Assembly: GCA_041659505.1 (NCBI GenBank)
Contig: JBAZYF010000003.1
Coordinates: forward strand, 86,026-150,025
Direction: 5' to 3'
Source: Parcubacteria group bacterium
Lineage (GTDB): Bacteria > Patescibacteriota > Minisyncoccia > Moranbacterales > UBA2206
DNA length: 64,000 nucleotides
Shown: positions 1-64,000 of the stretch, in pieces
How the letters are laid out: the number at the start of each line of letters is the position of its first letter
Position numbering within the stretch: position 1 is the first letter of the stretch
The notes under the pieces: model-generated
Databases searched by the model: none
Seen by the model: only the letters and a program-made list of their open reading frames with translations
Told to the model about the DNA's origin: nothing
Program-made: the position numbers and the translations under genes

Positions 1-342
1 TTGTATCGATTATGAACAAACATCAAATCCTCAACTATCCCTTTGAGAATTTTATTGTGCTTTTCATTCCAGCCTTTCAGCGCAATGCCCTCTCTTGCCA
101 ATTCTAAAATCGTTGCCATCTGGATGTGCAAATCGTTATTCTGCATTTGAAATTCCAATTGTTTTTTACGCTTCTGATTCATAGCCCTATGATTTTTTGG
201 ATACAAAAAAGGTCCTCCGTCGGCGGCACCGTTTCGGGCACCCAACACCCTTTCGAGTATTGACCCATGTGAACAGATACCGATCAGAAGACCGTTATTG
301 TTCACATGGGGTTTCATATATTTTGCCATGCCTACACCCGAA
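1..342 (-). CDS. hypothetical protein, 3' end cut off by the window edge. N-terminus is visible; the start is ATG at 182, 317 or 342
   Basis: Minus-strand frame is open from 342 through coordinate 1. It reads MPSGVGMAKYMKPHVNNNGLLIGICSHGS...MNQKRKKQLEFQMQNNDLHIQMATILELAREGIALKGWNEKHNKILKGIVEDLMFVHNRY. Segment 183-340 is GC-richer than 1-182, so the true start may be the ATG at 182. Confidence 0.25.
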
Positions 343-482
343 GGCATAAGTTTAGGCTGTATTGTAAATTTATTCTAGCTTTTTAAGTCGTGTTGGTCAA
401 TTTTCGGAAAGTTTTAGACACTCTTTTTAAATTTAGGCATACTAAAAACTAACTCCTATAAAAATAAGTTTTTATGCGTAAC

Positions 483-2231
483 TTACGTTTCCGAATACTT
501 TTTCCCATTAAGAAATCTGATTTCCTTTGTGAAATTAGCGACTCTATGATCATCTATTTCTAGGTTTAGCATTTTTTCTCGCTCTTCGTTTTCAATTTTA
601 TCCCTATTTAAGGTAAGAATGTATTGGAAGTCTTGTGACTCTTTTTTGGCTAAATAATTTAGACTTTTTATTAATGAATCCTGATCAACATCAAAAATAT
701 TATCATGAACCAAAAAATGAGGATGTCTCACTTGGGTGTATTCGTTAAATAATAATGCTAAATCATAAATAAAAACTTTCGTTCTGTCCACACTATGGCT
801 ACCATCATCATCTATCCTCATTTCAAATGATAAGACCTTTTTACTCTTCCCGCTTGTAACTGTCTTAATATCAAAGGATGCTTCGTTGCTATCCATTATA
901 TATTCATGGATACTTAAAATTGTTATATTAAAACTATCTATTATTTTTTTAGCATCAAATATCAAAGCATCCAGCTCCTGGAAATATTTGTCTTTCTCTA
1001 GTTTTAAATCCTTTAATTCTTTTTCGGTGTTTTCATAGGCCGCATACTTACTTTGAATATTTGCATAAGACTCTCTTTTTTGGTGATAAATAGCAAAACC
1101 GTTTTTCACATCCTTCAAAACACCCTTTTGATCAATAATTTCTAATTTATTTAGTCTGCTGTCTTCAAGAGCCTGAAGTTTTCTTGCAGTAACATTTAAT
1201 TCATCGCTTATAGATTTAATTTTTTCATTAAACAATTTTCTTTGGAATTCATCAATTTTTTGTTTAAAATTCACGACTTCTTCAATGGATTTGGAGACAA
1301 TATCACCAAGGCCTGATTTGAATTGGTTATAAATAATTTCAATATCTTTTTCTTTAATAGCCTCCAGTGCTGGGAAGGTTCTCATTTTTCTCAATTGATA
1401 TCTCAGGGCAGTCTGATGAGAGCGTAAATCATCTATCTCTATTTGCATTTTAGCCAAATCATCCTGCTGTAGCGCATATGCGTCATTGGTCTTGAAACTT
1501 TCAAGCGCTGTGTCTATTTTCTTTAAATCATCATTGAGGGAGTTGAGTGTAGCCTTGACATCGCCGACTTTTTTTGTTCCGTTTTCAGTTAAGGATTTTC
1601 TCAGTGCTGTTCTGTGGACACTAGTTTTTTCAATTTCTTTGAATTTTTTTTGTATCTTATTGATAAGCGAGACATCCAGACCAAAAATGAACGCACTTGG
1701 TTTTATGGCAGGAGGTATGGTCTTTTGTGAATTACTCTCATAACACATCATAATATCCTTAAACTCAGATCCTTCTTCTCTTAAGAACGGTCCCAGAAAT
1801 TCACGAAAACTAATATCTACACTTTCGGAAGTTTCCAAAAATAATATCCTCCCCAAATATTGGCTAGCATCATCCAAATTAGAAAAATCGGTTGTTTTAC
1901 CATCTTTTATAATTGTTGGATTTTCTGGTTTTCCTTTTGTTCTAATTATTCTAAGATTTTGAGAATTAATTTCAAGGTCTAAAATTATTTGAGTATCATC
2001 AGAAAATTTATCAAGTGGGATCTTCATAACCCGACTATTGGAACTTGCCTTTAAAAGACAAAAATTCACAAATTCTATACTTAAAGATTTGCCCACTCCA
2101 TTAGTTTTTTTCCCTTTTCTCACATTGTCTGTTTCAACTTTTTCACCCATGATAAGATTTATCCCATCTTGAAATTCGATGGGTTCAAATATTTCTGGTG
2201 AAGAATGAAGTTTCAATAATTTTATTCTCAT
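483..2231 (-). CDS. ABC/SMC-type ATPase with a long coiled-coil insertion (DUF2326/ABC-3C-like or Lamassu LmuB-like)
   Basis: N-terminal P-loop (GEKVETDNVRKGKKTNGVGKS). Central ~250 aa are heptad-rich coiled coil. C-terminal FLVHDNIFDVDQD is Walker B/D-loop-like. 4-nt ATGA overlap with the upstream small gene. Confidence 0.55.
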   Translation of the reverse strand: MRIKLLKLHSSPEIFEPIEFQDGINLIMGEKVETDNVRKGKKTNGVGKSLSIEFVNFCLLKASSNSRVMKIPLDKFSDDTQIILDLEINSQNLRIIRTKGKPENPTIIKDGKTTDFSNLDDASQYLGRILFLETSESVDISFREFLGPFLREEGSEFKDIMMCYESNSQKTIPPAIKPSAFIFGLDVSLINKIQKKFKEIEKTSVHRTALRKSLTENGTKKVGDVKATLNSLNDDLKKIDTALESFKTNDAYALQQDDLAKMQIEIDDLRSHQTALRYQLRKMRTFPALEAIKEKDIEIIYNQFKSGLGDIVSKSIEEVVNFKQKIDEFQRKLFNEKIKSISDELNVTARKLQALEDSRLNKLEIIDQKGVLKDVKNGFAIYHQKRESYANIQSKYAAYENTEKELKDLKLEKDKYFQELDALIFDAKKIIDSFNITILSIHEYIMDSNEASFDIKTVTSGKSKKVLSFEMRIDDDGSHSVDRTKVFIYDLALLFNEYTQVRHPHFLVHDNIFDVDQDSLIKSLNYLAKKESQDFQYILTLNRDKIENEEREKMLNLEIDDHRVANFTKEIRFLNGKKYSET

Positions 2232-2503
2232 ACTTTATAAATATAAGGATCTGTAAAATTTATAATACCCGCGGTATATAAAAATATTAACGATAGCATT
2301 ATTTGCCGATAATGAATTATTTTTAATTCCTTTTTTAATTTTTCAGTTACTTCAAAAATACTTACCTTATCATCATCCTTGCTCTTTAAAATTTTTAAAA
2401 TTAAATACCCAATATAAATTGGCGTTGTTTTAATTTCTTCATCTTTTGTAATCAAATTATTCTTCTTCATTTGGAAAAATACTACATTTGGGAATCTCTC
2501 CAA
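2228..2503 (-). CDS. small alpha-helical 'middle component' protein (91 aa) of a three-gene ATPase cassette
   Basis: Short ORF translationally coupled to the ATPase (ATGA overlap) and overlapping the upstream gene. Position and size fit the MC/LmuC-type adaptor. No recognizable catalytic motif. Confidence 0.4.
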   Translation of the reverse strand: MERFPNVVFFQMKKNNLITKDEEIKTTPIYIGYLILKILKSKDDDKVSIFEVTEKLKKELKIIHYRQIMLSLIFLYTAGIINFTDPYIYKV

Positions 2504-3386
2504 TTAAATAATATCTTATTGCACTATGCGCATATTTCTTGCCACTACTTTCAAGCTTATTCTCAAGATAATCTGCCATCTTATCTAACGCGGTCATAGG
2601 GTCACCATTATTCTCTCTTAAAAACCTACGACTAGTTTCCTTCAAAAACGCCACCTTTTTTGCTACCATTATCTTATCTGGACCAATTGCCTGTTCTGCT
2701 TCTTTTTGTGCACTTGCATACATTGCGCTATTTACTATTTCACTTTTAATTTGTACACAATAGCTACTAAAACGTTCGAGTTTTTTATCAGGATCAGGCA
2801 TGGTATTTTCAAACCCTTCATTGATAAAGTCCGCATTATCAGATACATAACAGATAAGATCCATTACGGTTTCAACTTCTGTCGCGTTGGAATTAATATT
2901 GGGAAGATTAAAGATTCTTTGCCGATCATTTTTGCTTAATTCAATAGCCTTTCTAACTATTTGTTCCAATCCCCAATGTTCCTTTTTTATTCCATCTCCA
3001 TTTCCATTTAATTCAATAATTTTTTGATGGGGCTTGCCCATTAAATTATCCCTTGTCACAAATACCCACTTATCAAACTGGTATTTATCTTTCCATTTTT
3101 CCAAAAATTTATCATAATCACCAAGCTCCTCTGATTTTTTAGGAATAGGATTTGAAATCTTCTTTGAAGTTATGCTATTATCGTATTTCTCTGATTCTGG
3201 ACCATACACGGCAAAAAAACATTTCTCATCTATACTGTACCCATCATTACCAAGATCATGTTGCATTTTAGGGGTTTGCAAATCCGGATAACAACAAATT
3301 AGGATATCCCACAAAATTTGCTGAAATTCCTTTCCTGTTTTTCTTGTCAATCGATCTCTTATTATTTCCTCAGAAGAATTAGCCAT
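2457..3386 (-). CDS. putative effector of the three-gene cassette with a PD-(D/E)xK-like motif
   Basis: First gene of the co-directional triad. Motif GNDGYSIDEKCFFAVYG resembles a restriction-endonuclease-fold D...(D/E)xK core. No other recognized family. Confidence 0.4.
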   Translation of the reverse strand: MANSSEEIIRDRLTRKTGKEFQQILWDILICCYPDLQTPKMQHDLGNDGYSIDEKCFFAVYGPESEKYDNSITSKKISNPIPKKSEELGDYDKFLEKWKDKYQFDKWVFVTRDNLMGKPHQKIIELNGNGDGIKKEHWGLEQIVRKAIELSKNDRQRIFNLPNINSNATEVETVMDLICYVSDNADFINEGFENTMPDPDKKLERFSSYCVQIKSEIVNSAMYASAQKEAEQAIGPDKIMVAKKVAFLKETSRRFLRENNGDPMTALDKMADYLENKLESSGKKYAHSAIRYYLIGEIPKCSIFPNEEE

Positions 3387-3494
3387 TTTTTATTTCGATA
3401 CTCAAGATTATATTTCATCTCAACTTTCTTGTTAAAATAATTATACCACATACTATCAGATTTGGTATCATTCATTCATTTTTAGCAAAATATC

Positions 3495-4001
3495 CTAACT
3501 AGAGAGATTCTTATTCTCCAAGATATTCCTAATATTTTGTGATAATTCTGAGAAGTTTCCGCCAACACTAATATGTTCTACTGGCAGACCAATTGCTTTG
3601 TATAATTCATCAATAAAATTATCCCGCTTTTTACGTTGTGCGCTATTATGCGATTTTCCATCTAGCTCAATAGCAAGCAATGGTTTTGTTGTGGCATAAT
3701 TACACACAAGGAAATCAACATGGCGTGACTTGATTTTGCCACGAAGACCCCAGTGACTATTGCCAGATATATTCTTCTTGTTCACATCAATAAAGTCCTC
3801 AATGCGAACCTTAGACAATACGATATAAACTTCTCCAAGTGCTTTTTGCAGATTAACGAATAATGCTTGCTCTGATTCATTCATTACCCTGTCCTTCTTT
3901 TGATATGAAGACAAACTCGTTAGTCTTTCCTTTTTCTCAATAAATGCCTTAGCGAGAGCAACAGCAACGATGAAAATGATTAATATAATTGTCCAAAGCA
4001 T
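3495..4001 (-). CDS. membrane-anchored DUF2726-like (PD-(D/E)xK, NERD-related) nuclease-domain protein
   Basis: N-terminal TM helix (LWTIILIIFIVAVALA). Core HVDFLVCN...LLAIELDGKSH matches the DUF2726 pattern (D...E.DGxxH). Confidence 0.5.
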   Translation of the reverse strand: MLWTIILIIFIVAVALAKAFIEKKERLTSLSSYQKKDRVMNESEQALFVNLQKALGEVYIVLSKVRIEDFIDVNKKNISGNSHWGLRGKIKSRHVDFLVCNYATTKPLLAIELDGKSHNSAQRKKRDNFIDELYKAIGLPVEHISVGGNFSELSQNIRNILENKNLSS

Positions 4002-4083
4002 AGTTTTGTTTTTATTGAATTATGTTTGATGAAATTAGAAAACAAATTAGACTTATCGTTTATTTTGCAATAATTGAAAAAAA

Positions 4084-5373
4084 TTACTTCAAATCAATCC
4101 TGTTGTTCTTTTTTAAATATTTTTCAATCATTTCATTTTCGAGTCTTTTTGCCAACCGCTCACCATAGCACCACCCTAATTGCTGACAAAAATCTTTAAT
4201 CAATTCTATTCTTTTCTCTTTTAAATCTTGCACCATGATATTCCTATTCCAGTCCAATTCATAATCTAATGATTTTTTTATTTTTTCGGATGTGAAATTT
4301 TCATCTCCCTTATACAGAAAATTATTATCCGTTTCTGAGAGTACAAACGAGAGTTCTATGTAACCCCAATAACCCAAATCTTCATAAAATTTATATGCAA
4401 ATTCAATGAGCAAATCTATTCTGGCTATTAAATGATAGAAGCCATAATACCCAAGTTTGTCTTCCCTTATATTATCAAAATTCATTTCACCCTCCCTTTC
4501 AAAACTTTGTTTTAACAATTCTATATCCTGCATGAATATTTCTCCATAGTATAAAAGTCCGAAATCATTGATTTCTGTATAATTTTTTTCGTTATATTTA
4601 ATAACAACACCATCATTTATAACCCTTCTTTTATCTATGAATCTAGGAAATCCACCTGAACTAAAATAATCATTAATTTGAAGCTCGCCGAGAAAATCAA
4701 ACAAATGATCTGGATTCGTTAGCACTTGATTTGGATAAATTGGGATCGATGAGAAATATCCACTTCCAAAAGGCTTTCTACTCCTAAAGGTTGCTATCAG
4801 TGTATTTTCCTCATTGGGAACATAAATTTTATCATTGTGTCTTTGCGTGGCCGAGGTTAATAAATTTTTTTTCAAATTATCTGATTTATCTCTCCTATTT
4901 CTCAACCACTCCAATTGCTCCATCGTGGCTAAACTTTCAGGGGTTTTAGTGTCATTAATTCTCACATATGCTCTAGTATTTCCCCTGATAGCATGGGGCG
5001 TTTCATTACTCGGATGAATTCTTATTACAACCAGCGCCTTCGTGCAATCATCGTTCTTGCAAACTTTTACTTCTGGAAATATTATTGGGTAAATATTATC
5101 AATGATTATTCTTGTTACTTTTTCAGAAATGCCCTCTTTATTTTCAAGGCCTTCAACTGGGAGCAATGGAACACCGTCATCATCTTTTACACCAACAATA
5201 ACTAAGCCACCAAAAGTATTTGCGAAAGCGCTCAGTGTCATTGCGAGTTTTTTATTGTCAGCATTAAAGTCTTCCTTGTAATCCAAATTAACATTTTCCC
5301 TGATTTTCTCATTACAAAAAGCAACAACATCCTCATAGGAAATATCTTCAATTTTTTTATTATATAAAATCAT
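4084..5373 (-). CDS. Schlafen/AlbA_2 (divergent AAA, PF04326-like) domain protein
   Basis: N-terminus EDISYEDVVAFCNEKIRENVNLDYKEDF...LSAFANTFGGLVIVGVKDDDG is the canonical AlbA_2 signature (LEfK...AFAN..GG.l.iGv.D.G). Confidence 0.6.
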   Translation of the reverse strand: MILYNKKIEDISYEDVVAFCNEKIRENVNLDYKEDFNADNKKLAMTLSAFANTFGGLVIVGVKDDDGVPLLPVEGLENKEGISEKVTRIIIDNIYPIIFPEVKVCKNDDCTKALVVIRIHPSNETPHAIRGNTRAYVRINDTKTPESLATMEQLEWLRNRRDKSDNLKKNLLTSATQRHNDKIYVPNEENTLIATFRSRKPFGSGYFSSIPIYPNQVLTNPDHLFDFLGELQINDYFSSGGFPRFIDKRRVINDGVVIKYNEKNYTEINDFGLLYYGEIFMQDIELLKQSFEREGEMNFDNIREDKLGYYGFYHLIARIDLLIEFAYKFYEDLGYWGYIELSFVLSETDNNFLYKGDENFTSEKIKKSLDYELDWNRNIMVQDLKEKRIELIKDFCQQLGWCYGERLAKRLENEMIEKYLKKNNRIDLK

Positions 5374-5519
5374 AGCTTTAATTAATTTTTATCTTTAGCA
5401 TAATTCTCAATAGCAAGCTCAGCCAATCCATAAAGATTATCCCTGATTTCCAAAACTTCTTCATCAGCGATATTTTCGTCGTTTAATATTTTCTTGACTT
5501 CTTCAATACTTAACATTCC

Positions 5520-7013
5520 TTATACTGATTTTAATACTTTCCAAATTTCAACCATAGCCAAGGTATCAAGATGGCAATAGTCCTTGAGTGCCTGCACTTT
5601 CATATTTTTTTCATCCTCAGAATATTCATCCGACACAATACGATTCCATGTATCTGACGCGGCACCACCCTCTTGAATATGCATATCCTTATATGAAAGA
5701 TGAGGAACAAGTGCCGGCAAAACATACTTTATTGAAGCGCTTCCTTTAAACTCTGGATGATCATACATTGTTGTATTTCCGTAAAATGGAATCATCAAGT
5801 CTACAACGCGATTATTAACACTTTGCATAAAATCCCGATATTCAGGCAGACGCTTTCCAATTTCTTCATTTCTCTTTTTTTCAAAACTCTGATTCCAAAC
5901 AACAACACTTCCTGTTTTCGGGATATGCTTTTCCAATGCTTTTGCGAAACTTTCATCAGGACAACCTTGATCAGTATAAATAAAATCATAATGTTCCAAT
6001 TCGCTCTCGCGTGAGTCAATCACATGCAGTGAAAATTGAAAAGTTATTTGCTGATATGGACTGTACCCACTATATCTCGGCAAGGCTGATGGATATGTTT
6101 CATAGTCAAGAAATGACAATGGGTATTTCATCGTTCCTAAAAATTCAGCAATGCTTTTTTTATCAATATATTCTTTGCCGGATTTGGCCGTTTCCACTTG
6201 CCTTTTCTGATTATCTGAAAGTGGGAAATCATCCGGCACATCGTGAATATTGAAAATATGACTATCAACCAACTCTGCTAATTTTTTTCCATTGATTCTT
6301 AAAATTGCGTGAACTGGATATTCCGGAAGATCAGAATTTGAATACCAAGCTGTTGTACAATGCGAGTTTTTCCCTTTCAAAATACAATCGCAATGCCCTT
6401 TCGGTTCAGCTTCACTAGATAACAATTCATAGGCACCCTCCATTTTTTGCTTTATGTCATCCAGCTTCTCATTCACTTGGCTAGTCGAATCTTCTATAAA
6501 AAATAACTTTTCCAAGTTAATTTCGCCAAGGCGGACATATTTTTTATTAAGCCTGATCAAATTGAAAGTTCCCATCTCAATGCCCAAATCATTCAGGACA
6601 TTCTTTTGAAAAGCCATATCTATCAAATAATCCTCGGTTTTTCTTCCTCCGTTTTCTTCCGAAGCTGTCGATGACTTCACTTCATATAGATCATAGACAT
6701 TTGTATCCAGATTGAAAACAAAAATATCAGAGACTGCGAGATATTTTTCGGTTGCAAAAACAGGCTGATAAATTACAGGTGTCTTTTCTTCCATAAGCTT
6801 CCTTGTAAGCTCTGTATCATCACGAGATTCCACTAGCACGCCGCCCGAGAAAAGGCCGCGCGCAAGCTCGTCAATTTGATTGCCAGTATCAATAATATTC
6901 AGCTCAAAAGAAGAAAGTGCTTTTTTCTTATATACCTCTGGATTGTGAATTTTTAGCCAAGCATTTTTTGCACAATCGAGACATATCAGAAAGTTTGTTT
7001 TTGATAATTTCAT
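5520..7013 (-). CDS. DUF2779-like protein (RecB/Cas4-like nuclease N-terminus)
   Basis: N-terminus LSKTNFLICLDCAKNAWLKIHNPEV resembles the DUF2779 start (LSKS.F..G.QC.K.LWL..H.PE). Later CDC...C cysteine cluster. Confidence 0.4.
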   Translation of the reverse strand: MKLSKTNFLICLDCAKNAWLKIHNPEVYKKKALSSFELNIIDTGNQIDELARGLFSGGVLVESRDDTELTRKLMEEKTPVIYQPVFATEKYLAVSDIFVFNLDTNVYDLYEVKSSTASEENGGRKTEDYLIDMAFQKNVLNDLGIEMGTFNLIRLNKKYVRLGEINLEKLFFIEDSTSQVNEKLDDIKQKMEGAYELLSSEAEPKGHCDCILKGKNSHCTTAWYSNSDLPEYPVHAILRINGKKLAELVDSHIFNIHDVPDDFPLSDNQKRQVETAKSGKEYIDKKSIAEFLGTMKYPLSFLDYETYPSALPRYSGYSPYQQITFQFSLHVIDSRESELEHYDFIYTDQGCPDESFAKALEKHIPKTGSVVVWNQSFEKKRNEEIGKRLPEYRDFMQSVNNRVVDLMIPFYGNTTMYDHPEFKGSASIKYVLPALVPHLSYKDMHIQEGGAASDTWNRIVSDEYSEDEKNMKVQALKDYCHLDTLAMVEIWKVLKSV

Positions 7014-7106
7014 GCAATTTTTTTAATCAATCGCCAAAAAACTATTATTTAAAATCATATTTGCCATTTTGCTTTTCGGGTTTAGTCCAATTTTTTCGCA
7101 AAACTT

Positions 7107-9293
7107 TTATTTTATCATTCGATTGTAGTGTGCCTCATGTCCAGAATTTTCAAATATTTTTTTAAATGCTTCTTTGAAAATTTGAGGATCAACTTCTTTT
7201 GTGTCAGAAATATTTATTCTATCAAAATGTGATTCTCTATTTATATATCTCAAAAAATAAGAGTATTTGCCATCTGTTAGATTTTCAATTGCTTTATCAT
7301 ATTTTTCATTATCAATAAAACCAAAAAAACATTCTAAAATATTTCTCATAGAATTAGCCAATAAACTATCAGGGGCGTTATCGTCTTTTATTATTTGCCA
7401 ATACTGTTGATAGTCATTTAATATCTCATCTTTACCCATTTCAGAAATTATAGATTTTTTTTCTCGATTCTTGGTAATTCTAAAAAGTTTTTCCCTGTCG
7501 TCTTTCTTGTTTTTCTCTGTGTATTTTATTAATTCGTGAAAAAGATATAAATTATGAGTTAAAATGAATACTTGCTTATAGTCATCATTAAAAAAGTTTT
7601 TTCTTATGAGCTGTGCAACATTAAAAACATACATATGCGACAAGCTAGAAATTGGATCATCAATAACAACTATTTTTTCAGTTGCTATATCATCATTATT
7701 TTCTTTGCCTTTGCATAATTCCAAAAAATACAGAAAACTAATTACTGTTTTTTCTCCCTCGCTCAATGTTTCAAATTTAGCAATATCTTCGTTTGGTCTT
7801 TGTAGTTTGTATGACTTTTCTCCAGCTGGAACAATAGAAAATCCATCTAATCCAAAAAATATTAATTCACTATTTATAGCCTCAATTGCATCTTGAATGT
7901 TTACCATTTCCTTTTGTGCGTCTTTTATTATCGTTCCTCGCTCTTCAATATTTTTGTTTAACTCTGAAATTTTAGTTTCAATATCTGATTTTTCTTTTTC
8001 AACTTTCACTTTTTGAGTGTTATAATTTTCTATTGTTTGATCATAATCCCACCGCATAATTTCCCAGAAGTCTTTAATGATCTGATTTCTTGTTTTTTGT
8101 TTGTTTTTTAGCTTTTCATTATGAGTTTTTATTTCATTAATAATTGTATCTAAAAAATCATTCAGTGCTTTTTGTTCTAAAATACTTAATTCTAAGGCAA
8201 TGACTACATTCGGACTTTTAATTTTATTGTTAATTTTTGACCAATTATTGTTCAATTTATCAATAAAATTTTTAAACAAAAGCTTAAATTTGGTTTCTTT
8301 GACCTTTATAAAATCAATTTGTAAAAGTTCATTTTCTAACTTTTTTGCATCCTGATATTCTCTAAAATATTCTTTGTCTAAATCTTCTAATTCTGTGATT
8401 TTTTGTTGGTAAGATACGTCAAAGTAATTTTGAATTTCTTGATATAAATCTTTAGTTATAGTTTTTTGCTGACAAAAAGGACAGATTTTATTTTCCTCTC
8501 GGGGTTCATTTATAAACTCTTTCCCTTTTTTCACCCAATCAGAATTGTTTAATTTCTCAATAAGATCCGCTACTTGTGAATTTTCATTTCCAATAATTAC
8601 TTCTTTGAAAATTTCCTTTTCTTCGGTTTTCCAAAAATCAAAAGTTACTTTTTTAACCAAATTTTCGTCATAAGTTTTGGCGCTTTTTCCTTGCGTTGCT
8701 TCTGCTTCTTTTTTTAAATCTTCTTTTGATTTTTCTGGTTTATTTGCTGGTTTTTGTAATCTTAAAAGATGATCAAATAAGTCTTTTTTGCTTCCCCTTT
8801 TTCCTTCCAAGCAAAATTCCAAAATTCTATCTCCACCCGAATATTTTGTTTTTATCTCCCAAGTTTTATCTTCTGTTGTATTTTGTAAATCAGCGACATT
8901 TTCTTGTTTTTTATTTAAGTCAAATTGAAATCCGGTTTTCAATTCATCGTTTTCAATTTGATTCTTTAGTTTATTTATCTCCTGAGTAGCTGTATCTATT
9001 TTTTCTTTTGCTTCTTTGTTTTCTGACTTCAGACTAAAAATACCTCTTTGTGTGTCCTGATAAAAATTATCACCAACAAATTTTTGATTATAAACTAACA
9101 CTTTTTCATTATTTAGTTCTGCAATTGAACAGCAAGAAAAACAAGCGTTATCTTTATCTTGAAGATAATTTGAAAGAGTTGTTTTTCCTGTCCCATTCAG
9201 TCCATAAATAAGATTGATTTTTTTATCAGTCTCCAAGATAGCGGGTGTTTCCCCATAACTTGCAGTATTTTTTATAGAAATCTTAGTGATCAT
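7107..9293 (-). CDS. AAA_13-family ABC ATPase (PrrC/RloC-like) with a coiled-coil insertion and CxxC hook-like motif
   Basis: Walker A GLNGTGKTT at the N-terminus. Long coiled coil with ICPFCQQK (zinc-hook-like CxxC) in the middle. Walker B/D-loop VVIDDPISSLS. C-terminal region carries R/H-rich motifs (RYINRESHFD, SGHEAHYNRM) compatible with a PrrC/RloC-type nuclease module. Confidence 0.55.
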   Translation of the reverse strand: MITKISIKNTASYGETPAILETDKKINLIYGLNGTGKTTLSNYLQDKDNACFSCCSIAELNNEKVLVYNQKFVGDNFYQDTQRGIFSLKSENKEAKEKIDTATQEINKLKNQIENDELKTGFQFDLNKKQENVADLQNTTEDKTWEIKTKYSGGDRILEFCLEGKRGSKKDLFDHLLRLQKPANKPEKSKEDLKKEAEATQGKSAKTYDENLVKKVTFDFWKTEEKEIFKEVIIGNENSQVADLIEKLNNSDWVKKGKEFINEPREENKICPFCQQKTITKDLYQEIQNYFDVSYQQKITELEDLDKEYFREYQDAKKLENELLQIDFIKVKETKFKLLFKNFIDKLNNNWSKINNKIKSPNVVIALELSILEQKALNDFLDTIINEIKTHNEKLKNKQKTRNQIIKDFWEIMRWDYDQTIENYNTQKVKVEKEKSDIETKISELNKNIEERGTIIKDAQKEMVNIQDAIEAINSELIFFGLDGFSIVPAGEKSYKLQRPNEDIAKFETLSEGEKTVISFLYFLELCKGKENNDDIATEKIVVIDDPISSLSHMYVFNVAQLIRKNFFNDDYKQVFILTHNLYLFHELIKYTEKNKKDDREKLFRITKNREKKSIISEMGKDEILNDYQQYWQIIKDDNAPDSLLANSMRNILECFFGFIDNEKYDKAIENLTDGKYSYFLRYINRESHFDRINISDTKEVDPQIFKEAFKKIFENSGHEAHYNRMIK

Positions 9294-9331
9294 AATTTAA
9301 AATATCAAATTTACTGGATATTTTTTTGATT

Positions 9332-10426
9332 TTATTTCCCCGATTTTCTTCTATTGCATTCTTTGCATAACATTTGGCAATTCTTTGCAACAGTTTTTCC
9401 GCCCTCATGCCAAGGATTTATATGATCAGCTTCCATTTCTTCAATTTCAAAATGTTTCTTGCATTTTTTACAAATGCCTTTTTGTCGCTCATAGGCTTCC
9501 AGCTTCATTTTCTCGTTAAACGCTCGAATATTGAGATATTTTTCTTCACCAGTTAGCACATACCAGTACACGCCTTTTTTGCTGTCAACGTCTTCGTCGG
9601 CAATCAATCGCGCAACTTCACTCTCCAATTCTTCTGCATCTAATTTAGTATTCTTAAATTTACCATATAATTCTCCCCACTCGATTCCTTTCATCATCTT
9701 ACGATATTTTGGAAAAACCATTCGCACCCACTCAATCACTTTTTGAAAATACGCCCATAATTCCTCAGCAGTTGCATCATGTTGATGTTTCCCCATATAG
9801 TCTTCAATTTTATCATTACTAATCCAGCGAAGTACTGTTTCCAAATATTCTTGACGATTTAATGCTCCCCCCATATAGTCATTAGCCGAAAGGGATGCTG
9901 GAGCATTGCTCTTACTAAAATATCGCTTAGCATCAGTTACCCAAGTCCCCGAGTAGATAGCATTTAATAATTCTTGATTCGTTAACTTTTCACCCGCAGT
10001 ATTAATAACCTTAAACCATGCCAATTTCTCATCATATGTACCTTCGCAAAAATAAACCATGAGCTTATAATCCAAAATCTTCGCTTTTTCTTTTTCAGTT
10101 AGATTGTCGAAATACATTTGATATTCACGATTTGTAATGTTAAAGTTACCAGCTACAAAATTACAAATGCTAACTGTGCGCTGTTGTCCATCAAGAATTT
10201 CAAAGCTTCCATCATTATTCTTTACCCAATACATTGCATTTAGCGGAAAACCTCCAATCACTGAATTTATTACAGCAATTTGTTGTTCGGGTTTATAAAT
10301 AAATTCACGCTGATACTTCGGACGAATATCTAATTTTCCGCCATATCCAACCACACCCTCTTCATCGCTATCCTGATATCCAGCAAAAAGTTCACGCACT
10401 GGAATTTCATTTAGTTCAATTTCCAT
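9332..10426 (-). CDS. DUF262 (ParB/GmrSD N-terminal-like) domain fused to a C-terminal HNH endonuclease
   Basis: N-terminal ILDGQQRT motif typical of DUF262. C-terminal CKKCKKHF..ADHINPWHEGGKT..NCQMLCKECNRRK is an HNH zinc-finger nuclease motif. Confidence 0.65.
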   Translation of the reverse strand: MEIELNEIPVRELFAGYQDSDEEGVVGYGGKLDIRPKYQREFIYKPEQQIAVINSVIGGFPLNAMYWVKNNDGSFEILDGQQRTVSICNFVAGNFNITNREYQMYFDNLTEKEKAKILDYKLMVYFCEGTYDEKLAWFKVINTAGEKLTNQELLNAIYSGTWVTDAKRYFSKSNAPASLSANDYMGGALNRQEYLETVLRWISNDKIEDYMGKHQHDATAEELWAYFQKVIEWVRMVFPKYRKMMKGIEWGELYGKFKNTKLDAEELESEVARLIADEDVDSKKGVYWYVLTGEEKYLNIRAFNEKMKLEAYERQKGICKKCKKHFEIEEMEADHINPWHEGGKTVAKNCQMLCKECNRRKSGK

Positions 10427-10427
10427 A

Positions 10428-11486
10428 TTATTTTTTTCGTTTAATTAAAATTCGATTATATATTTTCCTACCTTCAATTAAAGTAAAACATTCGTAACCA
10501 ATCCATCTTGCAGAATTAGCAATGCCCAATATTTCAAACTGCGCTGGGCTATATTTATCAACAAAGGTAATCGGTACGCCCATTACACTCTCATAATCCA
10601 TTGGAATATCAGCAACTTTATCAACATTTATAACGTTGTAGTTATCGTATTTTGGAAATTCTCCCGGCGTATATTTCTTATATAACACTATTTTTTCATG
10701 ACGTTTTGTATTGTCGAGGTTTGTATACCACACAATTCTACCCATACTGAAAAACTTTGTACCATTTTCAATTTTTATTCTTGACTCTGTCTCAATATCA
10801 TAATCATTGGGAACCTGAAACCATTTTGTACCACCATTGTCGTAGCCGTGCCACAATTTATTTTCTTTGATGAAACCGAAAGTTTCTTTATAGGTTACTG
10901 CATTTTGGTCGCCAAGAATCAAAAACTTCTTGTTATATTCAATCAATTGCGCAACATATTCCCGAAACAATGAAAAAGGTGGATTAGTCACCACGATATC
11001 TGCTTGTTTTAAAAGTTCTATACTTTCTTCACTTCTAAAATCTCCATCGCCTTCCAACGGTGCCCATTCATTGTTTTTGTTTGCTTTGAGTTGTTCAGCA
11101 ATATCACGCAAATCAAACGCACCATCACCGTCGAGATCGCTAACTTCATTGATAATGAATTTATTGGCCGTTAATTTTGGACGACCCTTTGTTATGGGCA
11201 GTGTCTTATTATCTCCAAATAATCCAAGTTGAGTATTAGCAATTGGTGATGGTTTGTAACTTGTAGCGATAAGTTTCTTTAGACCCAAAGCATTAAAATT
11301 TGAGGCAAAATACTTAAAAAAGTTACTCTCGAAAGGATCGTCACAATTGCAATATACCACCTTGTCACGAAATTGTTCTTTATAGTGTTTTAATTCCTTT
11401 TCAATATCAACAAGCTGAGTATAAAACTCATCTTTTTTTGCCTTGTTGGCTTTATGCAAATTACTGTTTAATGACTTATTTTCCAT
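10428..11486 (-). CDS. N6-adenine DNA methyltransferase, gamma-class (N6_Mtase-like)
   Basis: Motif X-like DEFYTQ followed by catalytic motif IV VVTNPPF. 1-nt gap to the downstream gene. Whether it is an orphan or R-M-linked MTase is unresolved. Confidence 0.65.
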   Translation of the reverse strand: MENKSLNSNLHKANKAKKDEFYTQLVDIEKELKHYKEQFRDKVVYCNCDDPFESNFFKYFASNFNALGLKKLIATSYKPSPIANTQLGLFGDNKTLPITKGRPKLTANKFIINEVSDLDGDGAFDLRDIAEQLKANKNNEWAPLEGDGDFRSEESIELLKQADIVVTNPPFSLFREYVAQLIEYNKKFLILGDQNAVTYKETFGFIKENKLWHGYDNGGTKWFQVPNDYDIETESRIKIENGTKFFSMGRIVWYTNLDNTKRHEKIVLYKKYTPGEFPKYDNYNVINVDKVADIPMDYESVMGVPITFVDKYSPAQFEILGIANSARWIGYECFTLIEGRKIYNRILIKRKK

Positions 11487-11490
11487 GAAA

Positions 11491-12402
11491 TTACTTATTC
11501 AAATCATAACTTTGCTTGATTAAAATAAAAGCTGATTCAAGGTCTTTTTCATCTTTTAATTTCACCTCATAATCTCCATTGCCCCAGTGTCCCTTTTTAG
11601 GTTTTGTGAAGTCTGTAGATATTTCAAACAAATCAACCAATTCACCACTTTTTACATTAAGTGTGATTCGTATTTCATCCTTATGAATAATCAGGTCGGC
11701 AAAGTTGGTTGCTGTTTTGTAGGCTATATAAAATTTCTTTGGCTCCTCTTTTATTTCCTCGTCGATGGAAATAATTTTTTCGCGCAATTTGTAAAAAAGA
11801 TCTTTTGTTTTTTGATCGGTTTTTTTCAGGTGGTCATCAATCGAATAATTTTTTTGTAGAACCTCGTGCTTTTCTTTTTGATTTTTAGACTTTTTGATAA
11901 TTCCAGAAGTAGAAATTTTTATTTTCTGATAGTTTTCCGGCTCAAGAAAAAGAAGATCGTTTTCATAGATCCTGTATCTCAAAAGTTCGATGTTAATTGG
12001 TAAAATATCTGCCGTGTCTATATCAAATTTGTTATAATTTTCCGCGACACAAATTACCCGCGGAGAATCCCAATCAATATCAATTTTGATATTTTTGTTT
12101 TTGCATAAAAATTCAAAATCAGCTTTGTGATCCAATAGCCAGCGCAAATATGAAAGACCTTGATTGATAACGCTATCGTTTTGATTTTTCTTATACTCAA
12201 TAATGCAGGGTGAGCCATTTTTATCTATACCCAAGGTATCAATCCTGCCCCCGAAACTAGTCGAATATTCATGAGCTAAAAAATCAATATTCAAAATTTC
12301 TTCCAGATTATTTTCAAATAATTTCTGCAAGTCCTTTTCTAGGCCTAAGTCTTTCGTTACTAATTTTGATACCTTTGGATTTTGAATCTTAAATAATGCC
12401 AT
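11491..12402 (-). CDS. NucS/DUF91-like PD-(D/E)xK endonuclease (candidate restriction endonuclease)
   Basis: GGRIDTLGID...GSPCIIEYKK gives a D...E.K nuclease core in a DUF91/NucS-like arrangement. Immediately upstream of the MTase with a 4-nt spacing. Confidence 0.45.
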   Translation of the reverse strand: MALFKIQNPKVSKLVTKDLGLEKDLQKLFENNLEEILNIDFLAHEYSTSFGGRIDTLGIDKNGSPCIIEYKKNQNDSVINQGLSYLRWLLDHKADFEFLCKNKNIKIDIDWDSPRVICVAENYNKFDIDTADILPINIELLRYRIYENDLLFLEPENYQKIKISTSGIIKKSKNQKEKHEVLQKNYSIDDHLKKTDQKTKDLFYKLREKIISIDEEIKEEPKKFYIAYKTATNFADLIIHKDEIRITLNVKSGELVDLFEISTDFTKPKKGHWGNGDYEVKLKDEKDLESAFILIKQSYDLNK

Positions 12403-12648
12403 CTAATTTAAACTTATTTTTTCCAATCTTTAACAAAACCCATCCACACACTTGACGGCTACTTCTTATTTCCCTTTTTTGTGACTTTTCCAATATTTTA
12501 ATAATACTCCCGAACGACCATAAAGTAAAGGAAAACAGCCCCTATTTCGCCAAATTCTGCCCTACGGGCGTTTTTCATATCGAAATGGTACAAGTACCCC
12601 AAAGGCAGGTCAGCTTCTCTCTGCCCCCAATATTCCGTGCAACCCGCC

Positions 12649-14613
12649 CTACTTGTATTCCTCCAAAAATTCCAGCATTTCCTTTTGTTCGGCGAGGGCT
12701 TCTTTGGCTGATTTTTCGACAGATGCGAGCATACCCTCAAAAGCCACTTTGTTTTCCACCGAGGTGACGCCGCTCAAATGCTTTCGTGCTTTCTCGGTGT
12801 GAAAAAGTGCCTTATTGCATACTTCCTGGATTACCTCATACCAAAATATTTTTTGCAGTTCCTTGATCTCTTTCTTCAAATCCAATTCTTTGAGGCTCTT
12901 GTTCCCGCCTCGTCTTGAGTATTTTTTCAAAACCTCAATTACCGTCGGGCTTAGTTGTCCTTTTTTGAGATCATCTTCCCAATCATGCGCGTCGTCATTA
13001 AGCTGTCTGGCGATTATATAATTTTCAAAGAATGCGAGTAAGTTTTTTATTTCTGAAGACTCAATGTTTTTTGTGTGAAAATACAACACAGCTATTGATC
13101 CCAACGCGTGACCGATGGAACGATCGGCGAGTCTTTCTAATGTTCCAAAATCAGGCAATCGGTCGGGAATCGTCAATCGTGATCCGGCTACCTGCGCTCG
13201 GCAATTAGTTGTCTCCCAGGCATTAGCAGAATCAATCCTGTCCATTGTGTTTTTGAAAAATTGTAAAAATTTTTCATCCTTCGCAAAAGTTTCGCAGTAT
13301 ATTAATGTTAATTCGCGAAGGCAGATATTGGCCAAGGAAAGAAACCTCGGGTCACCTTCGCCATCGAAAAAATCATCATAAATCGTATAGGCTATCCAGC
13401 CATAGAGACTGGCCACTTCCAGTTCAATGAGAATATTCTCATCCACAGCCTTATTGCTCCCCAGCGATTTTTGAAAATAATAGGGCAAGAGGGTTACTCG
13501 ATTTGCGTTGTCTCCTTTCAATATCCTTTTCCTGACAGCCAGAAAATTCTCAGTCAGTTCAGAATTGAAATTAGAAAATCTTTGATCTGTTAGCTTGATT
13601 ATCCTTTTATGTATCCTTTCCTGCTCCCTGTCTATTTTTATTTCTTTTTTATTCTTGACCGACTCATCTTCAGTCAAAAATTTTCCCACAGTTTCCAGAC
13701 AGAATGCCGTTGTAAGTTCCGCGCTACCGGAATAATGTTTTTGTTTCTTTTCTATTTTTTCAACCACGAAGGGATAGGCTTTCCACTCTCCATTTATTTT
13801 GTTTTTCAAGATAGATCCCAGACTTTCCTCCAGTTTTTCCTTATTGTGCCCTAGGTTAATAAGCGCGCTGACTGCCAGTGCGGTTTCCAAGGGATTACCC
13901 CAAGAATGATTCTTGTGCCTATTTTCCAAGAGATAGGAAATTATTTTGTCTTTCTTTTTTCCTTTGTACCAGCGAGAGATAAAATAAATGATGGCGTATG
14001 GGGATTGATAATAGGGAGAGCTGTATCTTCCAGAATCAATCGCTTCTTCCGCGAGAGCAGTCAGACTTTCCAGGGTCACGTCCTGAAGCGAAAGAAAAAA
14101 CGCAATGTTGCTGTTGACCGCCAAATCAATGTCTTTCCAGTCTTTGCCTGCATTCTGTGGAGTGAGCCACGTATAATACGGCCCGCCTTCTTTGCTCTCG
14201 CAAAATGTGAGAAGATTGATGACTTTAGCGATGGCTCTTATGGAGATAATTTTTTGATTATGCTTGGTCAGTGCGACCATAGCGCAACAAGTATCATCCA
14301 AATCGTCCGGGTACGGCGTATCTTTGCTTTCCGGCGAATTTCTTTTCCAATAATTCCACGACCAAAAATCGCTTTTTTGGCTCATCAGAAATTTTGCAGT
14401 TTTGCTTCTTACATTATCAAGCGCCTTTGAACTGGGAAGATTATTGAGACTCGCTAAAATTAAGCACGTGGGAAATGCGGATTGGTTTTCCCTGGATGCA
14501 TTGAAATCTTTTGAAGTTGAAACAAGATTGGAAAAACTTCCGTCTTTTTTTTGCCTTTGATCTAAATAATCAATACTCGCCTTTATCGTTTTGTCTATAT
14601 AGCTATGGTTCAT
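12649..14613 (-). CDS. terpene-synthase-like protein: N-terminal SHC-like class II (alpha/alpha toroid, DxDDT) region plus C-terminal class I (DDxxD) domain
   Basis: The ORF track extends to 14841 through an R-rich junk N-terminus overlapping the histidine kinase gene. A start at ATG 14613 (MNHSYIDKT...) is more plausible. Motifs: PYPDDLDDTCCAMVAL (compare SHC PYYPDVDDTAVV); QW-like repeats (DGSFSN, EGGPYYTW, NHSWGNPLETALAVSAL); C-terminal IYDDFFDGEGD and NDDAHDWED. Confidence 0.5.
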   Translation of the reverse strand: MNHSYIDKTIKASIDYLDQRQKKDGSFSNLVSTSKDFNASRENQSAFPTCLILASLNNLPSSKALDNVRSKTAKFLMSQKSDFWSWNYWKRNSPESKDTPYPDDLDDTCCAMVALTKHNQKIISIRAIAKVINLLTFCESKEGGPYYTWLTPQNAGKDWKDIDLAVNSNIAFFLSLQDVTLESLTALAEEAIDSGRYSSPYYQSPYAIIYFISRWYKGKKKDKIISYLLENRHKNHSWGNPLETALAVSALINLGHNKEKLEESLGSILKNKINGEWKAYPFVVEKIEKKQKHYSGSAELTTAFCLETVGKFLTEDESVKNKKEIKIDREQERIHKRIIKLTDQRFSNFNSELTENFLAVRKRILKGDNANRVTLLPYYFQKSLGSNKAVDENILIELEVASLYGWIAYTIYDDFFDGEGDPRFLSLANICLRELTLIYCETFAKDEKFLQFFKNTMDRIDSANAWETTNCRAQVAGSRLTIPDRLPDFGTLERLADRSIGHALGSIAVLYFHTKNIESSEIKNLLAFFENYIIARQLNDDAHDWEDDLKKGQLSPTVIEVLKKYSRRGGNKSLKELDLKKEIKELQKIFWYEVIQEVCNKALFHTEKARKHLSGVTSVENKVAFEGMLASVEKSAKEALAEQKEMLEFLEEYK

Positions 14614-16081
14614 TTCTAATTGGAAATTCAATAATAAATTTGCTTCCTTGCCCCCAGATGCTTTCAACCTTGATTGTTCCGCCAAAATCTTCCTCGACCG
14701 TGTTTTTTGCGGTTGCCAGTCCAATCCCCGCTCCCTTTTGCGGACCCTTGGTGGTAAAAAACGGATCAAATATCTTATTGCGGATTTCTTCCGAAATCCC
14801 GCCTGCCCGATCTTCAATGGAAATAACCGCCTTTTCGCCACGCTTTTCCAACCCTATCTTTATTTCTTTCCCCTCTTCATTGCTCATTTCATATGCGTCC
14901 AAGGCGTTGAGTATGATATTGGTTACCACATGATTGAATCTGACCGCGTTTCCGTAAGTAAGGATATCAAAATCGCCGCATAGCTTGATATCGACTTTTT
15001 CCGTTTTCAGTTTGTATCCCAGTATTTTGGCGACACCGAGTATCTCTTTCTTGGCCGAAAACAACGCTTCTATTTTTTGGTTTTGAAATTGCTTCTTGGC
15101 ATCTTCGATATATTCCGATATAGCCGCTTTATTATCATTGGCCTGCTTCAAATATTCTCTAATCTCAACCAATTCCTTTTCTCCCCCCTCGGTCGCCTGC
15201 TCTATGTTCAGAAAAAGAAAATTGATATGATTTATAAGGTCGTGGAAAAGTCCGGAGGAAATTTTGCCGAACTCGATAAACCTGGAAGCCTGATTGATTT
15301 TCTCCATTTGCGCCTTCTCTAACTCTCTTGTCCTTTCCTGAACTCTCATTTCCAGCATATCCCGTTCTTCTTTGAGTTCCGCTTCGGATTTTCTCGCTCG
15401 TTTTAATGACCTTTCAATTTCACGATTAGAAAGCCAGGAAACGATGGCGATGACCATGAAGGTTACAGAAAATTGTATGGCATCTTTGATGTCTAATGTT
15501 TCAGGCTTCCAATACACATTAGGTTGTGTCACACCGCTAAGTTGAAAATATGTCACCGCTAAAATAGCGAGGGCTGTCGCGAAAGCAATTCCAAATGCGA
15601 AGCGCGAACCAACCAAAACACCTGACGCCACAATAATAAACGCGTAACCGAGGAGCGCCTCTGGAACATCGGCGCCCCAATGAAAAGCGGTGTAGGTGGT
15701 CAAAATGAAAAAGATTGCTATGAAAACATAGGAGACAAAAACGAAAAGTTCCGCTCGGGAAAGTAAATATAAAACAACAAAGCTAAAAAATACAATCAAT
15801 ATATTGCTCAACGGAAAACCTCGATATTCCAAGCCGACCTTATTTGCTTGATATGCAATAATGAGCGAAAAGGTTGCCGACAAAACAATGGCGGACAATA
15901 GTAAAACATTCAGTATGAATTCGTGGCGCCTGGAGTCTTCGCTTTTTGACTTCGGTTTTATTACTTTTTCAAATAACAAAAAGACACTTTTTTGAAAAAC
16001 GCCAGAGTTGGAAATATCCTTTTCTTGTAGATCGTTTTTCATATAGTGTCTTTTTATAAAAAGCCTACGCCATCGGAGCAT
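14603..16081 (-). CDS. sensor histidine kinase (multi-TM sensor, HisKA H-box, HATPase_c)
   Basis: Six to seven predicted TM helices. H-box FHDLINHINFL. G-boxes (GAGIGLATAK, GGTIKVESIWGQGSKF). Confidence 0.75.
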   Translation of the reverse strand: MLRWRRLFIKRHYMKNDLQEKDISNSGVFQKSVFLLFEKVIKPKSKSEDSRRHEFILNVLLLSAIVLSATFSLIIAYQANKVGLEYRGFPLSNILIVFFSFVVLYLLSRAELFVFVSYVFIAIFFILTTYTAFHWGADVPEALLGYAFIIVASGVLVGSRFAFGIAFATALAILAVTYFQLSGVTQPNVYWKPETLDIKDAIQFSVTFMVIAIVSWLSNREIERSLKRARKSEAELKEERDMLEMRVQERTRELEKAQMEKINQASRFIEFGKISSGLFHDLINHINFLFLNIEQATEGGEKELVEIREYLKQANDNKAAISEYIEDAKKQFQNQKIEALFSAKKEILGVAKILGYKLKTEKVDIKLCGDFDILTYGNAVRFNHVVTNIILNALDAYEMSNEEGKEIKIGLEKRGEKAVISIEDRAGGISEEIRNKIFDPFFTTKGPQKGAGIGLATAKNTVEEDFGGTIKVESIWGQGSKFIIEFPIRNEP

Positions 16082-16296
16082 TGCTCCATGGACTGGCGAC
16101 GCTCACCATCGACATGACAAATGCACTCAATGCGACAGCCTTTCTGGCCTTCTTGCTCGTTAGAATTTTTTTGATGATTTTCTTTTTCATTTCTTCGTTA
16201 TTTTAATTTTTTGATAAAAATAATCCCTCGACCAAGAATTACAAATTTAATTGTATCAAAGCGAGGTAAAGAAAAAGTAAAGAAAATATCAAGAAA

Positions 16297-16968
16297 TCAA
16301 TCCAGTTCCATTTTGTAGCCTCTTCCGTTCACAGTTTGAATCAGGCTCACCTTTCTCCCAATGTCGATCTTGGCACGCAAGTTTCTGATATGTGATTTCA
16401 AAGTATTGGAAAAAGTATCTAAATCCATGTCCCACACGTGCTCCATGATATCTCCCTGCGACAGCGTTCGACCCGTATTTTTGGCTAGATATTCCAAGAG
16501 CATAAATTCTTTTCGCGTGAGATTGATGCTTTTCTTTCCTCGTTTCACCTCATGATTTTTGGTGTTCATGATCAAATCCCCGATTTTTATTGTTTCTCTG
16601 ATTGTGGCGTTCGGGCGACGCAGTAGCGCTTTCACTCTGGACAAAAGTTCCCGAAAAGAAAAAGGCTTGGTCAGATAGTCATCCGCACCATTATCCAAAA
16701 GATCCACCTTGGTGGTAATATCCGACAAGGCCGAAAGCATTATGATTTTCACGTCTTTCTTTTTTTCGCGGATCGCCTGGCACACTTCCAGTCCGCTTTT
16801 CTTGGGTAGCACGTTATCAAGCACGATTAAGTCATAATCATTGCAACGGCCGAGGAATGCTCCCTTCTCGCCATCCGTTGCCACGTCAACAGCAAAAAGT
16901 TCCATCTCAAGATTCGACTTGAGAAAGTCGGAAATTTTAGGGTCGTCGTCTATGACTAAAATTCGCAT
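16297..16968 (-). CDS. OmpR-family response regulator (REC + winged-helix)
   Basis: MRILVIDDD...D receiver motifs. C-terminal trans_reg_C pattern (LTRKEFMLLEYLAKNTGRTLSQGDIMEHVW...GRGYKM). Confidence 0.8.
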   Translation of the reverse strand: MRILVIDDDPKISDFLKSNLEMELFAVDVATDGEKGAFLGRCNDYDLIVLDNVLPKKSGLEVCQAIREKKKDVKIIMLSALSDITTKVDLLDNGADDYLTKPFSFRELLSRVKALLRRPNATIRETIKIGDLIMNTKNHEVKRGKKSINLTRKEFMLLEYLAKNTGRTLSQGDIMEHVWDMDLDTFSNTLKSHIRNLRAKIDIGRKVSLIQTVNGRGYKMELD

Positions 16969-17427
16969 ACTATTTTCAGGATGCTAATATTTCACCTGCC
17001 TATACTTTAGCACCTAATCTTTTCTTTGCCCATAGAAAAGTTACCCACAAAAGAAATCCCTGCGATTAGCAGAGATCTCTTTTTGGTTTAGATTCAATTT
17101 TGTCTCCTGGCTTATTCCTATGAAACAACTGCGAAGAAAGGCGCGCACTCGTGAGAGTATTTTCTTCATAGTGTATTTGCACTGGAATAAAAATCGCTAG
17201 GTGATGGATAGCATAAATATTTTTTGCTGCAACTAAAAATTATTTTTTCTTGGACGCCCAGTCCACGTCGACCTTCTCTTGGCATCCATCCCCTAGGATG
17301 CCTCGGAGCAAGAACTGTTTTTTTGCTTCCAAAAATATTAATAAACTAAAATAATTATACTCATCGCAAAGATAAATTTCAGTAAAAATTTGGTAAAATT
17401 TTTATAAAGCTCTACCCCTTGTTCTTT

Positions 17428-17655
17428 TCATGAGACTGAGTCCTCTGGAGCATCCTTCATTTTCTTGAGAAAACCGCGCCTGGTGCGCGATGCCACTTTC
17501 CACCAATTCACAATTTGGCCGTTTTTTATTTCAATCACAACCCGCCCGAAGCCTTCCGCTTCAATAGATGCCAAATCCTTGGCGATTTCCGAAAGGAGCA
17601 GATTGCGCTCCCGCTCATTGGATATATTTGTTTTTTGCTTATTTATTCGGTTCAT
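17428..17655 (-). CDS. small DUF2292/YezD-like protein
   Basis: GRVVIEIKNGQIVNW resembles the YezD family core. Last gene of the phage-like block. Confidence 0.3.
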   Translation of the reverse strand: MNRINKQKTNISNERERNLLLSEIAKDLASIEAEGFGRVVIEIKNGQIVNWWKVASRTRRGFLKKMKDAPEDSVS

Positions 17656-19201
17656 ATTTCAGTCTTTTTTTAAATGCGATATGCCAGTACAGGAGAGCAT
17701 GCCAAGCGTGATCAGTGCCAGTAGTCGATTGCCATTCCCGTTTTTCCTGGCCAAACTGATTAGTAACCGTCCGGGCATACATTGTTTGAGCGTGGTCTAT
17801 TAGCATGCGAAAGGTCGTGTCGTTCGACTGCATGGCAAATTTGATCTCTCCGCGCCTCAGGGATGAGATTGTGTCGTCAATGATGCGATTGCGTGAGGTA
17901 AGCACTTTCACTTCATCCTCGAAAGGTTTTCTGTCTTCCTCCCTCTCGTCATTCCAGCGAATTACCTCGAGCATTTTCGGGTCGTCTTTATAGAAATTCA
18001 CATAGACGCGATAGGGAAATTTGCGAGCCAAACGCAGGGCTTCTTCCGTCCATGGCATAGCGTCAATAACGCATACCCGCACGTCATAGAATTGAATCAG
18101 TTCTGCCATATATTCCCAGCGAGTTTTGTTCGGCCGGTCTTTGATTTTACCAATCCAAAATATTCCTTTGGCATTGCCAATTACGATATGATTCTCATCC
18201 CCGGTATCCGCGCCCATTACGTTCCAGCCGGCTGTTTCGACTTCTTCATTTGTAATATTGCGCAAAAATAGGCTTTGGGGAATTTTCTGATCGGATGCGA
18301 TATAGGGCAAACCGAGAACGAAATTGTAAAAGTATTTTTGGTCTTCGGCATTGGCTTCTTCATCAAGCAGATTAGCCGCACTGCGCCAAGGACACATCAT
18401 TTGACTGATCCAATACCCGCTGATTGCTTCTCCTGGATATCGAGCTTCCCATCGTCCAGTATCACAGACCCAGCGTGAGGTGATTTCTTTTCGGCATTTC
18501 TGGCAGACATAGATTCTTCGTTCGCGGTCAACATTCTTCTCCCAGTCCATATGCTGTTCATAGTTACAATTAGGACAATTAAACCGCCAGTGTTTTTGGT
18601 CGGATTGCCCGAACAACCGATCAATTCCCACGTCCGGAACAGTCGGGGTTGAAAAATAATGCTGACTTCTGATTTTCGAAAATCCCATACGGCTTGTGTA
18701 ATCGCGAATTACCTCCGGCTTGGATTTGTCGAGCTCGTCGTGAATGTTTCTGTCTGAAGTAAGCATAATAGCTTCCTTTTCCGTGTATGTTCCTTTGAAA
18801 AACAAGAATGATTTTCCGATCTGTTTTTGCTCCACCGAATCCACGTCTTTTCCACTCACTCCTTCCAGCACACAGGAATTCACTTTCACGATTCTGTTTA
18901 CCTTGCTCTTTACGAATTCGGCCACATCGTCCACCGTCGGAAGTGTATAAATTTGATTGATGCCCCAAAAACGCGCGGCGTGGATCGCTCGCAAAATCTC
19001 CATCGTGCTAGCTCCAATCTGCGAACCTTTACGGATAACTTGCATCGGAGTACGATCGGAATAAATATCCAGCATAAAGCGGTGATCCGAAAATTCAATT
19101 ACATCGCCACTTTCGCTTTTTATTCCATTCTGCTTGATCCAATACAGAATGCTACTTTTTTGTTTTTCCTTTTCGTCCATAAAAAGCTTTGATAGTTTCA
19201 T
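17639..19201 (-). CDS. phage terminase large subunit (GpA-like)
   Basis: N-terminal ATPase region (KGSQIGAST). Internal CPNCNYEQ....CQKCRK zinc ribbon. C-terminal nuclease-like acidic residues. Preceded by a small-terminase-like gene. Confidence 0.6.
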   Translation of the reverse strand: MKLSKLFMDEKEKQKSSILYWIKQNGIKSESGDVIEFSDHRFMLDIYSDRTPMQVIRKGSQIGASTMEILRAIHAARFWGINQIYTLPTVDDVAEFVKSKVNRIVKVNSCVLEGVSGKDVDSVEQKQIGKSFLFFKGTYTEKEAIMLTSDRNIHDELDKSKPEVIRDYTSRMGFSKIRSQHYFSTPTVPDVGIDRLFGQSDQKHWRFNCPNCNYEQHMDWEKNVDRERRIYVCQKCRKEITSRWVCDTGRWEARYPGEAISGYWISQMMCPWRSAANLLDEEANAEDQKYFYNFVLGLPYIASDQKIPQSLFLRNITNEEVETAGWNVMGADTGDENHIVIGNAKGIFWIGKIKDRPNKTRWEYMAELIQFYDVRVCVIDAMPWTEEALRLARKFPYRVYVNFYKDDPKMLEVIRWNDEREEDRKPFEDEVKVLTSRNRIIDDTISSLRRGEIKFAMQSNDTTFRMLIDHAQTMYARTVTNQFGQEKREWQSTTGTDHAWHALLYWHIAFKKRLKYEPNK

Positions 19202-19715
19202 CTATTGCCAATCCCAACTCCTCTTCTTCCGCTGTCGGTGGTTTTTGATCTTCTTCCTTGATGCTCAATTCGTGCTTACCGAGAGATTCTCCCATCTCCG
19301 TGCGAAACATTTCCCATAGTTTCTTAATCTCGTCGACTGTCGCTCCTTCTCCTTTTTTCATCTGCTTTTTTAGAGCCTGGATTTTTTCCCAAAAAACCTC
19401 ACCGATAACAAACACTTTTTTCTGTTTGATTTCCTGCGCTTTCTTTCGAAGACTCTCAAGATCTTCAGTGAGTTTGAGGTCTTTCCGTTCAACCCAGCGA
19501 TATTTTTTTGACCAAGTTTCTATCGTTGTATCACTTGGTTTCTTGCCAAGCCTTTCGGCAAATTCCACCCAAGTTTCACCCAAGCTTTGCCCAACCTTAT
19601 CCCATAGCCCCAATGTCTTTCGAATGCTTCCCGCTTCGCAATATAAAAGCCAAGCGGTATATTGAGATTCCGTTTCGCTTGGCATTTTTGAAGTTGTAAG
19701 TACGGGCTTTGCCAT
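19152..19715 (-). CDS. putative terminase small subunit / HTH DNA-binding protein
   Basis: Position immediately 5' of the large terminase gene with a 50-nt overlap. Basic helical protein. Confidence 0.35.
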   Translation of the reverse strand: MAKPVLTTSKMPSETESQYTAWLLYCEAGSIRKTLGLWDKVGQSLGETWVEFAERLGKKPSDTTIETWSKKYRWVERKDLKLTEDLESLRKKAQEIKQKKVFVIGEVFWEKIQALKKQMKKGEGATVDEIKKLWEMFRTEMGESLGKHELSIKEEDQKPPTAEEEELGLAIDETIKAFYGRKGKTKK

Positions 19716-19739
19716 ATGGCTTGATCGCTTATCATTTAT

Positions 19740-21077
19740 CTATCCCTTGAGCTTTACTTTTTCCCAGCGCTTTCGAATCACATCGCACCAACAAGGGTCA
19801 AGCTCCAGTAGATAGCAAGTGCGCCCTAATTTATGCGCAGCGAAAAGCGTACTACCTGATCCGCCGAAAAAATCGACAATATTATTTCCGATTCGACTGG
19901 AGTTTTTGATGGCTCGCATAATCAGCCACTCCGGTTTTTCAGTTGGATGAGTCATTTTAGTAACCGCCTTTCTGGGCATATCCCATACGTCGCTTTCATT
20001 ATTGTCACCATAGAAAAAATGACGCTCTCCTTTTTTCCAGCCATACATAATCGGCTGAGCTTTCGTTTTACTCTTGCTTCGCTTGGCTTTCATGATTTGC
20101 TCGTATTGCTTCTTATAATCGCCCCAACCGATAGAGAAAGACGGTTTGACCCAAACGATCGTCGATGAAAATTCAAAGCCTGAATTGAGCATTTCGTAAT
20201 ACCACAGCGAATAACTAGTATAGCCGGTGCAGACATAAATCACTGCGCCGGGCTTCATGATTTCACAATAATTCGCGAATACTTTCTCGCTGAACGCTTC
20301 GAAATCTTCTTGGCTCTGCTGATCTCCCAAAATTCTGCCCTGCTCAGTCGGAAATTTTCCTTTCTTTTCATGACTGACATGAGCCACATTATATGGCGGG
20401 TCAGTAAAAACCATATCGGCTTTGAGCGTACCAAGCAATTTTTTAATATCTTCCATTTTAGTCGCATCTCCGCACATAAGCCGATGCCTTCCGAGTTCAT
20501 AAATTTCGCCGTATTTTGATTTCGGCTTTTTTATTTCCGCATATTCTTCTTCGACAGTTTTTTCTTCTTCATCATCCGGTTCGTCTAGTATTTGACTGTC
20601 CAAGAGATTGCTGATTTCCACTTCATTAAACCCAGTGACGCTCAGATCAAAGTCCGAGTGGTTGAGTTCTGTCATCAGTTCAGCCAGCTTTTCATCATTC
20701 CAATCGCGCCTTTGAGCAATTTTGTTCAAAGCAAGACTCAGGGCTTTTTCTTCTTTTTCGGACAAATCCACCAAATCCACGTTTTCTTTTGGTACTGTCT
20801 CCCAGCCCAATTCCTGTAAAACCATAACGGTCATATTGCCACCAATAATAATGCCCGCACGGCTCTTATTGGTATTTACCGTTATGAGCCCGCGAAGCCC
20901 AAAGCGCTCAATCGATTTTTTTAGCGCATCAATGTCTTCCTGCTTAACTTCTCGCGGATTGTAAGACGGGTGCTTGAGTTCTGAAATTTTTACTATTTGC
21001 GTAGTTTTAACCATAGGTACATGAAAAATATTTTTATACGAATTAATATCATCTGCCATTTTGGAAGCGCGGGACAT
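19740..21077 (-). CDS. ParB-like nuclease domain fused to an N6/N4 DNA methyltransferase (phage-type orphan MTase)
   Basis: N-terminal ParB/Srx-like region (KISELKHPSYNPRE). MTase motif IV VFTDPPYN. C-terminal SAM-binding FFGGSGST. Confidence 0.7.
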   Translation of the reverse strand: MSRASKMADDINSYKNIFHVPMVKTTQIVKISELKHPSYNPREVKQEDIDALKKSIERFGLRGLITVNTNKSRAGIIIGGNMTVMVLQELGWETVPKENVDLVDLSEKEEKALSLALNKIAQRRDWNDEKLAELMTELNHSDFDLSVTGFNEVEISNLLDSQILDEPDDEEEKTVEEEYAEIKKPKSKYGEIYELGRHRLMCGDATKMEDIKKLLGTLKADMVFTDPPYNVAHVSHEKKGKFPTEQGRILGDQQSQEDFEAFSEKVFANYCEIMKPGAVIYVCTGYTSYSLWYYEMLNSGFEFSSTIVWVKPSFSIGWGDYKKQYEQIMKAKRSKSKTKAQPIMYGWKKGERHFFYGDNNESDVWDMPRKAVTKMTHPTEKPEWLIMRAIKNSSRIGNNIVDFFGGSGSTLFAAHKLGRTCYLLELDPCWCDVIRKRWEKVKLKG

Positions 21078-21155
21078 ACTTGCGTCGTTTCCTCTCGCTG
21101 AATCATTTCGATATGCTGTTTTCGCTCTTTGGCCACTGGAAGATTTTTTTGAGAA

Positions 21156-21419
21156 CTATTGTTTGACACGTACATATTCTTCTTCAATTAATTTTTTTGT
21201 TGTTAAGATGGCGTGTTCGACTTTTTCGATTCGCTCCTGATACTCGGCCACAATTTCCTTTTTAGTTTTTTGACCGTCCAGATTAAACGGGGTCAGGCGC
21301 GGTATCACCACGTCATTGTCATCGCGATCTTCGAGATTACGAATGGCAATCTCTAGTCGCAGGTTTTCTTCTATCAGTGAGTCATGGATTGACTCTAATA
21401 TTTCCAGTCTGGTTTTCAT
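21156..21419 (-). CDS. hypothetical coiled-coil protein
   Basis: ORF only. Confidence 0.3.
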   Translation of the reverse strand: MKTRLEILESIHDSLIEENLRLEIAIRNLEDRDDNDVVIPRLTPFNLDGQKTKKEIVAEYQERIEKVEHAILTTKKLIEEEYVRVKQ

Positions 21420-21484
21420 ATGATTTGATATGACGGATTTTGTTTCTTTGTCCCGCCCTTAGCGACAAGGCCGCCGTTATTTTA

Positions 21485-21766
21485 TTAAAGTTCGACAGAT
21501 GTCGGTCTGACACTACCCGGAAGATCCGGCACGTCAAGCCGAACACTGACCCGAGCCTTGCTTCTGCGACCGGCGAGATTCATGATTGAACGGATCGCTT
21601 TGATAACGCGTCCGTCTTTTCCAATCACAATTCCCGCATCACCTTCACCAAGCTTCACCGAGAGGAGCACGCCCATCTCATCGACATGCCTCAATACCTC
21701 GACCTGTTCGGGATACGTAACGATGGCCTGTAAAATCTCCTTCAATAAATTTTGATCTTGTTCCAT
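21485..21766 (-). CDS. KH-domain RNA-binding protein (YlqC/UPF0109-like)
   Basis: GxxG loop region VIGKDGRVIKAIRSI typical of a type II KH domain. Locally high GC. Confidence 0.55.
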   Translation of the reverse strand: MEQDQNLLKEILQAIVTYPEQVEVLRHVDEMGVLLSVKLGEGDAGIVIGKDGRVIKAIRSIMNLAGRRSKARVSVRLDVPDLPGSVRPTSVEL

Positions 21767-21877
21767 AGATTTTATTTTTCTTTAGATAATTTTTTAGTTT
21801 CTAACCACCTGTCGACCGCAGGTAGCAATGTGGATTAGCCACACCTGAAGAGTCAGTCTTTTTTACTCCTGAACGCC

Positions 21878-23128
21878 TCAGGTACTGCTAATAATTTTAT
21901 TGGTTTTTTTTATTGCTCTCATAATTTCAATCGCCACCTGCGGAACAATTGCGTTGCCAAGAGCCTTTAGTCTTTCTACTCGATGTCGTGATTTGGTGAG
22001 TTCAAATTCGTCCAGTTTTGCGGGTAGCCCATCATCCACTCCACAAAGTTCGGTTGCAACTTCAAGCCAGGAGAGTTCCCAACCTTCTCTCTCAAATTTG
22101 AACACCCGCCTTTGATTGCTTGGTTGCTTCTTTCTTCCGGTTTTCTGATATCGCTCCGCATATCCATCACGCTTGGAGCTGGAAGCATCGCCAACACGTC
22201 TTTCACCTTCACTCCGAATCTCACGCCCTTTCGATTTACCCTGCTCCATCGTCCGTTTTTCAGTTCCGCATTCTTTACCGGAGCACCTTCCTTTTCGCTT
22301 ACTCTCGGTGTCGGAAGCAAAGCGTTTATCGCTTCCTGAACTTGTTCTCCCATATTGTGCTTTCCTCTGTCCCTCATGGCCGCTCGGCTGTCTTGCGCTT
22401 TCGGTGTTCCTAGCATCTTCGGCCACAGGTGTGTTTTTCTCAAATCGCTCGCTCCTCCGGCCAAAAGCTGTTCGTAAAGATTGCCGGGCGGAACTGTGTT
22501 GCGCCCTGTTTTGTTTCTGCTCACCTGACGTTTCAGATAGCTTTCCGCGCTTTTTCTTTCGATTGGTCTTATCGCTGAGGGCGTGAGCAACAAACCAGAT
22601 CCGGTCTCTTCGGTGCGGAGCGTTGACGGCGACAGCTGGAATAATAAACGGCTGGATTTCGTAGCCGGAATTTTCCAAGTCAAGGCACACTTGTTCGAAT
22701 ACCATTCCGTTTTGCATAGTAAATAATCCGCGCACATTTTCAGCAATAACCCAGCGCGGTTTTGTAAGGCGGATGACGCGAAGCATTTCCGGCCAGAGAT
22801 AACGGTCATCATCTGTGCCTCGCCTTTTTCCGGCCTGGGAGAAGGGTTGACAAGGAAAGCCTCCCGTGAGGATGTCGACTTTAAATAGTTGTCTATTCCC
22901 ACTTGCTTGCTGTTTTTTCCTCTGTTTTTGTAGTCCGTTCCAGTTGGCGTCGGCAATAGACTTGATTTCTTTGATGTCCCCATATATTTTTGAATTTGGA
23001 AATCTTAGTTTTAATAATTTTTGGCAGTAGCGATCATTGTCGCAAAAAATATGTTCCGCGTTCGGCCAAATTTCTTCCACTGCCAGAGCAAAGCCACCAA
23101 TGCCGGAAAATAGATCTAAATGTCTCAT
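21878..23128 (-). pseudogene. DNA cytosine-5 methyltransferase with two apparent frame changes (pseudogene, recoding or assembly indels)
   Basis: Frame A from 23128 has motifs I (FSGIGGF), IV (GGFPCQPFS), VI (ENV) and VIII (RRDRIWFVAHA). After an A5 run near 22541-22552 the MTase-like sequence continues in another frame (ORF 21976..22983: LGTPKAQD..., LLPTPRVSE..., FVEWMMGYPQNWT). The terminal motif X (ALGNAIVPQVA) is back in frame A after an A4 run near 21990. Confidence 0.55.
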
Positions 23129-23140
23129 GTGCTTTTATTT

Positions 23141-24109
23141 TTATTTCCGCGAAACACTAAGCGATTCCTTCAACTTATTGAGCGCTTCGACCATTGCGCT
23201 CATTTTTTCAGCTTCGTTCTCGGTCTTTGAATTTTTCGCAGTGCCATACTTCATAGCAATCTGTTCCAGGTTTCCATAAAAACCATATTCGCGGTAACTG
23301 GCTTTTATAAAATCCCTGAGCACCTCCTTGCACAGCGCGGCGCCAATTGATGGCGACATGGATGGCTTGTTCTGCAAAAACCAGATGAATTCAAGTTCCA
23401 ATTGAAATTCAGTCAAATGCGAAAGAGCGTGCTTGAGTAAATTGCCGTCTTTAAATTTCACGAGCGTCGGCTTAGTATGTCGGATTGCTTGGCACAGCTG
23501 ACTAAACTTCCCAATAAAATACCGCGTTGGAATTATTTTTTTATTATCCCCAACAAGTTTTCTTGTCCGATAGGACTTCTTTGTAAACTCGGTTTCTTTT
23601 GTAGCCCGAAATTTTTTCGCCCGAAGATTTTTCGGGGGTTGTGCAAATTTTCTAACCCTCGAACTTTTTTCGGGGGTAGTTAAGTCAGGTATTTGTTGGG
23701 GGTGCTTAAGGCTAAGGCGATAGAAAATTTTTCCTCCGCATTTCATCCGTTTTTGCGATGAATCCAGAAGCTCGCCCAATTCGTCGTGAGCTTGGATTAT
23801 TCTCAACTCATCCACTAATCGCTTAAGCGAGTTTTGAATGGATCTGTCGCTTCGGTTTATCTTTTTCATCAGTTGACCCTGACTAATCCAATCTTTCTCC
23901 TTGCGCCGTTTTGTTTCCATGTCTTCAATCCATCCCAATGTTTGATCGGCAACAACGAGAAGAATTCTCAGCTCTACGTCACTCAAAAGTGGCATCCACA
24001 CACGGATGATGAGATGCGGAATTTGAGTCGTATTGGGAATTATTGATTGTATTTCGTAGTCCATATTTTTAGTGAAAGAGAAACAGCCACTGTCCTGACA
24101 CTTTCGCAA
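23141..24109 (-). CDS. putative replication initiator / replisome-organizer-like winged-helix protein
   Basis: N-terminal VWMPLLSDVELRILLVVADQTLGW resembles RepA/phage replisome organizer N-terminal domains. Weak. Confidence 0.3.
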   Translation of the reverse strand: MRKCQDSGCFSFTKNMDYEIQSIIPNTTQIPHLIIRVWMPLLSDVELRILLVVADQTLGWIEDMETKRRKEKDWISQGQLMKKINRSDRSIQNSLKRLVDELRIIQAHDELGELLDSSQKRMKCGGKIFYRLSLKHPQQIPDLTTPEKSSRVRKFAQPPKNLRAKKFRATKETEFTKKSYRTRKLVGDNKKIIPTRYFIGKFSQLCQAIRHTKPTLVKFKDGNLLKHALSHLTEFQLELEFIWFLQNKPSMSPSIGAALCKEVLRDFIKASYREYGFYGNLEQIAMKYGTAKNSKTENEAEKMSAMVEALNKLKESLSVSRK

Positions 24110-24130
24110 TCAAGACAGGGCTGAGAACTG

Positions 24131-24364
24131 TTAGAAATAAATGGGAAAATGAATTCTTATATATTCCTCCGCCTCTTCCTGTTCATGCAAGTTATCCGGG
24201 TCGGGATCGACCTGCCCGAGACCTTTGCATATTTTGCAATAAATATTTTCTCCATCACATTCGTCACATAGGCGCTTTTCGCCATCAAGAATGAATTGAC
24301 GTATTTTTTCTTCCCGCAATTCTTCAGGAAGCTCGTTCCATTCGAGATTGAATGCGTATTTCAT
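24131..24364 (-). CDS. hypothetical small protein with a CxxC...C cluster
   Basis: ORF; CDECDGENIYCKICKG. Confidence 0.3.
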   Translation of the reverse strand: MKYAFNLEWNELPEELREEKIRQFILDGEKRLCDECDGENIYCKICKGLGQVDPDPDNLHEQEEAEEYIRIHFPIYF

Positions 24365-24365
24365 A

Positions 24366-24740
24366 TTAGTAATCGGCTACTATCGTGCAAGGCTCTCCTG
24401 TTTCCTTTTCTTTTTGCTCGCACAATTTCACAAAATCAATAAAACTTTTTTGAATCCTGTCGATCTGTTTTTTTCTCACTTCTTTATAGAGGCGCCTTTC
24501 TCGCTCTTCGATTAATTCGAGAGTTTTCGGCAGTCGTTCGCGTAAAATTTTGGCTGCGATTTTCGTCTCTCCTTTTTTGGTAAAAACTTCCTGGAATAAA
24601 TAGTGAGTTGCATAAGGATCGCCGTGATACGCTTCCCTCAAATACCCCACATGTCCGTGCCTGGTTGAGAAGCCAGTCATTTGTTCTTCTCTTTGCTTTA
24701 GCGTCTGGTTTTTCCAGCGCGCGTAAATATCAATTCCCAT
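24366..24740 (-). CDS. hypothetical protein
   Basis: ORF abutting the downstream gene with a 1-nt gap. Confidence 0.3.
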   Translation of the reverse strand: MGIDIYARWKNQTLKQREEQMTGFSTRHGHVGYLREAYHGDPYATHYLFQEVFTKKGETKIAAKILRERLPKTLELIEERERRLYKEVRKKQIDRIQKSFIDFVKLCEQKEKETGEPCTIVADY

Positions 24741-24815
24741 AACTTTATATCTTCGGCAGGTTTCCGATCTCCGCTTTCGCCGATTCGGCGAACGATTCGG
24801 GATCGGAAACCTGGC

Positions 24816-25040
24816 TCATTTATTTCCCTCCGGGTTCGTTTCGCCCATTGGGAAGCTATTTAATTGCTTGGCGACTCCGTTCAACTTACGAAGCCGTATT
24901 TCGTTTGGCAAGTACTCTATCTGGATTTGGTCTCCTATTTTCCATTCGTAGCGATCCGCGAGCCATTTCCCTTCAAGGATTATCGCGGGAACTCCGTGCC
25001 TGCGATAAGTGACCGTGCGAGTGGTTTTCGGTTCTTTCAT
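24816..25040 (-). CDS. SymE-like (AbrB/SpoVT-fold) toxin-family protein
   Basis: YRRHGVPAIILEGKWLADRYEWKIGDQIQIE resembles the SymE core (Y.RS.P.P.IRL.GRWLEEAGF..G..V.V). Confidence 0.45.
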   Translation of the reverse strand: MKEPKTTRTVTYRRHGVPAIILEGKWLADRYEWKIGDQIQIEYLPNEIRLRKLNGVAKQLNSFPMGETNPEGNK

Positions 25041-25258
25041 TTGAGAATATTCAGCGCCAGCTTCGCTTGGGCTGACCAGAACGGACTCCAGTATCCGCTT
25101 TGGCCATCTGCCGTTATTTGAGCAAGCGAGATGAAGAGAATCATTATGTCGAGCATCACCAGGAAAACTGCCAGTTGCGTGGCGCAGACGATTGTTTTCT
25201 TAGCGTGCTCGCCTGCCCGCCGAAGCCTCGGCACAGGTGGGTAAGTTACTGCAATCAT
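25037..25258 (-). CDS. small membrane protein
   Basis: Two hydrophobic helices. 4-nt overlap with the SymE-like gene. Confidence 0.25.
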   Translation of the reverse strand: MIAVTYPPVPRLRRAGEHAKKTIVCATQLAVFLVMLDIMILFISLAQITADGQSGYWSPFWSAQAKLALNILK

Positions 25259-25303
25259 ACTTTTGATTACTGTTCGGCCGTGCGATATGCACCGACCGCA
25301 ACG

Positions 25304-25561
25304 TTATTGGTTAAGTTGCTTTTTGATTTTTTCGATCAGAGCTTTCCTAATCTGATCGAAGGCATAACCCGACAGTTCGCTTTGCATTTCTTCGTCAGCA
25401 AGTTCCGTCGTAAACTTTCCCATTAGCTCACCGATTTCGTCAGAGATATTATCCTCGAGATTCCCGGCGAGCCATTTGGCTTTTTCCAAGATGCGACTAC
25501 GCATCACTTTTCCACGCATCTCACTACGAATGCGTTGTTTAATTTTCGTTAGATTTTTCAT
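25304..25561 (-). CDS. hypothetical protein
   Basis: The ORF track starts at TTG 25576; the first ATG is at 25561 (MKNLTKIKQR...). Confidence 0.3.
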   Translation of the reverse strand: MKNLTKIKQRIRSEMRGKVMRSRILEKAKWLAGNLEDNISDEIGELMGKFTTELADEEMQSELSGYAFDQIRKALIEKIKKQLNQ

Positions 25562-25662
25562 AAGCGTGTTTGTCAACTTATGTAAACTTATTGCGGACTC
25601 AGGCGCCGCGTGCCTCGACCTTCAGGCGAGCGAAATTAATTTCGAGATCGGGGTTTTCGGCA

Positions 25663-25689
25663 TAGAAAAAACCCGTGCTCTTCGCACGG
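25663..25689 (-). terminator. Rho-independent terminator downstream of secA
   Basis: Minus strand: cccgtgc-gaaga-gcacggg followed by TTTTTT. A second 9-bp-stem hairpin lies at 25700-25719. Confidence 0.5.
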
Positions 25690-25741
25690 GTTTCCCCTTT
25701 TAATCCGCAACTGCGGATTACCTGGCTTTATTTTTCAGCTC

Positions 25742-28381
25742 CTACTTCCCACAACACTTCTTATATTTCTTGCCACTCCCACAAGGACACGGGTCATTCC
25801 GCCCAATCTTGTCATCATTGATAATCGGTTTTTGCTTGGGTGCTTCGCGTGTTTCGCCGTCTTGGATTTCTCGGGCGGAAGCAAATGATTCTGACTCTTC
25901 GGCTCCGCTGAAGTTGAGATTTTTTTCTGGAATTGCCGATTGCGTTTGTTGCACTGGAGCTACGGAAACACGGAAAATTGTGTGAACGATGGTTTGTTTG
26001 ATATTTTCCATCAAATAGGAAAACATCGTAAACGCTTCTCTTTTATACTCCACCAATGGATCGCGCTGGCCATAACCGCGAAGACCAATACCTTCTCGCA
26101 GATAATCAATCTCATCAAGATGACTCATCCACATCACATCAATCGTCTGAAGTGCGATACTCTTTTCAACCATCCGCATATTCGCCTCTCCTACTTCTTG
26201 TTCTTTGTGATTATAGACCTCTTTCGCTACGCCCGACAGATATTCCGTCGCCTCACCAATCAGCTCGGCTGTATTCTTATTGTGATTTTCCACAATTTCT
26301 TTGAGCTTGACTTGCGCTACTGGCGGAAGCACAATCATCGCCTGGATATTTTCTGCAATTTTTTCCATTTCAAGATTTCCATCTTCTGTCGTGAGACTTG
26401 CCGAAACCGCCCGCTCAATTTCTTCCCGGATATTATCAATAATCTCCGGCTTGATATTATTTGCCTCAAGAACCGCGCGTCTTTTTTTATAAAGAATTTC
26501 ACGTTGCTTATTCATCACATCATCATAATCCAAGATGTGTTTTCTAATGTCAAAATTAAAGCCTTCAATTTTTGACTGAGCATTTTCAATCGTACGAGAA
26601 ATGATCGGATTTTGGATCGGCTGATCTTCCGGCAATCCAAGTTTTGTCATCAGGTTGATCAAATTATCGCCGCCGAAACGCCGCATCAACTCATCTTCCA
26701 GAGAAACAAAAAATTGAGACATTCCAGGATCACCTTGGCGTCCTGCGCGACCGCGAAGCTGATTGTCGATGCGTCGCGCTTCGTGCCGCTCTGTGCCTAA
26801 AATAAACAGTCCCCCGAGTTCACGCGCCCCTTCGCCCAGCTTGATATCCGTTCCGCGTCCAGCCATATTGGTCGCGATTGTCACTGATCCGACGTGCCCG
26901 GCTTTCGCCACAATCTGCGCTTCCCGTTCATGGTTTTTGGCATTCAACACTTCATGCTCGACGCCGGATTTCATAAGGAGCATGCTGAGATATTCCGATT
27001 TCTCAACCGCAATCGTTCCCACGAGAATCGGTTGACCAAGTTTATTCACCTCCCTAATTTTTTCTACGATGGCGTTAAACTTCCCTTTTTCTGATTTATA
27101 AACAACATCAGGAATATCCTTTCTGATAGCCGGTTTGTTGGTCGGGATTTCCGTCACGTCCATTTTATACACCTTAAAAAATTCTTCCGCTGAAGTGGAA
27201 GCTGTTCCGGTCATGCCGGAAATTTTTTGGTACATCCGAAAATAGTTTTGGAAAGTAATAGTCGCAAGAGTCTTTGATTCTTTCTGCACGCGCACGTGCT
27301 CTTTCGCTTCGATTGCCTGATGCAACCCTTCACTATAGCGTCGTCCCGGCATCAAGCGCCCCGTGAAGTCATCAACAATAATCACTTCACCGTCTTTCAC
27401 CACATAGTCGCGATCCAGTTGAAAAATCACTTGCGCTTTCAAAGCCTGCTCCAAATGATGCACATAAGTAATTTTTCCTGCTTCATAGATATTTCCCACA
27501 TTAAGCCATGACTCAATCTTAGCAATTCCACTTTCTGTAATGGTCACTGATTTGGTTTTTTCTTCCACGGCATAATCCTCTTCTCTTTTCAGTTTTGGCA
27601 CAAGCATCGCAAATTGCTCATAGAGTTTTGTCGATTCGCTGTCCGCGGCGGAAATGATCAGCGGAGTCCGCGCTTCATCGATGAGGATCGAATCCACTTC
27701 ATCCACAATCACATAATTCAAGTTGCGCTGAACCATATGCTCGAGCGTCGGCACCATATTGTCCCGCAAGTAATCAAAACCAAATTCGTTATTCGTACCA
27801 TAAGTAATGTCGGCCGCATAGGCTTCACGCCGGGAGATTGGCGCGAGATTTTCCATCTCAACACTAACCTCGTCATCATCTTCCACTTTCGGAGTATAGA
27901 TATATGAAGCGTCATGGATGATACAAGCCGTGGAAATTCCCAGAAAATGCAAAATGCCTCCCATCCAATTACAGTCGCGTTTGGCCAGATAATCATTCAC
28001 CGTCACGAGATGCACGCCTTTGCCGGTGAGCGCATTGAGGTACATCGGCAGAAGTGAAGTATGGGTCTTTCCCTCACCGGTTTTCATCTCGGCAATCTTG
28101 CCACTATGAAGCACAATACCGCCCATCATTTGAACATCGAACAGTCTTTTTCCATCCACCCGCTTCACCGTTTCCCGCATAACCGCAAAAACTTCCGGCA
28201 GAAGTTCGTCGAGTGTTTCTTTTTCAGTAATCCGCTTTTTAAACTCAACTGTTTTCGCCCGCAACTGATCATCAGACAATTTAAGCATCTGCTCCTCAAT
28301 CGCATTGATTTTTTCGATGATCGGTTTCAGCTTCCCAATTTCCCTCTCATTCGAACCGAATATTTTCTTTAGAATTGACAT
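25742..28381 (-). CDS. secA: preprotein translocase ATPase SecA
   Basis: Full-length SecA with DEAD-like motor motifs and C-terminal zinc-binding [14 protein letters not shown]. Confidence 0.95.
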
Positions 28382-28452
28382 AAATATTGACTACGAAAAT
28401 ACGAATTATTACAAAAATACAAATAGTTACAAAATCACAAAAAAGCTCTAAT

Positions 28453-28619
28453 GCGTGTCATTCCCGCGAAGGCGGGAATCCAGGTACCACTAGTTATAAA
28501 TTATAAACAATCAAATTATAAATATTCTTGCCTTATGTTTCAGTCAGCCTTGCATTCAATAGCTCGTTTATCTATATACCAAGCCTGAGGTACCTGGATC
28601 CCCGCCTTCTCGGGGATGA
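28453..28619. repeat. 167-bp intergenic element bounded by 34-bp imperfect inverted repeats
   Basis: gtgtcattcccgcgaaggcgggaatccaggtacc at 28453-28486. Reverse-complement-like ggtacctggatccccgccttctcggggatgacac at 28586-28619. Each arm also folds locally. Confidence 0.6.
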
Positions 28620-28648
28620 CACAAGAAGAGAACCGAAATATAATCAGT

Positions 28649-29860
28649 TTAACCAATCTTCATCTTCCTAAACTCCCTCTTTCCCGCTTTCAGAATTTTT
28701 CCATCAAAACTTTTGTCCACTTTTAACTGCCAATCACGGATTACTTCATTATCCGCTTTTATTCCACCTTGGTCAACCTTGCGCCTAGCATCCGCCTTAC
28801 TGGTCGCTAACTTATTTTTCACTAAAACGTCAATCAGTGACTCTCCTGCAGAAACCTTAATTTCCAAAATTTCTATCGGCAATTCTTTTTTAGAAAAAAC
28901 TTGCTCGAAATGTGCTTCGGCCTTTTTGGCCGATTCTTCTCCTTTAATTATTTTCACAATCTCATAGGCCATCTTTTTCTTGAAAATCATCGGATTCTCA
29001 CCTTTTTCCATCGCCAGTTTCATTTTCTCAATTTCTTTTATCGGCACAGCCGTCAAAAGCTCAAAGCCGGACAAAATATGCGCATCAGAATAGGACATCG
29101 CTTTGCCATACATATCTTCTGGGCTATCGGCCAGATTAATTCCATTGCCTTTGGTTTTGCTCATCGTCCTGCCATCTGGCGCGTCCATCATCTTGTTCGT
29201 GCGTACAAATTTTTCCTTGCCGAGATAACTCTTGATCAGATCGCGCCCGACAAGCATATTGAAAGTTTGGTCGGTTCCGCCGATTTCCATATCCACTTCC
29301 ATCGCTACGCCATCATAACCTTGCATCAATGGATAGATAAATTCATGCAAACGAATTGGATCACCCTCTTTGATCCGACGTTCAAACATATCACGTTCGA
29401 GCATCCTCTGCACTGTGATAGTCGACATCAATTTGATCAGATCGTTCAGTTTTAGTTTTGAAAGCCATTTATAATTCCGCTCAAAACGCACCGGATTTTC
29501 TCCGCCAAAATCAATCAATTGTGAAGCCTGTTTTTTCCAACCGGACATATTTTTTTCAATTTCCTCGTCTGTCAGCATTTTTCTGGTCGTATCTTTGTCT
29601 GGATCTCCGACTTTGGCCGTGTAATCTCCAATAAGAAAAACTACTTCGTGACCTAATTTTTGCAAGATGCCCAGAGCGCGAATGCCCATCGCATGCCCAA
29701 CATGCAGATATGGCCCGGTCGGATCAAAACCCTGATAAATTTTCAATCTTTCACCTGACATCAGTTTTTTGCGAAAAGCTTCCTTGGAAGGATAAATCGC
29801 CTCCACTCCCCGCTCTAAAAATTCATCAATCAGTTTTTTGTCCTTTAATACTTTTGGCAT
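28649..29860 (-). CDS. tyrS: tyrosyl-tRNA synthetase
   Basis: HIGH motif (LHVGHAMG). KMSKS-like TMSKTKG. C-terminal S4 domain. Confidence 0.9.
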   Translation of the reverse strand: MPKVLKDKKLIDEFLERGVEAIYPSKEAFRKKLMSGERLKIYQGFDPTGPYLHVGHAMGIRALGILQKLGHEVVFLIGDYTAKVGDPDKDTTRKMLTDEEIEKNMSGWKKQASQLIDFGGENPVRFERNYKWLSKLKLNDLIKLMSTITVQRMLERDMFERRIKEGDPIRLHEFIYPLMQGYDGVAMEVDMEIGGTDQTFNMLVGRDLIKSYLGKEKFVRTNKMMDAPDGRTMSKTKGNGINLADSPEDMYGKAMSYSDAHILSGFELLTAVPIKEIEKMKLAMEKGENPMIFKKKMAYEIVKIIKGEESAKKAEAHFEQVFSKKELPIEILEIKVSAGESLIDVLVKNKLATSKADARRKVDQGGIKADNEVIRDWQLKVDKSFDGKILKAGKREFRKMKIG

Positions 29861-29980
29861 AAATTTTCTCCACTATAAATTAGCTTACCACCTAAATTTA
29901 GCACTAAAACGCATTGATTGCAAACAAAAAGGCTCCGTCTACGTAATTACTACGCAAACGGAGCCCATCGACCTTCGAGA

Positions 29981-30739
29981 TTATTCAGAAGGCCAAATGA
30001 TATCAATATTCAAGTCTCCGCCTTCGAAGAAACTCGGGGTAATTGAAATAACCCCATTTACCGCGTCATCCCAATTCAATGCGATTTCTGTATATTTCTT
30101 GCCTAAACTCAGCCCTAGCGACACGCCAGTGCCACTATGGGGAATGAATACTTCAGCCTTCAATTCACCGTTTGTATCTGCCCAGAAGTAAAGCTGACGG
30201 TTTATCTCCTCTCCATCAAAGATGAAACTGACCCTAGCGGAAATCTCCGCCTCATTCAGGCCGGAGCCTAAATTGATAATATAGTGTCCGCCGACGGGTA
30301 GCATCTCTACGGAAATACCCACTGACCTTCCGCCAATAACGGACACCGTTACGGGTGGGGAATAAAAAATGACGTCCCATTCACTCTCCCCAAAAGCAAA
30401 AAGGGCTACCTTATAACTCCCGGCAGGGATACCGCTGAGCGTGGTATCATATTCTCGATTAACAACCGGGATGGTGAAAGATGCTTTAGCCAAATAATCC
30501 CAATCGGGATCTTGGCCAGTTTGCATCATCCAACTCAAATCCTGCGGCTCGAAATCAGCCGCCATGAGGAGAACTTTAATCCCCTTTACGGAGTCCTTCA
30601 TGGTCTCAAGTCTTGAGTCCGAAGAAGCAATTCCCGAGCCTGAGAGAACAACTAATGTCAAAAAAAACGCAACCATCGCTATGATAACTACTGATCTTTT
30701 TTTCATTTTTTCTCCTTCCCTGATAGACCTTTTTAACAA
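29981..30739 (-). CDS. secreted hypothetical protein (signal peptide)
   Basis: N-terminal MKKRSVVIIAMVAFFLTLVVLSG. Confidence 0.4.
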   Translation of the reverse strand: MLKRSIREGEKMKKRSVVIIAMVAFFLTLVVLSGSGIASSDSRLETMKDSVKGIKVLLMAADFEPQDLSWMMQTGQDPDWDYLAKASFTIPVVNREYDTTLSGIPAGSYKVALFAFGESEWDVIFYSPPVTVSVIGGRSVGISVEMLPVGGHYIINLGSGLNEAEISARVSFIFDGEEINRQLYFWADTNGELKAEVFIPHSGTGVSLGLSLGKKYTEIALNWDDAVNGVISITPSFFEGGDLNIDIIWPSE

Positions 30740-30800
30740 TCGTTAATAGCCGCATCTCCAACACCACGCCGGAGAGTATCTTTGTTATTTCTTAAAAAAA

Positions 30801-31052
30801 TCAAAGCTTACCTCGAATCCGGATTGATCCAGTGGGTGCGATTTCCTGAACTTGTTGCGACTGGATTGGTATTTGTTTTTTTGAAGCGATTACTACTGGT
30901 CCAGTCTTAATAACGGGCTTCATGGCCACCACCGGTGTTTTTTTTGACTCCGCTGGCGACGATTTAATGTTGAAATATTTGCCAGCTAACAATCCGCTAG
31001 CAAAAATCAACGCCACAACAAAGAATATCAACGCTTTTTTCATTATAATCAC
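30801..31052 (-). CDS. small secreted/membrane-anchored protein
   Basis: Signal-peptide-like N-terminus. Confidence 0.3.
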   Translation of the reverse strand: MIIMKKALIFFVVALIFASGLLAGKYFNIKSSPAESKKTPVVAMKPVIKTGPVVIASKKQIPIQSQQVQEIAPTGSIRIRGKL

Positions 31053-31212
31053 CTCCCTATAAATAGATTTTTAAGCTTCAATAAAATCAACCGTAACTGA
31101 CAATAATAGCATAATTATTTATATTTGTCAAATGCACCTAAATTAACTCTAAAAACATGAAAAAGACAGGGCTAGGCGTCTTTGACGCTCTAGCCCTTTT
31201 TCCAATGTTGGA

Positions 31213-31440
31213 TCAGTAAACATAAACTTCAATATCCGCTTCATCCAGCAAAACTGCCTTAAGCATGCCGGACAACTGTTCCTCCAATCGCTCATGAGAC
31301 AGATATTTGTCCTCTATCGACTTCCGGATGACCATCTCCTCGACATCCTGCTGTTCAAAAAACTTTCTGATCAATGTCTCATTTCCGTTCGCCTTATAGA
31401 CGCGAACCTGCCCGATTTCTCTCGTTACGTGAATAATCAT
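31213..31440 (-). CDS. hypothetical small protein
   Basis: ORF only. Confidence 0.3.
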   Translation of the reverse strand: MIIHVTREIGQVRVYKANGNETLIRKFFEQQDVEEMVIRKSIEDKYLSHERLEEQLSGMLKAVLLDEADIEVYVY

Positions 31441-31758
31441 TGAATTCCCTCCTGTTGTTTGTGATCCATCTTAGAGAAATTAAAGAACAAAAAACCCGCT
31501 GTTGGCGGGTTTTGGTTTATTTCGAAAGGATAACTTCATCGAACCATTTTCCTCTTCGCTTCAAGCCAAAATTCGCCAACATAAAGTCGGGACCCGGATC
31601 CGGAACATGTTGACCAAATATTGGTTTTGACTTGGCGATTTAGGCTCATAAAACTATCAAAATTATTTATAATAAAATATTACCACGCGACAATATTTTG
31701 TCAATAAAATATCTTACACCATTACTGAATCCTGTTCACTGATCAGTGTTCTCTGTTA

Positions 31759-31855
31759 TTCATTCCACCACCGCCTTAATCCTCCTCACACCCGCCGAAG
31801 AGCTTTCTTCTTTTTGGATGCGGAATTTGCCTTTGATTTCGGCGGTATTTTTGAT
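31759..31855. repeat. 97-bp direct repeat, copy 1: duplicate of the alaS 3' end
   Basis: Identical to 33315-33411, which is the alaS stop codon plus its last ~31 codons. Confidence 0.85.
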
Positions 31856-31884
31856 TGTTGGCCATTTCAATCAAACTTTTCTTG

Positions 31885-33285
31885 CTAATAATTAAAACTG
31901 ATACTTGAGATGATCTCTTCAAATTCTTTTTGCAACTCTGAGTATTTTGCAAAATACTGCGGTTGGCCTAGGCTGATTCTTATTTTTCTTCCATTTACTT
32001 GGGTGTAATAAGCCACTTTCTCAAGTCCTGATTCTTTAAAGTTTTTTATTAAGTAATTATAATTTCCCAATATTTCATTTTTTTCATCGATAACCTGATT
32101 TTGCAAATCCATTCCGTTGTACATCACATCAAAAGAAGGATCTGAAGAATTAGGCACATACATGAACATGAAAGGCTCTGTAAAATTTAATCCATTTATT
32201 TTTTCAAAATCGGAATGCTTTGTTATGACATAAAATTTAGCATATTTTCCTAACTTAATATCTTCAAATGTTAAACCAGTTTCAGTTGGATCTTCAACTT
32301 TGTATTTGTCATTATCTATTTTGAAAGAAATAAATTTATCCGAATAAACGCCTTGATTATCTACGGTCTTCCTCTCTGAAATCTCCACTTTTCCATTTTC
32401 AGAAATTTCATAACTCAAGCCTTCCATTTTTTTTGAATCTTTCAGAATAAACTCTAAACAATTTTTAATACTACTAGATTCAAAGCCCTCCGCTTCACAT
32501 ATAGCATCTCTAGTTTTTTCCCAATCCGAAAAATTCATATAATTAAATATTGATGTCGGCCAAGCGCTAGAAACCCTAGGATTAAATTCTAACGTACATG
32601 CAGTTTCCACCTCTTTTCCAGGCAATGTTTTTATCAAGATACTGCTGCCCCAAGAACCACTTTCTGCTATTTCGTTATCGCTATACAAATATTTAATATT
32701 ATTCAAGAAATACAACATTATGAGTTGTTTTTTTGGATTTCTTAGATCGCTTTTTAAACTAAGGCCAATCATCGCCTCACGATCAGTCCAATTTTGATTT
32801 TTTTCTTTTTCTGCCACGCATTTATTTATCTGGTGATTAGTTAACACAAATGAAACGGATAGTAATATAATAAAAATACAAACATTCGAAATTAAAATTA
32901 CTCTTTTTGCGATATACTTATCTACTAAATAAATAACCAGTCTAGAAAAAACATAAAGCAACCCCAAAGATACTAAAATTGCTATTCCTATAGTTATTAG
33001 ATTAGGAAAAGATATCATTGTACCTTGCCAGAAGTATAAATCTTCGTTCACATTTTCAGAAAAAATAAAAAATGGAAAGTAGACAATTTTAATAAAGGAA
33101 GTTAAAACTGGATGCCAAAAAACATAAAGGCTAAGATCTGTTAAATAAAAAATTGCTAAAATAACTGCGATAATTGGCCATGCTAATGCAGACCACCTGA
33201 AAATTTTTCTTTTGGGGTCTAATGCGGCATCATCTCCCTGAATATTATTTAAGTTTTCGCCTGCTAAATTTGGGTCTTGTTCCAT
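31885..33285 (-). CDS. polytopic membrane protein, hypothetical (AT-rich insert cargo)
   Basis: Multiple TM helices. Sits between the two 97-bp direct repeats. Confidence 0.4.
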   Translation of the reverse strand: MEQDPNLAGENLNNIQGDDAALDPKRKIFRWSALAWPIIAVILAIFYLTDLSLYVFWHPVLTSFIKIVYFPFFIFSENVNEDLYFWQGTMISFPNLITIGIAILVSLGLLYVFSRLVIYLVDKYIAKRVILISNVCIFIILLSVSFVLTNHQINKCVAEKEKNQNWTDREAMIGLSLKSDLRNPKKQLIMLYFLNNIKYLYSDNEIAESGSWGSSILIKTLPGKEVETACTLEFNPRVSSAWPTSIFNYMNFSDWEKTRDAICEAEGFESSSIKNCLEFILKDSKKMEGLSYEISENGKVEISERKTVDNQGVYSDKFISFKIDNDKYKVEDPTETGLTFEDIKLGKYAKFYVITKHSDFEKINGLNFTEPFMFMYVPNSSDPSFDVMYNGMDLQNQVIDEKNEILGNYNYLIKNFKESGLEKVAYYTQVNGRKIRISLGQPQYFAKYSELQKEFEEIISSISFNY

Positions 33286-33314
33286 TTTTTTTATTTTAAT
33301 TTATTATTCACTTT

Positions 33315-33411
33315 TTCATTCCACCACCGCCTTAATCCTCCTCACACCCGCCGAAGAGCTTTCTTCTTTTTGGATGCGGAATTTGCCTTTGATTTCGGCG
33401 GTATTTTTGAT
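33315..33411. repeat. 97-bp direct repeat, copy 2 (authentic 3' end of alaS)
   Basis: See copy 1. Confidence 0.85.
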
Positions 33412-35256
33412 GTGCGGTCCGCCGCAAATTTCCTTGGAATAATTGCCGATGGAATAAACTTTCACTCGGTCGCCATATTTATGCCCAAATTCACCTTCTG
33501 CTCCAACATTTTTCGCTTCTTCCGGTGTCATTTCCTCCAGCGTCACTTCTGTTTTTGATTCGATCGCCTCGTTGACAAAATCCTCCACCGCCTTTTTCTG
33601 TTCATCAGTCATTTTGTCTGGATGGGAAAAATCAAAACGAATGCGCTCGCCATTAATGTTTGAGCCTTTTTGATGGACGTTTTCTCCCAAAACCTTGCGT
33701 AATCCTGCCAGCATCAAATGAGCAACAGTGTGCAGTTCGGTGGTTTTTTCTTTTGTATCAGAAAGTCCACCTTTAAACATTCCAGCTGAAGCAGTGCGGG
33801 ACAAATCTTGGTGTTTTTTTAATCTGTCATCAAATTTATCCTTTAGCTTAACTTCATCAATATTTATACTTTTATTTTTCAACTCTTCAAACACTAATTC
33901 TAAGGGAAAGCCATATGTTTGATATAAATCAAAAATTGTATCCACGATATCATCATTAGGATATATGGGAGCTATCCGATCTCCTTTTATCCAAAAATTT
34001 CCCTCTTTGTTTTCTAATAACTTGCCAAATCTAGCTATACCACTTTCCAATGTCCTCCTAAATTTCTCTTCCTCTTTTTTTAACTCACTCAAGACTCTCT
34101 CTTGCATAACTTCTGGATAAAACTGCCCATACATTTCTTGTACTACCTTGGCAATTTTAGCGGTAAAGTTACTTTTTATGCCCAGAAGATGCGCCTGACG
34201 AATGGCACGACGGATGAGGCGACGCAATACATAGCCCCGCTCAGTATTGGACGGTTCGACTCCATCGGCAATAATGAATACGCTTGCCTTGATGTGATCA
34301 GCGATAATTCTGGCAGAGCGTTTTTTTTCTTCACTAAGGCTCGCGTACCATTGCTGACGTGGCCTGATTTCTTCAGAAAAAGGAATATTAGGTTCCATTT
34401 TCTGTGGCATAAGAAGTGCAATCTCGTGGAATATTTTTTCAAATAAATCCGTATCAAAAACATTGTCCTTACCCGAAAGAACGGTAATCGTTCTTTCTAG
34501 TCCCATCCCAGTATCCACATTTTGCTGAGCCATTTTCTCGAAACTCCCATCTTCTTTTTTATTAAACTCCATAAACACGTCATTCCAAATTTCCATCAAA
34601 CGGAAACTTTTCACCATTTCATCATGCGTTCCCACAAGTTTTCCCTCAGCCGGTCTCACGTCATAGAACATTTCACTGCACGGTCCGCATGGTCCGGTTT
34701 TTCCGGCTGGTCCCCAGAAATTATCCTCACTACCCAAAAGAAAGATACGACTGTCCTCTTTGGCTTTTTGATCCAATTCGCAAACACCATTACTCAGTCC
34801 CGCTTTTTCAAATTGCTTTTTCCAAATCTCGATCGACTCATCGTCCCGATCTGCTCCCAATTTTTCATCCCCAGCGAAAACTGTCACGCAAATCCTTTTT
34901 GGATCAAGTCCCAGCCACTTTTTGTCAGTTAAAAATTCAAAGCTCCACTCAATCGCCTCTTTTTTAAAATAATCACCCAAAGACCAGTTACCCAACATTT
35001 CAAAAAAAGTCAGATGTCGGTTGTCACCCACATCATCAATGTCCCCTGTGCGGATACATTTTTGCGCATCAACCAATCTTTTACCCAGCGGATGTCTCTC
35101 TCCCATCAGATACGGCACAAGCGGATGCATACCAGCAGTTGTGAAAAGCACGGTTGGATCATTTTCCGGCACCAAGGGCGCTGAAGGAATAATGGCGTGA
35201 CCCTTACTTTTGAAAAAGTCCAGATATTTTTGGCGCAAATCTTTGGCTGTAAGCAT
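33316..35256 (-). CDS. alaS: alanyl-tRNA synthetase, short form (catalytic + tRNA-recognition + editing, no C-Ala domain)
   Basis: N-terminal class II AlaRS motifs (FTTAGMHP, GNWSLGDYFK). Editing-domain HxxxH (HTVAHLMLAGL) and CGGPH. Confidence 0.85.
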   Translation of the reverse strand: MLTAKDLRQKYLDFFKSKGHAIIPSAPLVPENDPTVLFTTAGMHPLVPYLMGERHPLGKRLVDAQKCIRTGDIDDVGDNRHLTFFEMLGNWSLGDYFKKEAIEWSFEFLTDKKWLGLDPKRICVTVFAGDEKLGADRDDESIEIWKKQFEKAGLSNGVCELDQKAKEDSRIFLLGSEDNFWGPAGKTGPCGPCSEMFYDVRPAEGKLVGTHDEMVKSFRLMEIWNDVFMEFNKKEDGSFEKMAQQNVDTGMGLERTITVLSGKDNVFDTDLFEKIFHEIALLMPQKMEPNIPFSEEIRPRQQWYASLSEEKKRSARIIADHIKASVFIIADGVEPSNTERGYVLRRLIRRAIRQAHLLGIKSNFTAKIAKVVQEMYGQFYPEVMQERVLSELKKEEEKFRRTLESGIARFGKLLENKEGNFWIKGDRIAPIYPNDDIVDTIFDLYQTYGFPLELVFEELKNKSINIDEVKLKDKFDDRLKKHQDLSRTASAGMFKGGLSDTKEKTTELHTVAHLMLAGLRKVLGENVHQKGSNINGERIRFDFSHPDKMTDEQKKAVEDFVNEAIESKTEVTLEEMTPEEAKNVGAEGEFGHKYGDRVKVYSIGNYSKEICGGPHIKNTAEIKGKFRIQKEESSSAGVRRIKAVVE

Positions 35257-35295
35257 AGTTTTAGACGTTAAAAACTTAAATTCAGTCTACGTTGA

Positions 35296-35324
35296 ATTGT
35301 ATAATGCTTAAGCTTCGCAGTCAA
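35296..35324 (-). promoter_or_regulatory. sigma70-like promoter upstream of alaS
   Basis: Minus strand: TTGACT, 17-bp spacer, TACAAT. About 40 nt upstream of the alaS ATG. Confidence 0.4.
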
Positions 35325-35337
35325 ACTGAAGCTTGAC

Positions 35338-36591
35338 TTATTTTTTCAAGAATTTATAGACTAAAAAGATTAAAAGCAAGGAAGTTACCGTCATAATTCC
35401 GGAAAGTAGATAGGGAATTCTTTCTGTCAGGGGCTTTAGCGGTTCTTGCTCCGGGACAAAACCCGGACTGTCTTTTTGCCCGCCCAGACTTGCTTGTGCC
35501 GCCTTGTCCGGCTCCAAATATTGGAAATATTTCTCCAAATCATATTGCGGATGATTGGCCTTTGCATTTCCATAAAATAGGCGATATTTTTCAGTTGCCT
35601 TAGTCTCGAAAATAACTTCCCGATAGATGGAAAAAGTACGCAGAGCAGAGATTGACAGAGGCACGTCATCTTTGTTAATTACCTCAATCCTTATAAGACG
35701 CTTATTGGTTTCCGGAAAATTTACAGTCAGATTTTCTCCATTGAATTTCGGAGTGCTATAACGAAAGACATAGCCTTGACCAAGATAGTTCCAATCCCTC
35801 GCATTTTCATCATTACTTGCATAGACCAAGATCGCCCGATTGAAATTCATATTGTTCGTATCAAGACTCAATCGGTCAGTCGGGATTCCGCTTGCCCCCA
35901 AATCCGCCACCAACTCTGTCAATTTCTCATCCGACTTTTCAAGAGATTTGAATTGTGGACGACGCTCATTTCCTCGAGTTTTTTCCTGGACAATATTACT
36001 CGTGTCCACCGAATTGATCTTCACTGGAGACCCATTTTCATCTGTGATTTCAATCTTGATGTAGCGATAAGCACTGTTGGGAAAATAAATTTCCGTATTT
36101 TGAGACTTGAAATTGGCTTTTTTGTCGGTAAAATCATAGATATAGCCATTATCTATGAGCGTATTCCACGCTTGCATATCATTACCGCCATAAACTTTGA
36201 CATTTCTCTGGAAATTTTCTGAAACAGTGTTGATCCTTAGGTTATTGACCAAGTTACCGGAAGTTCCCAGATCCAAAACCACTTGAGAATTTTCTCCTGG
36301 CACAAATGAATTATTGATCATAGTGACCGAAGTTCGGTCAACCTTCGACCTTTCCTTTGCGGAAACGAGTTGGAACGGCACTTCCTGATTATTTCCATCG
36401 ATGATCCGCAAATCAGACAGATCTTTCGTGGCACCAGAAAAAACTTCATCATCCAAAGTTATCTTGGCCATATCCCCACCCGAAGAAGATATATCCTTAT
36501 AGTACTTCCAGCGGGTCAGATCAAAATCCGCCAAGCAACCAGTCGAGATAATTGAAAAAAATAATGCACAAATGAGAATTGATTTTTTCAT
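35338..36591 (-). CDS. secreted protein with a C-terminal TM anchor (possibly DUF3999-like partner of DUF2339)
   Basis: Signal peptide MKKSILICALFFSIIS. C-terminal TM LLSGIMTVTSLLLIFLV. Adjacent to the DUF2339-like gene. Confidence 0.35.
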   Translation of the reverse strand: MKKSILICALFFSIISTGCLADFDLTRWKYYKDISSSGGDMAKITLDDEVFSGATKDLSDLRIIDGNNQEVPFQLVSAKERSKVDRTSVTMINNSFVPGENSQVVLDLGTSGNLVNNLRINTVSENFQRNVKVYGGNDMQAWNTLIDNGYIYDFTDKKANFKSQNTEIYFPNSAYRYIKIEITDENGSPVKINSVDTSNIVQEKTRGNERRPQFKSLEKSDEKLTELVADLGASGIPTDRLSLDTNNMNFNRAILVYASNDENARDWNYLGQGYVFRYSTPKFNGENLTVNFPETNKRLIRIEVINKDDVPLSISALRTFSIYREVIFETKATEKYRLFYGNAKANHPQYDLEKYFQYLEPDKAAQASLGGQKDSPGFVPEQEPLKPLTERIPYLLSGIMTVTSLLLIFLVYKFLKK

Positions 36592-36604
36592 TTTTTTATT
36601 TTAT

Positions 36605-38545
36605 TTAAATTATTTCTTTGATCTTGTCCTTATATTTTTGATATGCGAAAGAAATAGCCAAAAGTACAACGCCTAGACTCATCGAAGAAATGATGCGGTA
36701 GAGCGTCCCCATACTCCAAAGATCATAGAAGAATAGCTTGAGGATAGCAAGCGTGAAAAGCAAAAGTCCGCCCACCCGTACGCCCTTGACGCGAGAAAAG
36801 AATCCGAACAAAACCAGAATGATTCCATAGAGAAGCCAGAACAAAGAAAGCGAAACACTGCTCTTATTTTGCAGTTTTTTAATCTTCTCTTGATTTACAT
36901 TGAGCGTTTGGTATGGCTGAAAAGAACCGACATCCATTTTTTTGGGAATGGCATAGTCTTTTTCCAATTGCCGCTGGACCGTCCTAATTTCTTGATCATA
37001 GTAATAGCTGATTTCTCGACTGATCGCATAGATGGTTAAAAAATTGGCCGTAATCAGAAAAGTAGCGACTAATTTTTTCGGCGCCAAGAAACTATTCTTA
37101 TCATCCTCGCCTTCTAGGGAATAAGCGTGAAAAAGATAGGCAGCTAGGTAGGCGGAAATAATCACAACCAAGTATGTCAACATCACTTTATTAAACAGTA
37201 CCATATCATTTGATCCGTGATTAGAATCAATGAAGAGCATCCGGAAAAAAGCCAGTTCGAAAACAACAACACCGAAAGCCTTGATCGCATTTTGAGCCGT
37301 TTTGGTTCCGAGAATGAGCAAGAGAATTGCTTCGATCGTCCAGCCGATCGTAATTACCCTACCATCAAATTGCAGAGGAATCGCCAATGTCACAAAACCA
37401 ACCGTTAGAAAAGCCAGAAAACCATATAGACTATCATCCTCAGGAGTAAGCGCCCGGACAAGATAGGCCCAGAGAAAATAATAGATAGCTAGGATCAATG
37501 CGAAAAATCCCATAAAAATATGATATTTGGGATCGAGGATAGCATAACTGGAAGCAAAGTAGACCGAACCTGCCATGATTGTCAGCAGTTGTTCAATGCC
37601 GGATGATTTTTCTTTCTGAACTAAATTATAAATGAGAGATGAGATGGAATAAGTGATAAAAAACAAGGTCAGAAAAAACATCGTCAAGGGCAATTCATCG
37701 GCCCGATAAAATTCTCCCGCCCAAGCCATAAAAACAAACATCGTCGCAAGAAATCCCAAAACATTCAGCCATCTCCATTTCTTGAAGATAGAAACGGCCA
37801 AGATTGCCAGATCAAGGATCAGGATATAGGAAAAAAGTCCTGCTTCATTATTCTTTCCGGTCGAGATAAGAAAAGGAGTAAAAAAACCGCCCAATGTGGA
37901 AACAATGATAAGTGAAATTGCGTCGTAGCGGATGCTGAGAATTATTCCCACAGTCGTAATTAGCATCATCATCAAAAAAGCCGGAATCTGTCCGATGAGG
38001 GAGTAAAAATCAAAAGCGGCAAAGATAGAAAGGTAAAGCACGGCCAAACCACCACCACTGAGCAATTGCCCATAGACAAAATATTTACGGATGAATTTTT
38101 CCCCAAGTCCAAGTAGGATAATCCCAACAATGATACCAATCATCACCCGACCAACTTCGCCGATCCAATTATTATCAAAAGCATATTTCAGAAAAAAAGA
38201 AGCGCCAAGAACAAGCGCAGCCATTCCGATCCGCGCAAACCAAGTGCCACCGATGTTTTCTTCCATACTGGACTTTTCCATAGCGACTGGCTGTTGAGTC
38301 GGCTGCGCTGATCCGGAAAAATCGATTCCTGGATAATTAGACTCGGGGGACCCTGGAGCAGACACTGGCGGTGGTGGCGGTGGCGCATAGGCAGTAGCTG
38401 TGTTTGCTATTTTCACATCACCTTTCTCTAACCGCAAAATTCGCTCATTCTGCAATTCTACCTTTTGATTTAAATCTGAGAGGGCACCACCAATTGCATT
38501 CAGACTTGCAATTATTTCTTCAGAAGTATTGTTTTCGTTTGACAT
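36605..38545 (-). CDS. DUF2339-like polytopic membrane protein
   Basis: N-terminal coiled coil, then a proline-rich linker (PPPPPVSAPGSP), then many TM helices. Confidence 0.45.
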   Translation of the reverse strand: MSNENNTSEEIIASLNAIGGALSDLNQKVELQNERILRLEKGDVKIANTATAYAPPPPPPVSAPGSPESNYPGIDFSGSAQPTQQPVAMEKSSMEENIGGTWFARIGMAALVLGASFFLKYAFDNNWIGEVGRVMIGIIVGIILLGLGEKFIRKYFVYGQLLSGGGLAVLYLSIFAAFDFYSLIGQIPAFLMMMLITTVGIILSIRYDAISLIIVSTLGGFFTPFLISTGKNNEAGLFSYILILDLAILAVSIFKKWRWLNVLGFLATMFVFMAWAGEFYRADELPLTMFFLTLFFITYSISSLIYNLVQKEKSSGIEQLLTIMAGSVYFASSYAILDPKYHIFMGFFALILAIYYFLWAYLVRALTPEDDSLYGFLAFLTVGFVTLAIPLQFDGRVITIGWTIEAILLLILGTKTAQNAIKAFGVVVFELAFFRMLFIDSNHGSNDMVLFNKVMLTYLVVIISAYLAAYLFHAYSLEGEDDKNSFLAPKKLVATFLITANFLTIYAISREISYYYDQEIRTVQRQLEKDYAIPKKMDVGSFQPYQTLNVNQEKIKKLQNKSSVSLSLFWLLYGIILVLFGFFSRVKGVRVGGLLLFTLAILKLFFYDLWSMGTLYRIISSMSLGVVLLAISFAYQKYKDKIKEII

Positions 38546-38583
38546 TTTTTTTCATTTTATTATTTTTTTAAGAAAGCATGAAT

Positions 38584-38844
38584 TTATAATCCAGTATATT
38601 CTGAACGCTTGATATTCTCTCCGACTTTTTTTACGATATCATCCCTATCAGAAGAGCTAAATTTATTTCTAAGCTCGCTTGAATCCAAATCCCTCCTCAA
38701 CTCGCGCAAAAGCTGGGAAATATGATCGTTAAGTTCTCTTTCAAGCAAACGCAACTCTTCGGAAACTTTTTTCTTTTCTTCATCATCCACAATCTTGTCT
38801 CCCAAAATACCTAAAGCGACTTCTTGCAATTTTGATTCGAGCAT
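38584..38844 (-). CDS. small coiled-coil protein
   Basis: ORF only. Confidence 0.3.
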   Translation of the reverse strand: MLESKLQEVALGILGDKIVDDEEKKKVSEELRLLERELNDHISQLLRELRRDLDSSELRNKFSSSDRDDIVKKVGENIKRSEYTGL

Positions 38845-38869
38845 AAATTTATATTTTAAAAAATTAAAA

Positions 38870-39169
38870 TTAAAGCAAGTTTAGTTTCTTTTTCAGATGT
38901 TTGACTTCATCATCCTTAGATAAGATTTCTCTTGCAACAATTTCGTAGCGCTTTTTTTTACTATCCAATTCTAGTCTGATCCGCTCACCATCTTGCTTCA
39001 ACTTTCGCAGTTCCGCATCCAGTGTTGTTTTTTCATTAGTGAGTTTTCGCGTGTCAGAATCCAAAATTAAAAGCTCCATTTGAATTCGCCTTTTTTGACT
39101 TTCTTTGGCTGCGTCATCCGTACTAGTGTTGCTACCGCCGGAAGAATTTCCCATGTACATATGTTTCAA
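38870..39169 (-). CDS. small coiled-coil protein
   Basis: ORF only. Confidence 0.3.
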   Translation of the reverse strand: MKHMYMGNSSGGSNTSTDDAAKESQKRRIQMELLILDSDTRKLTNEKTTLDAELRKLKQDGERIRLELDSKKKRYEIVAREILSKDDEVKHLKKKLNLL

Positions 39170-39207
39170 TTTTATAATTTTTAATTTTGTAATTTTTAAA
39201 AAAGTAA

Positions 39208-40278
39208 TTAAGTTATCACGCCTCCGCCCAAAACTTCTCCATCCTTGCCATAAAAAACTACCGATTGTCCTGGTGAAATGGCTTTTTGAGGTACATCAAA
39301 TTTTACCTGGCAAGTTTTTTCACCTTTATCACTTTTAACTATAGCACAAACAAGCGGATTATGATAGCGCGTCCGCGCTAAAACAGCCAGGGGAAACTTT
39401 GGTGTGATACCTCTTGTCCAAACAACGTCTAATAATTTAATCGCTTTTCGCGCAATTGCCAAGTGTTTCAAATCATTAGCCACGATCAAATTATTTTTTT
39501 TCATGTCTTTGGCCACAACAAAATATGGTCCTGTTCCACCAATCTCAATTCCCTTTCTCTGCCCGATCGTGTAAAGTGGCAATCCGCGATGCTTACCAAG
39601 CAACTGTCCTTCAGTATCGATGATTTTCCCCTTTTTTAGATTTATGTTTTTCGCCAAAAATCTCTCCAAGTTATTATCCGCCATAAAACAGACATCTTGC
39701 GAATCAATTTTATCAAAAACCGGCAAACCAAATTTTTCCGCCAATTTCCGCACATCAGCTTTTTGATATTCACCAAGGGGAAAAATAATCCGCGCCAATT
39801 CTTTTTGGCCTAAGCGATAAAGGAAATATGACTGATCCTTTTTTCCATCATTTCCCGGTAATAATTCATAACTTATTCTATTACCAGCCTTAACATTTTT
39901 AAGCCGAGCATAATGACCCGTCGCCACAAGATCTATTTCCATTTTCTTAGCCATTTCTAGGAGCAATCTGAATTTCAGCTGAGCATTACAATGGACGCAA
40001 GGATTGGGAGTTTTACCGCATACATACTCAGCAAGAAAATATTCAATTACGGTTTTTTTAAAGTCCGCGCGCGCATCAATAACTGTCAGAGGGATGTTCA
40101 AAGATTCACAGACAATTCTTGCATCAGACAGTGCTTTTTTTATTTTTTCTTCCACGTCCCAAAAAAGCAAAAAAGCCGCACTTACAGCGTATCCCATGTT
40201 CTTTAATAGCGCACAAGAAACTGAGGAATCCACACCACCAGACATTCCGACTAGAACTTTTTTTTGTCGTATAGTCAT
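39208..40278 (-). CDS. mnmA: tRNA-specific 2-thiouridylase MnmA
   Basis: PP-loop SGGVDSS. Conserved cysteines (CVHCN). Confidence 0.9.
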   Translation of the reverse strand: MTIRQKKVLVGMSGGVDSSVSCALLKNMGYAVSAAFLLFWDVEEKIKKALSDARIVCESLNIPLTVIDARADFKKTVIEYFLAEYVCGKTPNPCVHCNAQLKFRLLLEMAKKMEIDLVATGHYARLKNVKAGNRISYELLPGNDGKKDQSYFLYRLGQKELARIIFPLGEYQKADVRKLAEKFGLPVFDKIDSQDVCFMADNNLERFLAKNINLKKGKIIDTEGQLLGKHRGLPLYTIGQRKGIEIGGTGPYFVVAKDMKKNNLIVANDLKHLAIARKAIKLLDVVWTRGITPKFPLAVLARTRYHNPLVCAIVKSDKGEKTCQVKFDVPQKAISPGQSVVFYGKDGEVLGGGVIT

Positions 40279-40443
40279 AATATCTATCGAGGAATTCTTT
40301 TCGCCGGATTGAAAATCGCAGACTGAGGCGCGCTAGCAACAATGTTATCTCCAACAGACAAGGCAAACCAGGCCACAAGGAAACTCAATACAAAAATAAA
40401 AATTAAAGCCAACACAGAAGAAATTTTTTGATTCAGATCAAAT

Positions 40444-42333
40444 CTACCCATTGTTATTTTTACTACTATTAATTATATTTCTAATCCCTTCTTTGTCTAA
40501 GTTAAGCTCTTTTTTGGGCGTCTTAAACTTTCTGGGCTCAATATAGGAAATCTGACCGAGACTAATTTTTCCACTATCACGCAAAAGTCCCGCGGGATGA
40601 GAACTGTTCAACTCTTCCCGAACCGCTGAGTGGCTACTTTTCGCTTCATTTCGCACGGCAGGATTGTTCTGTAGCTGCACCTTCGCTCTCGCTCTCTGAT
40701 AGTCTCGCAAGCATTCTTTGCAAAAAGTTTTTCGGCTTGGGTCAGGCTTGAAAGGTACGATTATTTTCTCTTCGCAAGTTGAACAAATTGCTTCAAATAG
40801 TTCTTTCCGCTGTTCATCCTTCTGGATCAAAACTTCTTCTTTTTTTCGCTCATCATTCTGCCTAATTTTGGGCGGGGCTTGACTTTCCCTTGAGACATTC
40901 TCCTCAGGAACAATTCGTTCTTCAATCACTCTTGGCGAAGTCGCAATCGTATTCTCTGCTCGAGCTGGCCTTTGTTCAATCCTAGCGGGACTAGCTGCGC
41001 GCTGATTATTATTAGAAGAATCAAATTCATCAAACCCAAGTCCTACATCCATTCCGCTCCAACGAGCAATTTTTTCCGCCACTTCCAAGCGCGATTTTCC
41101 ATAACGCTCACGCGAAACTGCAATCACTTTTTGCTCTCCATCAATTGTGTCGGAAATGTCAGCTGGAGGCAATGTCCGCGCCGAAAAAGCATCACCGGCA
41201 ATGCCATCAATCATCAGTTTCAAATAAATATCGTATTTAGACAGATTAACAATATCATTCATCAGAAAGACCGGATCAAATTCTTTTTCCAGCGCCTCCG
41301 CATCTTCGGCGCCCACTCGGAAAGAAACTATGGTACCCACATTACCAAAAATCGCATCACGCACGGTGGCATTGCCATCAAAAATTAATTGATTGATGTA
41401 TTGATGCGCTAAAATCAGAGCCAAGCGGTATTTTCTGGCTTCTGAAAGAATGTTAGAAAAAGATTCCGTGGCAAAATTTTGAAATTCGTCAACATAAAGA
41501 TAGAAATCCTTTCGATCATTTTCAGGAATATCCACCCGACTCATTGCTGCCAGTTGAATTTTGGTGATAATCATACCGCCCAAAAGCCGCATCGCATCTT
41601 CACCGATCCGTCCCTTGGAAAGATTGACTATGAGAATTTTCTGATTATCCATAATTTCACGCATATCGATCGTCGATTTTGGTTGCCCAATGATATGGCG
41701 CACCAAGGTATAGGACAAAAATTGTCCGACTTTGTTTTGAATGGCAGCTACAGCTTCTTTTCTGAATTTATCTTCCCATTTGTCAAACTCATTGATCCAA
41801 AAAGCTTTCACGACTGGATCAGTAATTTTTGTATAGACTCTTTTGCGATAATCCTTATCACTCATCATCCTATTCACTCCCAAGAGCGTCGAACCAGGAT
41901 AATCCAAAAGCGCCAAAATCGCATTATTCAAAATATACTCCATCCGCGAACTCCACACGTCCGGCCAGATTTTCTTAAAAACTCCCATCATGCCTGATGC
42001 GACAAGATTCTTTTTATCCTCATCGACTGCTTCCAAAATATTAAAAGCTACCGGAAATTCAGTGTCCGATGGATTGAAATAGACCACGTCATTAATCCGG
42101 TTAGCGGGAACGGCGCGGAGCATCTTCTCGGCAAATTCACCGTGTGGATCAACAACACAAACACCCTTGCCATTGCGGATATCCTGGATCGCCATATTTT
42201 CCAACAAATTAGATTTTCCCATGCCGGTCTTACCGATGATATACATATGCCGGCGACGGTCGTCTTCTTTTATTCCAAAGACCCGCTCTTGATTGCGAAA
42301 ATTGGTTTTGGCGAAAAAATTAATATTAGACAT
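40444..42333 (-). CDS. TraG/TraD/VirD4-family (T4SS coupling-protein-like) ATPase with a C-terminal zinc ribbon
   Basis: Walker A IIGKTGMGKS. Motifs VVDPHGEF and KYRLALILAHQYINQL typical of coupling-protein ATPases. C-terminal C..C...C..C. Confidence 0.5.
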   Translation of the reverse strand: MSNINFFAKTNFRNQERVFGIKEDDRRRHMYIIGKTGMGKSNLLENMAIQDIRNGKGVCVVDPHGEFAEKMLRAVPANRINDVVYFNPSDTEFPVAFNILEAVDEDKKNLVASGMMGVFKKIWPDVWSSRMEYILNNAILALLDYPGSTLLGVNRMMSDKDYRKRVYTKITDPVVKAFWINEFDKWEDKFRKEAVAAIQNKVGQFLSYTLVRHIIGQPKSTIDMREIMDNQKILIVNLSKGRIGEDAMRLLGGMIITKIQLAAMSRVDIPENDRKDFYLYVDEFQNFATESFSNILSEARKYRLALILAHQYINQLIFDGNATVRDAIFGNVGTIVSFRVGAEDAEALEKEFDPVFLMNDIVNLSKYDIYLKLMIDGIAGDAFSARTLPPADISDTIDGEQKVIAVSRERYGKSRLEVAEKIARWSGMDVGLGFDEFDSSNNNQRAASPARIEQRPARAENTIATSPRVIEERIVPEENVSRESQAPPKIRQNDERKKEEVLIQKDEQRKELFEAICSTCEEKIIVPFKPDPSRKTFCKECLRDYQRARAKVQLQNNPAVRNEAKSSHSAVREELNSSHPAGLLRDSGKISLGQISYIEPRKFKTPKKELNLDKEGIRNIINSSKNNNG

Positions 42334-42346
42334 TTATGTATGTTAA

Positions 42347-43624
42347 TTATTCAACTGGTAAATTAGATGGAGCTGCTCCCAGCTTGGAAGTCGTCTGAGT
42401 TATCGCATGTGATTTGACTGACAAATCTGGAAAATGAAACATTGTTGCTAATTCCTTTGTGGAAAATAACATATTGACTCCGTCCGTATTTCTCCGACGA
42501 TAGCGGTCATAAATTTTTCTTTTACGAAAATTAGAAATCCGCTGAGTAAAAAAACCTGTTCCATAGGTCTTACTAATATCTTCGGGCTTGACTTGATTCA
42601 TATTAAGATCGTTAAACTGCTTTATTGCCCCACTAAACGCACTGACAAAAGATTTATCAAAAACATCTCTTTTTCCTAGAACGATCAGGCGCATCTTAGT
42701 TTTGAAAAAATTCTTACCTAAATTTTCCTCTACTGCTTTCAAGACCTCCCTTTCAATCGGAGAGAGCCTAGTGTCAAGCGGCAACTCATCTTTTTTCTTG
42801 GCCAACTCTTTAAATTCCGGCGGACCAAAAACCCCGGGGAAAATATTAAAAAATACGTCTTTAATATCATGCCACAACCTTCCTTCGGTAACGGCTACTG
42901 GTCGACCTTTTAATGTATTCGCCAATGCCTCACCGCCTTTTATCGACTCCCCTTCCTGCACTGGCACTAACATATATTGCAACCAAATATGTTGCCCCGG
43001 TCCGAGCGCTCCCATCACCTCTACCATCGCCGCCATCGGGTCAATCATTTCGCCAGTAATACTTTCTTCAAACTGATCGTAGGTCTTAATTGGATAGTAA
43101 GGCTCTTTTTTTACAAACTCATAATCCGCCCCCCAAAGATCCCAATTGCGATTAGGAATGACTTTCGGAAACTTATTATAATAATCTTCGACTTCCAAAA
43201 TTTGTGCCTCAGGATATTGCGCATAAATCTGAGCTTCAATCAAATTGCGATATTTCTTCAAGAGCCGAAAATAGAAATGCACACTGCCTTCCTCGCCGAC
43301 CAACTCTACTCCAAACGGATCCTGGCGATATGCACCATTAAGCCAAACATCAAAATTATTATGCGTCGTCATTACGCCAGTCATTCCGGCGTAGATAATT
43401 TCCATCGGCTTGGGACCGCGCTCGATGTCGCGAGGCGGAATCACTTCCAGGATTGTCCATTTATATTTCGAAAACCAAGAATCGCTTGAATAAATAGCGA
43501 CGTAATCCTTCCAAACAATCCCAAAGATATACCAGACTGGTACCGGCAGTATCAACCACCAAGAAGTAGCGAAAACGCTTCCGAAAGTATTTAAAATATC
43601 AAAAGTATTTACAGAACCATCCAT
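42347..43624 (-). CDS. membrane-anchored hypothetical protein adjacent to the coupling-type ATPase
   Basis: N-terminal TM (WWLILPVPVWYIFGIVW). Confidence 0.35.
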   Translation of the reverse strand: MDGSVNTFDILNTFGSVFATSWWLILPVPVWYIFGIVWKDYVAIYSSDSWFSKYKWTILEVIPPRDIERGPKPMEIIYAGMTGVMTTHNNFDVWLNGAYRQDPFGVELVGEEGSVHFYFRLLKKYRNLIEAQIYAQYPEAQILEVEDYYNKFPKVIPNRNWDLWGADYEFVKKEPYYPIKTYDQFEESITGEMIDPMAAMVEVMGALGPGQHIWLQYMLVPVQEGESIKGGEALANTLKGRPVAVTEGRLWHDIKDVFFNIFPGVFGPPEFKELAKKKDELPLDTRLSPIEREVLKAVEENLGKNFFKTKMRLIVLGKRDVFDKSFVSAFSGAIKQFNDLNMNQVKPEDISKTYGTGFFTQRISNFRKRKIYDRYRRRNTDGVNMLFSTKELATMFHFPDLSVKSHAITQTTSKLGAAPSNLPVE

Positions 43625-43686
43625 TGTAATTTTTATTTTAGATAAATATAGCCCATGATTCCTCCCTTTGGAAAAGGGGGAGAAAA

Positions 43687-44748
43687 CTATCTCCTTAATC
43701 TATATCCACTGCCCACTTTTTCAAAATTTTTGCCATTGAGGTTGATCATGATCGTAGTCCGTTTCACCTTGCGTACTTCAAAAACTTTTTGCACAATTTC
43801 TTCTCGATCCAAGGGTTTTTCGCTCTTCGCTAAAATATCTTTAAGCACATCCTTCACTGCTCCACCGAAATAGCCCCACTCGCCCAAAGCATAGATGCCT
43901 CGGCCGATCAGCACAAATCGCTCATCCTTGATTAGTTCATTGTGGATCGTTTGCGGATGCACCTTCTTCGTTCCCAGCTTATATTTCTCGATCAATTTCG
44001 CAATCTGGGTAAAATGCAATGGCGCTTTTTCTTCTTTTAAAACCAGATAGATCTTTTCACGACTGCCTTTCGGACTGACTTCGGGCCAATTGCGCATCCC
44101 CCATTTGCCAAATTTGTTTTTCTTAACTCCAGAAAGGACATTCAAATAACACAAAACGTCTTTCTTGGAAAATTCCGGCAAACGTGTCACCAACTCTTTG
44201 GAAATCTGATCATCACTGAGCAGCTGCTTATTTTTCGACAGCATTTCCTCGGCAGCTTTTGCCACTTTCAAAACTTTTTCCAAAACATTTTCGGCGGTCA
44301 CCCAAGACCGTTCAATTCTGTTCTTGTGGGCAATGGCTTGGATCTTTTGGGAATAACTAACCAAAAAACGCATCGCGTTTTCTTCTTTCTTTGATCCATC
44401 AGGATTCAGCTCGGTCAGAATTTCCTCTTCCCTGATTATACCACATTTTTTTTCAACTGCCAAAAATAATTGGTTTTCCGCTTTTTGAAAATCTGCTTCT
44501 TCGCAAATCTTTCCGATGCTCTTTTTGGCATCAGAAATGATCTGGCGCACCCGCTCCCTAGTTATGCTATAGTCAGAGCCGATCTTTTCTAAGGTTTGGA
44601 CGGAAAAATCGCCCATAAGACCAAAACGTTTTTTCAGAATCTCTTGTGCTCTTTGGGGCAATTGGACTAAGATTTTTTCGGCGACATCAAAAAAGGAGTT
44701 CTTTTCTCCAATTTGCGAATTATTGCGCTTATTTGTGTTTTCCACCAT
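43687..44748 (-). CDS. DNA-binding protein with a sigma-70 region-4-like HTH
   Basis: SITRERVRQIISDAKKSI resembles the sigma70 r4 HTH. Confidence 0.35.
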   Translation of the reverse strand: MVENTNKRNNSQIGEKNSFFDVAEKILVQLPQRAQEILKKRFGLMGDFSVQTLEKIGSDYSITRERVRQIISDAKKSIGKICEEADFQKAENQLFLAVEKKCGIIREEEILTELNPDGSKKEENAMRFLVSYSQKIQAIAHKNRIERSWVTAENVLEKVLKVAKAAEEMLSKNKQLLSDDQISKELVTRLPEFSKKDVLCYLNVLSGVKKNKFGKWGMRNWPEVSPKGSREKIYLVLKEEKAPLHFTQIAKLIEKYKLGTKKVHPQTIHNELIKDERFVLIGRGIYALGEWGYFGGAVKDVLKDILAKSEKPLDREEIVQKVFEVRKVKRTTIMINLNGKNFEKVGSGYRLRR

Positions 44749-44846
44749 CGTTTTTGCCTTAAATTAAGTTATTTTCGACTTCCAGAAATACTAGCACATA
44801 ATCAATTAATTTGTCAAGCCTCCGACCCCTGTGGTACTCTTGAGGA

Positions 44847-45929
44847 ATGAAATATCTCCATGCATTGAATAAAATTGAAGGCGTCGGAACACAAAGACTA
44901 AAATTACTCCTGGCTGAATTTGGCACAGCCCAGAATGCTTGGCAGGCCAGTCTTTCCGATTTGCAAAAAGCGCTGGGCGGAGATATCTTGCCGGAACGGA
45001 TTTTTTTTGAAAAACAAAGAATTGATCCGGACGCGGAATGGGAGCAAGTGGAAAAATCCAACATTCAGGTGATCGATTTTTTGAGTCCAAGCTATCCCAA
45101 ACTGCTCAAAGAAATCCACAGCCCGCCCTATCTCATTTATACTCGGGGAAATTTAGTTTTTGATTCCACGCCCGCCATTGCTATTGTCGGCTCACGAAAA
45201 TTTTCTAATTATGGCGAACAACTGGCTAGCACCTTTGCTCGTGATTTGGCAAAAGCCGGTTTTGTCATCGTAAGCGGTCTCGCGCTGGGTATCGATGCCA
45301 TTTCACATCGCAGCACGCTAGAAGCGAGAGGCAAAACGATTGCGGTTCTTGGCGGAGGGATTGACAATGAAACCATCTATCCGCGCGCTAATTATAATCT
45401 CGCTCAAGAAATCATCTCCAGTGGCGGAATCGTCATGAGCGATTATCTACCAGGCACGCCCGCTACCGCCGCAACTTTTCCCGCCAGAAACAGAATTATT
45501 GCTGGTCTCGCACTTGGCACGCTTGTCGTGGAAGCTGGAGAAAAAAGTGGAACATTGATTACAGCTAAAATGGCACTGGAAAGCAACCGCGAAGTTTTTT
45601 CCATCCCCGGTTCAATTTTCTCCCCCACTTCCATCGGCACCAACAACCTCATTAAATCCGGCGCCAAAATGGTCACTTGCGTGCAAGATATCCTGGAAGA
45701 ATTCGATCTTTCGCAGAGCCTGACAGAAACAAAACAAGCCACACTCAAATTGCCGGAAAACAAAGAAGAAGAAATTCTCCTCACAATCCTATCTGACGTG
45801 CCGCTCCACATCGACAATATTGCCAAGCAATCAAAACTCTCAGTATCAGCAATTTCAGCCACACTAATGATGATGGAAATCAAAGGCTGGGTAAAAAATC
45901 TCGGCGGGCAGAATTATATTCTTTTGTAA
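44847..45929 (+). CDS. dprA: DNA processing protein DprA (Smf)
   Basis: Rossmann-like DprA core (IAIVGSRK...GLALGIDAISH...GGGID). Confidence 0.85.
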   Translation: MKYLHALNKIEGVGTQRLKLLLAEFGTAQNAWQASLSDLQKALGGDILPERIFFEKQRIDPDAEWEQVEKSNIQVIDFLSPSYPKLLKEIHSPPYLIYTRGNLVFDSTPAIAIVGSRKFSNYGEQLASTFARDLAKAGFVIVSGLALGIDAISHRSTLEARGKTIAVLGGGIDNETIYPRANYNLAQEIISSGGIVMSDYLPGTPATAATFPARNRIIAGLALGTLVVEAGEKSGTLITAKMALESNREVFSIPGSIFSPTSIGTNNLIKSGAKMVTCVQDILEEFDLSQSLTETKQATLKLPENKEEEILLTILSDVPLHIDNIAKQSKLSVSAISATLMMMEIKGWVKNLGGQNYILL

Positions 45930-46056
45930 CAAAACTTGGAGAAAATCCAATTCTGGTTTATGATAAATAGCGAACGCTTAATTCATTGTACAAATATTTT
46001 CTAATAACAATTCGTATGTCCGGCATTCGTGACGCCGGTTCGCGAAGCGAATAACT

Positions 46057-48315
46057 ATGAAACTGATTATTGTTGAGTCGCCGACCAAGGCTAAAACTAT
46101 CACTAAATTTCTTGATAAAAGTTACACGGTCAAATCCAGCTATGGCCACATCCGCGATTTGCCGGTGAAAGAAATGGGCATTGATATCGAGCACGATTTT
46201 GCCCCGCAATATGTCATTCCCAACAAAGTCGCTGATCGCGTCGATGAGTTGAAAAAGCTGGCCAAAAAAGCCGAAAGTGTGATTCTGGCAACTGACGAAG
46301 ACCGCGAAGGAGAAGCTATTTCTTGGCACCTTGCCACGGCCTTGGAACTGGACAAGCATTTCAAGGGTGAAAAAATTGCCCGCATCGTCTTTCATGAAAT
46401 CACCAAAACCGCCATTGAAAAAGCGCTCGCCACACCACGTGAGATAGATTTAAACTTAGTCGATGCCCAACAGGCCCGGCGCATCCTTGATCGCCTGGTT
46501 GGTTATGAGCTCTCGCCTTTTCTTTGGAAAAAAATCCGCCGCGGACTGTCCGCCGGCCGCGTCCAATCGATGGCGCTGCGCATCATTGTCGAACGAGAAA
46601 AAGAAATCGATAAATTTAAAGCGGAAAATTATTGGAAAATAAATCTGACTTTGAAAACTAAGTCTGGCGGAAAGGATTCCGAATTCCCGGCCGAGTTGGT
46701 CAAAAAAAATGAAGAAAAGATTGAGGCCGTCACCACGCTGAAATTGTTCGCCGGTGATTATAAGATCAAAAAAACAATTCTCACGAAAGAAAAAGGCGCC
46801 CTAGATATTATCGCTGATCTAGAAAAATGTGACTACCAAGTTGAGGCACTGACCAAACGAGAAACAACCAAAACTCCGCCACCACCTTTCACAACATCCA
46901 CCTTGCAACAATCCGCTATTAGTAGTCTTGGTTACAGCTCCAAACAAACGATGACCTTAGCGCAAAAACTCTACGAGCAGGGCTTCATCACCTATATGCG
47001 TACAGACAGTCTCAATCTTTCCTTGGAGTCATTGCTCTCTGCTCAAAAAACGATCCATAAATTGTTCGGTAAAGATTTTGCGCTCAAAAGTCCGCGCTAT
47101 TTCAAAAATAAATCCAAAGGCGCACAAGAAGCCCACGAAGCCATTCGCCCGGCTTATCCGGAAAAAACGCCCGAAGAACTCAAGTCTAAACTCGAGCCAG
47201 GACAGTATAAACTATATAGACTGATCTGGAACCGAATGATCGCTTCCCAGATGGAATGCGCCGTTTTCAACTCTGTCAAAGTCGATATTTCCGCTAAAAG
47301 TAAAGCCAGCAAAAATGTCTATGCGCTGAGCGCCAGCGGATCGACCTTGACTTTTGAGGGCTATCTGAAAGTCTATGCCGATAAAAAATCGGCGACAACC
47401 GACACGCTTTTGCCTCCAATGGAAAAAGGCGACGCACTGGAGCTGGCATCTGCCACATCCGAAGGCAAAACAACCACCCAACCTCCACGCTACAATGAGG
47501 CAACGCTTGTGAAAGTGCTGGAAGAAAATGGCATCGGCCGACCATCTACCTATGCGCCAACCATCTCCACAATCATTGATAGAAAATATATCGATAAAAA
47601 CGAAGAGAAGCGACTCTTTCCAGAAGAAATCGGCACATTAGTCAGCGATCTTCTAGTCGCCCACTTTCCTCAAATCGTCGACATGACTTTCACCGCCACA
47701 CTTGAAAAAGATTTCGACGAAATCGCCGAGGGCGCCAAAAAATGGGTGCCGGTCATCAGGGAATTCTATGAACCGTTCCATAAAAATCTCCAAACCAAAA
47801 CTAAGGAAGTGAAAAAAGAAGAGTTTCAAGAAAAGCTGGACAAGAGTTGCCCGGATTGCGGCGGAGATCTGATCATGAAATTTGGCCGCTTCGGAAAATT
47901 TATCGCTTGTTCCAATTATCCCAATTGCCGTTACACAGAAAAAACTGGGGCGGAAAAAAAGATTGAGGAAGAATTTTCCGGAGAGATCTGTGAAAAATGC
48001 GGCGCTAAGATGGCAGTGAAACGGGGAAAATTCGGTGTCTTTCTAGGTTGTTCCAACTATCCGACTTGCAAAAATATCAAACGGATTGAAAACAAAACCG
48101 GCGTCAAATGCCCCAAATGCAAGGTTGGCGATATCGTCGAACGCAAATCCAAAAAAGGCCGTGCCTTTTTCGGCTGCAGCACCTACCCGGCATGCGATTT
48201 CTCCCTTTGGAACAAACCGACCGGAGAAGTTTGTCCTACCTGTGGATCACTCTTAGTTTTCGCCGCCAAAGGCAAAACCAAATGTTCCAACAAGGAATGT
48301 AATTTTGAGAAATAG
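46057..48315 (+). CDS. topA: DNA topoisomerase I
   Basis: TOPRIM (MKLIIVESPTKA...ATDEDREGE). Active-site region. Three C-terminal C4 zinc ribbons. Confidence 0.95.
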   Translation: MKLIIVESPTKAKTITKFLDKSYTVKSSYGHIRDLPVKEMGIDIEHDFAPQYVIPNKVADRVDELKKLAKKAESVILATDEDREGEAISWHLATALELDKHFKGEKIARIVFHEITKTAIEKALATPREIDLNLVDAQQARRILDRLVGYELSPFLWKKIRRGLSAGRVQSMALRIIVEREKEIDKFKAENYWKINLTLKTKSGGKDSEFPAELVKKNEEKIEAVTTLKLFAGDYKIKKTILTKEKGALDIIADLEKCDYQVEALTKRETTKTPPPPFTTSTLQQSAISSLGYSSKQTMTLAQKLYEQGFITYMRTDSLNLSLESLLSAQKTIHKLFGKDFALKSPRYFKNKSKGAQEAHEAIRPAYPEKTPEELKSKLEPGQYKLYRLIWNRMIASQMECAVFNSVKVDISAKSKASKNVYALSASGSTLTFEGYLKVYADKKSATTDTLLPPMEKGDALELASATSEGKTTTQPPRYNEATLVKVLEENGIGRPSTYAPTISTIIDRKYIDKNEEKRLFPEEIGTLVSDLLVAHFPQIVDMTFTATLEKDFDEIAEGAKKWVPVIREFYEPFHKNLQTKTKEVKKEEFQEKLDKSCPDCGGDLIMKFGRFGKFIACSNYPNCRYTEKTGAEKKIEEEFSGEICEKCGAKMAVKRGKFGVFLGCSNYPTCKNIKRIENKTGVKCPKCKVGDIVERKSKKGRAFFGCSTYPACDFSLWNKPTGEVCPTCGSLLVFAAKGKTKCSNKECNFEK

Positions 48316-48324
48316 CATCCATAT

Positions 48325-48480
48325 CCCCTTCGCCCTTAGGGAGAAGGTGCCCGAAGGGCGGATGAGGGAAAGGGCATTACATTAAGATAAAACTAACTTT
48401 ATTTAGATTTTATCCTAACCCAAAGCCCTTGCCCTCACCTGTCACGTGCTCGTGACATCCTCTCCCGAAGGGCGAGGAGG
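48325..48480. repeat. ~155-bp palindromic intergenic element (family copy A) with ~50-nt imperfect terminal inverted repeats
   Basis: Left arm ccccttcgcccttagggagaaggtgcccgaagggcggatgagggaaagggc. Right arm is its imperfect reverse complement. Near-identical arms recur at 61604-61758. Confidence 0.7.
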
Positions 48481-48499
48481 CGTTAAAAAGAATAATTTT

Positions 48500-49996
48500 A
48501 TGTCTATCGAAGCAAAAATTACCATTGAAGATGTCCTGCGTAACGTCAAGTTCAATCTGGAATTCAAAAAAGAAGCTCTGATCCGCAGTGCTTATGCTGT
48601 CGCGGAGAAAGCCCACTTGGGCCAAAAACGCAAATCCGGCAAAGACGACTATATCCAGCATCCTTTGCATACCGCGCTCAATCTGGCGCGTATCGGCTTG
48701 GGTTCCAAAACGATTGCCGCGGGACTTTTGCATGATGTGCCGGAAGATACAACTGTCACGCTCAAGGAGCTGGAACTAAAATTTGGCAAAGAAATTGCCT
48801 GCATGGTTGATGGTGTCACTAAACTGGGTAAGATAAAATTGCGCGGAGCGAAAGAAGATAATTATTTGGAAAATCTGCGCAAGATGTTTTTGGCCATGGC
48901 CTCAGACATCCGCGTCGTTCTCATCAAATTAGCCGACCGTCTGCACAATATGGAAACGCTAGAATATCTTCCGCCTGAAAAACAACAGCGCATCGCGCTG
49001 GAAACGATGGAAGTTTTTGCCCCGATCGCTAATCGCCTGGGAATCGGAGAGATCAAGGTTCGCTTGGAAGATTTATCGTTCAAATATCTCGATCCGGAAA
49101 ATTTCGCCGCGACGGAAAAATTAGTCATGGCGGAATATGGCCAAAGAAAAAAATTCATCGACAAGATGGTCATTGAACTGAAAAAGGAATTGACCAAGGA
49201 AGGGATCAACGTGCTGGAAATTTTCGGACGCACCAAGCACATCTACAGCCTCTACCAGAAATTAAAACGCCACGATATGGACATCAGCAAGGTCTATGAC
49301 CTCCTGGGCATCCGCATCATTGTGTCAGAACTGGCCAACTGTTATGAAACGCTCGGCATCGTGCACAAAAAATATCGTCCACTGGTCGGCCGAATTAAGG
49401 ACTACGTCTCACTGCCTAAACCCAATGGCTACCAATCGATCCACACCACGATTTTTGGACCAGAAGGCATCTTTCTGGAAGTCCAGATCCGCACCAAAAA
49501 AATGGACGACGAGGCGGAATTTGGCATTGCCTCGCACTGGATCTATTCGGAGAAAAAAAGAAAACTGAAAAATTTCTTTATGAAAAGTAAATATGCCGTG
49601 CCGGACGAAGAATTAGCCTGGGTCAATCAGTTGCGCGAATGGCAAAATGATCTTGGCAAGGATGACGCCGAGTTCATGGAAAGTCTCAAGATTGATTTTT
49701 TCAAAAATCATATTTTTGCGTTCACTCCGCAGGGAGATATAATCGACCTGCCGGAAGATGCCACGCCGATCGATTTCGCCTACCGCATCCACGGCGAAGT
49801 CGGCAACCGCGCGAATGGCGCCAAAGCCAATGGCAAGATGGTTACTTTGGATTATAAAATCCAAAACGGCGAAGTGATCGAGATTCTCACCACCCGAGAT
49901 CAAAAAAACCCCAGCCGCGACTGGCTGAAGTTTGTCCGCACGTCTCTGGCAAAAAGTCAGATTAAGAAATATTTGAAGAAAGAAGGGTTGTTATAA
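48500..49996 (+). CDS. rel: RelA/SpoT-family (p)ppGpp synthetase/hydrolase, short form (HD + synthetase + TGS, no ACT)
   Basis: HD motif (LLHDVPED). Synthetase motifs (EVQIRT). TGS domain. Start moved to ATG 48500 because the upstream ORF extension runs through the repeat element. Confidence 0.85.
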   Translation: MSIEAKITIEDVLRNVKFNLEFKKEALIRSAYAVAEKAHLGQKRKSGKDDYIQHPLHTALNLARIGLGSKTIAAGLLHDVPEDTTVTLKELELKFGKEIACMVDGVTKLGKIKLRGAKEDNYLENLRKMFLAMASDIRVVLIKLADRLHNMETLEYLPPEKQQRIALETMEVFAPIANRLGIGEIKVRLEDLSFKYLDPENFAATEKLVMAEYGQRKKFIDKMVIELKKELTKEGINVLEIFGRTKHIYSLYQKLKRHDMDISKVYDLLGIRIIVSELANCYETLGIVHKKYRPLVGRIKDYVSLPKPNGYQSIHTTIFGPEGIFLEVQIRTKKMDDEAEFGIASHWIYSEKKRKLKNFFMKSKYAVPDEELAWVNQLREWQNDLGKDDAEFMESLKIDFFKNHIFAFTPQGDIIDLPEDATPIDFAYRIHGEVGNRANGAKANGKMVTLDYKIQNGEVIEILTTRDQKNPSRDWLKFVRTSLAKSQIKKYLKKEGLL

Positions 49997-50171
49997 AAAA
50001 TCTACTTTCCATTCTTTTCTAAAAAAAAGGGAGGGTGGCAATTTGCCCCCGCCCTGTCGGCTCAAGTCTCTCCGACTTGCCTGCCTGCCTTTTGGAGGGA
50101 AATATTTATTTCTAGTCCAGCTTTGGAAAAAAGCTGATTAGAGCTACAAGGCGAATTCCGCTTATCACCTT

Positions 50172-51164
50172 TTACTCCTTGTTTATTTTTTTAATAGGAT
50201 ACAGCAACCTTGCTGAATCAGGTTGATTTTTAATTGGCGTTGATATTCCGTTGTTGGTTATTTTCAAACTTCCTCCGCGACTTCTAATATTACCAGCAAT
50301 ACTGCCAAATATTTGGGAGTATAAAGCGAAGTCAGTTGGCACACGATATTTATATGTCAATCCTTCCCCTCGAGCTTCATTATCTATTGCAATAATTTTC
50401 ATATTAGTATCCCCACTTTCAGATTCTAGCATTTCACCTATTTTCGCAAAAGGCAATGCATCAACATCATACTTTGCAAAAGGATCGTTATCATTGGTGG
50501 TTGGATTTTTTAAATCATAAGAACGAATTTTGTGATAATGCGGATCGTACAGAACAACTTCATTTTTTTCCTGAATTCTTATCCATTCATGACCAAACGA
50601 GTGTGTTTGACACTCCATTTGACCAACTTGCTCCGTAGATCCCGCTATTGTCTGCACACTCAGAGAGGGGAAAACTTTTTTCAAAATCATTGAGGATATT
50701 AACGATTGGCCAACGCAAGCACTACTTTTTTTTATCAAAATATCATTACTACTGCGGATGTTTTCATTAGCAAGACTAGACTTTATTTCTTGCTTCATAG
50801 TCTGTTCTAGTAATTCAATTTTCCCAATAAGCGTAGAGGGTGAATTCTGTCTTAAAGAATTTTTATACTTATTTTCTAGTTGCAAAAATTCAAACGTTTT
50901 ACATTCTAATTTTAACGGTGTAGCTCTTACCTCGGGAGGATTATTGCTGTAAAATAATTTATCATTATTTAAATCAAATTCAGGAAAAGAAAAATCTACA
51001 AACAAAATATCCCCGCTGTGAGTTTTTATTTCAAAAATATTATCCCCGTTTAATGTCCGCTTTTTTTCTATCTTAAAACCACTGTTTTCAAATAAAGCAT
51101 CGGGTTTATTTTTTTCGTTTTTTCCACCAATTCTATTAAATGTCAACCTCTGATCTATACCCAT
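50172..51164 (-). CDS. hypothetical protein (AT-rich islet)
   Basis: ORF only. Confidence 0.3.
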   Translation of the reverse strand: MGIDQRLTFNRIGGKNEKNKPDALFENSGFKIEKKRTLNGDNIFEIKTHSGDILFVDFSFPEFDLNNDKLFYSNNPPEVRATPLKLECKTFEFLQLENKYKNSLRQNSPSTLIGKIELLEQTMKQEIKSSLANENIRSSNDILIKKSSACVGQSLISSMILKKVFPSLSVQTIAGSTEQVGQMECQTHSFGHEWIRIQEKNEVVLYDPHYHKIRSYDLKNPTTNDNDPFAKYDVDALPFAKIGEMLESESGDTNMKIIAIDNEARGEGLTYKYRVPTDFALYSQIFGSIAGNIRSRGGSLKITNNGISTPIKNQPDSARLLYPIKKINKE

Positions 51165-51382
51165 AGTTATAAAATTAAAATCGTATTAAAGTCCCTCGAG
51201 AACATTTTAATTTTCAAAATATAATTCTAGTGCTTCATCCAAAGCGCATAGTGCCTCTTTTTTAGTTTTTCCAAAACTGGAAACATCCACGTTCAAACAT
51301 TGAGCAACATAATATTCCCCTTCCTTCCAAACCACGTTTTTTAGATCGATTTTGCGCATATAAATATTTCCGTTCCTAAGCA

Positions 51383-52108
51383 CTATTTATTTTTCCTTAC
51401 AATTATTGAAAATTGATTATCGTCAGCCAATTCTCCGTTAAATTTTTCTGGATTAAGCAGCGGATTATCAATGAACTTCAGGATTGCATATCCTTTATTT
51501 GAAAAATAATCCCTGAAAAAATCTTTACTATACCTATTAAAGTATGTTTTGTATTCTGGATTAAATGGTTCTTTTCCAAAAATCTCTTTGTTATTATTTT
51601 TTAACTCCAAAACATTTATTGCAATTAATCCATTCTTTTTCAGTATACGATCGAATTGATTTAGAATTTTCAAGCATTCATTATCATCAACATGGGTTAA
51701 CGTAGCAAAACAAATTATCACATCAAACAGTTCCTTTGAAAACTCTAAATTTCTAATATCCATTACCTGAAACTCTGCTTTGCGTGCATTGTTTTTTGCG
51801 ACTTCTATCATATTCTTTGCCGCATCGATTCCAACAACTCTAAATTTCTTTGAACATTTCTCAGTTAGATATTTAGGATATTCTCCCGTGGCTGTTCCTG
51901 CATCTAGGATCACAGCATTTTCTTTTAATTCTGAAACTATATAATCTATTTCTTTTTGAAATTGAACATTCTCTCCCAGATCTTTGGTCTTAAAATACTC
52001 AATATACTCCTTCACGATATTATTATAAGTTTCAACGGTCGTATCTGTTTTATTTTCTTTTTCTTTTTTGTCCATATTGCATCGCCTTTTCTTCGCAATT
52101 AAAATCAC
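51383..52108 (-). CDS. class I SAM-dependent methyltransferase
   Basis: Motif I VILDAGTATGEY. Motif post-I (RVVGIDAAKNMI). Confidence 0.6.
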   Translation of the reverse strand: MILIAKKRRCNMDKKEKENKTDTTVETYNNIVKEYIEYFKTKDLGENVQFQKEIDYIVSELKENAVILDAGTATGEYPKYLTEKCSKKFRVVGIDAAKNMIEVAKNNARKAEFQVMDIRNLEFSKELFDVIICFATLTHVDDNECLKILNQFDRILKKNGLIAINVLELKNNNKEIFGKEPFNPEYKTYFNRYSKDFFRDYFSNKGYAILKFIDNPLLNPEKFNGELADDNQFSIIVRKNK

Positions 52109-52482
52109 ATAACTTTCAAATAATCAGTATCTTTGTTTCTATCTATCAGCTTATGAGCGTGTTTCATTTCTTCTGGTGTATAGATATAGATTATTTTAAA
52201 TTTTCCAGAAGTTGTTTGATTAAGATTGTTGTGAATAACTTCAATAACATGAACAAGTCCCCAGTAAAGCCATTCACCATCTATATTTTGAGCCAGAAAA
52301 TTACGAACAGGCGGTAAATGATACATCCTAACCTTAGGCTTATCTTTAAACTCAAAAATTTTACCTTCAAAATCAGAAGCAACAATTGGCTTTATTTTAT
52401 GTTGCTCATAATCTAATTCTTTTGGAAAACCCTGCTCCCTAGATATTTGCAGAGTATCATTCATCTCGATGAAACTGCCCAT
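52105..52482 (-). CDS. hypothetical protein
   Basis: ATGA overlap with the methyltransferase gene. Confidence 0.3.
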   Translation of the reverse strand: MGSFIEMNDTLQISREQGFPKELDYEQHKIKPIVASDFEGKIFEFKDKPKVRMYHLPPVRNFLAQNIDGEWLYWGLVHVIEVIHNNLNQTTSGKFKIIYIYTPEEMKHAHKLIDRNKDTDYLKVM

Positions 52483-52557
52483 AATTTTAATTGCTAATTT
52501 TAAAGGTTTGCTTTTTTAAGATTTTACCATAACGCTGAGTTCCACTATATTATATTC

Positions 52558-52818
52558 TTATTGATACAGACAAATATAGCTAGAGGTTTCTTTTGCTACA
52601 ATAGTAAATGGCGCACCTTGCTTGACTACAATCTCTTGACCTGGTATGCATTGCTCATTATTGATTTCCAGTAATCCCGTTAAGCACTGGATTGTTTCTT
52701 CACGATCAGGCGTAAAGGTGTATTTGCCAGGCTCGACAACTCCGACCGATTTATCGAAACCATTGTTACTAAACTCAATGTTTTGAAGACCGCCGTTTGC
52801 GTAGCTGTTGTGTTTCAT
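52558..52818 (-). CDS. ppnP: pyrimidine/purine nucleoside phosphorylase PpnP (DUF1255/YaiE-like cupin)
   Basis: Collinear with YaiE: SVGVVEPGKYTFTPDREETIQCLTGLLEI....SSYICLY against [27 protein letters not shown]....TSYLCRY. Confidence 0.65.
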   Translation of the reverse strand: MKHNSYANGGLQNIEFSNNGFDKSVGVVEPGKYTFTPDREETIQCLTGLLEINNEQCIPGQEIVVKQGAPFTIVAKETSSYICLYQ

Positions 52819-52869
52819 AAAAATTGTTTTAATTGTGCTAAATTTTGTTAATAATATTTACGTTCGATC

Positions 52870-53868
52870 CTACTTCCCAATCCGCTCAATATTCTCTGCG
52901 ATATTTCTCAGTTCCTCTTCGGAATAAAATTCAATCACAATTTTTCCGCCTGCGCCGGATTTTTGCAATTTAACTTTGGTGTTTAGGGCTTGAGAGAGAT
53001 TATCCTCAAGGGCTTTTTGTTCCGGGTCAACGCTGACCTGGCGACTGTGCGTACGCACGGAAACTTCTTTTGTCTTATTTTCCGTCTGACGGACAGTGAG
53101 ACCACTTTTGAGAATCAGATCGAACAGTGCTTTTTGTTTTTCCGGATTTTCCAGTGCCAAAATTGCCTTGGCGTGACCTTCGGTAATCTTGTCTTCCATT
53201 AATGCCTTTTGAATCTCTACAGGAAGGTTCAGGATTCGAAGCTTATTCGCCACCGTCGAACGACTCTTGCCCAATTTGATGGCCGCTTCTTCTTGACTCA
53301 AATCAAAATCCTCCATCAATTTTTGATATGACCGCGCTTCCTCGACTGGATTCAAATCATGCCGCTGGATATTTTCGATGATCGCCAATTCCAGTTTCTG
53401 TTGTTCTGTCACGTCACGTAAAATTACCGGGACTTTCAGAAGGCCTGCCAATTTGGCTGCTTGAAAACGCCGTTCACCGGCGATGATTTCATATTTCTCA
53501 CCATTGCGACTAACCACGATCGGCTGGATAATGCCATGCTCCTTGATTGAGTTGGAAAGTTCCTGTAATTTCGTCTCATCAAAATGAAACCGCGGCTGAT
53601 GCGGATTAGGCACGATCTTGCTAATTTCAACTTCATTATCTTCCAAAAGTTTTGGCGCAACATCGCTACGGAGCTCAGCTCCGGTGCTCCGGAGCTGAGC
53701 TCCGTTTCCGCCGGGCACCTCTAATTTTTCTGCGCGTGTACCGAAATAATTAAAATCCGCTTCCGGCTTGGTGATTTTTTTCTCCCCCTCGTCAGCGCCC
53801 GCGCTAGTTGCTTTTCTTTGTGGGATGAGTGATGATAATCCCCTTCCCAGTCCATAGTTTTGTGCCAT
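52870..53868 (-). CDS. parB: ParB/Spo0J partition protein
   Basis: ParB box (IQPIVVSRNGEKYEIIAGERRFQAAKLAGL). HTH. Confidence 0.85.
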   Translation of the reverse strand: MAQNYGLGRGLSSLIPQRKATSAGADEGEKKITKPEADFNYFGTRAEKLEVPGGNGAQLRSTGAELRSDVAPKLLEDNEVEISKIVPNPHQPRFHFDETKLQELSNSIKEHGIIQPIVVSRNGEKYEIIAGERRFQAAKLAGLLKVPVILRDVTEQQKLELAIIENIQRHDLNPVEEARSYQKLMEDFDLSQEEAAIKLGKSRSTVANKLRILNLPVEIQKALMEDKITEGHAKAILALENPEKQKALFDLILKSGLTVRQTENKTKEVSVRTHSRQVSVDPEQKALEDNLSQALNTKVKLQKSGAGGKIVIEFYSEEELRNIAENIERIGK

Positions 53869-53878
53869 TTTTTTATTT

Positions 53879-54673
53879 TTAAACTGAAAACTTTTTAACT
53901 TCTTTTTTCTCCAGCCCGATCACTTCCTTGGCAAAATTTTTATAGGATCTTGCACCGCGCGAAAAAGAATCAAATCCGAGGATTGATTTGCCAAAGCCAG
54001 GTGCTTCAGCGAGACGCACACTTCGTGGAATGACACTTTCGAAAACGTGCCCAGGGAAATGATCTTGCACTTCTTTCACGACCTGACGTGCCAAACGATT
54101 GCGCTTGTCATACATCGTGAGCAGTGCACCCATAATTTTGAGATTTGGCTGCAAATTTTCTTTCACAAGCGTGATGGTGTTCAAAAGCTGACTCAGTCCT
54201 TCCAAGGCAAAATATTCGGTCTGCACAGGAATAATCACTTCGTCGCAGGCTACCAGACCATTAATTGTGAGCAGGCCAAGGCTAGGCGGAGAATCAATAA
54301 TGATATAGTCATAATTTGTGCGAATTTCACGCAAAACGTTATAGAGCCGAAATTCCCGATTGTCCATATGTACAAGTTCTATCCCCGCTCCCGCCAAATC
54401 TTGCGAAGACGGAATCAGATCATGCCCCAGTGTTTCCGTACGCATAATAATTTTTGAAGGATGTTCGCCCAAAATCATCGAGTGATAGAGACTTTTTTCA
54501 ATCGTGCGGATGTCAAACCCGAGGCCCGATGAAGCATTGCCCTGCGGATCAAGATCGACTAGGAGCACAAATTTCCCCGCCGACGCCAAATAGGTCGCAA
54601 GGTTGATGGCCGAGGTAGTTTTACCCACTCCGCCCTTCTGGTTGACTAATGAAATAATCTTTGCCATAATCAA
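53879..54673 (-). CDS. parA: ParA/Soj partition ATPase
   Basis: Deviant Walker A KGGVGKTT. Confidence 0.9.
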   Translation of the reverse strand: MIMAKIISLVNQKGGVGKTTSAINLATYLASAGKFVLLVDLDPQGNASSGLGFDIRTIEKSLYHSMILGEHPSKIIMRTETLGHDLIPSSQDLAGAGIELVHMDNREFRLYNVLREIRTNYDYIIIDSPPSLGLLTINGLVACDEVIIPVQTEYFALEGLSQLLNTITLVKENLQPNLKIMGALLTMYDKRNRLARQVVKEVQDHFPGHVFESVIPRSVRLAEAPGFGKSILGFDSFSRGARSYKNFAKEVIGLEKKEVKKFSV

Positions 54674-54786
54674 TAAGTGGTTATTCGCTTCGCGAACCCG
54701 TATTGCGAAAACGGGACATGCGAATAATCTTTGTATAATGAAATTATACTACAATTTTTGCATAAGTCCAAATAGCGCGAAAACCG

Positions 54787-54868
54787 CGCCGATGTGGTGA
54801 AATTGGCAAACACGCACGACTCAAAATCGTGTACCGCAAGGTTTGTGGGTTCAAGTCCCACCATCGGC
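54787..54868 (+). tRNA. tRNA-Leu (anticodon CAA), class II with long variable arm. CCA not encoded
   Basis: Acceptor GCCGATG/CATCGGC. D-arm TGGTGAAATTGGCAAACAC. Anticodon stem-loop CACGA-CTCAAAA-TCGTG. 13-nt variable arm. T-arm GTGGG-TTCAAGT-CCCAC. Closely parallels E. coli tRNA-Leu. Confidence 0.8.
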
Positions 54869-54928
54869 ACAAAAAATATTCTTGTCGCAGGAACGAGCTA
54901 GCAAATTAGTGTCGCCCGCCTTTTGGCA

Positions 54929-54951
54929 GGAACGGGTTTGTAACCCGTTCC
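54929..54951. repeat. REP-like hairpin copy 1 (ggaacgggtt-NNN-aacccgttcc)
   Basis: Perfect 10-bp stem; also at 55504-55526 and 56613-56635. Confidence 0.7.
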
Positions 54952-54990
54952 GCATAGCTTACAATCTTTTTTAGCTTATCAAAACAAAAA

Positions 54991-55494
54991 ATGCCTTCGG
55001 TAAAAATACACAAAGAGTTTAGCTCAGGAACTTATTTCCTCACTTTTAGTGTTAAAAATCTTTATTACTTCTTCGATCAATATTATCGGTGGAATATCCT
55101 AGCTGATTCGCTAAAATATTGCCAAAAAGAAAAGCAACTAAAGATCTATGCTTTTGTGTTTATGCTAAATCATCTCCATCTAATAGCTAGCTCACCAGAT
55201 GTTTCTGGTTTTGTTTGCGATTTCAAAAAATTTACTTCAAAAGAATTTCACAGAAACATTGAAAGCACAGAACCCAATGTGCTGAAATTATTTTTAGACG
55301 CCGATGGAAAATATGAATTTTGGGAAAAAACCAATATGCCGAAAATAATCGAAACCGAGGAATTTTATTTGCAAAAAGTAAATTACATCCACAACAATCC
55401 AGTGAAGAAAAATTATGTCACTGAACCGGAGCACTGGCATTGGTCGAGCGCAAATCCGCACTGTGAAATTACGCCTAATAAAATTTATAGCTAG
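54991..55494 (+). mobile_element. IS200/IS605-type Y1 HUH transposase (RAYT-like)
   Basis: HuH motif MLNHLHLIA. Conserved downstream Tyr region (YIHNNPVKKNYV). Flanked by REP-like hairpins. Confidence 0.6.
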
Positions 55495-55552
55495 TAAACT
55501 AAAAGGAACGGGTTGCAAACCCGTTCCTGCTGTTGGATGCGACAATAATTCC
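55493..55552. repeat. REP-like element copy 2 (~60 nt, direct orientation relative to copy 3)
   Basis: aaactaaaaggaacgggttgcaaacccgttcctgctgttggatgcgacaataatt against copy 3 at 56602-56661 (~8 mismatches). Confidence 0.65.
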
Positions 55553-55560
55553 TAGAAGAC

Positions 55561-55830
55561 TTACTTCTCCAACTCTTTAAGTAATTCGATCTCCTTATTG
55601 ACTAATCTTTGCCACAAAATTTTGTCATTTTTTACTATCGATTCCTCCTTTGCTCGATAAATATCCACTAAGTTCTCAAGAAAGTCGGGATTGTCTTCTA
55701 ATAAAGCGACGAGCTCACATAGCTGATTATCATTAGCTTGGGACAGCAAATTAATCATATACTCTCTATTATTTTCAGACAGAGAGGAATTCATCATTAA
55801 GTTTATACCTTTTTCTGTATTTGTTGCCAT
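55561..55830 (-). CDS. hypothetical protein
   Basis: ORF between REP copies 2 and 3. Confidence 0.3.
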   Translation of the reverse strand: MATNTEKGINLMMNSSLSENNREYMINLLSQANDNQLCELVALLEDNPDFLENLVDIYRAKEESIVKNDKILWQRLVNKEIELLKELEK

Positions 55831-55831
55831 A

Positions 55832-56509
55832 CTATTTAGATTTGAATAAGTTATCTATTTTAATCTGAATTGTATGATCTTTTTCGTCATTTAAACTAAT
55901 CTTGCTCTTTTTCGGGAGAACATTTCTACCATCACTCGTAAGATCCTGTGCTAATGGATGAGCAATAAAAAAATTTCCAAGATTGGTTCTGAAAGATTGA
56001 CTACCTCCATCTGAATAAATCTCTGCTTCATTAATTTCCGCCACTTTTCCACCAACAACAATCTTATAACTTTTCAAATCAGCCTTTCTCCATAATTCAG
56101 CAACTTTCATAAAATCAGCATCTTTTATTTTTTTCTGATATTCGACATCATCCTCTCTCTGATAATTCGTTTTATATATTTCAAATGGTATTTTTCCGTC
56201 AATAGTTCCAGAGATTAGAAGCTGTAATTGCTCTTTGGATTCAACTTTAGTGGCCATTTCTCCAGCTATTGCAGATTTTGTTTCAATGGCAACATGCCCC
56301 ATTGATGAACTAACTATAAGGGTGCCCAAAACAAAAGCGCGCATAAGTTTAGAGGCTCTAAGTCCTCCGAGACTAGCTCTTTTTAAAACTTCTTCCTCAT
56401 AAGTTAAAAAATTCTCAACGCCCCCTACTGATTGAAATTCGACAAAATCCCCACTCTTTTCCTTGCGCATATCTCCGCCACCCAATACAAACACCTGTTC
56501 CATTTTCAT
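55832..56509 (-). CDS. hypothetical protein
   Basis: ORF between REP copies 2 and 3; 1-nt gap to the downstream gene. Confidence 0.3.
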   Translation of the reverse strand: MKMEQVFVLGGGDMRKEKSGDFVEFQSVGGVENFLTYEEEVLKRASLGGLRASKLMRAFVLGTLIVSSSMGHVAIETKSAIAGEMATKVESKEQLQLLISGTIDGKIPFEIYKTNYQREDDVEYQKKIKDADFMKVAELWRKADLKSYKIVVGGKVAEINEAEIYSDGGSQSFRTNLGNFFIAHPLAQDLTSDGRNVLPKKSKISLNDEKDHTIQIKIDNLFKSK

Positions 56510-56601
56510 AAGATTATAAAACTATTTAATTTATCAATTATATATAACCTAGCATTTTTTCGAGATCAGGGCAAGCCAACCCGCTCCCTCCGATGGTCCT
56601 T

Positions 56602-56661
56602 ACAAACTAAAAGGAACGGGTTACAAACCCGTTCCTGCAATTAGATGCGGTAATAAATTTC
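56602..56661. repeat. REP-like element copy 3
   Basis: See copy 2. Confidence 0.65.
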
Positions 56662-56669
56662 TGAACGCT

Positions 56670-57122
56670 TTATTTCCCCAATTCTTCCTCAGCAATCTTT
56701 TTGACCAGGTTTCCATCGGCTTGGCCCTTCAACTTTCCCATTGCTGGTCCCATCACTTTGCCGATTTCCGCCATTCCAGTTGCACCAACTTGGGCGATCA
56801 CTGCTTTCACCGTTTCACGCACAGTGGCCTCGTCCAATTGGGCTGGTAAGTAGGCAGCCAGAATTGCAATCTCTTGATTTTCTTTTTCCACGAGATCAGC
56901 GCGTCCGCCGGACAGATATTGCGCGGAAGCATCTTTTCTTTGTTTCACCGCTTTCCCAATCACTTCCATCACTTCCTCGTCAGAAAGACCGGATTCCCGT
57001 TTTTGCTTTTCGATCTCGACGTTTTTCACCATCGAATCAAGCATCCGGAGCGTATCACGCTTCACTGTATCCCCGGCTTTCATAGCGGCTTTAAGATCAT
57101 CAAGTATGGTTTGTTTTAGCAT
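56670..57122 (-). CDS. GatB/YqeY domain protein
   Basis: Full-length match to the YqeY pattern (LKAAMKAGD...LSDEEV...AILAAYLP). Confidence 0.8.
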   Translation of the reverse strand: MLKQTILDDLKAAMKAGDTVKRDTLRMLDSMVKNVEIEKQKRESGLSDEEVMEVIGKAVKQRKDASAQYLSGGRADLVEKENQEIAILAAYLPAQLDEATVRETVKAVIAQVGATGMAEIGKVMGPAMGKLKGQADGNLVKKIAEEELGK

Positions 57123-57135
57123 ATGTTTTATAAGA

Positions 57136-57390
57136 TTACTTGATCAATTTCTTTTTGACGTTTTTGAAGTTTTGATCGTCAAATTTGCCCATTTTTTTGA
57201 GCTTATTCACAACTTTACGCACTTTTACCTTATACATCGCTCCGGCGCGCAGTTCGCGTTTGCTTTTTTCATCCTGGCGAAAACGCACTTTTCGGGCGCG
57301 CATCAAAACTCCGCTCTGCTGGATGCGGCGGCTAAAGCGCCTAATTAGGCTTTCCGGTGACTCACGTTCTTTCTTTTTTACCTCGATCAT
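57136..57390 (-). CDS. rpsU: 30S ribosomal protein S21
   Basis: MIEVKKKERESPESLIRRFSRRIQQSGVLMRARK matches the S21 core (V.V..E...alrrFkr.....G.l.e.r.r). Start trimmed to the internal Met. Confidence 0.55.
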   Translation of the reverse strand: MIEVKKKERESPESLIRRFSRRIQQSGVLMRARKVRFRQDEKSKRELRAGAMYKVKVRKVVNKLKKMGKFDDQNFKNVKKKLIK

Positions 57391-57444
57391 AAAAAACCTC
57401 CTTTCTAAGTTCAACCAAATTACAAAACAATCAATTATCTAATT

Positions 57445-57801
57445 TTAGCGATCCGCCCAAGGACGGATATTCTCATAGAGCCGGACTCCACCGATGAGGT
57501 GCATATGCAGGTGCGCCACCTCTTGTCCGCCCCATTCACCGACCCGAGTAAGTAGTTTATACCCTTTTGGCGAAATGTCAAAGTCAATGGCAATTTTCTT
57601 GGCGACGAGCACCATCCGCCCAGCCAGGTTGACATCTTTCTCGGTCAGGTCATTTAAGCTCTCAATGTGCTTTTTGGGAATAATCAGAATATGCACTGGA
57701 GCCAAGGGACGGACATCCTTAAAGGCCAAGATATCATCATCTTCATAAACAACAGAAGCGGGAAGTTCCTTGTTGATGATTTTGCAAAATAAGCATTCCA
57801 T
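57445..57801 (-). CDS. HIT-family hydrolase
   Basis: Histidine triad HLHMHLIGG. Confidence 0.8.
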   Translation of the reverse strand: MECLFCKIINKELPASVVYEDDDILAFKDVRPLAPVHILIIPKKHIESLNDLTEKDVNLAGRMVLVAKKIAIDFDISPKGYKLLTRVGEWGGQEVAHLHMHLIGGVRLYENIRPWADR

Positions 57802-57865
57802 AATTTTTCCTCGTCACGCCGAAGCTTCAACAGAAGCGAAGGCGGATTTCTCCTTAAAATTTTTA

Positions 57866-59269
57866 TTATATAATCGGCTCTTCGTGATTGTGAAAGACAA
57901 CCACATTGTCCGTTTTTAATTTTTTCTTGATGATATCGATCAGCTTTTCCATACTAACTGTTTCTTGCACGCCGGTCTGCATATTTTTGATAATAACCGT
58001 GCCATCCAGCGTTTCTTTTTGACCCAAAATTAACGTCAGCTCTACTCCCAAGCGGTTAGCGATTTTCAGTTGCGATTTGAGACTGCCCCGGCCGAAACTT
58101 TCTGCCGTAAGAATTCCGTTTTTCTCCAACTCAGCAAACAGGCGCAAACTTTTTTTCTTGGCCAAGCCTCCCAGTTGCGCCAAAAAGACGCGCGGCTTCA
58201 TCGGTTTGTAGGATTTGGCCTGCACTCTTTTCATCTCTGCAATGATGCGTTCCATGCCGACCGCAAAGCCGATGGCTGGTGTATCCTCGCCACCCATAAT
58301 TTTTATCAGTCGATCATAACGACCGCCACCACCAAGAGAAGCTTTCTTGCCTTCTTCTGAACCGGACCAAATTTCAAACACAGTTCTTGTGTAATAGTCA
58401 AGCCCTCTCACAAGGCGCGGATTGATCGTATAGGGCAGATCCAATTCGTCCAGATATTCGAGCAATGTCTTGAAATGCACCCGACATTCATCACAAAGGT
58501 GATCAACGGCCTGCGGCGCCGTGGCCGCCACTTGAGCGCATTTATCTTCCTTACAATCTAAAACACGCATCGGATTTATTTCCAATCTCCGCTTGCAATC
58601 TTGACAAAGTTTGGTCTTTTTCGATTCCAAATAATTCACCAAGAGATTATTGTAGTCTTTTTTACAAACAGCACAACCGATCGAATTGACTTGGATTTGG
58701 ACAAATTTCAAGCCCAAACAATGTGTCAGACGATGCGCCATCTGGATCATCTGCGCATCCAAAATTGGATCATCTTCTCCAAACGCATCAAAATTGGCCT
58801 GATAATGCTCGCGATAACGGCCTTCTTGCGGACGGTCATAGCGATAAACCGGGCCGATCGAAAAAAGTTTCACCGGCTTAGCTAGCGTGTGCATTCCGTG
58901 TTGGATAAAACTGCGACAAATTCCCGCTGTCATCTCTGGCCGCAAGGCTACTTTATCGCCGCCACGCGTCGTGAAGGCATACATCTCTTTGTCCACAATG
59001 TCCGTTCCGCCGCCGATATTTCTTGTGAAAAGATTCGCAAATTCCAAAAGTGGTACATCAATCCGTGAAAAACCATAATCTCGGGATAAGCGTTCAGCGA
59101 CTTTCCTGGCCTGCTCCCAATAAGCTTGGTCTTCCGGCAAAGTGTCTTTCATTCCGCGCAAATTCTGCAAAACCAGTGGTTCGTCTTTCGGTTTTTCCGC
59201 TTTAGATTTTTTGGAAACTTTTTTTACCGCGCCCTTTTCTTTGGTTACACTCTTTGTGACTTTAGGCAT
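57866..59269 (-). CDS. hisS: histidyl-tRNA synthetase with a lysine-rich N-terminal extension
   Basis: LRGMKDTLPED matches the IRGMNDYLP start region. Class II motifs. C-terminal anticodon-binding domain. Confidence 0.9.
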   Translation of the reverse strand: MPKVTKSVTKEKGAVKKVSKKSKAEKPKDEPLVLQNLRGMKDTLPEDQAYWEQARKVAERLSRDYGFSRIDVPLLEFANLFTRNIGGGTDIVDKEMYAFTTRGGDKVALRPEMTAGICRSFIQHGMHTLAKPVKLFSIGPVYRYDRPQEGRYREHYQANFDAFGEDDPILDAQMIQMAHRLTHCLGLKFVQIQVNSIGCAVCKKDYNNLLVNYLESKKTKLCQDCKRRLEINPMRVLDCKEDKCAQVAATAPQAVDHLCDECRVHFKTLLEYLDELDLPYTINPRLVRGLDYYTRTVFEIWSGSEEGKKASLGGGGRYDRLIKIMGGEDTPAIGFAVGMERIIAEMKRVQAKSYKPMKPRVFLAQLGGLAKKKSLRLFAELEKNGILTAESFGRGSLKSQLKIANRLGVELTLILGQKETLDGTVIIKNMQTGVQETVSMEKLIDIIKKKLKTDNVVVFHNHEEPII

Positions 59270-59302
59270 AGGAAGTTGGGATAAAAAATTAAGTTAAAAA
59301 AT

Positions 59303-59956
59303 TTAGAACACTGAGATTTGATTGAGCGGCCAAGCGCGCACCAACACCTCACCAATAATATCCTCACTTGGTACCGGTCCCCATACGCGCGAATCTGAAC
59401 TGAACGGCCGGTTATCCCCCATCACAAAATATTCATTATCGGAAAGCGTCACTGATTGGTCGCCGACTGTTTTTACGTTCTTGTTCAAATAAGCGCTCTC
59501 GTCAAGCACGAAACCATCGGGATTGTCTTTGTTAAAAATCTTGAAACTGCCGTCTTTTATTTCGATCCGCTCACCTGGAAGTCCAATGATGCGTTTGATA
59601 AAAAATTTGCTCGGGTCTTTCGGGTAGCGGAAAACAACCACTTTTTGCCTGGTAATTTCTCGAAAAGCACCAACAGTAAAAAATTTAATACTATCTAGAC
59701 CAACGGTTGTTTTCTTGAACCCCAACTCATTGACGATCAAGTATTGTCCATTTTCGAAGCTTGGTTCCATTGAAGCGCCTTGGACAAAAAATGGCTGAAA
59801 GAGAAACATCCGGATTGGCACGATAATCACGAACGCCAAAAATATAATCTTGATTATTTCCAAAACAAATCCTCCGACACCGACATAATTTCCATTTGGA
59901 GAGCCTGCTTTTTCGCGAAGAACTTCGTCTCGCACCTCCTGTTCCTTTTCTTCCAT
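59303..59956 (-). CDS. lepB: signal peptidase I
   Basis: Catalytic Ser box VQGASMEPSF. Box E YFVMGDNRPFSSDSR. Confidence 0.85.
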   Translation of the reverse strand: MEEKEQEVRDEVLREKAGSPNGNYVGVGGFVLEIIKIIFLAFVIIVPIRMFLFQPFFVQGASMEPSFENGQYLIVNELGFKKTTVGLDSIKFFTVGAFREITRQKVVVFRYPKDPSKFFIKRIIGLPGERIEIKDGSFKIFNKDNPDGFVLDESAYLNKNVKTVGDQSVTLSDNEYFVMGDNRPFSSDSRVWGPVPSEDIIGEVLVRAWPLNQISVF

Positions 59957-60125
59957 AAAAATACTTCTTAAATAGATTAAAGTTGACCTCGAATGTTCTT
60001 AAGCATAGCAGAAAATTATCCGTTTGGCAAGGGCATTTTTTCCTTATATAAAGCCCTAATTTGACTTGTGGCCACTAACAGGCTATGATTAAATAGCTTC
60101 CGGTGCAACTTTTTCACAAAAAAGG

Positions 60126-61601
60126 ATGGCGATAAAAAAAATATTGATAAAACTGATTCTTTGGTCTATCATACTTCTCCTTCTCGGCGCAATCGCCTAT
60201 GGAGCTTTTTTCTTGCACAAACTGAATTCTCTTAGCAACAAGATAAACGTCTACCAAAAACCGGAAAATCTATTCGACACACTCACCTCTGTCGCTCAAA
60301 TTGCCAAAAATGAACCGCTGGAGTTAAAAAATAGCAATGGTGAAAGAATCAATATTTTACTCTTGGGCGTAGCGGGAGACGGAAAACCAGGAAGAAATCT
60401 GACGGACACAATCATGATTGCTAGTTTGAATCTCAAAACTAACCAAGTTGCATTGCTTTCACTTCCGCGTGACCTCTATGTCAAAGTGCCCGCGTCCGAT
60501 TGGCAGACAAAAATCAATGCCATCTACCAGGCGGGACTCAATAATGAAAAAGATCAGAGCAAAGCAATCGATCCACTACTTGAAACAATCACTACTGTCA
60601 CTTCTTTAGATATTCACTATTATGCCGTACTTAATTTTGACGGTTTTCGGCAAGTACTCGATGCGATTGGCGGAGTAAATATCACAAATGTTAGAGACAT
60701 CTATGACGAGCGCTATCCCGGACCGAACTATAGCTATGAGACATTTGATCTCAAAAAGGGTTTTCAACATCTTGACGGAGACATGGCCTTGAAATATGCT
60801 CGCGAACGCCACGATGACCCAGAGGGTGATTTTGGCCGTGCCAAAAGGCAACAACAAATCATCCAAGTGACAAAAAATAAAATCTTTTCCGCCACCACCC
60901 TTTTTGACATCTCTTCCTTGAACAAGCTCTTCGACGCGCTGGGGAACAATATCAAGACCAATCTGTCATCGGATGAAATAGGCAGTTTTTTTGAGCTGAG
61001 CAAAAAATTAGACACCAATAACATCATCAATTCTACTGTCGATGCCTGGAATAAAGACAGCTTGCTCAAAGTCTCACATGTTTATTATGGCGATATTGCC
61101 GCCTTTGTCCTAATCCCCCGCGTCGGCAATTATAGTGAAATCCAAGAGTTGGCGCAAAACATTTTTGACTTGAATAAACTCAAAAGACGCCGCGAAGAAA
61201 TTAGCGGGGAAAACGCTTTGGTTGCGCTCATTAACAAAAGCGGAGATAATACTATCGTAACCAAGATCCAAAAATTACTCAGCGAAAATCTGGTCTACAA
61301 AAACGTAATTATTATCACCGATCCAGGAAAAGATCAGGAAAAGACGACAAACGTCTATGACTCCAACTCAGGGACCAAGCCATTCACGCTTGACGAATTA
61401 GCTACTCGCCTTCCCGCTAAGGTTTTCTATGCCTTGCCGGATAAATACCAAAAAATAGTTGAAAAAAAATCACCGGACATCGTCCTAGTCATCGGCAAGG
61501 ATCTGATTGAAAAATACAACGTGCCGGAAGACTCGATCGAAGATTTCAAAAAAGCCCAAGATGATCAAGATCTGATAAATATGCAAAATAAATCTAACTA
61601 A
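60126..61601 (+). CDS. LytR-CpsA-Psr (LCP) family protein
   Basis: N-terminal TM. LCP core NILLLGVAGDG...DTIMIASL...LLSLPRD. Confidence 0.8.
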   Translation: MAIKKILIKLILWSIILLLLGAIAYGAFFLHKLNSLSNKINVYQKPENLFDTLTSVAQIAKNEPLELKNSNGERINILLLGVAGDGKPGRNLTDTIMIASLNLKTNQVALLSLPRDLYVKVPASDWQTKINAIYQAGLNNEKDQSKAIDPLLETITTVTSLDIHYYAVLNFDGFRQVLDAIGGVNITNVRDIYDERYPGPNYSYETFDLKKGFQHLDGDMALKYARERHDDPEGDFGRAKRQQQIIQVTKNKIFSATTLFDISSLNKLFDALGNNIKTNLSSDEIGSFFELSKKLDTNNIINSTVDAWNKDSLLKVSHVYYGDIAAFVLIPRVGNYSEIQELAQNIFDLNKLKRRREEISGENALVALINKSGDNTIVTKIQKLLSENLVYKNVIIITDPGKDQEKTTNVYDSNSGTKPFTLDELATRLPAKVFYALPDKYQKIVEKKSPDIVLVIGKDLIEKYNVPEDSIEDFKKAQDDQDLINMQNKSN

Positions 61602-61603
61602 TT

Positions 61604-61758
61604 CCCCTTCGCCCTTAGGGAGAAGGTGGTCGAAGGCCGGATGAGGGAAAGGGCTTTTGATAAAATTATTACTTTCCTACGCAGAACATTTTTATTTTTT
61701 TAGCATTACCCTTGCCCTCACCTGTCCTTCGGACATCCTCTCTCGAAGGGCGAAGAGG
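61604..61758. repeat. ~155-bp palindromic intergenic element (family copy B)
   Basis: Arms 48/51 identical to copy A. The central ~60 nt are unrelated. Confidence 0.7.
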
Positions 61759-61794
61759 ATACTTCACGCAATTAAAATAATTTAAAGCAATATT

Positions 61795-62340
61795 ATGAAA
61801 CTAATCATCGGCTTGGGTAATCCCGGCCAAAAATATGTCGCGACGCGGCACAATCTGGGATTTATTTTTCTCAATAAGTTGCGGGAAAGATGGTCATTGC
61901 CAAATTTTAGACTAGAAGCCAAATTTTCTGCTGAAATTTCCCATGGCGAACTAAATGGTCAAAAAATAATCTTAGCCAAACCGCAAAACTTTATGAATCT
62001 GTCCGGCGAAGCTGTGCAAAAAATTCTGGCTTTTTACAAACTTAGTCCCGAAGATCTTTTGGTCATCCATGATGATATCGACATCTTAGCCGGAAGATAT
62101 AAGCTGGCTAGTGATTCAACTTCCGCCGGACATAACGGCGTGCAAAATATCATCGAGCTTTTAGGCACAAAAAAATTCGCTCGTCTGCGAATCGGAATTA
62201 AGAATGAAAATAAAGATGAGACTGAAAACCAGATGGAAGTCAGTGATTTTGTCTTGGGAAAATTGACTGCGCTTGAGCTAGAAAAAATTAATGCGCAAGA
62301 AAAATCAATCCTGGAAGAAATAGAAAAATTTATTTCTTAA
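61795..62340 (+). CDS. pth: peptidyl-tRNA hydrolase
   Basis: MKLIIGLGNPG..Y..TRHN.GF. Confidence 0.9.
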   Translation: MKLIIGLGNPGQKYVATRHNLGFIFLNKLRERWSLPNFRLEAKFSAEISHGELNGQKIILAKPQNFMNLSGEAVQKILAFYKLSPEDLLVIHDDIDILAGRYKLASDSTSAGHNGVQNIIELLGTKKFARLRIGIKNENKDETENQMEVSDFVLGKLTALELEKINAQEKSILEEIEKFIS

Positions 62341-62342
62341 AA

Positions 62343-62486
62343 AACTTACGCTTGTCCAAAAAATAATTTTATCTATAGCCCGGACTAACCAAATAAAACC
62401 CCAGGAGTCAGACCAACTAAAAATAACAAAATAAAGCAATAAGAGGCCTCGCGCCTTGAAAATTATTTTTTGGACAAGCGTAAGTT
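62343..62486. repeat. 144-bp element with 28-bp perfect inverted-repeat arms immediately downstream of pth
   Basis: aacttacgcttgtccaaaaaataatttt at 62343-62370. Exact reverse complement at 62459-62486. Confidence 0.65.
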
Positions 62487-62747
62487 GCATCCTTGTTGTT
62501 TTTCAAAGTTTCGCACGTAAGATTGCATCTCTCTCGGAATTATCCTGGAAAAATACGTTTGACTTACTCGCGAAAACTAAGGAGGGTGTTTCCGCTTTCA
62601 AACTTACGCACGAAACCCTGAAAACCAATTTGCAAAATATCGAATTTTCAAAAAATACACCAACTTGATAGTATAGCACCAAATAGGACTTTTGTCAAAC
62701 AAAAAAAGCTAGAATGGCTTAATAAAAGCTTTTTTTGGTCAAAAAAC

Positions 62748-62778
62748 CGCCAAAATTACATCTGGCGGTTTTTCACAT
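62748..62778 (-). terminator. Rho-independent terminator after the kinase-like gene
   Basis: Minus strand: aaccgcca-gatgtaatt-ttggcggtt then TTTT. Confidence 0.45.
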
Positions 62779-62794
62779 TTTCAACTATAAAAGA

Positions 62795-63358
62795 TTACTT
62801 CAAAAGTGCTTGCATCATCTTCTCTGTCTGCTCTTTCAACTCATCGGCTGTGCCATTATTGTTCATCTTAAACTGGGCGTGCCGGCCGATCTCATGGATG
62901 GAAATTTCAGTCAACTTCCCCTCCTCTTCAAGAAATTGTTCCAGCGTCGCATTCTCTTCTCCGGCTTTTTCCTTGCGTGCTTTGGTCCGTTCGAAACGCA
63001 ACTTCAAATCTGCCGTCACATAGGCCAGATAGAAATTCTCCCCATAGTGTTTCTGGAATGGCTCGACATCGCCATGCATCCGGATACCGTCCGCAATGAT
63101 GATATCCGCATCGCTCTTCTCCATATCTTGGATCAAAGAATCGATGATGACCGAAGGACCATAACCCTCTTTGAGCACCAAGGCCAACTTGATCAAGTTG
63201 TCCCGCGTCACCGGAAGATGCAGATCCTCCAGCGTCCGACGCAAAATTTTGGAAGTGCCAAAATGAACCGCACCATATTTTTCGATCAAGTATTCAGCGA
63301 CAGTTCCTTTTCCTGCTCCTTTTTCCCCGATCAGGCCGATAATTATTTTTCTTTTCAT
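62795..63358 (-). CDS. P-loop nucleoside/nucleotide kinase family protein
   Basis: Walker A IGLIGEKGAGKGTVAEYL. Small kinase-like size. Confidence 0.4.
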   Translation of the reverse strand: MKRKIIIGLIGEKGAGKGTVAEYLIEKYGAVHFGTSKILRRTLEDLHLPVTRDNLIKLALVLKEGYGPSVIIDSLIQDMEKSDADIIIADGIRMHGDVEPFQKHYGENFYLAYVTADLKLRFERTKARKEKAGEENATLEQFLEEEGKLTEISIHEIGRHAQFKMNNNGTADELKEQTEKMMQALLK

Positions 63359-63370
63359 ATTTTTTCTTGT

Positions 63371-63408
63371 CGCGGACTGTCCGCTAGCTAGCGGACAGTC
63401 CGCGACTA
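63371..63408. repeat. 38-bp perfect palindrome (19-bp stem)
   Basis: gtcgcggactgtccgctag|ctagcggacagtccgcgac, 13 nt upstream of the kinase-like gene start. Confidence 0.7.
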
Positions 63409-63424
63409 ATTATGCTTTGAAAAA

Positions 63425-63465
63425 CAAAAACTTTCAGTACTGAAACCGAAAGTTTTTTTGTTGAT
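63425..63465 (-). terminator. putative bidirectional hairpin terminator downstream of rplA
   Basis: actttcagt/actgaaagt palindrome flanked by T-runs on both strands. Confidence 0.4.
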
Positions 63466-63471
63466 GATAGA

Positions 63472-64000
63472 TTAAACTGTGATTTTGAAACCGACGCCCA
63501 TTGTTGAGCAAAGTGAGATGTTACGCACCAATTTTCCCTTGAGACTAGCTGGTTTCATTTTTTCCACGCTGTCCAAAAAGGCTTTGATATTTTCCAGCAG
63601 TTTTTCATCAGTAAAAGATAATTTTCCCACCACTTGGTGGATATTCCCAGAGTTATCAGTCTTGTAGGCGGCGCGACCTTTTTTGAGCGCGTCCACTGTT
63701 TCTTTAATCTTAGTCGTCACTGTTTCCGTCTTGGGATTTGGCATGAGACCTTTAGGTCCCAGAATTTTCGCCACAACCGCCAATTTTGGCATCATTTCCG
63801 GCGTCGCGACCAAGACATCAAATCCTCCGTCTTCAGAAAAGATTTTTCCACTCTTGATCCGCTCGATCAACTCCTCTCCGCCGACAATTTCAGCGCCGGA
63901 TTTCTTGGCGTCATCAACGCTTGTTGAAGTGATTACAGCCACTTTCTTATTCTTTCCAGTTCCATGTGGCAAAGAAACCGCACTACGGATCTGTTGATCA
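63472..64000 (-). CDS. rplA: 50S ribosomal protein L1, C-terminal part (5' end beyond the window)
   Basis: LPHGTGKNKKVAV...GPKGLMPNP...VGKLSF matches the L1 central and C-terminal regions. The ORF continues past 64000. Confidence 0.85.
   Translation of the reverse strand, partial: DQQIRSAVSLPHGTGKNKKVAVITSTSVDDAKKSGAEIVGGEELIERIKSGKIFSEDGGFDVLVATPEMMPKLAVVAKILGPKGLMPNPKTETVTTKIKETVDALKKGRAAYKTDNSGNIHQVVGKLSFTDEKLLENIKAFLDSVEKMKPASLKGKLVRNISLCSTMGVGFKITV

What the first reader, a model, noticed from the sequence alone, without database searches (positions are those of the whole stretch)
7107..10426. PrrC/RloC-like AAA_13 ATPase with CxxC hook paired with a DUF262-HNH nuclease, next to an R-M-like pair
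PrrC and RloC anticodon nucleases are classically embedded in or beside R-M loci as a second line of defense. Here a 728-aa AAA_13 protein (Walker A GLNGTGKTT, coiled coil with ICPFCQQK, C-terminal R/H-rich RYINRESHFD / HEAHY) lies 38 nt downstream of a DUF262-HNH (GmrSD-like, possibly modification-dependent) nuclease. That nuclease abuts an N6A-MTase and a NucS-like REase. An ABC-ATPase plus DUF262-HNH two-gene unit may work as one system: either the ATPase regulates the HNH nuclease, or it is an RloC-like tRNase that monitors the neighbouring restriction proteins.
Basis: partly seen in the sequence, partly recalled or inferred. Interest (0 to 1): 0.7.

Follow-up and report, generated by a model that had tools for sequence, protein, structure and literature searches.

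The report
Suicide tRNA nuclease beside restriction system
The 728-aa ATPase is a typical member of the known RloC family of anticodon (tRNA-cutting) nucleases, inserted as a single-gene cassette behind a self-sufficient methylase/DUF262-HNH restriction pair; it is a new example of a known defence arrangement, not a new two-gene system.

Summary
Both ORFs and every quoted motif are at the stated coordinates. The 728-aa protein matches Pfam AAA_13 end to end and PADLOC candidate PDC-S06. It meets every sequence criterion published for RloC: size, ABC-ATPase motifs, coiled coil with a CxxC hook, and a C-terminal Arg-x3-Glu…Ser-His triad. These residues are invariant or nearly so in 64 relatives at 28-76% identity.

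The proposed ATPase + DUF262-HNH unit is not supported. In 80 metagenomic loci of the DUF262-HNH nuclease, an EcoRI-family methylase lies directly upstream in 59 of 72 scorable cases. An AAA_13 gene follows in 0 of 66, and the NucS-like gene never appears. A 7.5-kb plasmid carries only a regulator, this methylase, this nuclease and rep. The restriction pair is therefore methylase + DUF262-HNH, not methylase + NucS-like.

The RloC gene has no fixed partner. Among its 25 closest relatives, at least 18 sit in Type I, Type III, MmeI, Eco47II or DUF262-HNH restriction operons, usually within -4 to 46 nt of the upstream gene. DNA similarity usually ends at the ORF borders.

Most likely it is an abortive-infection backup to restriction. 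tRNase activity and any coupling to the restriction system are untested. This is a new member of a known kind, of low to moderate interest.

The parts
7107..9293 (-). rloC-like gene: 728-aa ABC/Rad50-like ATPase with a coiled-coil zinc hook and a C-terminal anticodon-nuclease-like domain
   Evidence: Pfam AAA_13 5e-115 over the full length. PADLOC PDC-S06 764 bits and PrrC 3e-14. Homologues at about 71-76% identity are named 'wobble nucleotide-excising tRNase' by JGI. The AlphaFold2 model (mean pLDDT 79) matches Rad50/SMC/PtuA/LmuB in Foldseek.
9180..9203 (-). Walker A / P-loop, GLNGTGKT (residues 31-38)
   Evidence: G31, N33, G34, G36 and K37 are invariant in 64 relatives.
8472..8483 (-). CPFC zinc-hook motif (residues 271-274), at a break between the long helices of the coiled-coil insert
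   Evidence: C271, P272 and C274 are invariant in 64/64. The model has a low-pLDDT loop at 269-273 between helical regions, with long helices from 281 to 479. It corresponds to the CX2C hook of GkaRloC (PMC2610378, PMC3458546).
7749..7766 (-). ABC signature LSEGEK (residues 510-515)
   Evidence: Invariant in 64/64.
7638..7673 (-). Walker B and D-loop, IVVIDDPISSLS (residues 541-552). The H-loop T579-H580 follows at 7554-7559.
   Evidence: D545, D546, P547, S549, S550, L551, T579 and H580 are invariant.
7110..7436 (-). C-terminal all-helical domain (about residues 620-728) carrying the putative anticodon-nuclease triad: R650 (7344-7346), E654 (7332-7334) and S688-H689 (7227-7232)
   Evidence: M649-R650-N651 and E654 are invariant, S688 is 64/64 and H689 is 63/64. 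The pattern R-x3-E-x34-SH fits the PrrC/RloC triad (PMC2610378). The fold test was inconclusive.
9294..9331 (-). 38-nt spacer between the nuclease gene and rloC; no terminator-like site on the coding strand
   Evidence: The same junction (38-41 nt) occurs in L001, L004 and L005.
9332..10426 (-). DUF262 (ParB/GmrS-like, DGQQR motif) + HNH nuclease: the restriction component of the adjacent R-M pair. It is not a dedicated partner of the ATPase.
   Evidence: Pfam GmrSD_N plus HNH. PADLOC REase_II PDLC03418, 448 bits, 1-364 against 1-372 of 372. HNH region matches PDB 4h9d. Context statistics.
10428..11486 (-). EcoRI-family N6-adenine DNA methyltransferase, cognate of the DUF262-HNH nuclease
   Evidence: Pfam EcoRI_methylase 3.7e-134 and PADLOC MTase_II 4.8e-121. 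Its stop codon lies 1 nt from the nuclease start codon. It is directly upstream of the nuclease in 59 of 72 loci.
11491..12402 (-). Neighbour, not part of the R-M pair: DUF5655 protein with a weak NucS-like N-terminus (PADLOC PDC-S18)
   Evidence: Absent from all 80 DUF262-HNH loci. Present at the same position only in L004.
5520..7013 (-). Neighbour: DUF2779 protein downstream of rloC, shared with L001, L004 and L005 only

Best explanation
The 728-aa protein is an RloC-type anticodon nuclease. It is a Rad50-like ABC ATPase whose coiled coil carries a CxxC zinc hook, fused to a C-terminal RNase domain with an Arg-Glu-His triad. It is a self-contained single-gene abortive-infection cassette. 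Here it is inserted at the 3' end of an autonomous two-gene R-M operon (EcoRI-family m6A methylase + DUF262/ParB-HNH nuclease) and is probably co-transcribed with it.

Shown here: family membership at the sequence level, autonomy of the R-M pair, and the cassette-like, promiscuous linkage of this RloC clade to many R-M types.

Inferred from work on GkaRloC and AbaRloC (PMC2610378, PMC3458546, PMC3874168): the nuclease is held off by its own zinc-hook/ATPase switch. DNA ends plus ATP hydrolysis switch it on. It then excises the wobble nucleotide of tRNAs and stops translation, so that phage which escape or overwhelm restriction are contained.

My inference: the R-M neighbour supplies the promoter and possibly the cue (restriction-generated DNA ends, or failed restriction), rather than a specific protein-protein silencer.
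For: Family:
- Pfam AAA_13 matches the full length, and PADLOC gives PDC-S06 at 764 bits and PrrC at 3e-14.
- JGI names homologues at about 71-76% identity 'wobble nucleotide-excising tRNase'.
- All published RloC criteria are met (PMC2610378).
- Walker A, signature, Walker B, H-loop, CPFC, R650, E654 and S688-H689 are invariant or nearly so in 64 relatives down to 28% identity.
- The fold of the N-terminal region matches Rad50/SMC heads with coiled coil.

No fixed partner:
- Upstream and downstream neighbours are heterogeneous.

R-M linkage of the close clade (at least 18 of 25 loci):
- Type I (L002, L006, L007, L010, L012, L017, L018, L019), Type III (L003), MmeI (L020), Eco47II/C5 methylase (L009), a beta-class methylase (L013), DUF262-HNH (L001, L004, L005, L014, L015) and Mod+Fic (L046).
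- Upstream junctions are -4 to 46 nt on the same strand in most of these (exceptions: L009 149 nt, L046 179 nt; L015, L017 and L018 have no usable upstream ORF call).
- DNA homology in L002, L003 and L006-L013 starts and stops at the ORF borders.

Autonomy of the R-M pair:
-.

Transcription:
- No terminator-like site on the coding strand between 12500 and 7100.

Literature:
- Fic/DOC and RhuM neighbours match the RloC-like contexts described in PMC3710099.
Against: - No biochemical data exist for this protein or its close clade. Anti-phage activity of RloC is still listed as untested (PMC12322248).
- The Glu-to-His spacing is 34 residues, just outside the 36-52 quoted for RloC (PrrC has 31).
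- No bona fide GkaRloC or EcoPrrC sequence was available for direct alignment.
- Co-transcription is inferred only from spacing. The promoter scan was not above chance.
- Distant relatives (below 45% identity) are mostly not R-M linked, so linkage is not required for function.
Confidence: 0.72

Rival explanations
1. PrrC-style guard. The ATPase-nuclease is physically bound and silenced by the neighbouring R-M proteins (methylase and/or DUF262-HNH nuclease). It is released when a phage anti-restriction factor inactivates them.
For: The close clade sits inside R-M operons with tight or overlapping junctions in at least 18 of 25 loci. In L006 and L010 it lies between hsd genes, as prrC does. The PrrC precedent is in PMC2610378 and PMC12707154.
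Against: The same cassette (about 75-81% nt identity) sits behind at least five structurally unrelated R-M types. A specific protein-protein silencer is therefore hard to conserve. RloC has an internal zinc-hook/ATPase switch, and AbaRloC is activated in an R-M-deficient host (PMC3458546, PMC3874168). More distant relatives lack R-M neighbours.
Confidence: 0.15
2. A two-gene ATPase + HNH effector system (Septu/PtuAB-like), in which the ABC ATPase senses infection and licenses the DUF262-HNH nuclease.
For: The genes are adjacent (38 nt). The Foldseek list of the ATPase model includes PtuA of retron/Septu complexes. The nuclease gives marginal PtuB hits (E about 0.006).
Against: 0 of 66 DUF262-HNH loci carry the ATPase, while 59 of 72 carry the methylase directly upstream. 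Only 5 of 80 ATPase loci carry the nuclease, and those share one conserved junction, which suggests a single ancestral insertion. The nuclease plus methylase stand alone on pLa3_1. The ATPase has its own conserved effector domain.
Confidence: 0.04
3. A Rad50/SbcC-type DNA-repair ATPase with no nuclease role.
For: The best structural matches are Rad50, SMC, cohesin and condensin heads with coiled coil. It has a CxxC hook.
Against: No Mre11/SbcD-type partner appears in 80 loci. Rad50/SbcC lack the extra invariant C-terminal domain with R-x3-E...SH (PMC2610378). The context is a defence island and R-M operons on mobile low-GC DNA.
Confidence: 0.03
4. Functional independence. The RloC cassette and the R-M pair merely share a defence-island hotspot, and adjacency has no mechanistic meaning.
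For: The surrounding 12 kb is packed with unrelated defence candidates: PDC-S18, DUF2779, SLFN_AlbA_2, DUF2726 and an ABC-3C system. RloC is reported to work without R-M (PMC3874168). Distant relatives are unlinked.
Against: The junctions to the upstream R-M gene are very short or overlapping on the same strand. At least 18 of 25 close relatives are R-M linked, against about 11% reported for RloC overall (PMC2610378).
Confidence: 0.25

Closest known systems
RloC (Geobacillus kaustophilus GkaRloC, Acinetobacter baylyi AbaRloC; COG4694; DefenseFinder 'RloC')
   Same: Size class. Rad50-like ABC ATPase split by a coiled coil with a CX2C hook. C-terminal Arg-x3-Glu...Ser-His triad. Single gene, laterally mobile, sometimes inside R-M loci and near Fic/DOC or RhuM genes (PMC2610378, PMC3710099).
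   Different: The Glu-His spacing is 34 rather than 36-52. This clade is R-M linked in about 70% of loci, against about 11% reported. The linkage includes Type II systems (DUF262-HNH/EcoRI-family, Eco47II/C5, MmeI), not only Type I/III. Hosts are CPR bacteria, Bacteroidota, Campylobacterota and some archaea. Activity is untested.
PADLOC candidate system PDC-S06
   Same: Full-length 764-bit match to model PDLC04886. It is a single-gene candidate, as found here.
   Different: PDC-S06 is an unannotated candidate label. On the evidence here it covers RloC-type proteins. That equivalence is my inference and is not stated in the papers I read.
PrrC-EcoprrI (E. coli anticodon nuclease embedded in a Type Ic hsd locus)
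   Same: ABC ATPase plus a C-terminal anticodon nuclease with an R-x3-E...H triad. Embedded in an R-M operon as a backup to restriction. The PADLOC PrrC model hits at 3e-14.
   Different: PrrC is 341-416 aa, has no coiled-coil/zinc-hook insert and is always in Type Ic loci, where the R-M protein silences it. Here the protein is 728 aa with a hook, the partner is Type II-like, and the C-terminal domain alone does not reach the PrrC model.
Septu / retron-associated PtuA-PtuB (ABC ATPase + HNH nuclease)
   Same: An ABC ATPase with coiled coil lies next to an HNH nuclease. PtuA appears among the structural matches.
   Different: The gene order is reversed, the two genes do not co-occur, the HNH protein has its own methylase partner, and the ATPase has its own RNase-like domain.
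GmrSD / BrxU / SspE (DUF262 + DUF1524 Type IV or modification-sensing nucleases)
   Same: N-terminal DUF262 ParB-like domain with the DGQQR motif, and a C-terminal His-Me finger nuclease (PMC4619093).
   Different: The nuclease domain is a classic zinc-ribbon HNH (PF01844), not DUF1524. The protein is half the size. It is almost always paired with an EcoRI-family methylase, which implies modification-blocked rather than modification-dependent cleavage.

Membership tests
RloC | Size 658-897 aa (PMC2610378) | tested here: met
   728 aa. Full-length relatives listed are 721-760 aa.
RloC | [quoted passage not shown] | tested here: met
   GLNGTGKT, LSEGEK, IVVIDDPISSLS and T579-H580 are present. 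The core residues are invariant in 64/64 relatives.
RloC | Coiled-coil insert with a central CX2C zinc hook that splits the ATPase head | tested here: met
   C271-P-F-C274 is invariant. The model has long helices on both sides of the hook and an N/C-split head that matches Rad50/SMC. Zinc binding was not tested.
RloC | C-terminal Arg-X3-Glu-X(36-52)-His triad, with Ser often preceding His | tested here: met
   R650-NIL-E654, then 34 residues, then S688-H689. R and E are 64/64, S is 64/64 and H is 63/64. The spacing is 34, between PrrC (31) and the quoted RloC range.
RloC | Profile-level membership (Pfam AAA_13 / COG4694) | tested here: met
   AAA_13 at 386 bits, covering model positions 3-713 of 713. 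Homologues at about 71-76% identity carry JGI's COG-derived name 'wobble nucleotide-excising tRNase'. A direct alignment to GkaRloC was not possible because no sequence was available.
RloC | Wobble-nucleotide-excising tRNase activity, regulated by the zinc hook and a DNA-dependent ATPase | not testable with these tools
   Requires expression, tRNA northern or sequencing assays, and mutants.
HEPN superfamily (nuclease domain of PrrC/RloC) | Helical-bundle fold with an Rx4-6H motif | tested here: inconclusive
PrrC | About 341-416 aa, no coiled-coil insert, embedded in a Type Ic hsd locus | tested here: not met
   The protein is 728 aa with a zinc hook, and its neighbour is a Type II-like pair. 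The PrrC model hit (3e-14) covers residues 415-717, but the C-terminal domain alone gives no hit.
Septu-like ATPase + HNH two-gene system | Conserved co-occurrence of the ATPase and HNH genes | tested here: not met
   0 of 66 nuclease loci have the ATPase. 5 of 80 ATPase loci have the nuclease.
Type II-like restriction-modification pair (methylase + DUF262-HNH) | Conserved adjacent methylase and nuclease genes that are mobile as a self-sufficient unit | tested here: met
   59 of 72 loci have the methylase directly upstream, and most of the rest have it within the locus. Full-length PADLOC REase_II and MTase_II matches. 119 plasmid records carry a match, among them pLa3_1, which holds MerR + methylase + DUF262 + rep only.
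Type II-like restriction-modification pair (methylase + DUF262-HNH) | Sequence-specific cleavage that is blocked by the cognate methylation | not testable with these tools
   No characterised enzyme of this architecture was found in the papers searched.
GmrSD Type IV enzymes | DUF262 + DUF1524, acting alone on modified DNA | tested here: not met
   The C-terminal domain is PF01844 HNH, with no DUF1524 hit. There is an obligate methylase neighbour.
Rad50/SbcC repair ATPases | Mre11/SbcD nuclease partner and no C-terminal effector domain | tested here: not met
   No such partner appears among the most frequent neighbour families of 80 loci. An extra conserved C-terminal domain is present.

The most novel reading that the evidence does not exclude
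In this clade, RloC is a portable 'restriction-coupled abortive infection' module. Because the same cassette is fused at operon level to at least five unrelated R-M types, its trigger would be a product common to all of them, not a specific protein contact. That product is most plausibly the DNA ends made when the neighbouring nuclease cuts incoming or unmodified DNA. Any R-M system would thereby become a two-stage system: cut the DNA first, then shut down translation if cutting persists. A secondary novelty is that the DUF262(ParB-like NTPase)-HNH nuclease would be an NTP-dependent, modification-blocked restriction enzyme built from a Type IV (GmrS) module.
Probability: 0.2. Interest if true: 0.55.

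Novelty: new member of a known kind. Interest (0 to 1): 0.25.

Why it matters
It corrects the annotation of the locus. The R-M pair is methylase + DUF262-HNH, and the ATPase is an RloC-type anticodon nuclease rather than a regulator of the HNH enzyme.

It also suggests that the untested PADLOC candidate PDC-S06 corresponds to RloC.

One RloC clade, found in CPR bacteria, Bacteroidota, Campylobacterota and some archaea, is linked at operon level to many R-M types, Type II included. This is far more frequent than the roughly 11% reported for the family. It would give a tractable system for an old open question: whether and how RloC cooperates with restriction.

Tried and rejected
- PDB sequence searches with the protein and with the family profile found only coiled-coil noise.
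- Foldseek against afdb50 was unavailable, so no AlphaFold PrrC/RloC comparison could be made.
- The C-terminal 109-133 aa scanned alone against PADLOC hit only PDC-S06 models, not PrrC.
- I could not obtain GkaRloC or EcoPrrC sequences for direct alignment. The HEPN paper's held supplement contains no alignments.
- An exact-sequence look-up of the window protein found no contig.
- Promoter-like sites were not above the shuffle expectation (51 against 58), so no promoter is claimed.
- The repeat search over 1-13500 found only short chance matches and no att-like or terminal repeats.
- No tRNA gene flanks the island.
- I considered and rejected the Septu-like pairing, a Rad50/SbcC repair role, and a Type IV (modification-dependent) reading of the DUF262-HNH protein. 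Reasons are given under the rival explanations and membership tests.
Full report
**Observation**

The window carries a run of same-strand (-) genes in a low-GC stretch. GC is about 31-33% over 1-12000, against about 39-46% for most of the rest of the window. The two ORFs of the finding are exactly as described: 7107..9293 (728 aa) and 9332..10426 (364 aa), separated by 38 nt. All quoted peptide strings are present.

Family scans of the four genes gave the following:

| Gene | Pfam | PADLOC |
|---|---|---|
| 7107..9293 | AAA_13, E=5e-115, end to end (model 3-713 of 713) | PDC-S06, 764 bits; PrrC, 3e-14 |
| 9332..10426 | GmrSD_N/DUF262 + HNH | REase_II, full length, 448 bits |
| 10428..11486 | EcoRI_methylase | MTase_II |
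| 11491..12402 | DUF5655; NucS hit below threshold | PDC-S18 |

**What the 728-aa protein is**

A search of public proteins found more than 2,200 relatives. Many share 70-84% identity across Candidate Phyla Radiation (CPR) bacteria and Bacteroidota. Several are named 'wobble nucleotide-excising tRNase' by JGI, which is the name of the RloC cluster of orthologous groups (COG).

Davidov and Kaufmann (PMC2610378) define RloC by these features:
- size 658-897 aa;
- PrrC-like ABC-ATPase motifs;
- a coiled-coil insert with a CX2C zinc hook;
- a C-terminal Arg-X3-Glu-X36-52-His triad, often with Ser before the His.

The window protein has all of them:
- GLNGTGKT (Walker A), LSEGEK (signature), IVVIDDPISSLS (Walker B/D-loop) and T579-H580 (switch His);
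- C271-P-F-C274 (hook);
- R650-NIL-E654, then 34 residues, then S688-H689 (triad).

I aligned 64 full-length relatives taken from 80 genome loci, spanning 28-76% identity and many phyla. These residues are invariant or nearly so; for example C271 and C274 are 64/64, R650 and E654 are 64/64, and H689 is 63/64. Their order and approximate positions parallel the mutated residues of GkaRloC: K44, C291, D572, R692, E696 and H737 (PMC2610378, PMC3458546).

An AlphaFold2 model (mean pLDDT 79) shows a split ABC head, long antiparallel helices with the hook at a low-confidence apex, and an all-helical C-terminal domain. Foldseek against the PDB returns Rad50, SMC, cohesin and condensin heads, and also PtuA and LmuB.

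**Is the ATPase paired with the DUF262-HNH nuclease?**

No.

I fetched 80 metagenomic loci encoding homologues of the nuclease at 60-82% identity and scored the neighbours:
- An EcoRI-family methylase lies directly upstream in 59 of 72 loci with enough flank, and elsewhere in the locus in most of the rest.
- An AAA_13 gene follows in 0 of 66.
- The NucS-like gene is present in 0 of 80.

The pair also occurs on plasmids of many phyla: 119 plasmid records match the nuclease, and an EcoRI-family methylase is annotated at the match in many of the top hits. One example is the 7.5-kb pLa3_1, whose only genes are a MerR regulator, the methylase, the DUF262 protein (its start overlapping the methylase stop) and rep.

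In the window the methylase stop and the nuclease start are 1 nt apart. The R-M unit is therefore methylase + DUF262-HNH. It is autonomous. Its constant methylase partner argues for modification-blocked rather than modification-dependent cleavage.

**What the ATPase is linked to**

Of 80 genome loci encoding relatives of the ATPase, only L001, L004, L005, L014 and L015 have the DUF262-HNH/methylase pair upstream.

The other close relatives sit in other R-M systems:
- Type I hsd genes: L002, L006, L007, L010, L012, L017, L018, L019. In L006 and L010 the gene lies between hsd genes, as prrC does.
- Type III Mod/Res: L003.
- MmeI: L020.
- Eco47II plus a C5 methylase: L009.
- A beta-class methylase, in a Woesearchaeota contig: L013.

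A Lactococcus plasmid copy lies about 1 kb from an Eco57I-type methylase/BsuBI-PstI pair.

Counting the 25 loci with at least 45% identity, at least 18 are R-M linked. In most of these the upstream junction is -4 to 46 nt on the same strand. Among the 55 more distant loci, mostly gammaproteobacterial, only about 6 are linked. That figure is a lower bound, because detection used a limited set of seed sequences. It is close to the 8 of 72 reported for RloC overall (PMC2610378).

Pfam counts over all upstream and downstream neighbours show no conserved partner family and no SbcD/Mre11. Fic/DOC and RhuM genes recur, as Anantharaman et al. noted for RloC-like ABC-HEPN proteins in R-M neighbourhoods (PMC3710099).

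At the DNA level, similarity between the window and L002, L003 and L006-L013 (69-81% identity) begins within about 15 nt of the start codon and ends within a few nt of the stop. The ORF itself behaves as the mobile unit.

The five loci that share the DUF262-HNH context also share the junction. In L001, DNA similarity extends about 125 nt into the 3' end of an otherwise only 38%-identical nuclease gene. This points to one ancestral insertion spread by recombination, not to repeated selection for this pairing.

**How it most likely works**

*Shown here:* identity as an RloC-family protein at the sequence level, an autonomous R-M neighbour, and cassette-like operonic insertion behind diverse R-M systems. 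No terminator-like site lies on the coding strand from the NucS-like gene through rloC.

*Taken from the literature:*
- GkaRloC excises the wobble nucleotide of tRNAs. Its nuclease is silenced by the zinc hook and switched on by its DNA-dependent ATPase, with linear DNA far more active than circular DNA (PMC2610378, PMC3458546).
- Inducers of DNA double-strand breaks activate RloC in its natural host, even without R-M (PMC3874168).

*My inference:* here RloC is co-expressed with the R-M operon and serves as an abortive-infection backup. Its trigger would be generic, such as DNA ends or failed restriction, rather than contact with a particular R-M protein. The main reason is that the same cassette serves at least five unrelated R-M types. 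PrrC-style physical silencing remains possible (about 0.15), and pure co-location without coupling cannot be excluded (about 0.25).

**Comparison with known systems, and novelty**

- The protein is a member of the RloC family; every sequence-level criterion is met and activity is untested.
- It is not PrrC: it is twice the size, has a hook insert and is not in a Type Ic locus.
- It is not a Septu-like ATPase-HNH pair, because the two genes do not co-occur.
- It is not a Rad50/SbcC repair protein.
- The DUF262-HNH protein is related to GmrS-type modules but is not a GmrSD Type IV enzyme.

Defence catalogues already list both parts: PADLOC has PDC-S06, REase_II and MTase_II, and DefenseFinder has RloC. 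Linkage of RloC-like proteins to R-M operons is also published (PMC3710099).

What is modestly new:
- the specific Type II partner;
- the high, operon-level R-M linkage of this clade across many R-M types;
- its spread in CPR bacteria and archaea.

Verdict: a new member of a known kind, interest about 0.25.

Noticed in passing
window 483-3386 (-): A three-gene ABC-3C (ABC three-component) system: a DUF2326 ATPase (483-2231; PADLOC PDC-M68B, 3e-53), Middle Component 6 (2228-2503; Pfam MC6) and a 309-aa protein with no family hit (2457-3386), which is presumably the effector.
   Followed up: no
window 225-358 (-): An Rfam LOOT RNA motif (RF03000; 71 bits against a gathering score of 46, full model) lies just downstream of the ABC-3C ATPase gene, near the low-GC island. 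Its function is unknown.
   Followed up: no
window 3495-7013 (-): More defence-island-type genes lie between the ABC-3C system and rloC: DUF2726 (3495-4001), SLFN_AlbA_2 (4084-5373) and DUF2779 with an RNase_H-like C-terminus (5520-7013). The low-GC island runs from the window start to about 12500.
   Followed up: partly
window 5520-12408 vs L004:6857-13712: The five-gene block from the NucS-like gene to DUF2779 is shared with a MAG contig (L004), but the similarity is mosaic: NucS-like 89% and DUF2779 85% aa identity, RloC 74%, and methylase and nuclease only 58-60%. This suggests the R-M genes were swapped or diverged faster (a specificity change) inside a conserved frame.
   Followed up: partly
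L001:9833-9959 vs window 9332-9457: In L001 the nuclease is only 38% identical overall, yet its last ~125 nt plus the spacer and rloC are about 83% identical in DNA to the window. This marks a recombination junction inside the HNH-coding 3' end.
   Followed up: partly
L161 (plasmid pLa3_1, NZ_CP034226.1) and hits H1-H15: The EcoRI-family methylase + DUF262-HNH pair is widespread (more than 576 metagenomic stretches, 119 plasmid records) and occurs on minimal plasmids. I found no biochemical characterisation of this ParB-like-NTPase/HNH restriction architecture in the papers searched.
   Followed up: partly
L013, L079: Close RloC relatives occur in archaeal contigs: Woesearchaeota at 59% identity next to a beta-class methylase, and a truncated copy in Methanospirillum. 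This implies cross-domain transfer.
   Followed up: no
window 11491-12402 (-): A protein with a weak NucS-like N-terminus plus DUF5655 matches PADLOC single-gene candidate PDC-S18 (1.2e-96). It starts the gene run, 4 nt before the methylase gene, but is not a conserved neighbour of that methylase.
   Followed up: partly
window 32001-34000 and 50001-52000: Two further low-GC patches (about 33% against about 42%) may be other inserted elements.
   Followed up: no

What the first reader, a model, noticed from the sequence alone, without database searches (positions are those of the whole stretch)
12649..14613. Terpene-synthase-like protein combining an SHC-type class II DxDDT motif with a class I DDxxD domain, apparently co-transcribed with a two-component system
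The N-terminal ~360 aa show alpha/alpha-toroid QW-like repeats and PYPDDLDDTCCAMVAL, close to the squalene-hopene cyclase protonation motif PYYPDVDDTAVV. The C-terminal ~290 aa carry IYDDFFDGEGD and a second acidic NDDAHDWED motif in the spacing expected for a class I terpene synthase alpha domain. A single-polypeptide class II + class I arrangement is unusual in bacteria and unexpected in a reduced genome. The gene starts 11 bp inside the 3' end of the histidine kinase gene, suggesting operon membership with the OmpR/HK pair. The ORF-track N-terminus (first 76 aa, R-rich) looks like out-of-frame read-through, so the start was moved to ATG 14613.
Basis: partly seen in the sequence, partly recalled or inferred. 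Interest (0 to 1): 0.7.

Follow-up and report, generated by a model that had tools for sequence, protein, structure and literature searches.

The report
Peptide-pheromone prenyl-cyclase module in CPR bacteria
The gene most likely encodes a two-domain enzyme that attaches a terpene chain to a tryptophan of a tiny neighbouring peptide and then cyclises that chain, inside a four-gene sensor circuit conserved across the ultra-small Patescibacteria, which suggests these reduced bacteria use a lipid-modified peptide signal.

Summary
The ORF, its motifs, the corrected start (ATG 14613) and the 11-nt overlap with the kinase gene are all real.

A 41-aa ORF (16065-16190, minus strand) lies between the regulator and the kinase. 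All 72 non-redundant loci examined have an equivalent of 33-41 aa, with a conserved leader and a Trp 1-7 residues from the C-terminus, usually the peptide's only Trp.
- **Conserved module.** The order is regulator, peptide, polytopic kinase, enzyme. The kinase sits directly upstream in 74 of 77 loci, and some genomes fuse kinase and enzyme.

Best reading: a ComQXPA/PalPXQ-like circuit whose maturase resembles the fused prenyltransferase-cyclase ChrPC. I rate it a new variant of a known kind. No biochemistry exists for it.

The parts
16297..16968 (-). OmpR/PhoB-type response regulator (receiver domain plus winged-helix Trans_reg_C), first gene of the module
   Evidence: Pfam Response_reg E 1e-26 and Trans_reg_C E 1.3e-23. 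An orthologue lies upstream on the same strand in 56 of 67 loci with enough sequence.
16266..16295 (-). Three direct repeats (TTCTTGAT / TTCTTTAC / TTCTTTAC) spaced 11 nt apart, just upstream of the peptide gene. Candidate binding site for the OmpR-type regulator (inferred).
   Evidence: Read from the sequence. The same 11-nt-spaced CTTTAC/TCTTTA repeat occurs upstream of the peptide gene in 7 of 72 loci, and similar TTTCTTTAT repeats in a few others. Function not tested.
16250..16258 (-). TGaTACAAT, an extended -10-like element downstream of the direct repeats (inferred promoter of the peptide-kinase-enzyme transcript)
   Evidence: Read from the sequence. The consensus -35/-10 scan did not report it, because there is no -35 match. 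This is inference only.
16220..16242 (-). Possible 5'-UTR hairpin with an invariant GGUCG loop, about 40 nt upstream of the peptide start codon
   Evidence: GGTCG lies within 130 nt upstream of the peptide gene in 32 of 71 loci, against 7.5% of random 130-nt windows. With the hairpin imposed, 62% of cells pair against 52% in shuffles, and all 9 pairs show double changes. Support is modest. No Rfam match.
16065..16190 (-). Precursor-peptide gene, 41 aa: MKKKIIKKILTSKKARKAVALSAFVMSMVSVASPWSNAPMA. It has a conserved basic leader (K-K-I-L-T-S-K-x-x-R) and a single Trp 6 residues from the C-terminus.
   Evidence: Sequence. A peptide HMM hits exactly one six-frame segment per locus, always next to the kinase. 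It hits in all 72 non-redundant loci and nowhere else among 42,015 segments. In every locus the last Trp is 1-7 residues from the C-terminus; 69 of 72 peptides have only one Trp, and Pro precedes the Trp in 55 of 72.
14603..16042 (-). Polytopic sensor histidine kinase: about 6 transmembrane helices with short loops, then a coiled coil and the kinase core. The likely start is ATG 16042, 22 nt after the peptide stop, rather than the longer ORF start at 16081.
   Evidence: Pfam HATPase_c E 2e-21 and HATPase_c_5 E 1.5e-5. Hydropathy segments. Orthologues align only from about residue 29-36 of the long ORF. The kinase is directly upstream of the enzyme on the same strand in 74 of 77 loci. It is fused in frame to the enzyme in P0234 and P0221.
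12649..14613 (-). The flagged gene: a 654-aa two-domain protein (class II cyclase beta domain plus trans-IDS-like domain), stop codon included
   Evidence: AF2 model: mean pLDDT 91.3, pTM 0.77.
13669..14613 (-). N-terminal domain (residues 1-315): one alpha/alpha-toroid class II terpene cyclase beta domain
14290..14316 (-). PYPDDLDDT (residues 100-108): class II DxDD proton-donor motif
   Evidence: D104 and D106 are invariant. They align with AsDMS D331 and D333, and invariant Y202 aligns with AsDMS Y427; mutations of all three abolish AsDMS activity (alignment; PMC12365925). 194 of 226 long family members keep the motif.
12652..13635 (-). C-terminal domain (residues 327-654): all-helical trans-isoprenyl-diphosphate-synthase-like fold, proposed peptide Trp prenyltransferase
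13363..13377 (-). DDFFD (residues 413-417): first Asp-rich motif (FARM-like)
   Evidence: D413 and D417 invariant, D414 at least 90% conserved. Family variants are DDFLD, DDFFD and DNFLD.
12970..13005 (-). QLNDDAHDWEDD (residues 537-548): second Asp-rich motif (SARM-like), preceded by an invariant Gln
   Evidence: Q537, D540, H543, D544 and D548 are invariant. hhalign places this segment on the FQxxDDxxD / DIxEGK segment of genuine polyprenyl synthases.

Best explanation
The gene encodes the maturase of a ribosomal peptide signal. It belongs to a four-gene module: OmpR-type regulator, 41-aa precursor peptide, membrane-embedded histidine kinase, and this two-domain enzyme. In some genomes a short-chain-type polyprenyl diphosphate synthase is added.

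Proposed steps (steps 1-4 are inferred):
1. The C-terminal trans-IDS-like domain binds an allylic prenyl diphosphate, probably C15-C20, through its two DDxxD motifs and Mg2+. It ionises the diphosphate and alkylates the indole of the Trp near the peptide's C-terminus. The conserved basic leader would serve as the recognition element.
2. The N-terminal class II beta domain protonates the terminal double bond of the attached chain through D106 of the DxDD motif, assisted by Y202, and cyclises it. This would give a drimane- or labdane-like polycycle on the Trp.
3. The lipidated C-terminal fragment is released by an unknown route and sensed within the membrane by the 6-TM kinase.
4. The kinase signals to the regulator. 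The regulator may activate the promoter in front of the peptide gene through the 11-nt-spaced direct repeats, giving autoinduction.

Shown here: the folds, the motif conservation, the existence and conservation of the peptide gene, and the synteny and gene fusions.
For: Domain identities:
- The N-domain is a monodomain class II cyclase. The catalytic residues defined experimentally in AsDMS map to invariant D104, D106 and Y202.
- Both Asp-rich motifs and the Gln before the second one are invariant. That Gln plus the first Asp of the SARM is the pair proposed to recognise Trp in ComQ, PalQ, ChrPC and Ord1 (PMC13290415).
- Genuine polyprenyl synthases from the same operons have invariant K23, R26, R72, K160, K216 and K226, with R73 at least 90% conserved. 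The C-domain has no invariant Lys or Arg. Only its SARM segment aligns to them.

Peptide gene:
- A 33-41-aa ORF with a conserved leader and a Trp 1-7 residues from the C-terminus (the only Trp in 69 of 72) is present in 72 of 72 non-redundant loci, always next to the kinase. There were no off-target hits in 1.5 Mb.

Module:
- The kinase is directly upstream in 74 of 77 loci and the regulator in 56 of 67. A polyprenyl synthase is in the operon in 11 of 64; its best NCBIfam matches are short-chain (GGPP/FPP) synthases.
- Kinase and enzyme are fused in frame in P0234 and P0221.
- 13 of the 15 members that have lost DxDD keep both Asp-rich motifs, so the prenyl-diphosphate-binding domain is the core function.
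- The kinase has about 6 TM helices and no large extracellular domain.

Precedents:
- ComQXPA and StheQ/StheX.
- The PalP-PalX-PalQ cluster of kinase, precursor and prenyltransferase.
- ChrPC and NctPC, fused prenyltransferase plus MstE-like cyclase enzymes that prenylate Trp of a ribosomal peptide and then cyclise the chain.
Against: - There is no biochemical evidence.
- No sequence-level homology to ComQ, PalQ, StheQ or ChrPC could be shown.
- The domain keeps a canonical DDxxD second motif, whereas ComQ and StheQ have a pseudo-SARM (NDxxx) that binds no metal.
- The regulator is OmpR-type, not ComA (NarL)-type. The gene order (A-X-P-Q) differs from comQXPA.
- No protease or exporter is conserved in the neighbourhood.
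- In Moranbacteria-like peptides the middle segment is hydrophobic, so the peptide could instead be a small membrane protein or a signal-peptide-like sequence. In Saccharibacteria it is not hydrophobic.
- The absence of IPP-binding residues rests on sequence comparison, not on a residue-level structural superposition.
Confidence: 0.62

Rival explanations
1. A bifunctional terpene synthase acts on free isoprenoids. The class II domain cyclises FPP or GGPP to a bicyclic diphosphate, and the C-terminal domain then ionises that diphosphate, as a class I domain would, to release a free terpene. The two-component system only regulates expression.
For: DxDD and two Asp-rich motifs are conserved. The closest solved relative of the N-domain, AsDMS, acts on free FPP. 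Polyprenyl synthase genes occur in some operons. Plant and fungal beta-gamma-alpha enzymes set a precedent for sequential class II and class I chemistry (established knowledge).
Confidence: 0.12
2. A membrane-lipid model. The enzyme makes a polycyclic terpenoid lipid, a hopanoid or sterol surrogate for organisms that cannot make fatty acids. The intramembrane kinase senses membrane state or that lipid. The small ORF encodes a membrane-anchored accessory protein of the kinase, not a substrate.
For: The kinase is almost entirely membrane-embedded. In Moranbacteria and Parcubacteria the peptide has a hydrophobic core resembling a TM helix. Small membrane proteins that modulate kinases are known (established knowledge).
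Against: In Saccharibacteria and other lineages the peptide's middle segment is polar or Ala-rich and not TM-like, while the leader motif and the near-C-terminal Trp stay conserved. That pattern is typical of a leader plus modification site. The C-domain lacks chain-elongation residues. One beta barrel is unlike triterpene cyclases.
Confidence: 0.12
3. A PvCPS-like bifunctional enzyme. The C-terminal domain is a true chain-elongating prenyltransferase that makes FPP or GGPP, and the fused class II cyclase converts it to a bicyclic diphosphate.
Against: There is no Pfam polyprenyl_synt hit in any of 48 members. The invariant GKxxR, RRG and GK basic residues of the co-encoded genuine synthases have no conserved counterpart, and hhalign probability is only 3.9%. 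A separate genuine synthase is encoded in the same operon in 11 of 64 loci, which would be redundant.
Confidence: 0.05

Closest known systems
ChrPC (and NctPC): fused prenyltransferase-terpene cyclase maturases of ribosomal peptides (Hubrich et al. 2024, Chem 10:3224; known to me only as summarised in PMC13290415)
   Same: One polypeptide combines a prenyltransferase with an MstE-like monodomain class II cyclase. In ChrPC the prenyltransferase domain is trans-IDS-like. The acceptor is a Trp of a ribosomal precursor peptide, C10-C20 donors are used, and the cyclase domain then cyclises the attached chain.
   Different: Homology to ChrPC was not tested, because its sequence and the primary paper were not available. 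The domain order here is cyclase then prenyltransferase; the order in ChrPC was not verified. The precursor here is a 33-41-aa peptide with its own leader motif. The module is hard-wired to a kinase and a regulator. In the named records it is restricted to Patescibacteria, where it is very widespread. NctPC uses an ABBA-type prenyltransferase fold, unlike this protein.
ComQXPA quorum sensing of Bacillus, and ComQ-family enzymes (ComQ, StheQ)
   Same: An IDS-superfamily enzyme with a DDxxD first motif, a short precursor with a Trp close to the C-terminus, a polytopic histidine kinase and a response regulator are encoded together.
   Different: ComQ has no fused cyclase. ComQ and StheQ have a pseudo-SARM (NDxxx) without metal binding, whereas a canonical DDxxD is kept here. 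ComA is a different regulator type (here OmpR-type by Pfam). The gene order differs. No detectable sequence similarity was shown.
PalP-PalX-PalQ of Paenibacillus alvei (PMC10853753)
   Same: A cluster of kinase, precursor and prenyltransferase, with a conserved Trp at the end of the precursor. The enzyme is from the isoprenoid-synthase superfamily and was first annotated as a terpene synthase.
   Different: PalX has an NHLP leader and a strictly C-terminal Trp. Here 1-7 residues follow the Trp. PalQ has no cyclase domain.
AsDMS drimenol synthase (HAD phosphatase + TC-beta; PDB 9mhs, 9m7d) and MstE (PDB 6sbb)
   Same: Closest solved structures to the N-domain: one beta barrel, with the DxD(D/T)T acid motif and its Tyr partner conserved. 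MstE cyclises a prenyl chain already attached to an aromatic head group.
   Different: The partner domain is a trans-IDS-like domain, not a HAD phosphatase. Of the five AsDMS residues that bind diphosphate and that I mapped, the three arginines are not conserved (R378 to A155, R380 to D161, R425 to P200; from the alignment), whereas Y426 maps to the conserved Y201 and Y373 to the invariant W149.
Ord1 (PDB 9v4g), all-helical indole farnesyltransferase of the IDS superfamily
   Different: Ord1 acts on a free indole substrate (free tryptophan according to PMC13290415) and is a stand-alone protein.

Membership tests
Squalene-hopene / oxidosqualene cyclases (SHC/OSC) | Two alpha/alpha barrels (beta + gamma), about 620-730 aa | tested here: not met
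Squalene-hopene / oxidosqualene cyclases (SHC/OSC) | Profile membership (Pfam SQHop_cyclase, TIGR01787/TIGR01507) | tested here: not met
   PF13243 scores 17.1 bits against a cut-off of 26.1. TIGR01787 scores 15.9 against 322.7, and TIGR01507 scores 11.1 against 431.1.
Squalene-hopene / oxidosqualene cyclases (SHC/OSC) | DxDD proton-donor motif | tested here: met
   The motif is D104-L-D106-D107. D104 and D106 are invariant.
Monodomain class II terpene cyclases (TC-beta: MstE, AsDMS cyclase domain) | One beta barrel, structurally closest to known monodomain cyclases | tested here: met
Monodomain class II terpene cyclases (TC-beta: MstE, AsDMS cyclase domain) | Catalytic Asp pair and the Tyr hydrogen-bonded to the acid (AsDMS D331, D333, Y427) | tested here: met
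   They align to invariant D104, D106 and Y202. Their roles come from PMC12365925.
Monodomain class II terpene cyclases (TC-beta: MstE, AsDMS cyclase domain) | Protonation-initiated cyclase activity | not testable with these tools
   Needs an enzyme assay.
Class I terpene synthases (alpha-domain cyclases) | DDxxD plus an NSE/DTE triad, (N,D)Dxx(S,T)xxxE | tested here: not met
   DDFFD is present. In N539-D540-D-A-H543-D-W-E-D547 the S/T position is His, and the final position is variable (E, K, D, A, R, Q).
Class I terpene synthases (alpha-domain cyclases) | Closest structural neighbours are class I cyclases; Pfam Terpene_synth_C / Terpene_syn_C_2 | tested here: not met
Chain-elongating trans-isoprenyl diphosphate synthases | IDS fold with FARM and SARM | tested here: met
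Chain-elongating trans-isoprenyl diphosphate synthases | Conserved basic residues for IPP and diphosphate binding (GKxxR, RRG, KT, GK) | tested here: not met
   Genuine synthases from the same operons have invariant K23, R26, R72, K160, K216 and K226, with R73 at least 90% conserved. The C-domain alignment has no invariant Lys or Arg; only [RK]498-S499 resembles the KT motif. This comparison is by sequence only.
Chain-elongating trans-isoprenyl diphosphate synthases | Pfam polyprenyl_synt (PF00348) membership | tested here: not met
   No hit in any of 48 members. hhalign against 13 genuine synthases gives probability 3.9%.
Trans-IDS-like peptide Trp prenyltransferases (ComQ, PalQ, StheQ, ChrPC P domain) | IDS-superfamily fold with a conserved first Asp-rich motif | tested here: met
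Trans-IDS-like peptide Trp prenyltransferases (ComQ, PalQ, StheQ, ChrPC P domain) | Conserved Gln just upstream of the second motif, paired with that motif's first Asp or Asn | tested here: met
   Q537 and D540 are invariant. The feature is described in PMC13290415. Canonical IDS enzymes also have this Gln, so it does not discriminate.
Trans-IDS-like peptide Trp prenyltransferases (ComQ, PalQ, StheQ, ChrPC P domain) | Pseudo-SARM (NDxxx) in place of DDxxD, as in ComQ and StheQ | tested here: not met
   A canonical DDAHD is conserved.
Trans-IDS-like peptide Trp prenyltransferases (ComQ, PalQ, StheQ, ChrPC P domain) | A cognate short precursor with a Trp at or near the C-terminus, encoded nearby | tested here: met
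   Present in 72 of 72 non-redundant loci. In the window it is at 16065-16190.
Trans-IDS-like peptide Trp prenyltransferases (ComQ, PalQ, StheQ, ChrPC P domain) | Sequence homology to ComQ (IPR033965), PalQ or ChrPC | not tested
   No reference sequences were obtainable with these tools. PDB profile searches found no prenyltransferase, not even Ord1.
Trans-IDS-like peptide Trp prenyltransferases (ComQ, PalQ, StheQ, ChrPC P domain) | Demonstrated Trp prenylation | not testable with these tools
   Needs co-expression or an in vitro assay with mass spectrometry.
Fused prenyltransferase-cyclase RiPP maturases (ChrPC type) | A trans-IDS-like prenyltransferase and an MstE-like class II cyclase in one polypeptide | tested here: met
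   The family is described in PMC13290415.
ComQXPA-type quorum-sensing locus | Modifying enzyme, precursor, polytopic kinase and regulator encoded together | tested here: met
ComQXPA-type quorum-sensing locus | comQ-comX-comP-comA gene order with a ComA-type regulator | tested here: not met
   The order here is regulator, peptide, kinase, enzyme. The regulator carries Trans_reg_C and is therefore OmpR/PhoB-type.

The most novel reading that the evidence does not exclude
Patescibacteria (CPR) as a whole carry a conserved, autoinducing peptide-pheromone circuit. Its signal would be a short ribosomal peptide bearing a polycyclic terpenoid on a near-C-terminal tryptophan, made by one cyclase-prenyltransferase fusion enzyme and read by a dedicated intramembrane kinase. 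That would be the first phylum-wide cell-cell (or symbiont-host) signalling system in these ultra-small episymbionts, and a natural role in signalling for terpene-cyclised peptides.
Probability: 0.4. Interest if true: 0.85.

Novelty: new variant of a known kind. Interest (0 to 1): 0.75.

Why it matters
CPR/Patescibacteria have tiny genomes and little biosynthetic capacity, and almost none have been cultured. Nothing in the literature I could search links them to peptide prenylation or ComX-like signalling.

- **Biology.** The module spans Moranbacteria, Parcubacteria, Microgenomates, Doudnabacteria and Saccharibacteria. The enzyme has at least 1,165 clusters at 50% identity with E below 1e-30. 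That retention implies an important function, plausibly density sensing or partner sensing during episymbiosis.
- **Enzymology.** The family adds more than a thousand diverse fused cyclase-prenyltransferase enzymes, each with a matched natural peptide substrate. They could be used for peptide lipidation and terpene cyclisation.
- **Annotation.** These proteins are currently labelled 'hypothetical' or 'terpene cyclase/mutase family protein'. In the two loci where gene calls cover the interval it was called but left unannotated; in four others no gene was called there.

Tried and rejected
- **Sequence searches on the C-domain.** Pfam, NCBIfam and PDB searches gave nothing significant. The weak p14 and Mdm2 hits are chance matches.
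- **Profile search of 1.84 billion representatives with the C-domain.** I hoped to find other architectures. The 150 listed hits were all the same family, so distant relatives stayed invisible. The short hits I inspected (P0121, P0122, P0125) are fragments that begin inside the N-domain, and P0121 sits on a 1,125-nt contig. They are not stand-alone prenyltransferases.
- **afdb50 fold search.** The library was unavailable.
- **Primary ChrPC/NctPC paper.** PMC11484575 is not held. Comparison with ChrPC therefore rests on a review.
- **Conserved protease or exporter.** Clustering of neighbouring ORFs found none. It found only occasional single-domain receivers and ABC ATPases.
- **Chain length of the co-encoded synthases.** I considered predicting it from residues upstream of the FARM. 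I kept only the NCBIfam best-match statement (short-chain types, all below cut-off).
- **Phage origin.** A terminase-like gene is adjacent, but the window carries SecA, four tRNA synthetases, TopA, RelA/SpoT, ParAB and ribosomal protein L1, so it is a bacterial chromosome.
- **5'-UTR hairpin.** Rfam has no match.
Full report
**1. Observation**

ORF 12649..14841 (-) is real. All aligned homologues (41-83% identity, 640-670 aa, 100% coverage) start there. The stop of the upstream kinase gene, TAG 14603-14605, lies 11 nt inside the gene.

- PYPDDLDDT, with D104 and D106 invariant.
- DDFFD, with D413 and D417 invariant.
- QLNDDAHDWEDD, with Q537, D540, H543, D544 and D548 invariant.

The window is a bacterial chromosome. 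It carries SecA, TyrRS, AlaRS, HisRS, MnmA, TopA, RelA/SpoT, ParAB, signal peptidase I and ribosomal protein L1. It comes from a Moranbacteria-like member of the Patescibacteria; the nearest named homologues are 75-83% identical.

**2. The two domains**

An AlphaFold2 model built on 48 sequences is confident (pLDDT 91.3). It shows two domains joined by a disordered linker at residues 317-326.

*N-terminal domain (residues 1-315).* This is one alpha/alpha barrel.
- A family profile hits only the cyclase domain of Aquimarina drimenol synthase (AsDMS) in the PDB, at E 7.6e-12.
- The AsDMS residues whose mutation abolishes activity are D331, D333 (the acid) and Y427 (PMC12365925). They align with invariant D104, D106 and Y202.
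- The domain is therefore very probably an active class II cyclase of the beta-only type. It is not an SHC: the SHC profiles are far below threshold.

*C-terminal domain (residues 327-654).* It has no significant sequence match in Pfam, NCBIfam or the PDB.
- Modelled alone it is confident (pLDDT 91.1, pTM 0.90).
- The indole farnesyltransferase Ord1 scores 19.7 and the prenyltransferase domain of PvCPS about 19.
- Class I terpene cyclases score only 12-14 and squalene synthase HpnC 13.2.
- DDFFD therefore corresponds to the first Asp-rich motif (FARM). QLNDDAHD corresponds to the FQxxDDxxD second motif (SARM). hhalign against 13 genuine synthases from the same operons reproduces exactly that register, including DLKKG on DIxEGK, although the score is weak (E 0.011, probability 3.9%).
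- Those genuine synthases have invariant basic residues: GGKxxR, the first Arg of RRG, KT and GK. The C-domain family has no invariant Lys or Arg at all.
- I infer that the domain binds and ionises an allylic diphosphate but does not condense it with IPP.

**3. What surrounds the gene**

I examined 82 non-redundant loci. They come from look-ups of individual homologues and from a scan of one genome per species. The scan covered Moraniibacteriota, Parcubacteria/Paceibacterota, Microgenomates lineages, Doudnabacteria, Saccharibacteria and others.

- An orthologous histidine kinase lies directly upstream on the same strand in 74 of 77 loci with enough sequence. It usually overlaps the enzyme gene or ends within a few nucleotides of it.
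- An OmpR-type regulator lies upstream of the kinase in 56 of 67 loci.
- A bona fide polyprenyl synthase is inside the operon in 11 of 64 loci, either directly downstream or between the regulator and the kinase. Its best NCBIfam matches are short-chain (GGPP/FPP-type) enzymes, all below cut-off.
- No other partner is conserved.

The regulator and the kinase are nearly always separated by about 200 nt. That gap holds a small ORF in every locus. An HMM of it finds exactly one segment per locus, always adjacent to the kinase, in all 72 non-redundant loci. Some of these loci were not used to build the model. In two loci the peptide-kinase pair is inverted relative to the enzyme, and the hit still lies next to the kinase. 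Nothing else matches among 42,015 six-frame segments.

The peptides are 33-41 aa long:
- The leader is conserved: M-x-x-[LIV]-[LIV]-x-K-[LIV]-L-T-[DSN]-K-x-x-R.
- The middle segment is variable.
- The last Trp lies 1-7 residues from the C-terminus in every case, 69 of 72 peptides contain only that one Trp, and it follows Pro in 55 of 72.

In the window the gene is 16065-16190 (-), encoding MKKKIIKKILTSKKARKAVALSAFVMSMVSVASPWSNAPMA. The kinase then probably starts at ATG 16042. It has about six transmembrane helices with short loops and no large extracytoplasmic domain.

**4. Further links between the genes**

- Two family representatives (P0234, 1,018 aa; P0221) are in-frame kinase-enzyme fusions.
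- Of 226 long family members, 194 keep the class II acid motif. Of the 15 that have lost it, 13 still keep both Asp-rich motifs. The diphosphate-binding domain is therefore the indispensable part and the cyclase an add-on. That is the opposite of what a class II then class I relay on free isoprenoids predicts.

**5. Comparison with known systems**

Three precedents match this anatomy.
- *ComQXPA.* ComQ is an IDS-superfamily enzyme that prenylates a Trp near the C-terminus of ComX. ComP is a polytopic kinase and ComA the regulator. StheQ/StheX extends the family to Chloroflexi, and the StheQ structure shows an IDS fold adapted to indole prenylation.
- *PalP-PalX-PalQ.* This is a cluster of kinase, precursor and prenyltransferase with a conserved C-terminal Trp.
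- *ChrPC and NctPC.* These are fused prenyltransferase plus MstE-like cyclase maturases. They put a C10-C20 chain on a Trp of a ribosomal peptide and then cyclise the chain. The prenyltransferase domain of ChrPC is trans-IDS-like (PMC13290415, citing Hubrich et al. 2024, which I could not read).

The CPR protein works like a ChrPC-type maturase embedded in a ComQXPA/PalPXQ-type sensory locus.

Differences:
- A canonical rather than pseudo second Asp-rich motif.
- An OmpR-type regulator.
- Gene order regulator, peptide, kinase, enzyme.
- Its own leader motif.
- Distribution across Patescibacteria.

Family membership in the ComQ or ChrPC sequence families could not be tested.

**6. Mechanism proposed**

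All steps are inferred. The C-domain prenylates the Trp using FPP or GGPP. The beta domain protonates the distal double bond (D106) and cyclises the chain. Since its nearest relative makes the drimane bicycle from a farnesyl chain, a drimane- or labdane-type ring system on the indole is the simplest guess. The lipopeptide is released and sensed in the membrane by the kinase.

Upstream of the peptide gene in the window and its relatives there are 11-nt-spaced TTCTTTAC direct repeats, the typical geometry of OmpR/PhoB sites. An extended -10-like TGaTACAAT follows them. This fits autoinduction but is untested.

**7. Rivals**

- A membrane-lipid model in which the small protein is a kinase accessory: 0.12.
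- A PvCPS-like synthase-cyclase: 0.05.

Each fails to explain either the universally conserved Trp peptide, the missing elongation residues, or the retention of the Asp-rich motifs when DxDD is lost. None is excluded without biochemistry.

**8. Novelty and interest**

The chemistry class (terpene-cyclised, Trp-prenylated ribosomal peptides) and the circuit logic (ComQXPA) are both known. Not described in anything I could search:
- their combination;
- the conserved precursor family;
- the hard-wired two-component coupling, including gene fusions;
- the phylum-wide spread in organisms thought to have minimal secondary metabolism. The C-domain profile finds 1,662 clusters at 50% identity with E of 1e-3 or better, and 1,165 with E of 1e-30 or better.

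One earlier survey reported no SHC in CPR (PMC7306690). That agrees with this being a different, beta-only protein. I rate it a new variant of a known kind, interest 0.75.

Caveats:
- The primary ChrPC paper and recent reviews outside the held library may already mention CPR homologues.
- Several TPA record titles for these loci ('uncultured Gammaproteobacteria', 'Bdellovibrionales') look like mislabels of CPR bins. I could not verify this.

Noticed in passing
window 16220-16242 (-), and the equivalent position in 31 other loci: A possible conserved 5'-UTR hairpin whose loop is an invariant GGUCG, about 40 nt upstream of the peptide start codon. GGTCG is present in 32 of 71 loci against 7.5% of background windows. 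The stems differ between lineages, with some compensatory changes, but only 62% of cells pair. No Rfam match.
   Followed up: partly
window 16266-16295 (-): Three TTCTT(T/G)A(C/T) direct repeats with 11-nt spacing, followed by TGaTACAAT. This looks like an OmpR/PhoB-type activator site replacing the -35 in front of the peptide gene. It is also present in L001, L009-L012 and L068, and in weaker form in L006, L008 and L088.
   Followed up: partly
P0234 (1,018 aa), P0221 (783 aa); possibly also P0229 (765 aa), whose sequence I did not inspect: In-frame fusions of the histidine kinase with the cyclase-prenyltransferase protein. In these two fusions, and in about a dozen other members, the class II DxDD motif is lost (for example GINFLAL) while both Asp-rich motifs of the C-domain are kept.
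   Followed up: partly
window 225-358 (-): Rfam LOOT RNA (RF03000): 71.1 bits against a gathering score of 46.4, with a full-length match.
   Followed up: no
window 483-12402 (-): A low-GC stretch (0.31-0.33 against about 0.41-0.45 elsewhere) packed with defence-type genes: DUF2326, DUF2726, Schlafen AlbA_2, DUF2779, AAA_13, GmrSD_N-HNH, an EcoRI-like adenine methylase and DUF5655. It starts about 250 nt downstream of the enzyme gene. The GmrSD-HNH plus EcoRI-methylase pair also lies downstream of the 44%-identical homologue in L005 (13130-15269).
   Followed up: no
window 17639-24109 (-): A terminase large subunit gpA-like gene, a ParB_N-N6/N4 methylase, a C5 cytosine methylase and a weak Phage_rep_O-like gene lie directly upstream of the regulator. 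The terminase-like gene and neighbours recur at the same position in four related loci (for example L009-L011). This looks like an old, syntenic prophage remnant rather than a recent insertion.
   Followed up: partly
L003 3337-4712 (Doudnabacteria contig): A reverse transcriptase (RVT_1) next to a bAvd-family gene, about 3.3 kb upstream of the module. It looks like a diversity-generating retroelement.
   Followed up: no
window 40444-42333 (-) and 54788-55494 (+): A TrwB/TraG-like type IV coupling protein with a DUF87/HerA domain. Separately, an IS200-like Y1 transposase lies immediately after a tRNA gene (54788-54869).
   Followed up: no
loci L021, L022, L030, L033, L038, L042-L044, L047, L049-L051, L065, L068, L070, L076: The public record titles call these contigs 'uncultured Gammaproteobacteria' or 'Bdellovibrionales'. 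They nevertheless carry the same module, at 38-75% identity to proteins otherwise found only in Patescibacteria. These are probably taxonomic mislabels of CPR bins.
   Followed up: no
window 14603-16081 (-): The mechanical ORF start of the kinase (16081) overlaps the peptide gene by 17 nt. Orthologues align only from about residue 29-36, so ATG 16042 is the more likely start.
   Followed up: partly

What the first reader, a model, noticed from the sequence alone, without database searches (positions are those of the whole stretch)
21878..23128. C5-cytosine MTase whose reading frame switches twice at short A-runs within a 500-nt polypurine tract
Motifs I-VIII are in one frame (23128 to ~22560). 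TRD-like sequence with repeated hPTP modules (WPKMLGTPKAQD, LLPTPRVSEKEG, MLPAPSVMD) and the motif IX-like FVEWMMGYPQNWT are in a second frame. Motif X (SRHRVERLKALGNAIVPQVA) returns to the first frame. The junctions coincide with aagaaaaag (near 22545) and gcaaaactgg (near 21990). The minus strand here is extremely purine-rich, so all six frames are open, which generated five overlapping spurious ORFs. Possibilities: homopolymer indel errors, a decayed gene, or slippage-based phase variation or recoding of a phage MTase.
Basis: seen in the sequence. Interest (0 to 1): 0.55.

Follow-up and report, generated by a model that had tools for sequence, protein, structure and literature searches.

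The report
Methylase gene with nested second gene
The frame switch is real but is not an error or ribosome slippage: this phage-type DNA cytosine methylase gene carries a second conserved gene inside it in another reading frame, probably encoding the enzyme's DNA-recognition half, an arrangement known from one E. coli enzyme and found here in every one of about 160 related loci examined across many phages and bacteria.

Summary
On the minus strand, f1 (21878-23128, 416 aa) is one uninterrupted ORF carrying C5-methyltransferase motifs I-VIII and X. f2 (21976-22983, 335 aa, frame +1) lies wholly inside it and carries the LPTP modules and a motif IX-like FVEWMMGYPxNWT.

This is not an indel error, gene decay or slippage. 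All 81 viral loci and all 80 bacterial genome loci examined have the same nested pair. The third frame averages about 21 stops.

Both frames are under selection. In f1's unconserved middle, f1 has 0 stops against 312 expected. f1's synonymous sites are frozen where f2 overlaps motifs VII-VIII. Substitution periodicity switches f1→f2→f1. f2 has its own ATG, preceded by Shine-Dalgarno sequences in Firmicute loci. The A-runs are not conserved slippery sites.

AlphaFold predicts f1 residues 187-377 to be disordered, so f1 alone has no recognition domain.

Best reading: two polypeptides. Alpha is the catalytic large domain (I-VIII, linker, X). Beta is the small domain (recognition modules plus IX).

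The closest precedent is M.EcoHK31I, whose beta chain lies inside the alpha gene in another frame. Here beta is far larger and overlaps motifs IV-VIII, and the family is widespread and mostly unannotated. I rate it a new variant of a known kind.

The parts
21878..23128 (-). f1 (alpha): continuous 416-aa ORF carrying C5-methyltransferase motifs I-VIII, an unconserved linker, and motif X
   Evidence: PF00145 residues 1-408, E 5e-48; phrog_363, E 8e-65; aligns to M.HhaI 12-65 and 72-170; 100% identical to an NCBI protein named DNA (cytosine-5-)-methyltransferase from a Parcubacteria group MAG.
21976..22983 (-). f2 (beta): 335-aa ORF in frame +1, wholly nested in f1, carrying an N-terminal region, LPTP modules and a motif IX-like segment
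   Evidence: phrog_1008, E 1e-24; 245 homologs; 16,712 cluster representatives at E<=1e-10; nested copy in 80 of 80 genome loci found through f1.
23093..23116 (-). Motif I (DLFSGIGG) of f1, outside the overlap
   Evidence: synonymous codons saturated here, relative entropy 0.8-1.0.
22933..22959 (-). N-terminal LLPTPTGTD module of f2, encoded in the unconserved insert of f1 between motifs III and IV
   Evidence: [LIMF]PTP occurs 2.07 times per f2 ORF and 0 times in the f1 frame; 48 of 111 loci have one upstream of the SGRKC anchor. f1 conservation here is 0.02-0.05 and AlphaFold pLDDT is below 50 for f1 residues 65-81.
22838..22864 (-). Motif IV (GGFPCQPFS, catalytic Cys) of f1; f2 reads through it with weak constraint
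22573..22707 (-). Dual-constraint zone 1: f1 motifs VII-VIII (…QPFIIPAVAVNAPHRRDRIWFVA) and f2 EWYSNKCALTWK…RLLFQLSPSTLRTEETGSGLLLTPSA on the same bases
   Evidence: frozen synonymous codons: V147 GTG 57/58, P160 CCG 48/48, I162 ATT 49/49, A165 GCT 67/68; f2 synonymous sites also frozen here; differences split between f1 positions 1 and 3, position 2 at 0.06.
22082..22572 (-). Central stretch: f2 recognition-type modules under protein-level selection (WPKMLGTPKAQD 22390-22425, LLPTPRVSEKEG 22285-22320, MLPAPSVMD 22162-22188). In f1 it is an unconserved linker that is kept open and predicted disordered.
   Evidence: f1 conservation 0.02-0.13; f2 synonymous sites free; 0 f1 stops against 312 expected; pLDDT 27-45; 65-85% of differences at f2 position 3.
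22009..22081 (-). Dual-constraint zone 2: f2 GLKLQPNFVEWMMGYPQNWT (motif IX-like) over f1 WELSWLEVATELCGVDDGLPAKLD
   Evidence: D365 and D366 GAT 56/56 and 61/61, G367 GGG 66/67; F320 TTT 50/53; Pfam match reaches profile position 279 with the f2 segment against 292 without.
21976..21978 (-). f2 stop codon TAG, embedded in the f1 codons for R-V-E at the start of the motif X block
   Evidence: same position in the closest relatives.
21932..21973 (-). Motif X (RLKALGNAIVPQVA) of f1, downstream of the f2 stop
   Evidence: (helix 380-415, pLDDT 74-87).
22550..22558 (-). A-run aagaaaaag flagged as junction 1; it encodes f2 E-R-K and f1 K-K-K and is not a frameshift site
   Evidence: conserved only in the closest clade, absent in L097-L100, L001, L005, L018 and L082, with no frame change in any relative.
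22012..22021 (-). gcaaaactgg flagged as junction 2; it encodes f2 P-Q-N-W and is not a frameshift site
   Evidence: relatives have CAG, TTG or TCA and AAT here, which are synonymous or conservative changes in f2.

Best explanation
The locus is a nested pair of same-strand overlapping genes that most likely encode the two chains of one orphan, phage-type DNA cytosine-5 methyltransferase.

Alpha (f1, 416 aa) is translated straight through. It supplies the catalytic large domain: motifs I-VIII and the motif X helix, joined by about 190 residues of unconserved, disordered linker. The only requirement on that linker is that it contains no stop codon.

Beta (f2, 335 aa) starts at its own ATG at 22983, in the +1 frame. 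It supplies what alpha lacks between motifs VIII and X: the LPTP-type recognition modules and a motif IX-like segment. It also has an N-terminal part that may hold the two chains together.

Shown here: both frames are open and under purifying selection across about 160 divergent loci, and f2 has independent start signals.

Inferred: the two chains assemble into a heterodimer, beta determines target recognition, and the enzyme protects phage or island DNA from restriction.
For: - The same nested arrangement occurs in all 81 viral loci (80 from IMG/VR plus one JGI contig) and all 80 bacterial genome loci, the latter retrieved through f1 alone.
- Over 156 non-redundant loci, f1 is open across the f2 span in 152. 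The third sense frame averages 20.7 stops.
- f1 is kept open where it is not conserved as protein: 0 stops against 312 expected from synonymous shuffles of f2 codons (78 viral loci). The third frame shows 654 against 619.
- f2 is a real coding frame. Its conserved residues use all synonymous codons in the centre. f1's synonymous sites are frozen where f2 overlaps motifs VII-VIII and at EWMMG. Substitution periodicity switches frames.
- f2 has its own initiation signals. An ATG lies upstream of the conserved SGRKC block in 116 of 117 loci. Shine-Dalgarno sequences precede it in Firmicute loci: AAAGGAGGTG, 7 nt, ATG in L156; GGGAGGTG, 10 nt, ATG in Paenibacillus phage Tadhana.
- Alpha has no recognition domain of its own. 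Residues 187-377 are unconserved and have pLDDT 27-45, while the core and the motif X helix reach 75-91.
- In variant loci (L085, P0363) f1 stops right after motif VIII and the f2-type ORF carries motif X in frame. The f2-type protein is therefore part of the enzyme there.
- Experimental precedent: M.EcoHK31I needs an alpha and a beta chain, beta lies entirely within alpha in another frame, and beta's N-terminus mediates association (PMC2836561, PMC3404938).
Against: - No expression, proteomic or activity data exist for this family.
- Pfam does not recognise motif IX in f2. The hybrid IX+X segment scores only 16.1 bits against 13.1, and in-frame IX-X proteins give no hit.
- AlphaFold on f2 alone is poor (pLDDT 59) and has no structural neighbours.
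- f1 alone matches PF00145 end to end, and the three-frame hybrid does not score better (159.6 against 164.6 bits).
- f2 between its ATG and about residue 90 is only weakly constrained in the closest clade.
- No Shine-Dalgarno sequence precedes either gene in the window itself.
Confidence: 0.65

Rival explanations
1. Programmed double ribosomal frameshift. Ribosomes read f1 through motif VIII, shift +1 into f2 for the recognition domain and motif IX, then shift -1 back into f1 for motif X, making one canonical chain.
For: The conceptual hybrid reads like a canonical enzyme (…FVEWMMGYPQNWTNLN / LTKSRHRVERLKALGNAIVPQVA). Purifying selection follows the order f1, f2, f1. In L085 a single +1 shift at the end of f1 would give a canonical chain.
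Against: - f1 is kept stop-free through the whole skipped stretch (0 against 312 expected), which a frameshift product would not require.
- There is no conserved slippery site at either junction, and the A-runs vary or are absent.
- f2 is conserved about 40 codons upstream of junction 1, over bases that also encode motif VIII.
- f2 has its own ATG, Shine-Dalgarno sequences and an N-terminal LPTP module.
- The hybrid gains nothing against Pfam.
Confidence: 0.07
2. f2 is a genuine overprinted gene whose product has nothing to do with methylation (for example another phage function). f1 alone is the methyltransferase, with a degenerate or absent recognition domain.
For: f1 alone matches PF00145 from position 1 to 324. 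Pfam and PDB searches see nothing in f2. The f2 model is poor.
Against: - f1 has no conserved or structured segment between motifs VIII and X, so it lacks any evident means of reading DNA sequence.
- f2 ends with a motif IX-like segment exactly where IX should lie.
- In variant loci the f2-type ORF carries motif X in frame.
- f2 accompanies f1 in 160 of 160 loci.
- phrog_1008 members are annotated as DNA methyltransferase.
Confidence: 0.15
3. Sequencing or assembly indels in homopolymers, or a decaying pseudogene.
For: Short A-runs lie near the places where the conserved frame changes.
Against: f1 is an intact ORF. The same frame relationship holds in about 160 independent assemblies from many phyla and phages, including isolate genomes and GenBank phages. 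Both frames show purifying selection.
Confidence: 0.01
4. Beta is made not from its own start but by a +1 frameshift out of f1 somewhere before motif VII. This would give an alpha-N/beta fusion alongside full-length alpha, in the manner of dnaX.
For: f2 is only weakly constrained between its ATG and about residue 90 in the closest clade. P0012 and P0008 are database proteins with motifs I-III fused in frame to f2-type sequence.
Against: - The ATG and Shine-Dalgarno sequences sit at the head of f2.
- N-terminal LPTP modules lie upstream of motif IV in 48 of 111 loci, including the window.
- f2 is stop-free across the motif IV-VIII overlap (0 against 204 expected).
- No conserved shift site is seen.
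Confidence: 0.05

Closest known systems
M.EcoHK31I (E. coli, YGGCCR), the naturally heterodimeric C5-methyltransferase (Lee, Kam & Shaw 1995, as described in PMC2836561 and PMC3404938)
   Same: [quoted passage not shown] Both chains are needed for activity. Beta's N-terminus mediates association with alpha.
   Different: In M.EcoHK31I alpha is reported to contain the recognition domain and beta is small. Here beta is 250-400 aa, carries the conserved LPTP modules, and overlaps motifs IV-VIII, while alpha's VIII-X segment is unconserved and predicted disordered. Here the enzyme is an orphan in a phage-like island rather than part of a restriction-modification pair. I could not test sequence homology to M.EcoHK31I because no related sequence was found in the E. 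coli or plasmid collections.
M.AquI (alpha: motifs I-VIII plus part of the variable region; beta: the rest plus IX-X; PMC3404938)
   Same: A natural two-chain C5-methyltransferase split in the variable region. The variant loci L085 and P0363 have the same division, with f1 ending after motif VIII and the f2-type ORF carrying IX and X.
   Different: In the window motif X stays on alpha and beta is fully nested. In the variants the f2-type ORF still overlaps about 370 nt of the alpha gene, over motifs IV-VIII.
Monomeric C5-methyltransferases such as M.HhaI (PF00145)
   Same: f1 has motifs I, IV, VI, VIII and X and aligns to M.HhaI residues 12-65 and 72-170.
   Different: The recognition domain and motif IX are not in the same chain. 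The corresponding stretch of f1 is a disordered spacer.
Annotated nested pair in Paenibacillus larvae phages (for example Tadhana genes 54 and 55, MG727700) and the PHROG family phrog_1008
   Same: Same family and same nesting, at +1 frame. Both ORFs are annotated as DNA-cytosine methyltransferase.
   Different: The overlap is not discussed in the genome paper (PMC6070908). Most other records annotate f1 only, for example Bacteroides phage BS-TP4 gp43 and the window's own MAG.
Programmed frameshift genes (dnaX, prfB, IS transposases)
   Same: Coding information lies in two frames of one locus.
   Different: There is no conserved slippery site. The zero frame does not terminate and is selected to stay open. 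The second frame has its own start.

Membership tests
C5 cytosine DNA methyltransferase (PF00145), for f1 | Motif I FxGxG (AdoMet binding) | tested here: met
   DLFSGIGG at f1 residues 5-12. Pfam E 5e-48.
C5 cytosine DNA methyltransferase (PF00145), for f1 | Motif IV PCQ catalytic cysteine, motif VI ENV, motif VIII R-x-R | tested here: met
   GGFPCQPFS 89-97, ENVRGL 130-135, PHRRDRIWFVA 171-181. Aligned to M.HhaI residues 72-170.
C5 cytosine DNA methyltransferase (PF00145), for f1 | Motif X GN(A/S)xxxP | tested here: met
   RLKALGNAIVPQVA 386-399, within a helix of pLDDT 74-87.
C5 cytosine DNA methyltransferase (PF00145), for f1 | Recognition domain and motif IX in the same chain between motifs VIII and X | tested here: not met
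   f1 residues 187-377 have column identity 0.02-0.13 through most of the stretch and pLDDT 27-45. The conserved modules and the IX-like motif lie in frame +1.
M.EcoHK31I-type nested heterodimeric C5 methyltransferase | Beta ORF lies entirely inside the alpha gene in another reading frame | tested here: met
   f2 21976-22983 lies inside f1 21878-23128 at frame +1. The same holds in about 160 loci.
M.EcoHK31I-type nested heterodimeric C5 methyltransferase | Alpha carries motifs I-VIII and X | tested here: met
M.EcoHK31I-type nested heterodimeric C5 methyltransferase | Beta carries motif IX | tested here: inconclusive
   FVEWMMGYPQNWT fits the (E)xxxLMGFPxxW pattern, ends 8 codons before the f2 stop, and lies just upstream of motif X. 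Adding it extends the Pfam match from profile position 292 to 279, but only from 13.1 to 16.1 bits. Pfam sees nothing in f2 alone.
M.EcoHK31I-type nested heterodimeric C5 methyltransferase | Alpha contains the target recognition domain | tested here: not met
   Alpha's VIII-X segment is unconserved and predicted disordered.
M.EcoHK31I-type nested heterodimeric C5 methyltransferase | Both polypeptides are made and both are required for methylation | not testable with these tools
   Indirect support only: selection on both frames and start signals for f2.
M.EcoHK31I-type nested heterodimeric C5 methyltransferase | Sequence homology to M.EcoHK31I alpha and beta | not tested
There was no match in E. 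coli genomes at DNA level and no E. coli hit in plasmids.
Programmed ribosomal frameshift gene | Conserved slippery sequence at the junction | tested here: not met
   the A-runs are clade-specific or vary synonymously, and no heptamer is shared across the family.
Programmed ribosomal frameshift gene | The zero frame need not stay open beyond the shift site | tested here: not met
   f1 has 0 stops against 312 expected (viral loci) and 284 expected (genome loci) in the stretch that would be skipped.
Same-strand overlapping (dual-coding) gene pair | Both frames open in divergent homologs while the control frame is not | tested here: met
   Over 156 loci: f2 open in all, f1 open in 152, third frame averaging 20.7 stops with a minimum of 9.
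Same-strand overlapping (dual-coding) gene pair | Protein-level purifying selection in each frame | tested here: met
   Codon-usage freezing and freedom patterns and the periodicity switch.
Same-strand overlapping (dual-coding) gene pair | Independent translation start for the nested gene | tested here: met
   ATG upstream of the conserved block in 116 of 117 loci. Shine-Dalgarno sequences lie 7-12 nt upstream in 5 of 6 Firmicute-type loci. This cannot be assessed in the window, whose host shows no Shine-Dalgarno sequence at either start.

The most novel reading that the evidence does not exclude
A very large, cross-phylum family of phage-borne orphan C5 methyltransferases is built as an obligate alpha/beta heterodimer. 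Its specificity subunit is a 250-400-codon gene hidden in the +1 frame of the catalytic gene. It is modular, with 0-5 strict LPTP motifs per f2 ORF in the loci examined here and about a dozen LPTP-like modules in longer database proteins. It is almost never annotated. This would be among the longest and most widely conserved same-strand nested gene pairs in prokaryotic viruses. The catalytic chain's 190-residue linker would exist only as the shadow of the other gene. Motif X would have moved between chains during evolution, since type 1 has it on alpha and type 2 on beta.
Probability: 0.5. Interest if true: 0.72.

Novelty: new variant of a known kind. Interest (0 to 1): 0.6.

Why it matters
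- Annotation. Thousands of database entries named 'DNA cytosine methyltransferase' would describe only half an enzyme. The recognition half is usually uncalled: the window's own f2 is absent from a collection of 5.8 billion protein clusters. Specificity predictions and REBASE-type assignments for this family would then be made on the wrong chain.
- Overlapping genes. This would be a large, natural and statistically clean case of long same-strand dual coding. It has zones where both frames are constrained and zones where one frame is merely kept open, which makes it useful for testing methods that detect overlapping genes.
- Enzyme architecture. It would show that the M.EcoHK31I curiosity is a widespread design, with variants that place motif X on either chain. 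That bears on how split methyltransferases assemble and on the design of split, targetable methyltransferases.
- Testability. It can be tested directly in culturable systems: Paenibacillus larvae phages, and Prevotella, Sphingobacterium and Paenibacillus isolates.

Tried and rejected
- Pfam on f2, on in-frame IX-X proteins and on short segments gave no usable hit. Pfam on the three-frame hybrid gave no gain over f1 (159.6 against 164.6 bits).
- A PDB sequence search with the f2 profile found nothing.
- AlphaFold on f2 with a 55-sequence alignment was poor (pLDDT 59, pTM 0.28). Foldseek of that model against the PDB returned only noise.
- A search with a hybrid f2-IX + f1-X peptide, looking for close single-frame relatives, matched almost only one part or the other. 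It led instead to the type-2 split loci L084 and L085.
- I tried to link the family to M.EcoHK31I. The original paper is not held, the follow-up paper has no supplement, the plasmid search gave no E. coli hit, and there was no DNA match in E. coli genomes.
- My stop-avoidance test conditioned on an open f1 and was circular for f1. I replaced it, where loci and region limits are defined from f2 only.
- Literature searches for a description of this phage family as overlapping genes found none.
- I considered and rejected:
  - conserved slippery sites at the A-runs;
  - real antisense genes;
  - the internal conserved Met of f2 (…ARxMTAxSGRKC) as the true start. Its apparent Shine-Dalgarno sequences abut the ATG with 0-3 nt spacing and are f1 coding sequence, whereas the upstream ATG has well-spaced Shine-Dalgarno sequences and is followed by LPTP modules.
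Full report
**What is in the window.**
- On the minus strand, ORF f1 (21878-23128, 416 aa) is uninterrupted. It matches Pfam PF00145 over residues 1-408 (E 5e-48) and phrog_363 (E 8e-65).
- f1 aligns to M.HhaI residues 12-65 and 72-170. It carries motifs I, IV, VI, VIII and X (coordinates).
- A second ORF, f2 (21976-22983, 335 aa), lies entirely inside f1 in the +1 frame.
- f2 also starts far upstream of the supposed junction. It has another LLPTPTGTD module at its N-terminus and runs across the bases that encode f1 motifs IV-VIII.
- Pfam sees nothing in f2, but phrog_1008 ('DNA methyltransferase') matches residues 37-328 (E 1e-24).

- The A-runs are at 22550-22558 and 22012-22021.
- The central tract is 64% purine.
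- Only two of the six frames are open there. The third sense frame has 18 stops and the plus-strand frames have 5, 2 and 3.

**f2 is a real, large protein family.**
- A search of 5.8 billion protein clusters gave 245 homologs, many covering about 98% of f2 at 30-45% identity.
- A profile search of 1.84 billion cluster representatives gave 35,660 hits at E<=1e-3 and 16,712 at E<=1e-10.
- The alignment has five conserved blocks:
  - an N-terminal LLPTP module;
  - …MTAxSGRKCxE…;
  - WYSxKCxLTWKxKxTKSxRLLFQLxPSTxRTEExGSGLLxTP;
  - further LPTP modules;
  - GLKLQPxFVEWMMGYPxxWTDL.

**The nesting is universal in the family.**
- Of 81 viral loci retrieved with f2 (80 IMG/VR plus one JGI contig), every one has an f1-type methyltransferase in frame N and the f2-type ORF in frame N+1. 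Both frames show 30-55% amino-acid identity to the window.
- 80 bacterial genome loci were retrieved with f1 alone. They include Patescibacteria (best hit Candidatus Moraniibacteriota, 89%), Prevotella, Sphingobacterium, Alistipes, Paenibacillus, Lachnospiraceae and Leptospira. All 80 have a single stop-free +1 segment inside f1 that matches the f2 profile at E 1e-42 to 1e-111.
- Over 156 non-redundant loci, f1 is open across the f2 span in 152. The third sense frame averages 20.7 stops (minimum 9). The antisense frames average 16.4, 6.1 and 7.6 stops. The plus-strand ORFs listed in the window are therefore by-products.
- This rules out indel error and gene decay.

**Both frames are under selection, in a defined pattern.**
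- Conservation profile:
  - f1 is conserved at motifs I, IV-VIII, a pre-X block (W..W.EVA..LCGVDDGLP..LD) and X. It is not conserved between residues 185 and 350, where column identity is 0.02-0.13.
  - f2 is conserved from about residue 90 to 140, on the same bases as f1 motifs VII-VIII, and again at the LPTP modules and the IX-like block.
- Synonymous codons at conserved f1 residues:
  - Outside the overlap they are saturated (relative entropy 0.8-1.0).
  - Inside it many are frozen: V147 GTG 57/58, P160 CCG 48/48, F161 TTT 53/54, I162 ATT 49/49, A165 GCT 67/68, D365 and D366 GAT 56/56 and 61/61, G367 GGG 66/67.
- Synonymous codons at conserved f2 residues: they are free in the centre (for example L274 uses six codons and T232 four) but frozen where f2 overlaps motifs IV-VIII.
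- Substitution periodicity in the closest clade of 12 sequences:

| Position in f1 gene (nt) | Where differences fall |
|---|---|
| 1-450 | f1 codon position 3 (0.42-0.85) |
| 451-540 | split between f1 positions 1 and 3 (dual constraint) |
| 541-990 (window 22588-22139) | f1 position 1, which is f2 position 3 (0.65-0.85) |
| 1081-1170 | split between f1 positions 1 and 3 (dual constraint) |
| 1171-1251 | f1 position 3 |

**The frame change is not made by the ribosome.**
- The central stretch of f1 is not conserved as protein, yet it is kept open. I defined loci and region limits from f2 only. On that basis 78 viral loci (9,026 codons) have 0 f1 stops against 312 expected from synonymous shuffles of the f2 codons. 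The third frame has 654 against 619. Genome loci give 0 against 284. A double-frameshift product would not need this.
- f2 is conserved about 40 codons upstream of the proposed first junction, on bases that also encode motif VIII. Both frames must therefore be translated there.
- The A-runs are not conserved shift sites. The run aagaaaaag occurs only in the closest clade, where it encodes f2 E-R-K. The sequence caaaac varies as CAG, TTG or TCA and AAT. No relative changes frame at either place.
- f2 has its own start:
  - An ATG lies upstream of the SGRKC block in 116 of 117 loci.
  - [LIMF]PTP modules occur 2.07 times per f2 ORF and never in the f1 frame. In 48 of 111 loci, including the window, one lies upstream of the motif IV overlap.
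  - In Firmicute-type loci the first ATG of f2 follows a Shine-Dalgarno sequence embedded in f1. Examples are AAAGGAGGTG, 7 nt, ATG (L156, Paenibacillus), GGGAGGTG, 10 nt, ATG (phage Tadhana), and GGGAG-type sites in three others.

**What each product would be.**
- AlphaFold on f1 with a 53-sequence alignment folds the catalytic core and the C-terminal motif X helix (pLDDT 75-91). Residues 187-377 score 27-45. Alpha therefore has no recognition domain of its own.
- f2 supplies conserved modules exactly in that interval. It ends with a motif IX-like FVEWMMGYPxNWT, and its stop codon is embedded in the first codons of the motif X block.
- Variant loci support the link to the enzyme. In L085 f1 stops right after motif VIII (176 aa). 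A 335-aa f2-type ORF overlaps it by 368 nt and carries the N-terminal region, the modules, motif IX and motif X in one frame. P0363 (660 aa) is similar.

**Limits on the functional assignment.**
- f2 alone models poorly (pLDDT 59) and has no structural neighbours.
- Pfam barely registers motif IX (16.1 against 13.1 bits).
- The assignment of recognition function to beta is therefore an inference.

**Comparison with known systems.**
- The arrangement matches M.EcoHK31I. [quoted passage not shown] Both chains are needed, silent removal of the beta starts abolishes activity, and beta's N-terminus governs association (PMC2836561; PMC3404938).
- The differences are these:
  - Here beta is 250-400 aa and holds the conserved recognition-type modules.
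  - Alpha's variable region is a disordered spacer, whereas M.EcoHK31I alpha is reported to contain the recognition domain.
  - The overlap extends over motifs IV-VIII.
- I could not test homology to M.EcoHK31I.
- M.AquI (alpha I-VIII, beta IX-X) matches the type-2 variants.
- The pair is already annotated as two nested 'DNA-cytosine methyltransferase' genes in Paenibacillus larvae phages (Tadhana genes 54 and 55), without comment in the genome paper.
- Elsewhere only f1 is annotated: Bacteroides phage BS-TP4 gp43 and the window's own protein, P0179, from a Parcubacteria group MAG. The window's f2 is not in the protein collection (best hit 67%).

**Context.** The gene sits in a small phage-like island: terminase large subunit 17639-19201, ParB-N6/N4 methylase 19740-21077, KH protein 21485-21766, and a replication-O-like protein 23141-24109. 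The island lies in a bacterial chromosome (SecA, TyrRS, AlaRS). No restriction enzyme was identified among the ORFs scanned, so this is most likely an orphan methylase that protects phage DNA (inference).

**Verdict.**
Error, decay and slippage are not the cause.
- The locus is a conserved nested alpha/beta gene pair of the M.EcoHK31I kind, in a much larger, widespread and mostly unannotated form.
- My confidence that both frames are coding is about 0.95. That they are separately translated, about 0.8. That they form a heterodimeric enzyme with beta as the recognition half, about 0.6.

Noticed in passing
L064 2209-2226 and L072 2482-2499 (IMG/VR contigs): In two related but distinct viral contigs, f1 carries a 6-nt insertion TAACTA inside the catalytic PCQ motif (GGFP*LCQPFS), which puts an in-frame TAA there. 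f2 stays open across it (…SLNYANPS…). Possible causes are an inactivated alpha, a split alpha, or stop-codon recoding. It remains unexplained.
   Followed up: partly
L085 1978-3148; L084 1993-3127; protein P0363: Type-2 variant. f1 ends just after motif VIII (171-176 aa). The overlapping +1 ORF (335-348 aa; 660 aa in P0363) carries the modules, motif IX, an FPTQSPV…-type segment and motif X in one frame. Motif X therefore sits on different chains in different family members. The pre-X segment of f1 (SPVCGGDDG…LDGITF) reads like the motif IX DNA shifted by one base, which hints at an origin by duplication plus frameshift.
   Followed up: partly
Proteins P0012 (JGI, 39-kb contig) and P0008 (ENA, 12.6-kb contig): These database proteins begin with methyltransferase motifs I-III (MRHLDLFSGIGG…) and continue in frame into f2-type sequence, skipping motif IV. 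No DNA was available to see how the frames are arranged. P0095 shows the opposite case, with f2-type modules joined in frame to an f1-type C-terminus.
   Followed up: partly
window 19740-21077 (-): A ParB_N + N6_N4_Mtase fusion methylase lies next door, separated only by a KH-domain ORF at 21485-21766. An N6_N4 methylase also follows the nested pair in L001, and a ParB-N6_N4 methylase lies nearby on the P0008 contig. This suggests a recurrent phage methylase cluster.
   Followed up: no
window 17639-24109: There is a phage-like island (terminase gpA ATPase, two methylases, a replication-O-like protein). It sits among housekeeping genes (two-component system 14603-16968, SecA 25742-28381, TyrRS 28649-29860, AlaRS 33316-35256). 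The chromosome is apparently that of a Patescibacteria (Parcubacteria/Moraniibacteriota) bacterium. The island's ends were not mapped.
   Followed up: no
window 21976-22983 (-): The window's own f2 protein is absent from the collection of 5.8 billion protein clusters (best hit 67% identity), whereas f1 is present at 100% with an NCBI name. Gene callers pick one of the two overlapping ORFs. In L001 they picked f2 and dropped f1.
   Followed up: yes
window 12649-14841 (-) and 14603-16081 (-): A 730-aa ORF with no Pfam hit overlaps the 3' end of the histidine-kinase ORF by about 240 nt on the same strand. This may be a start-codon artefact of the ORF listing.
   Followed up: no
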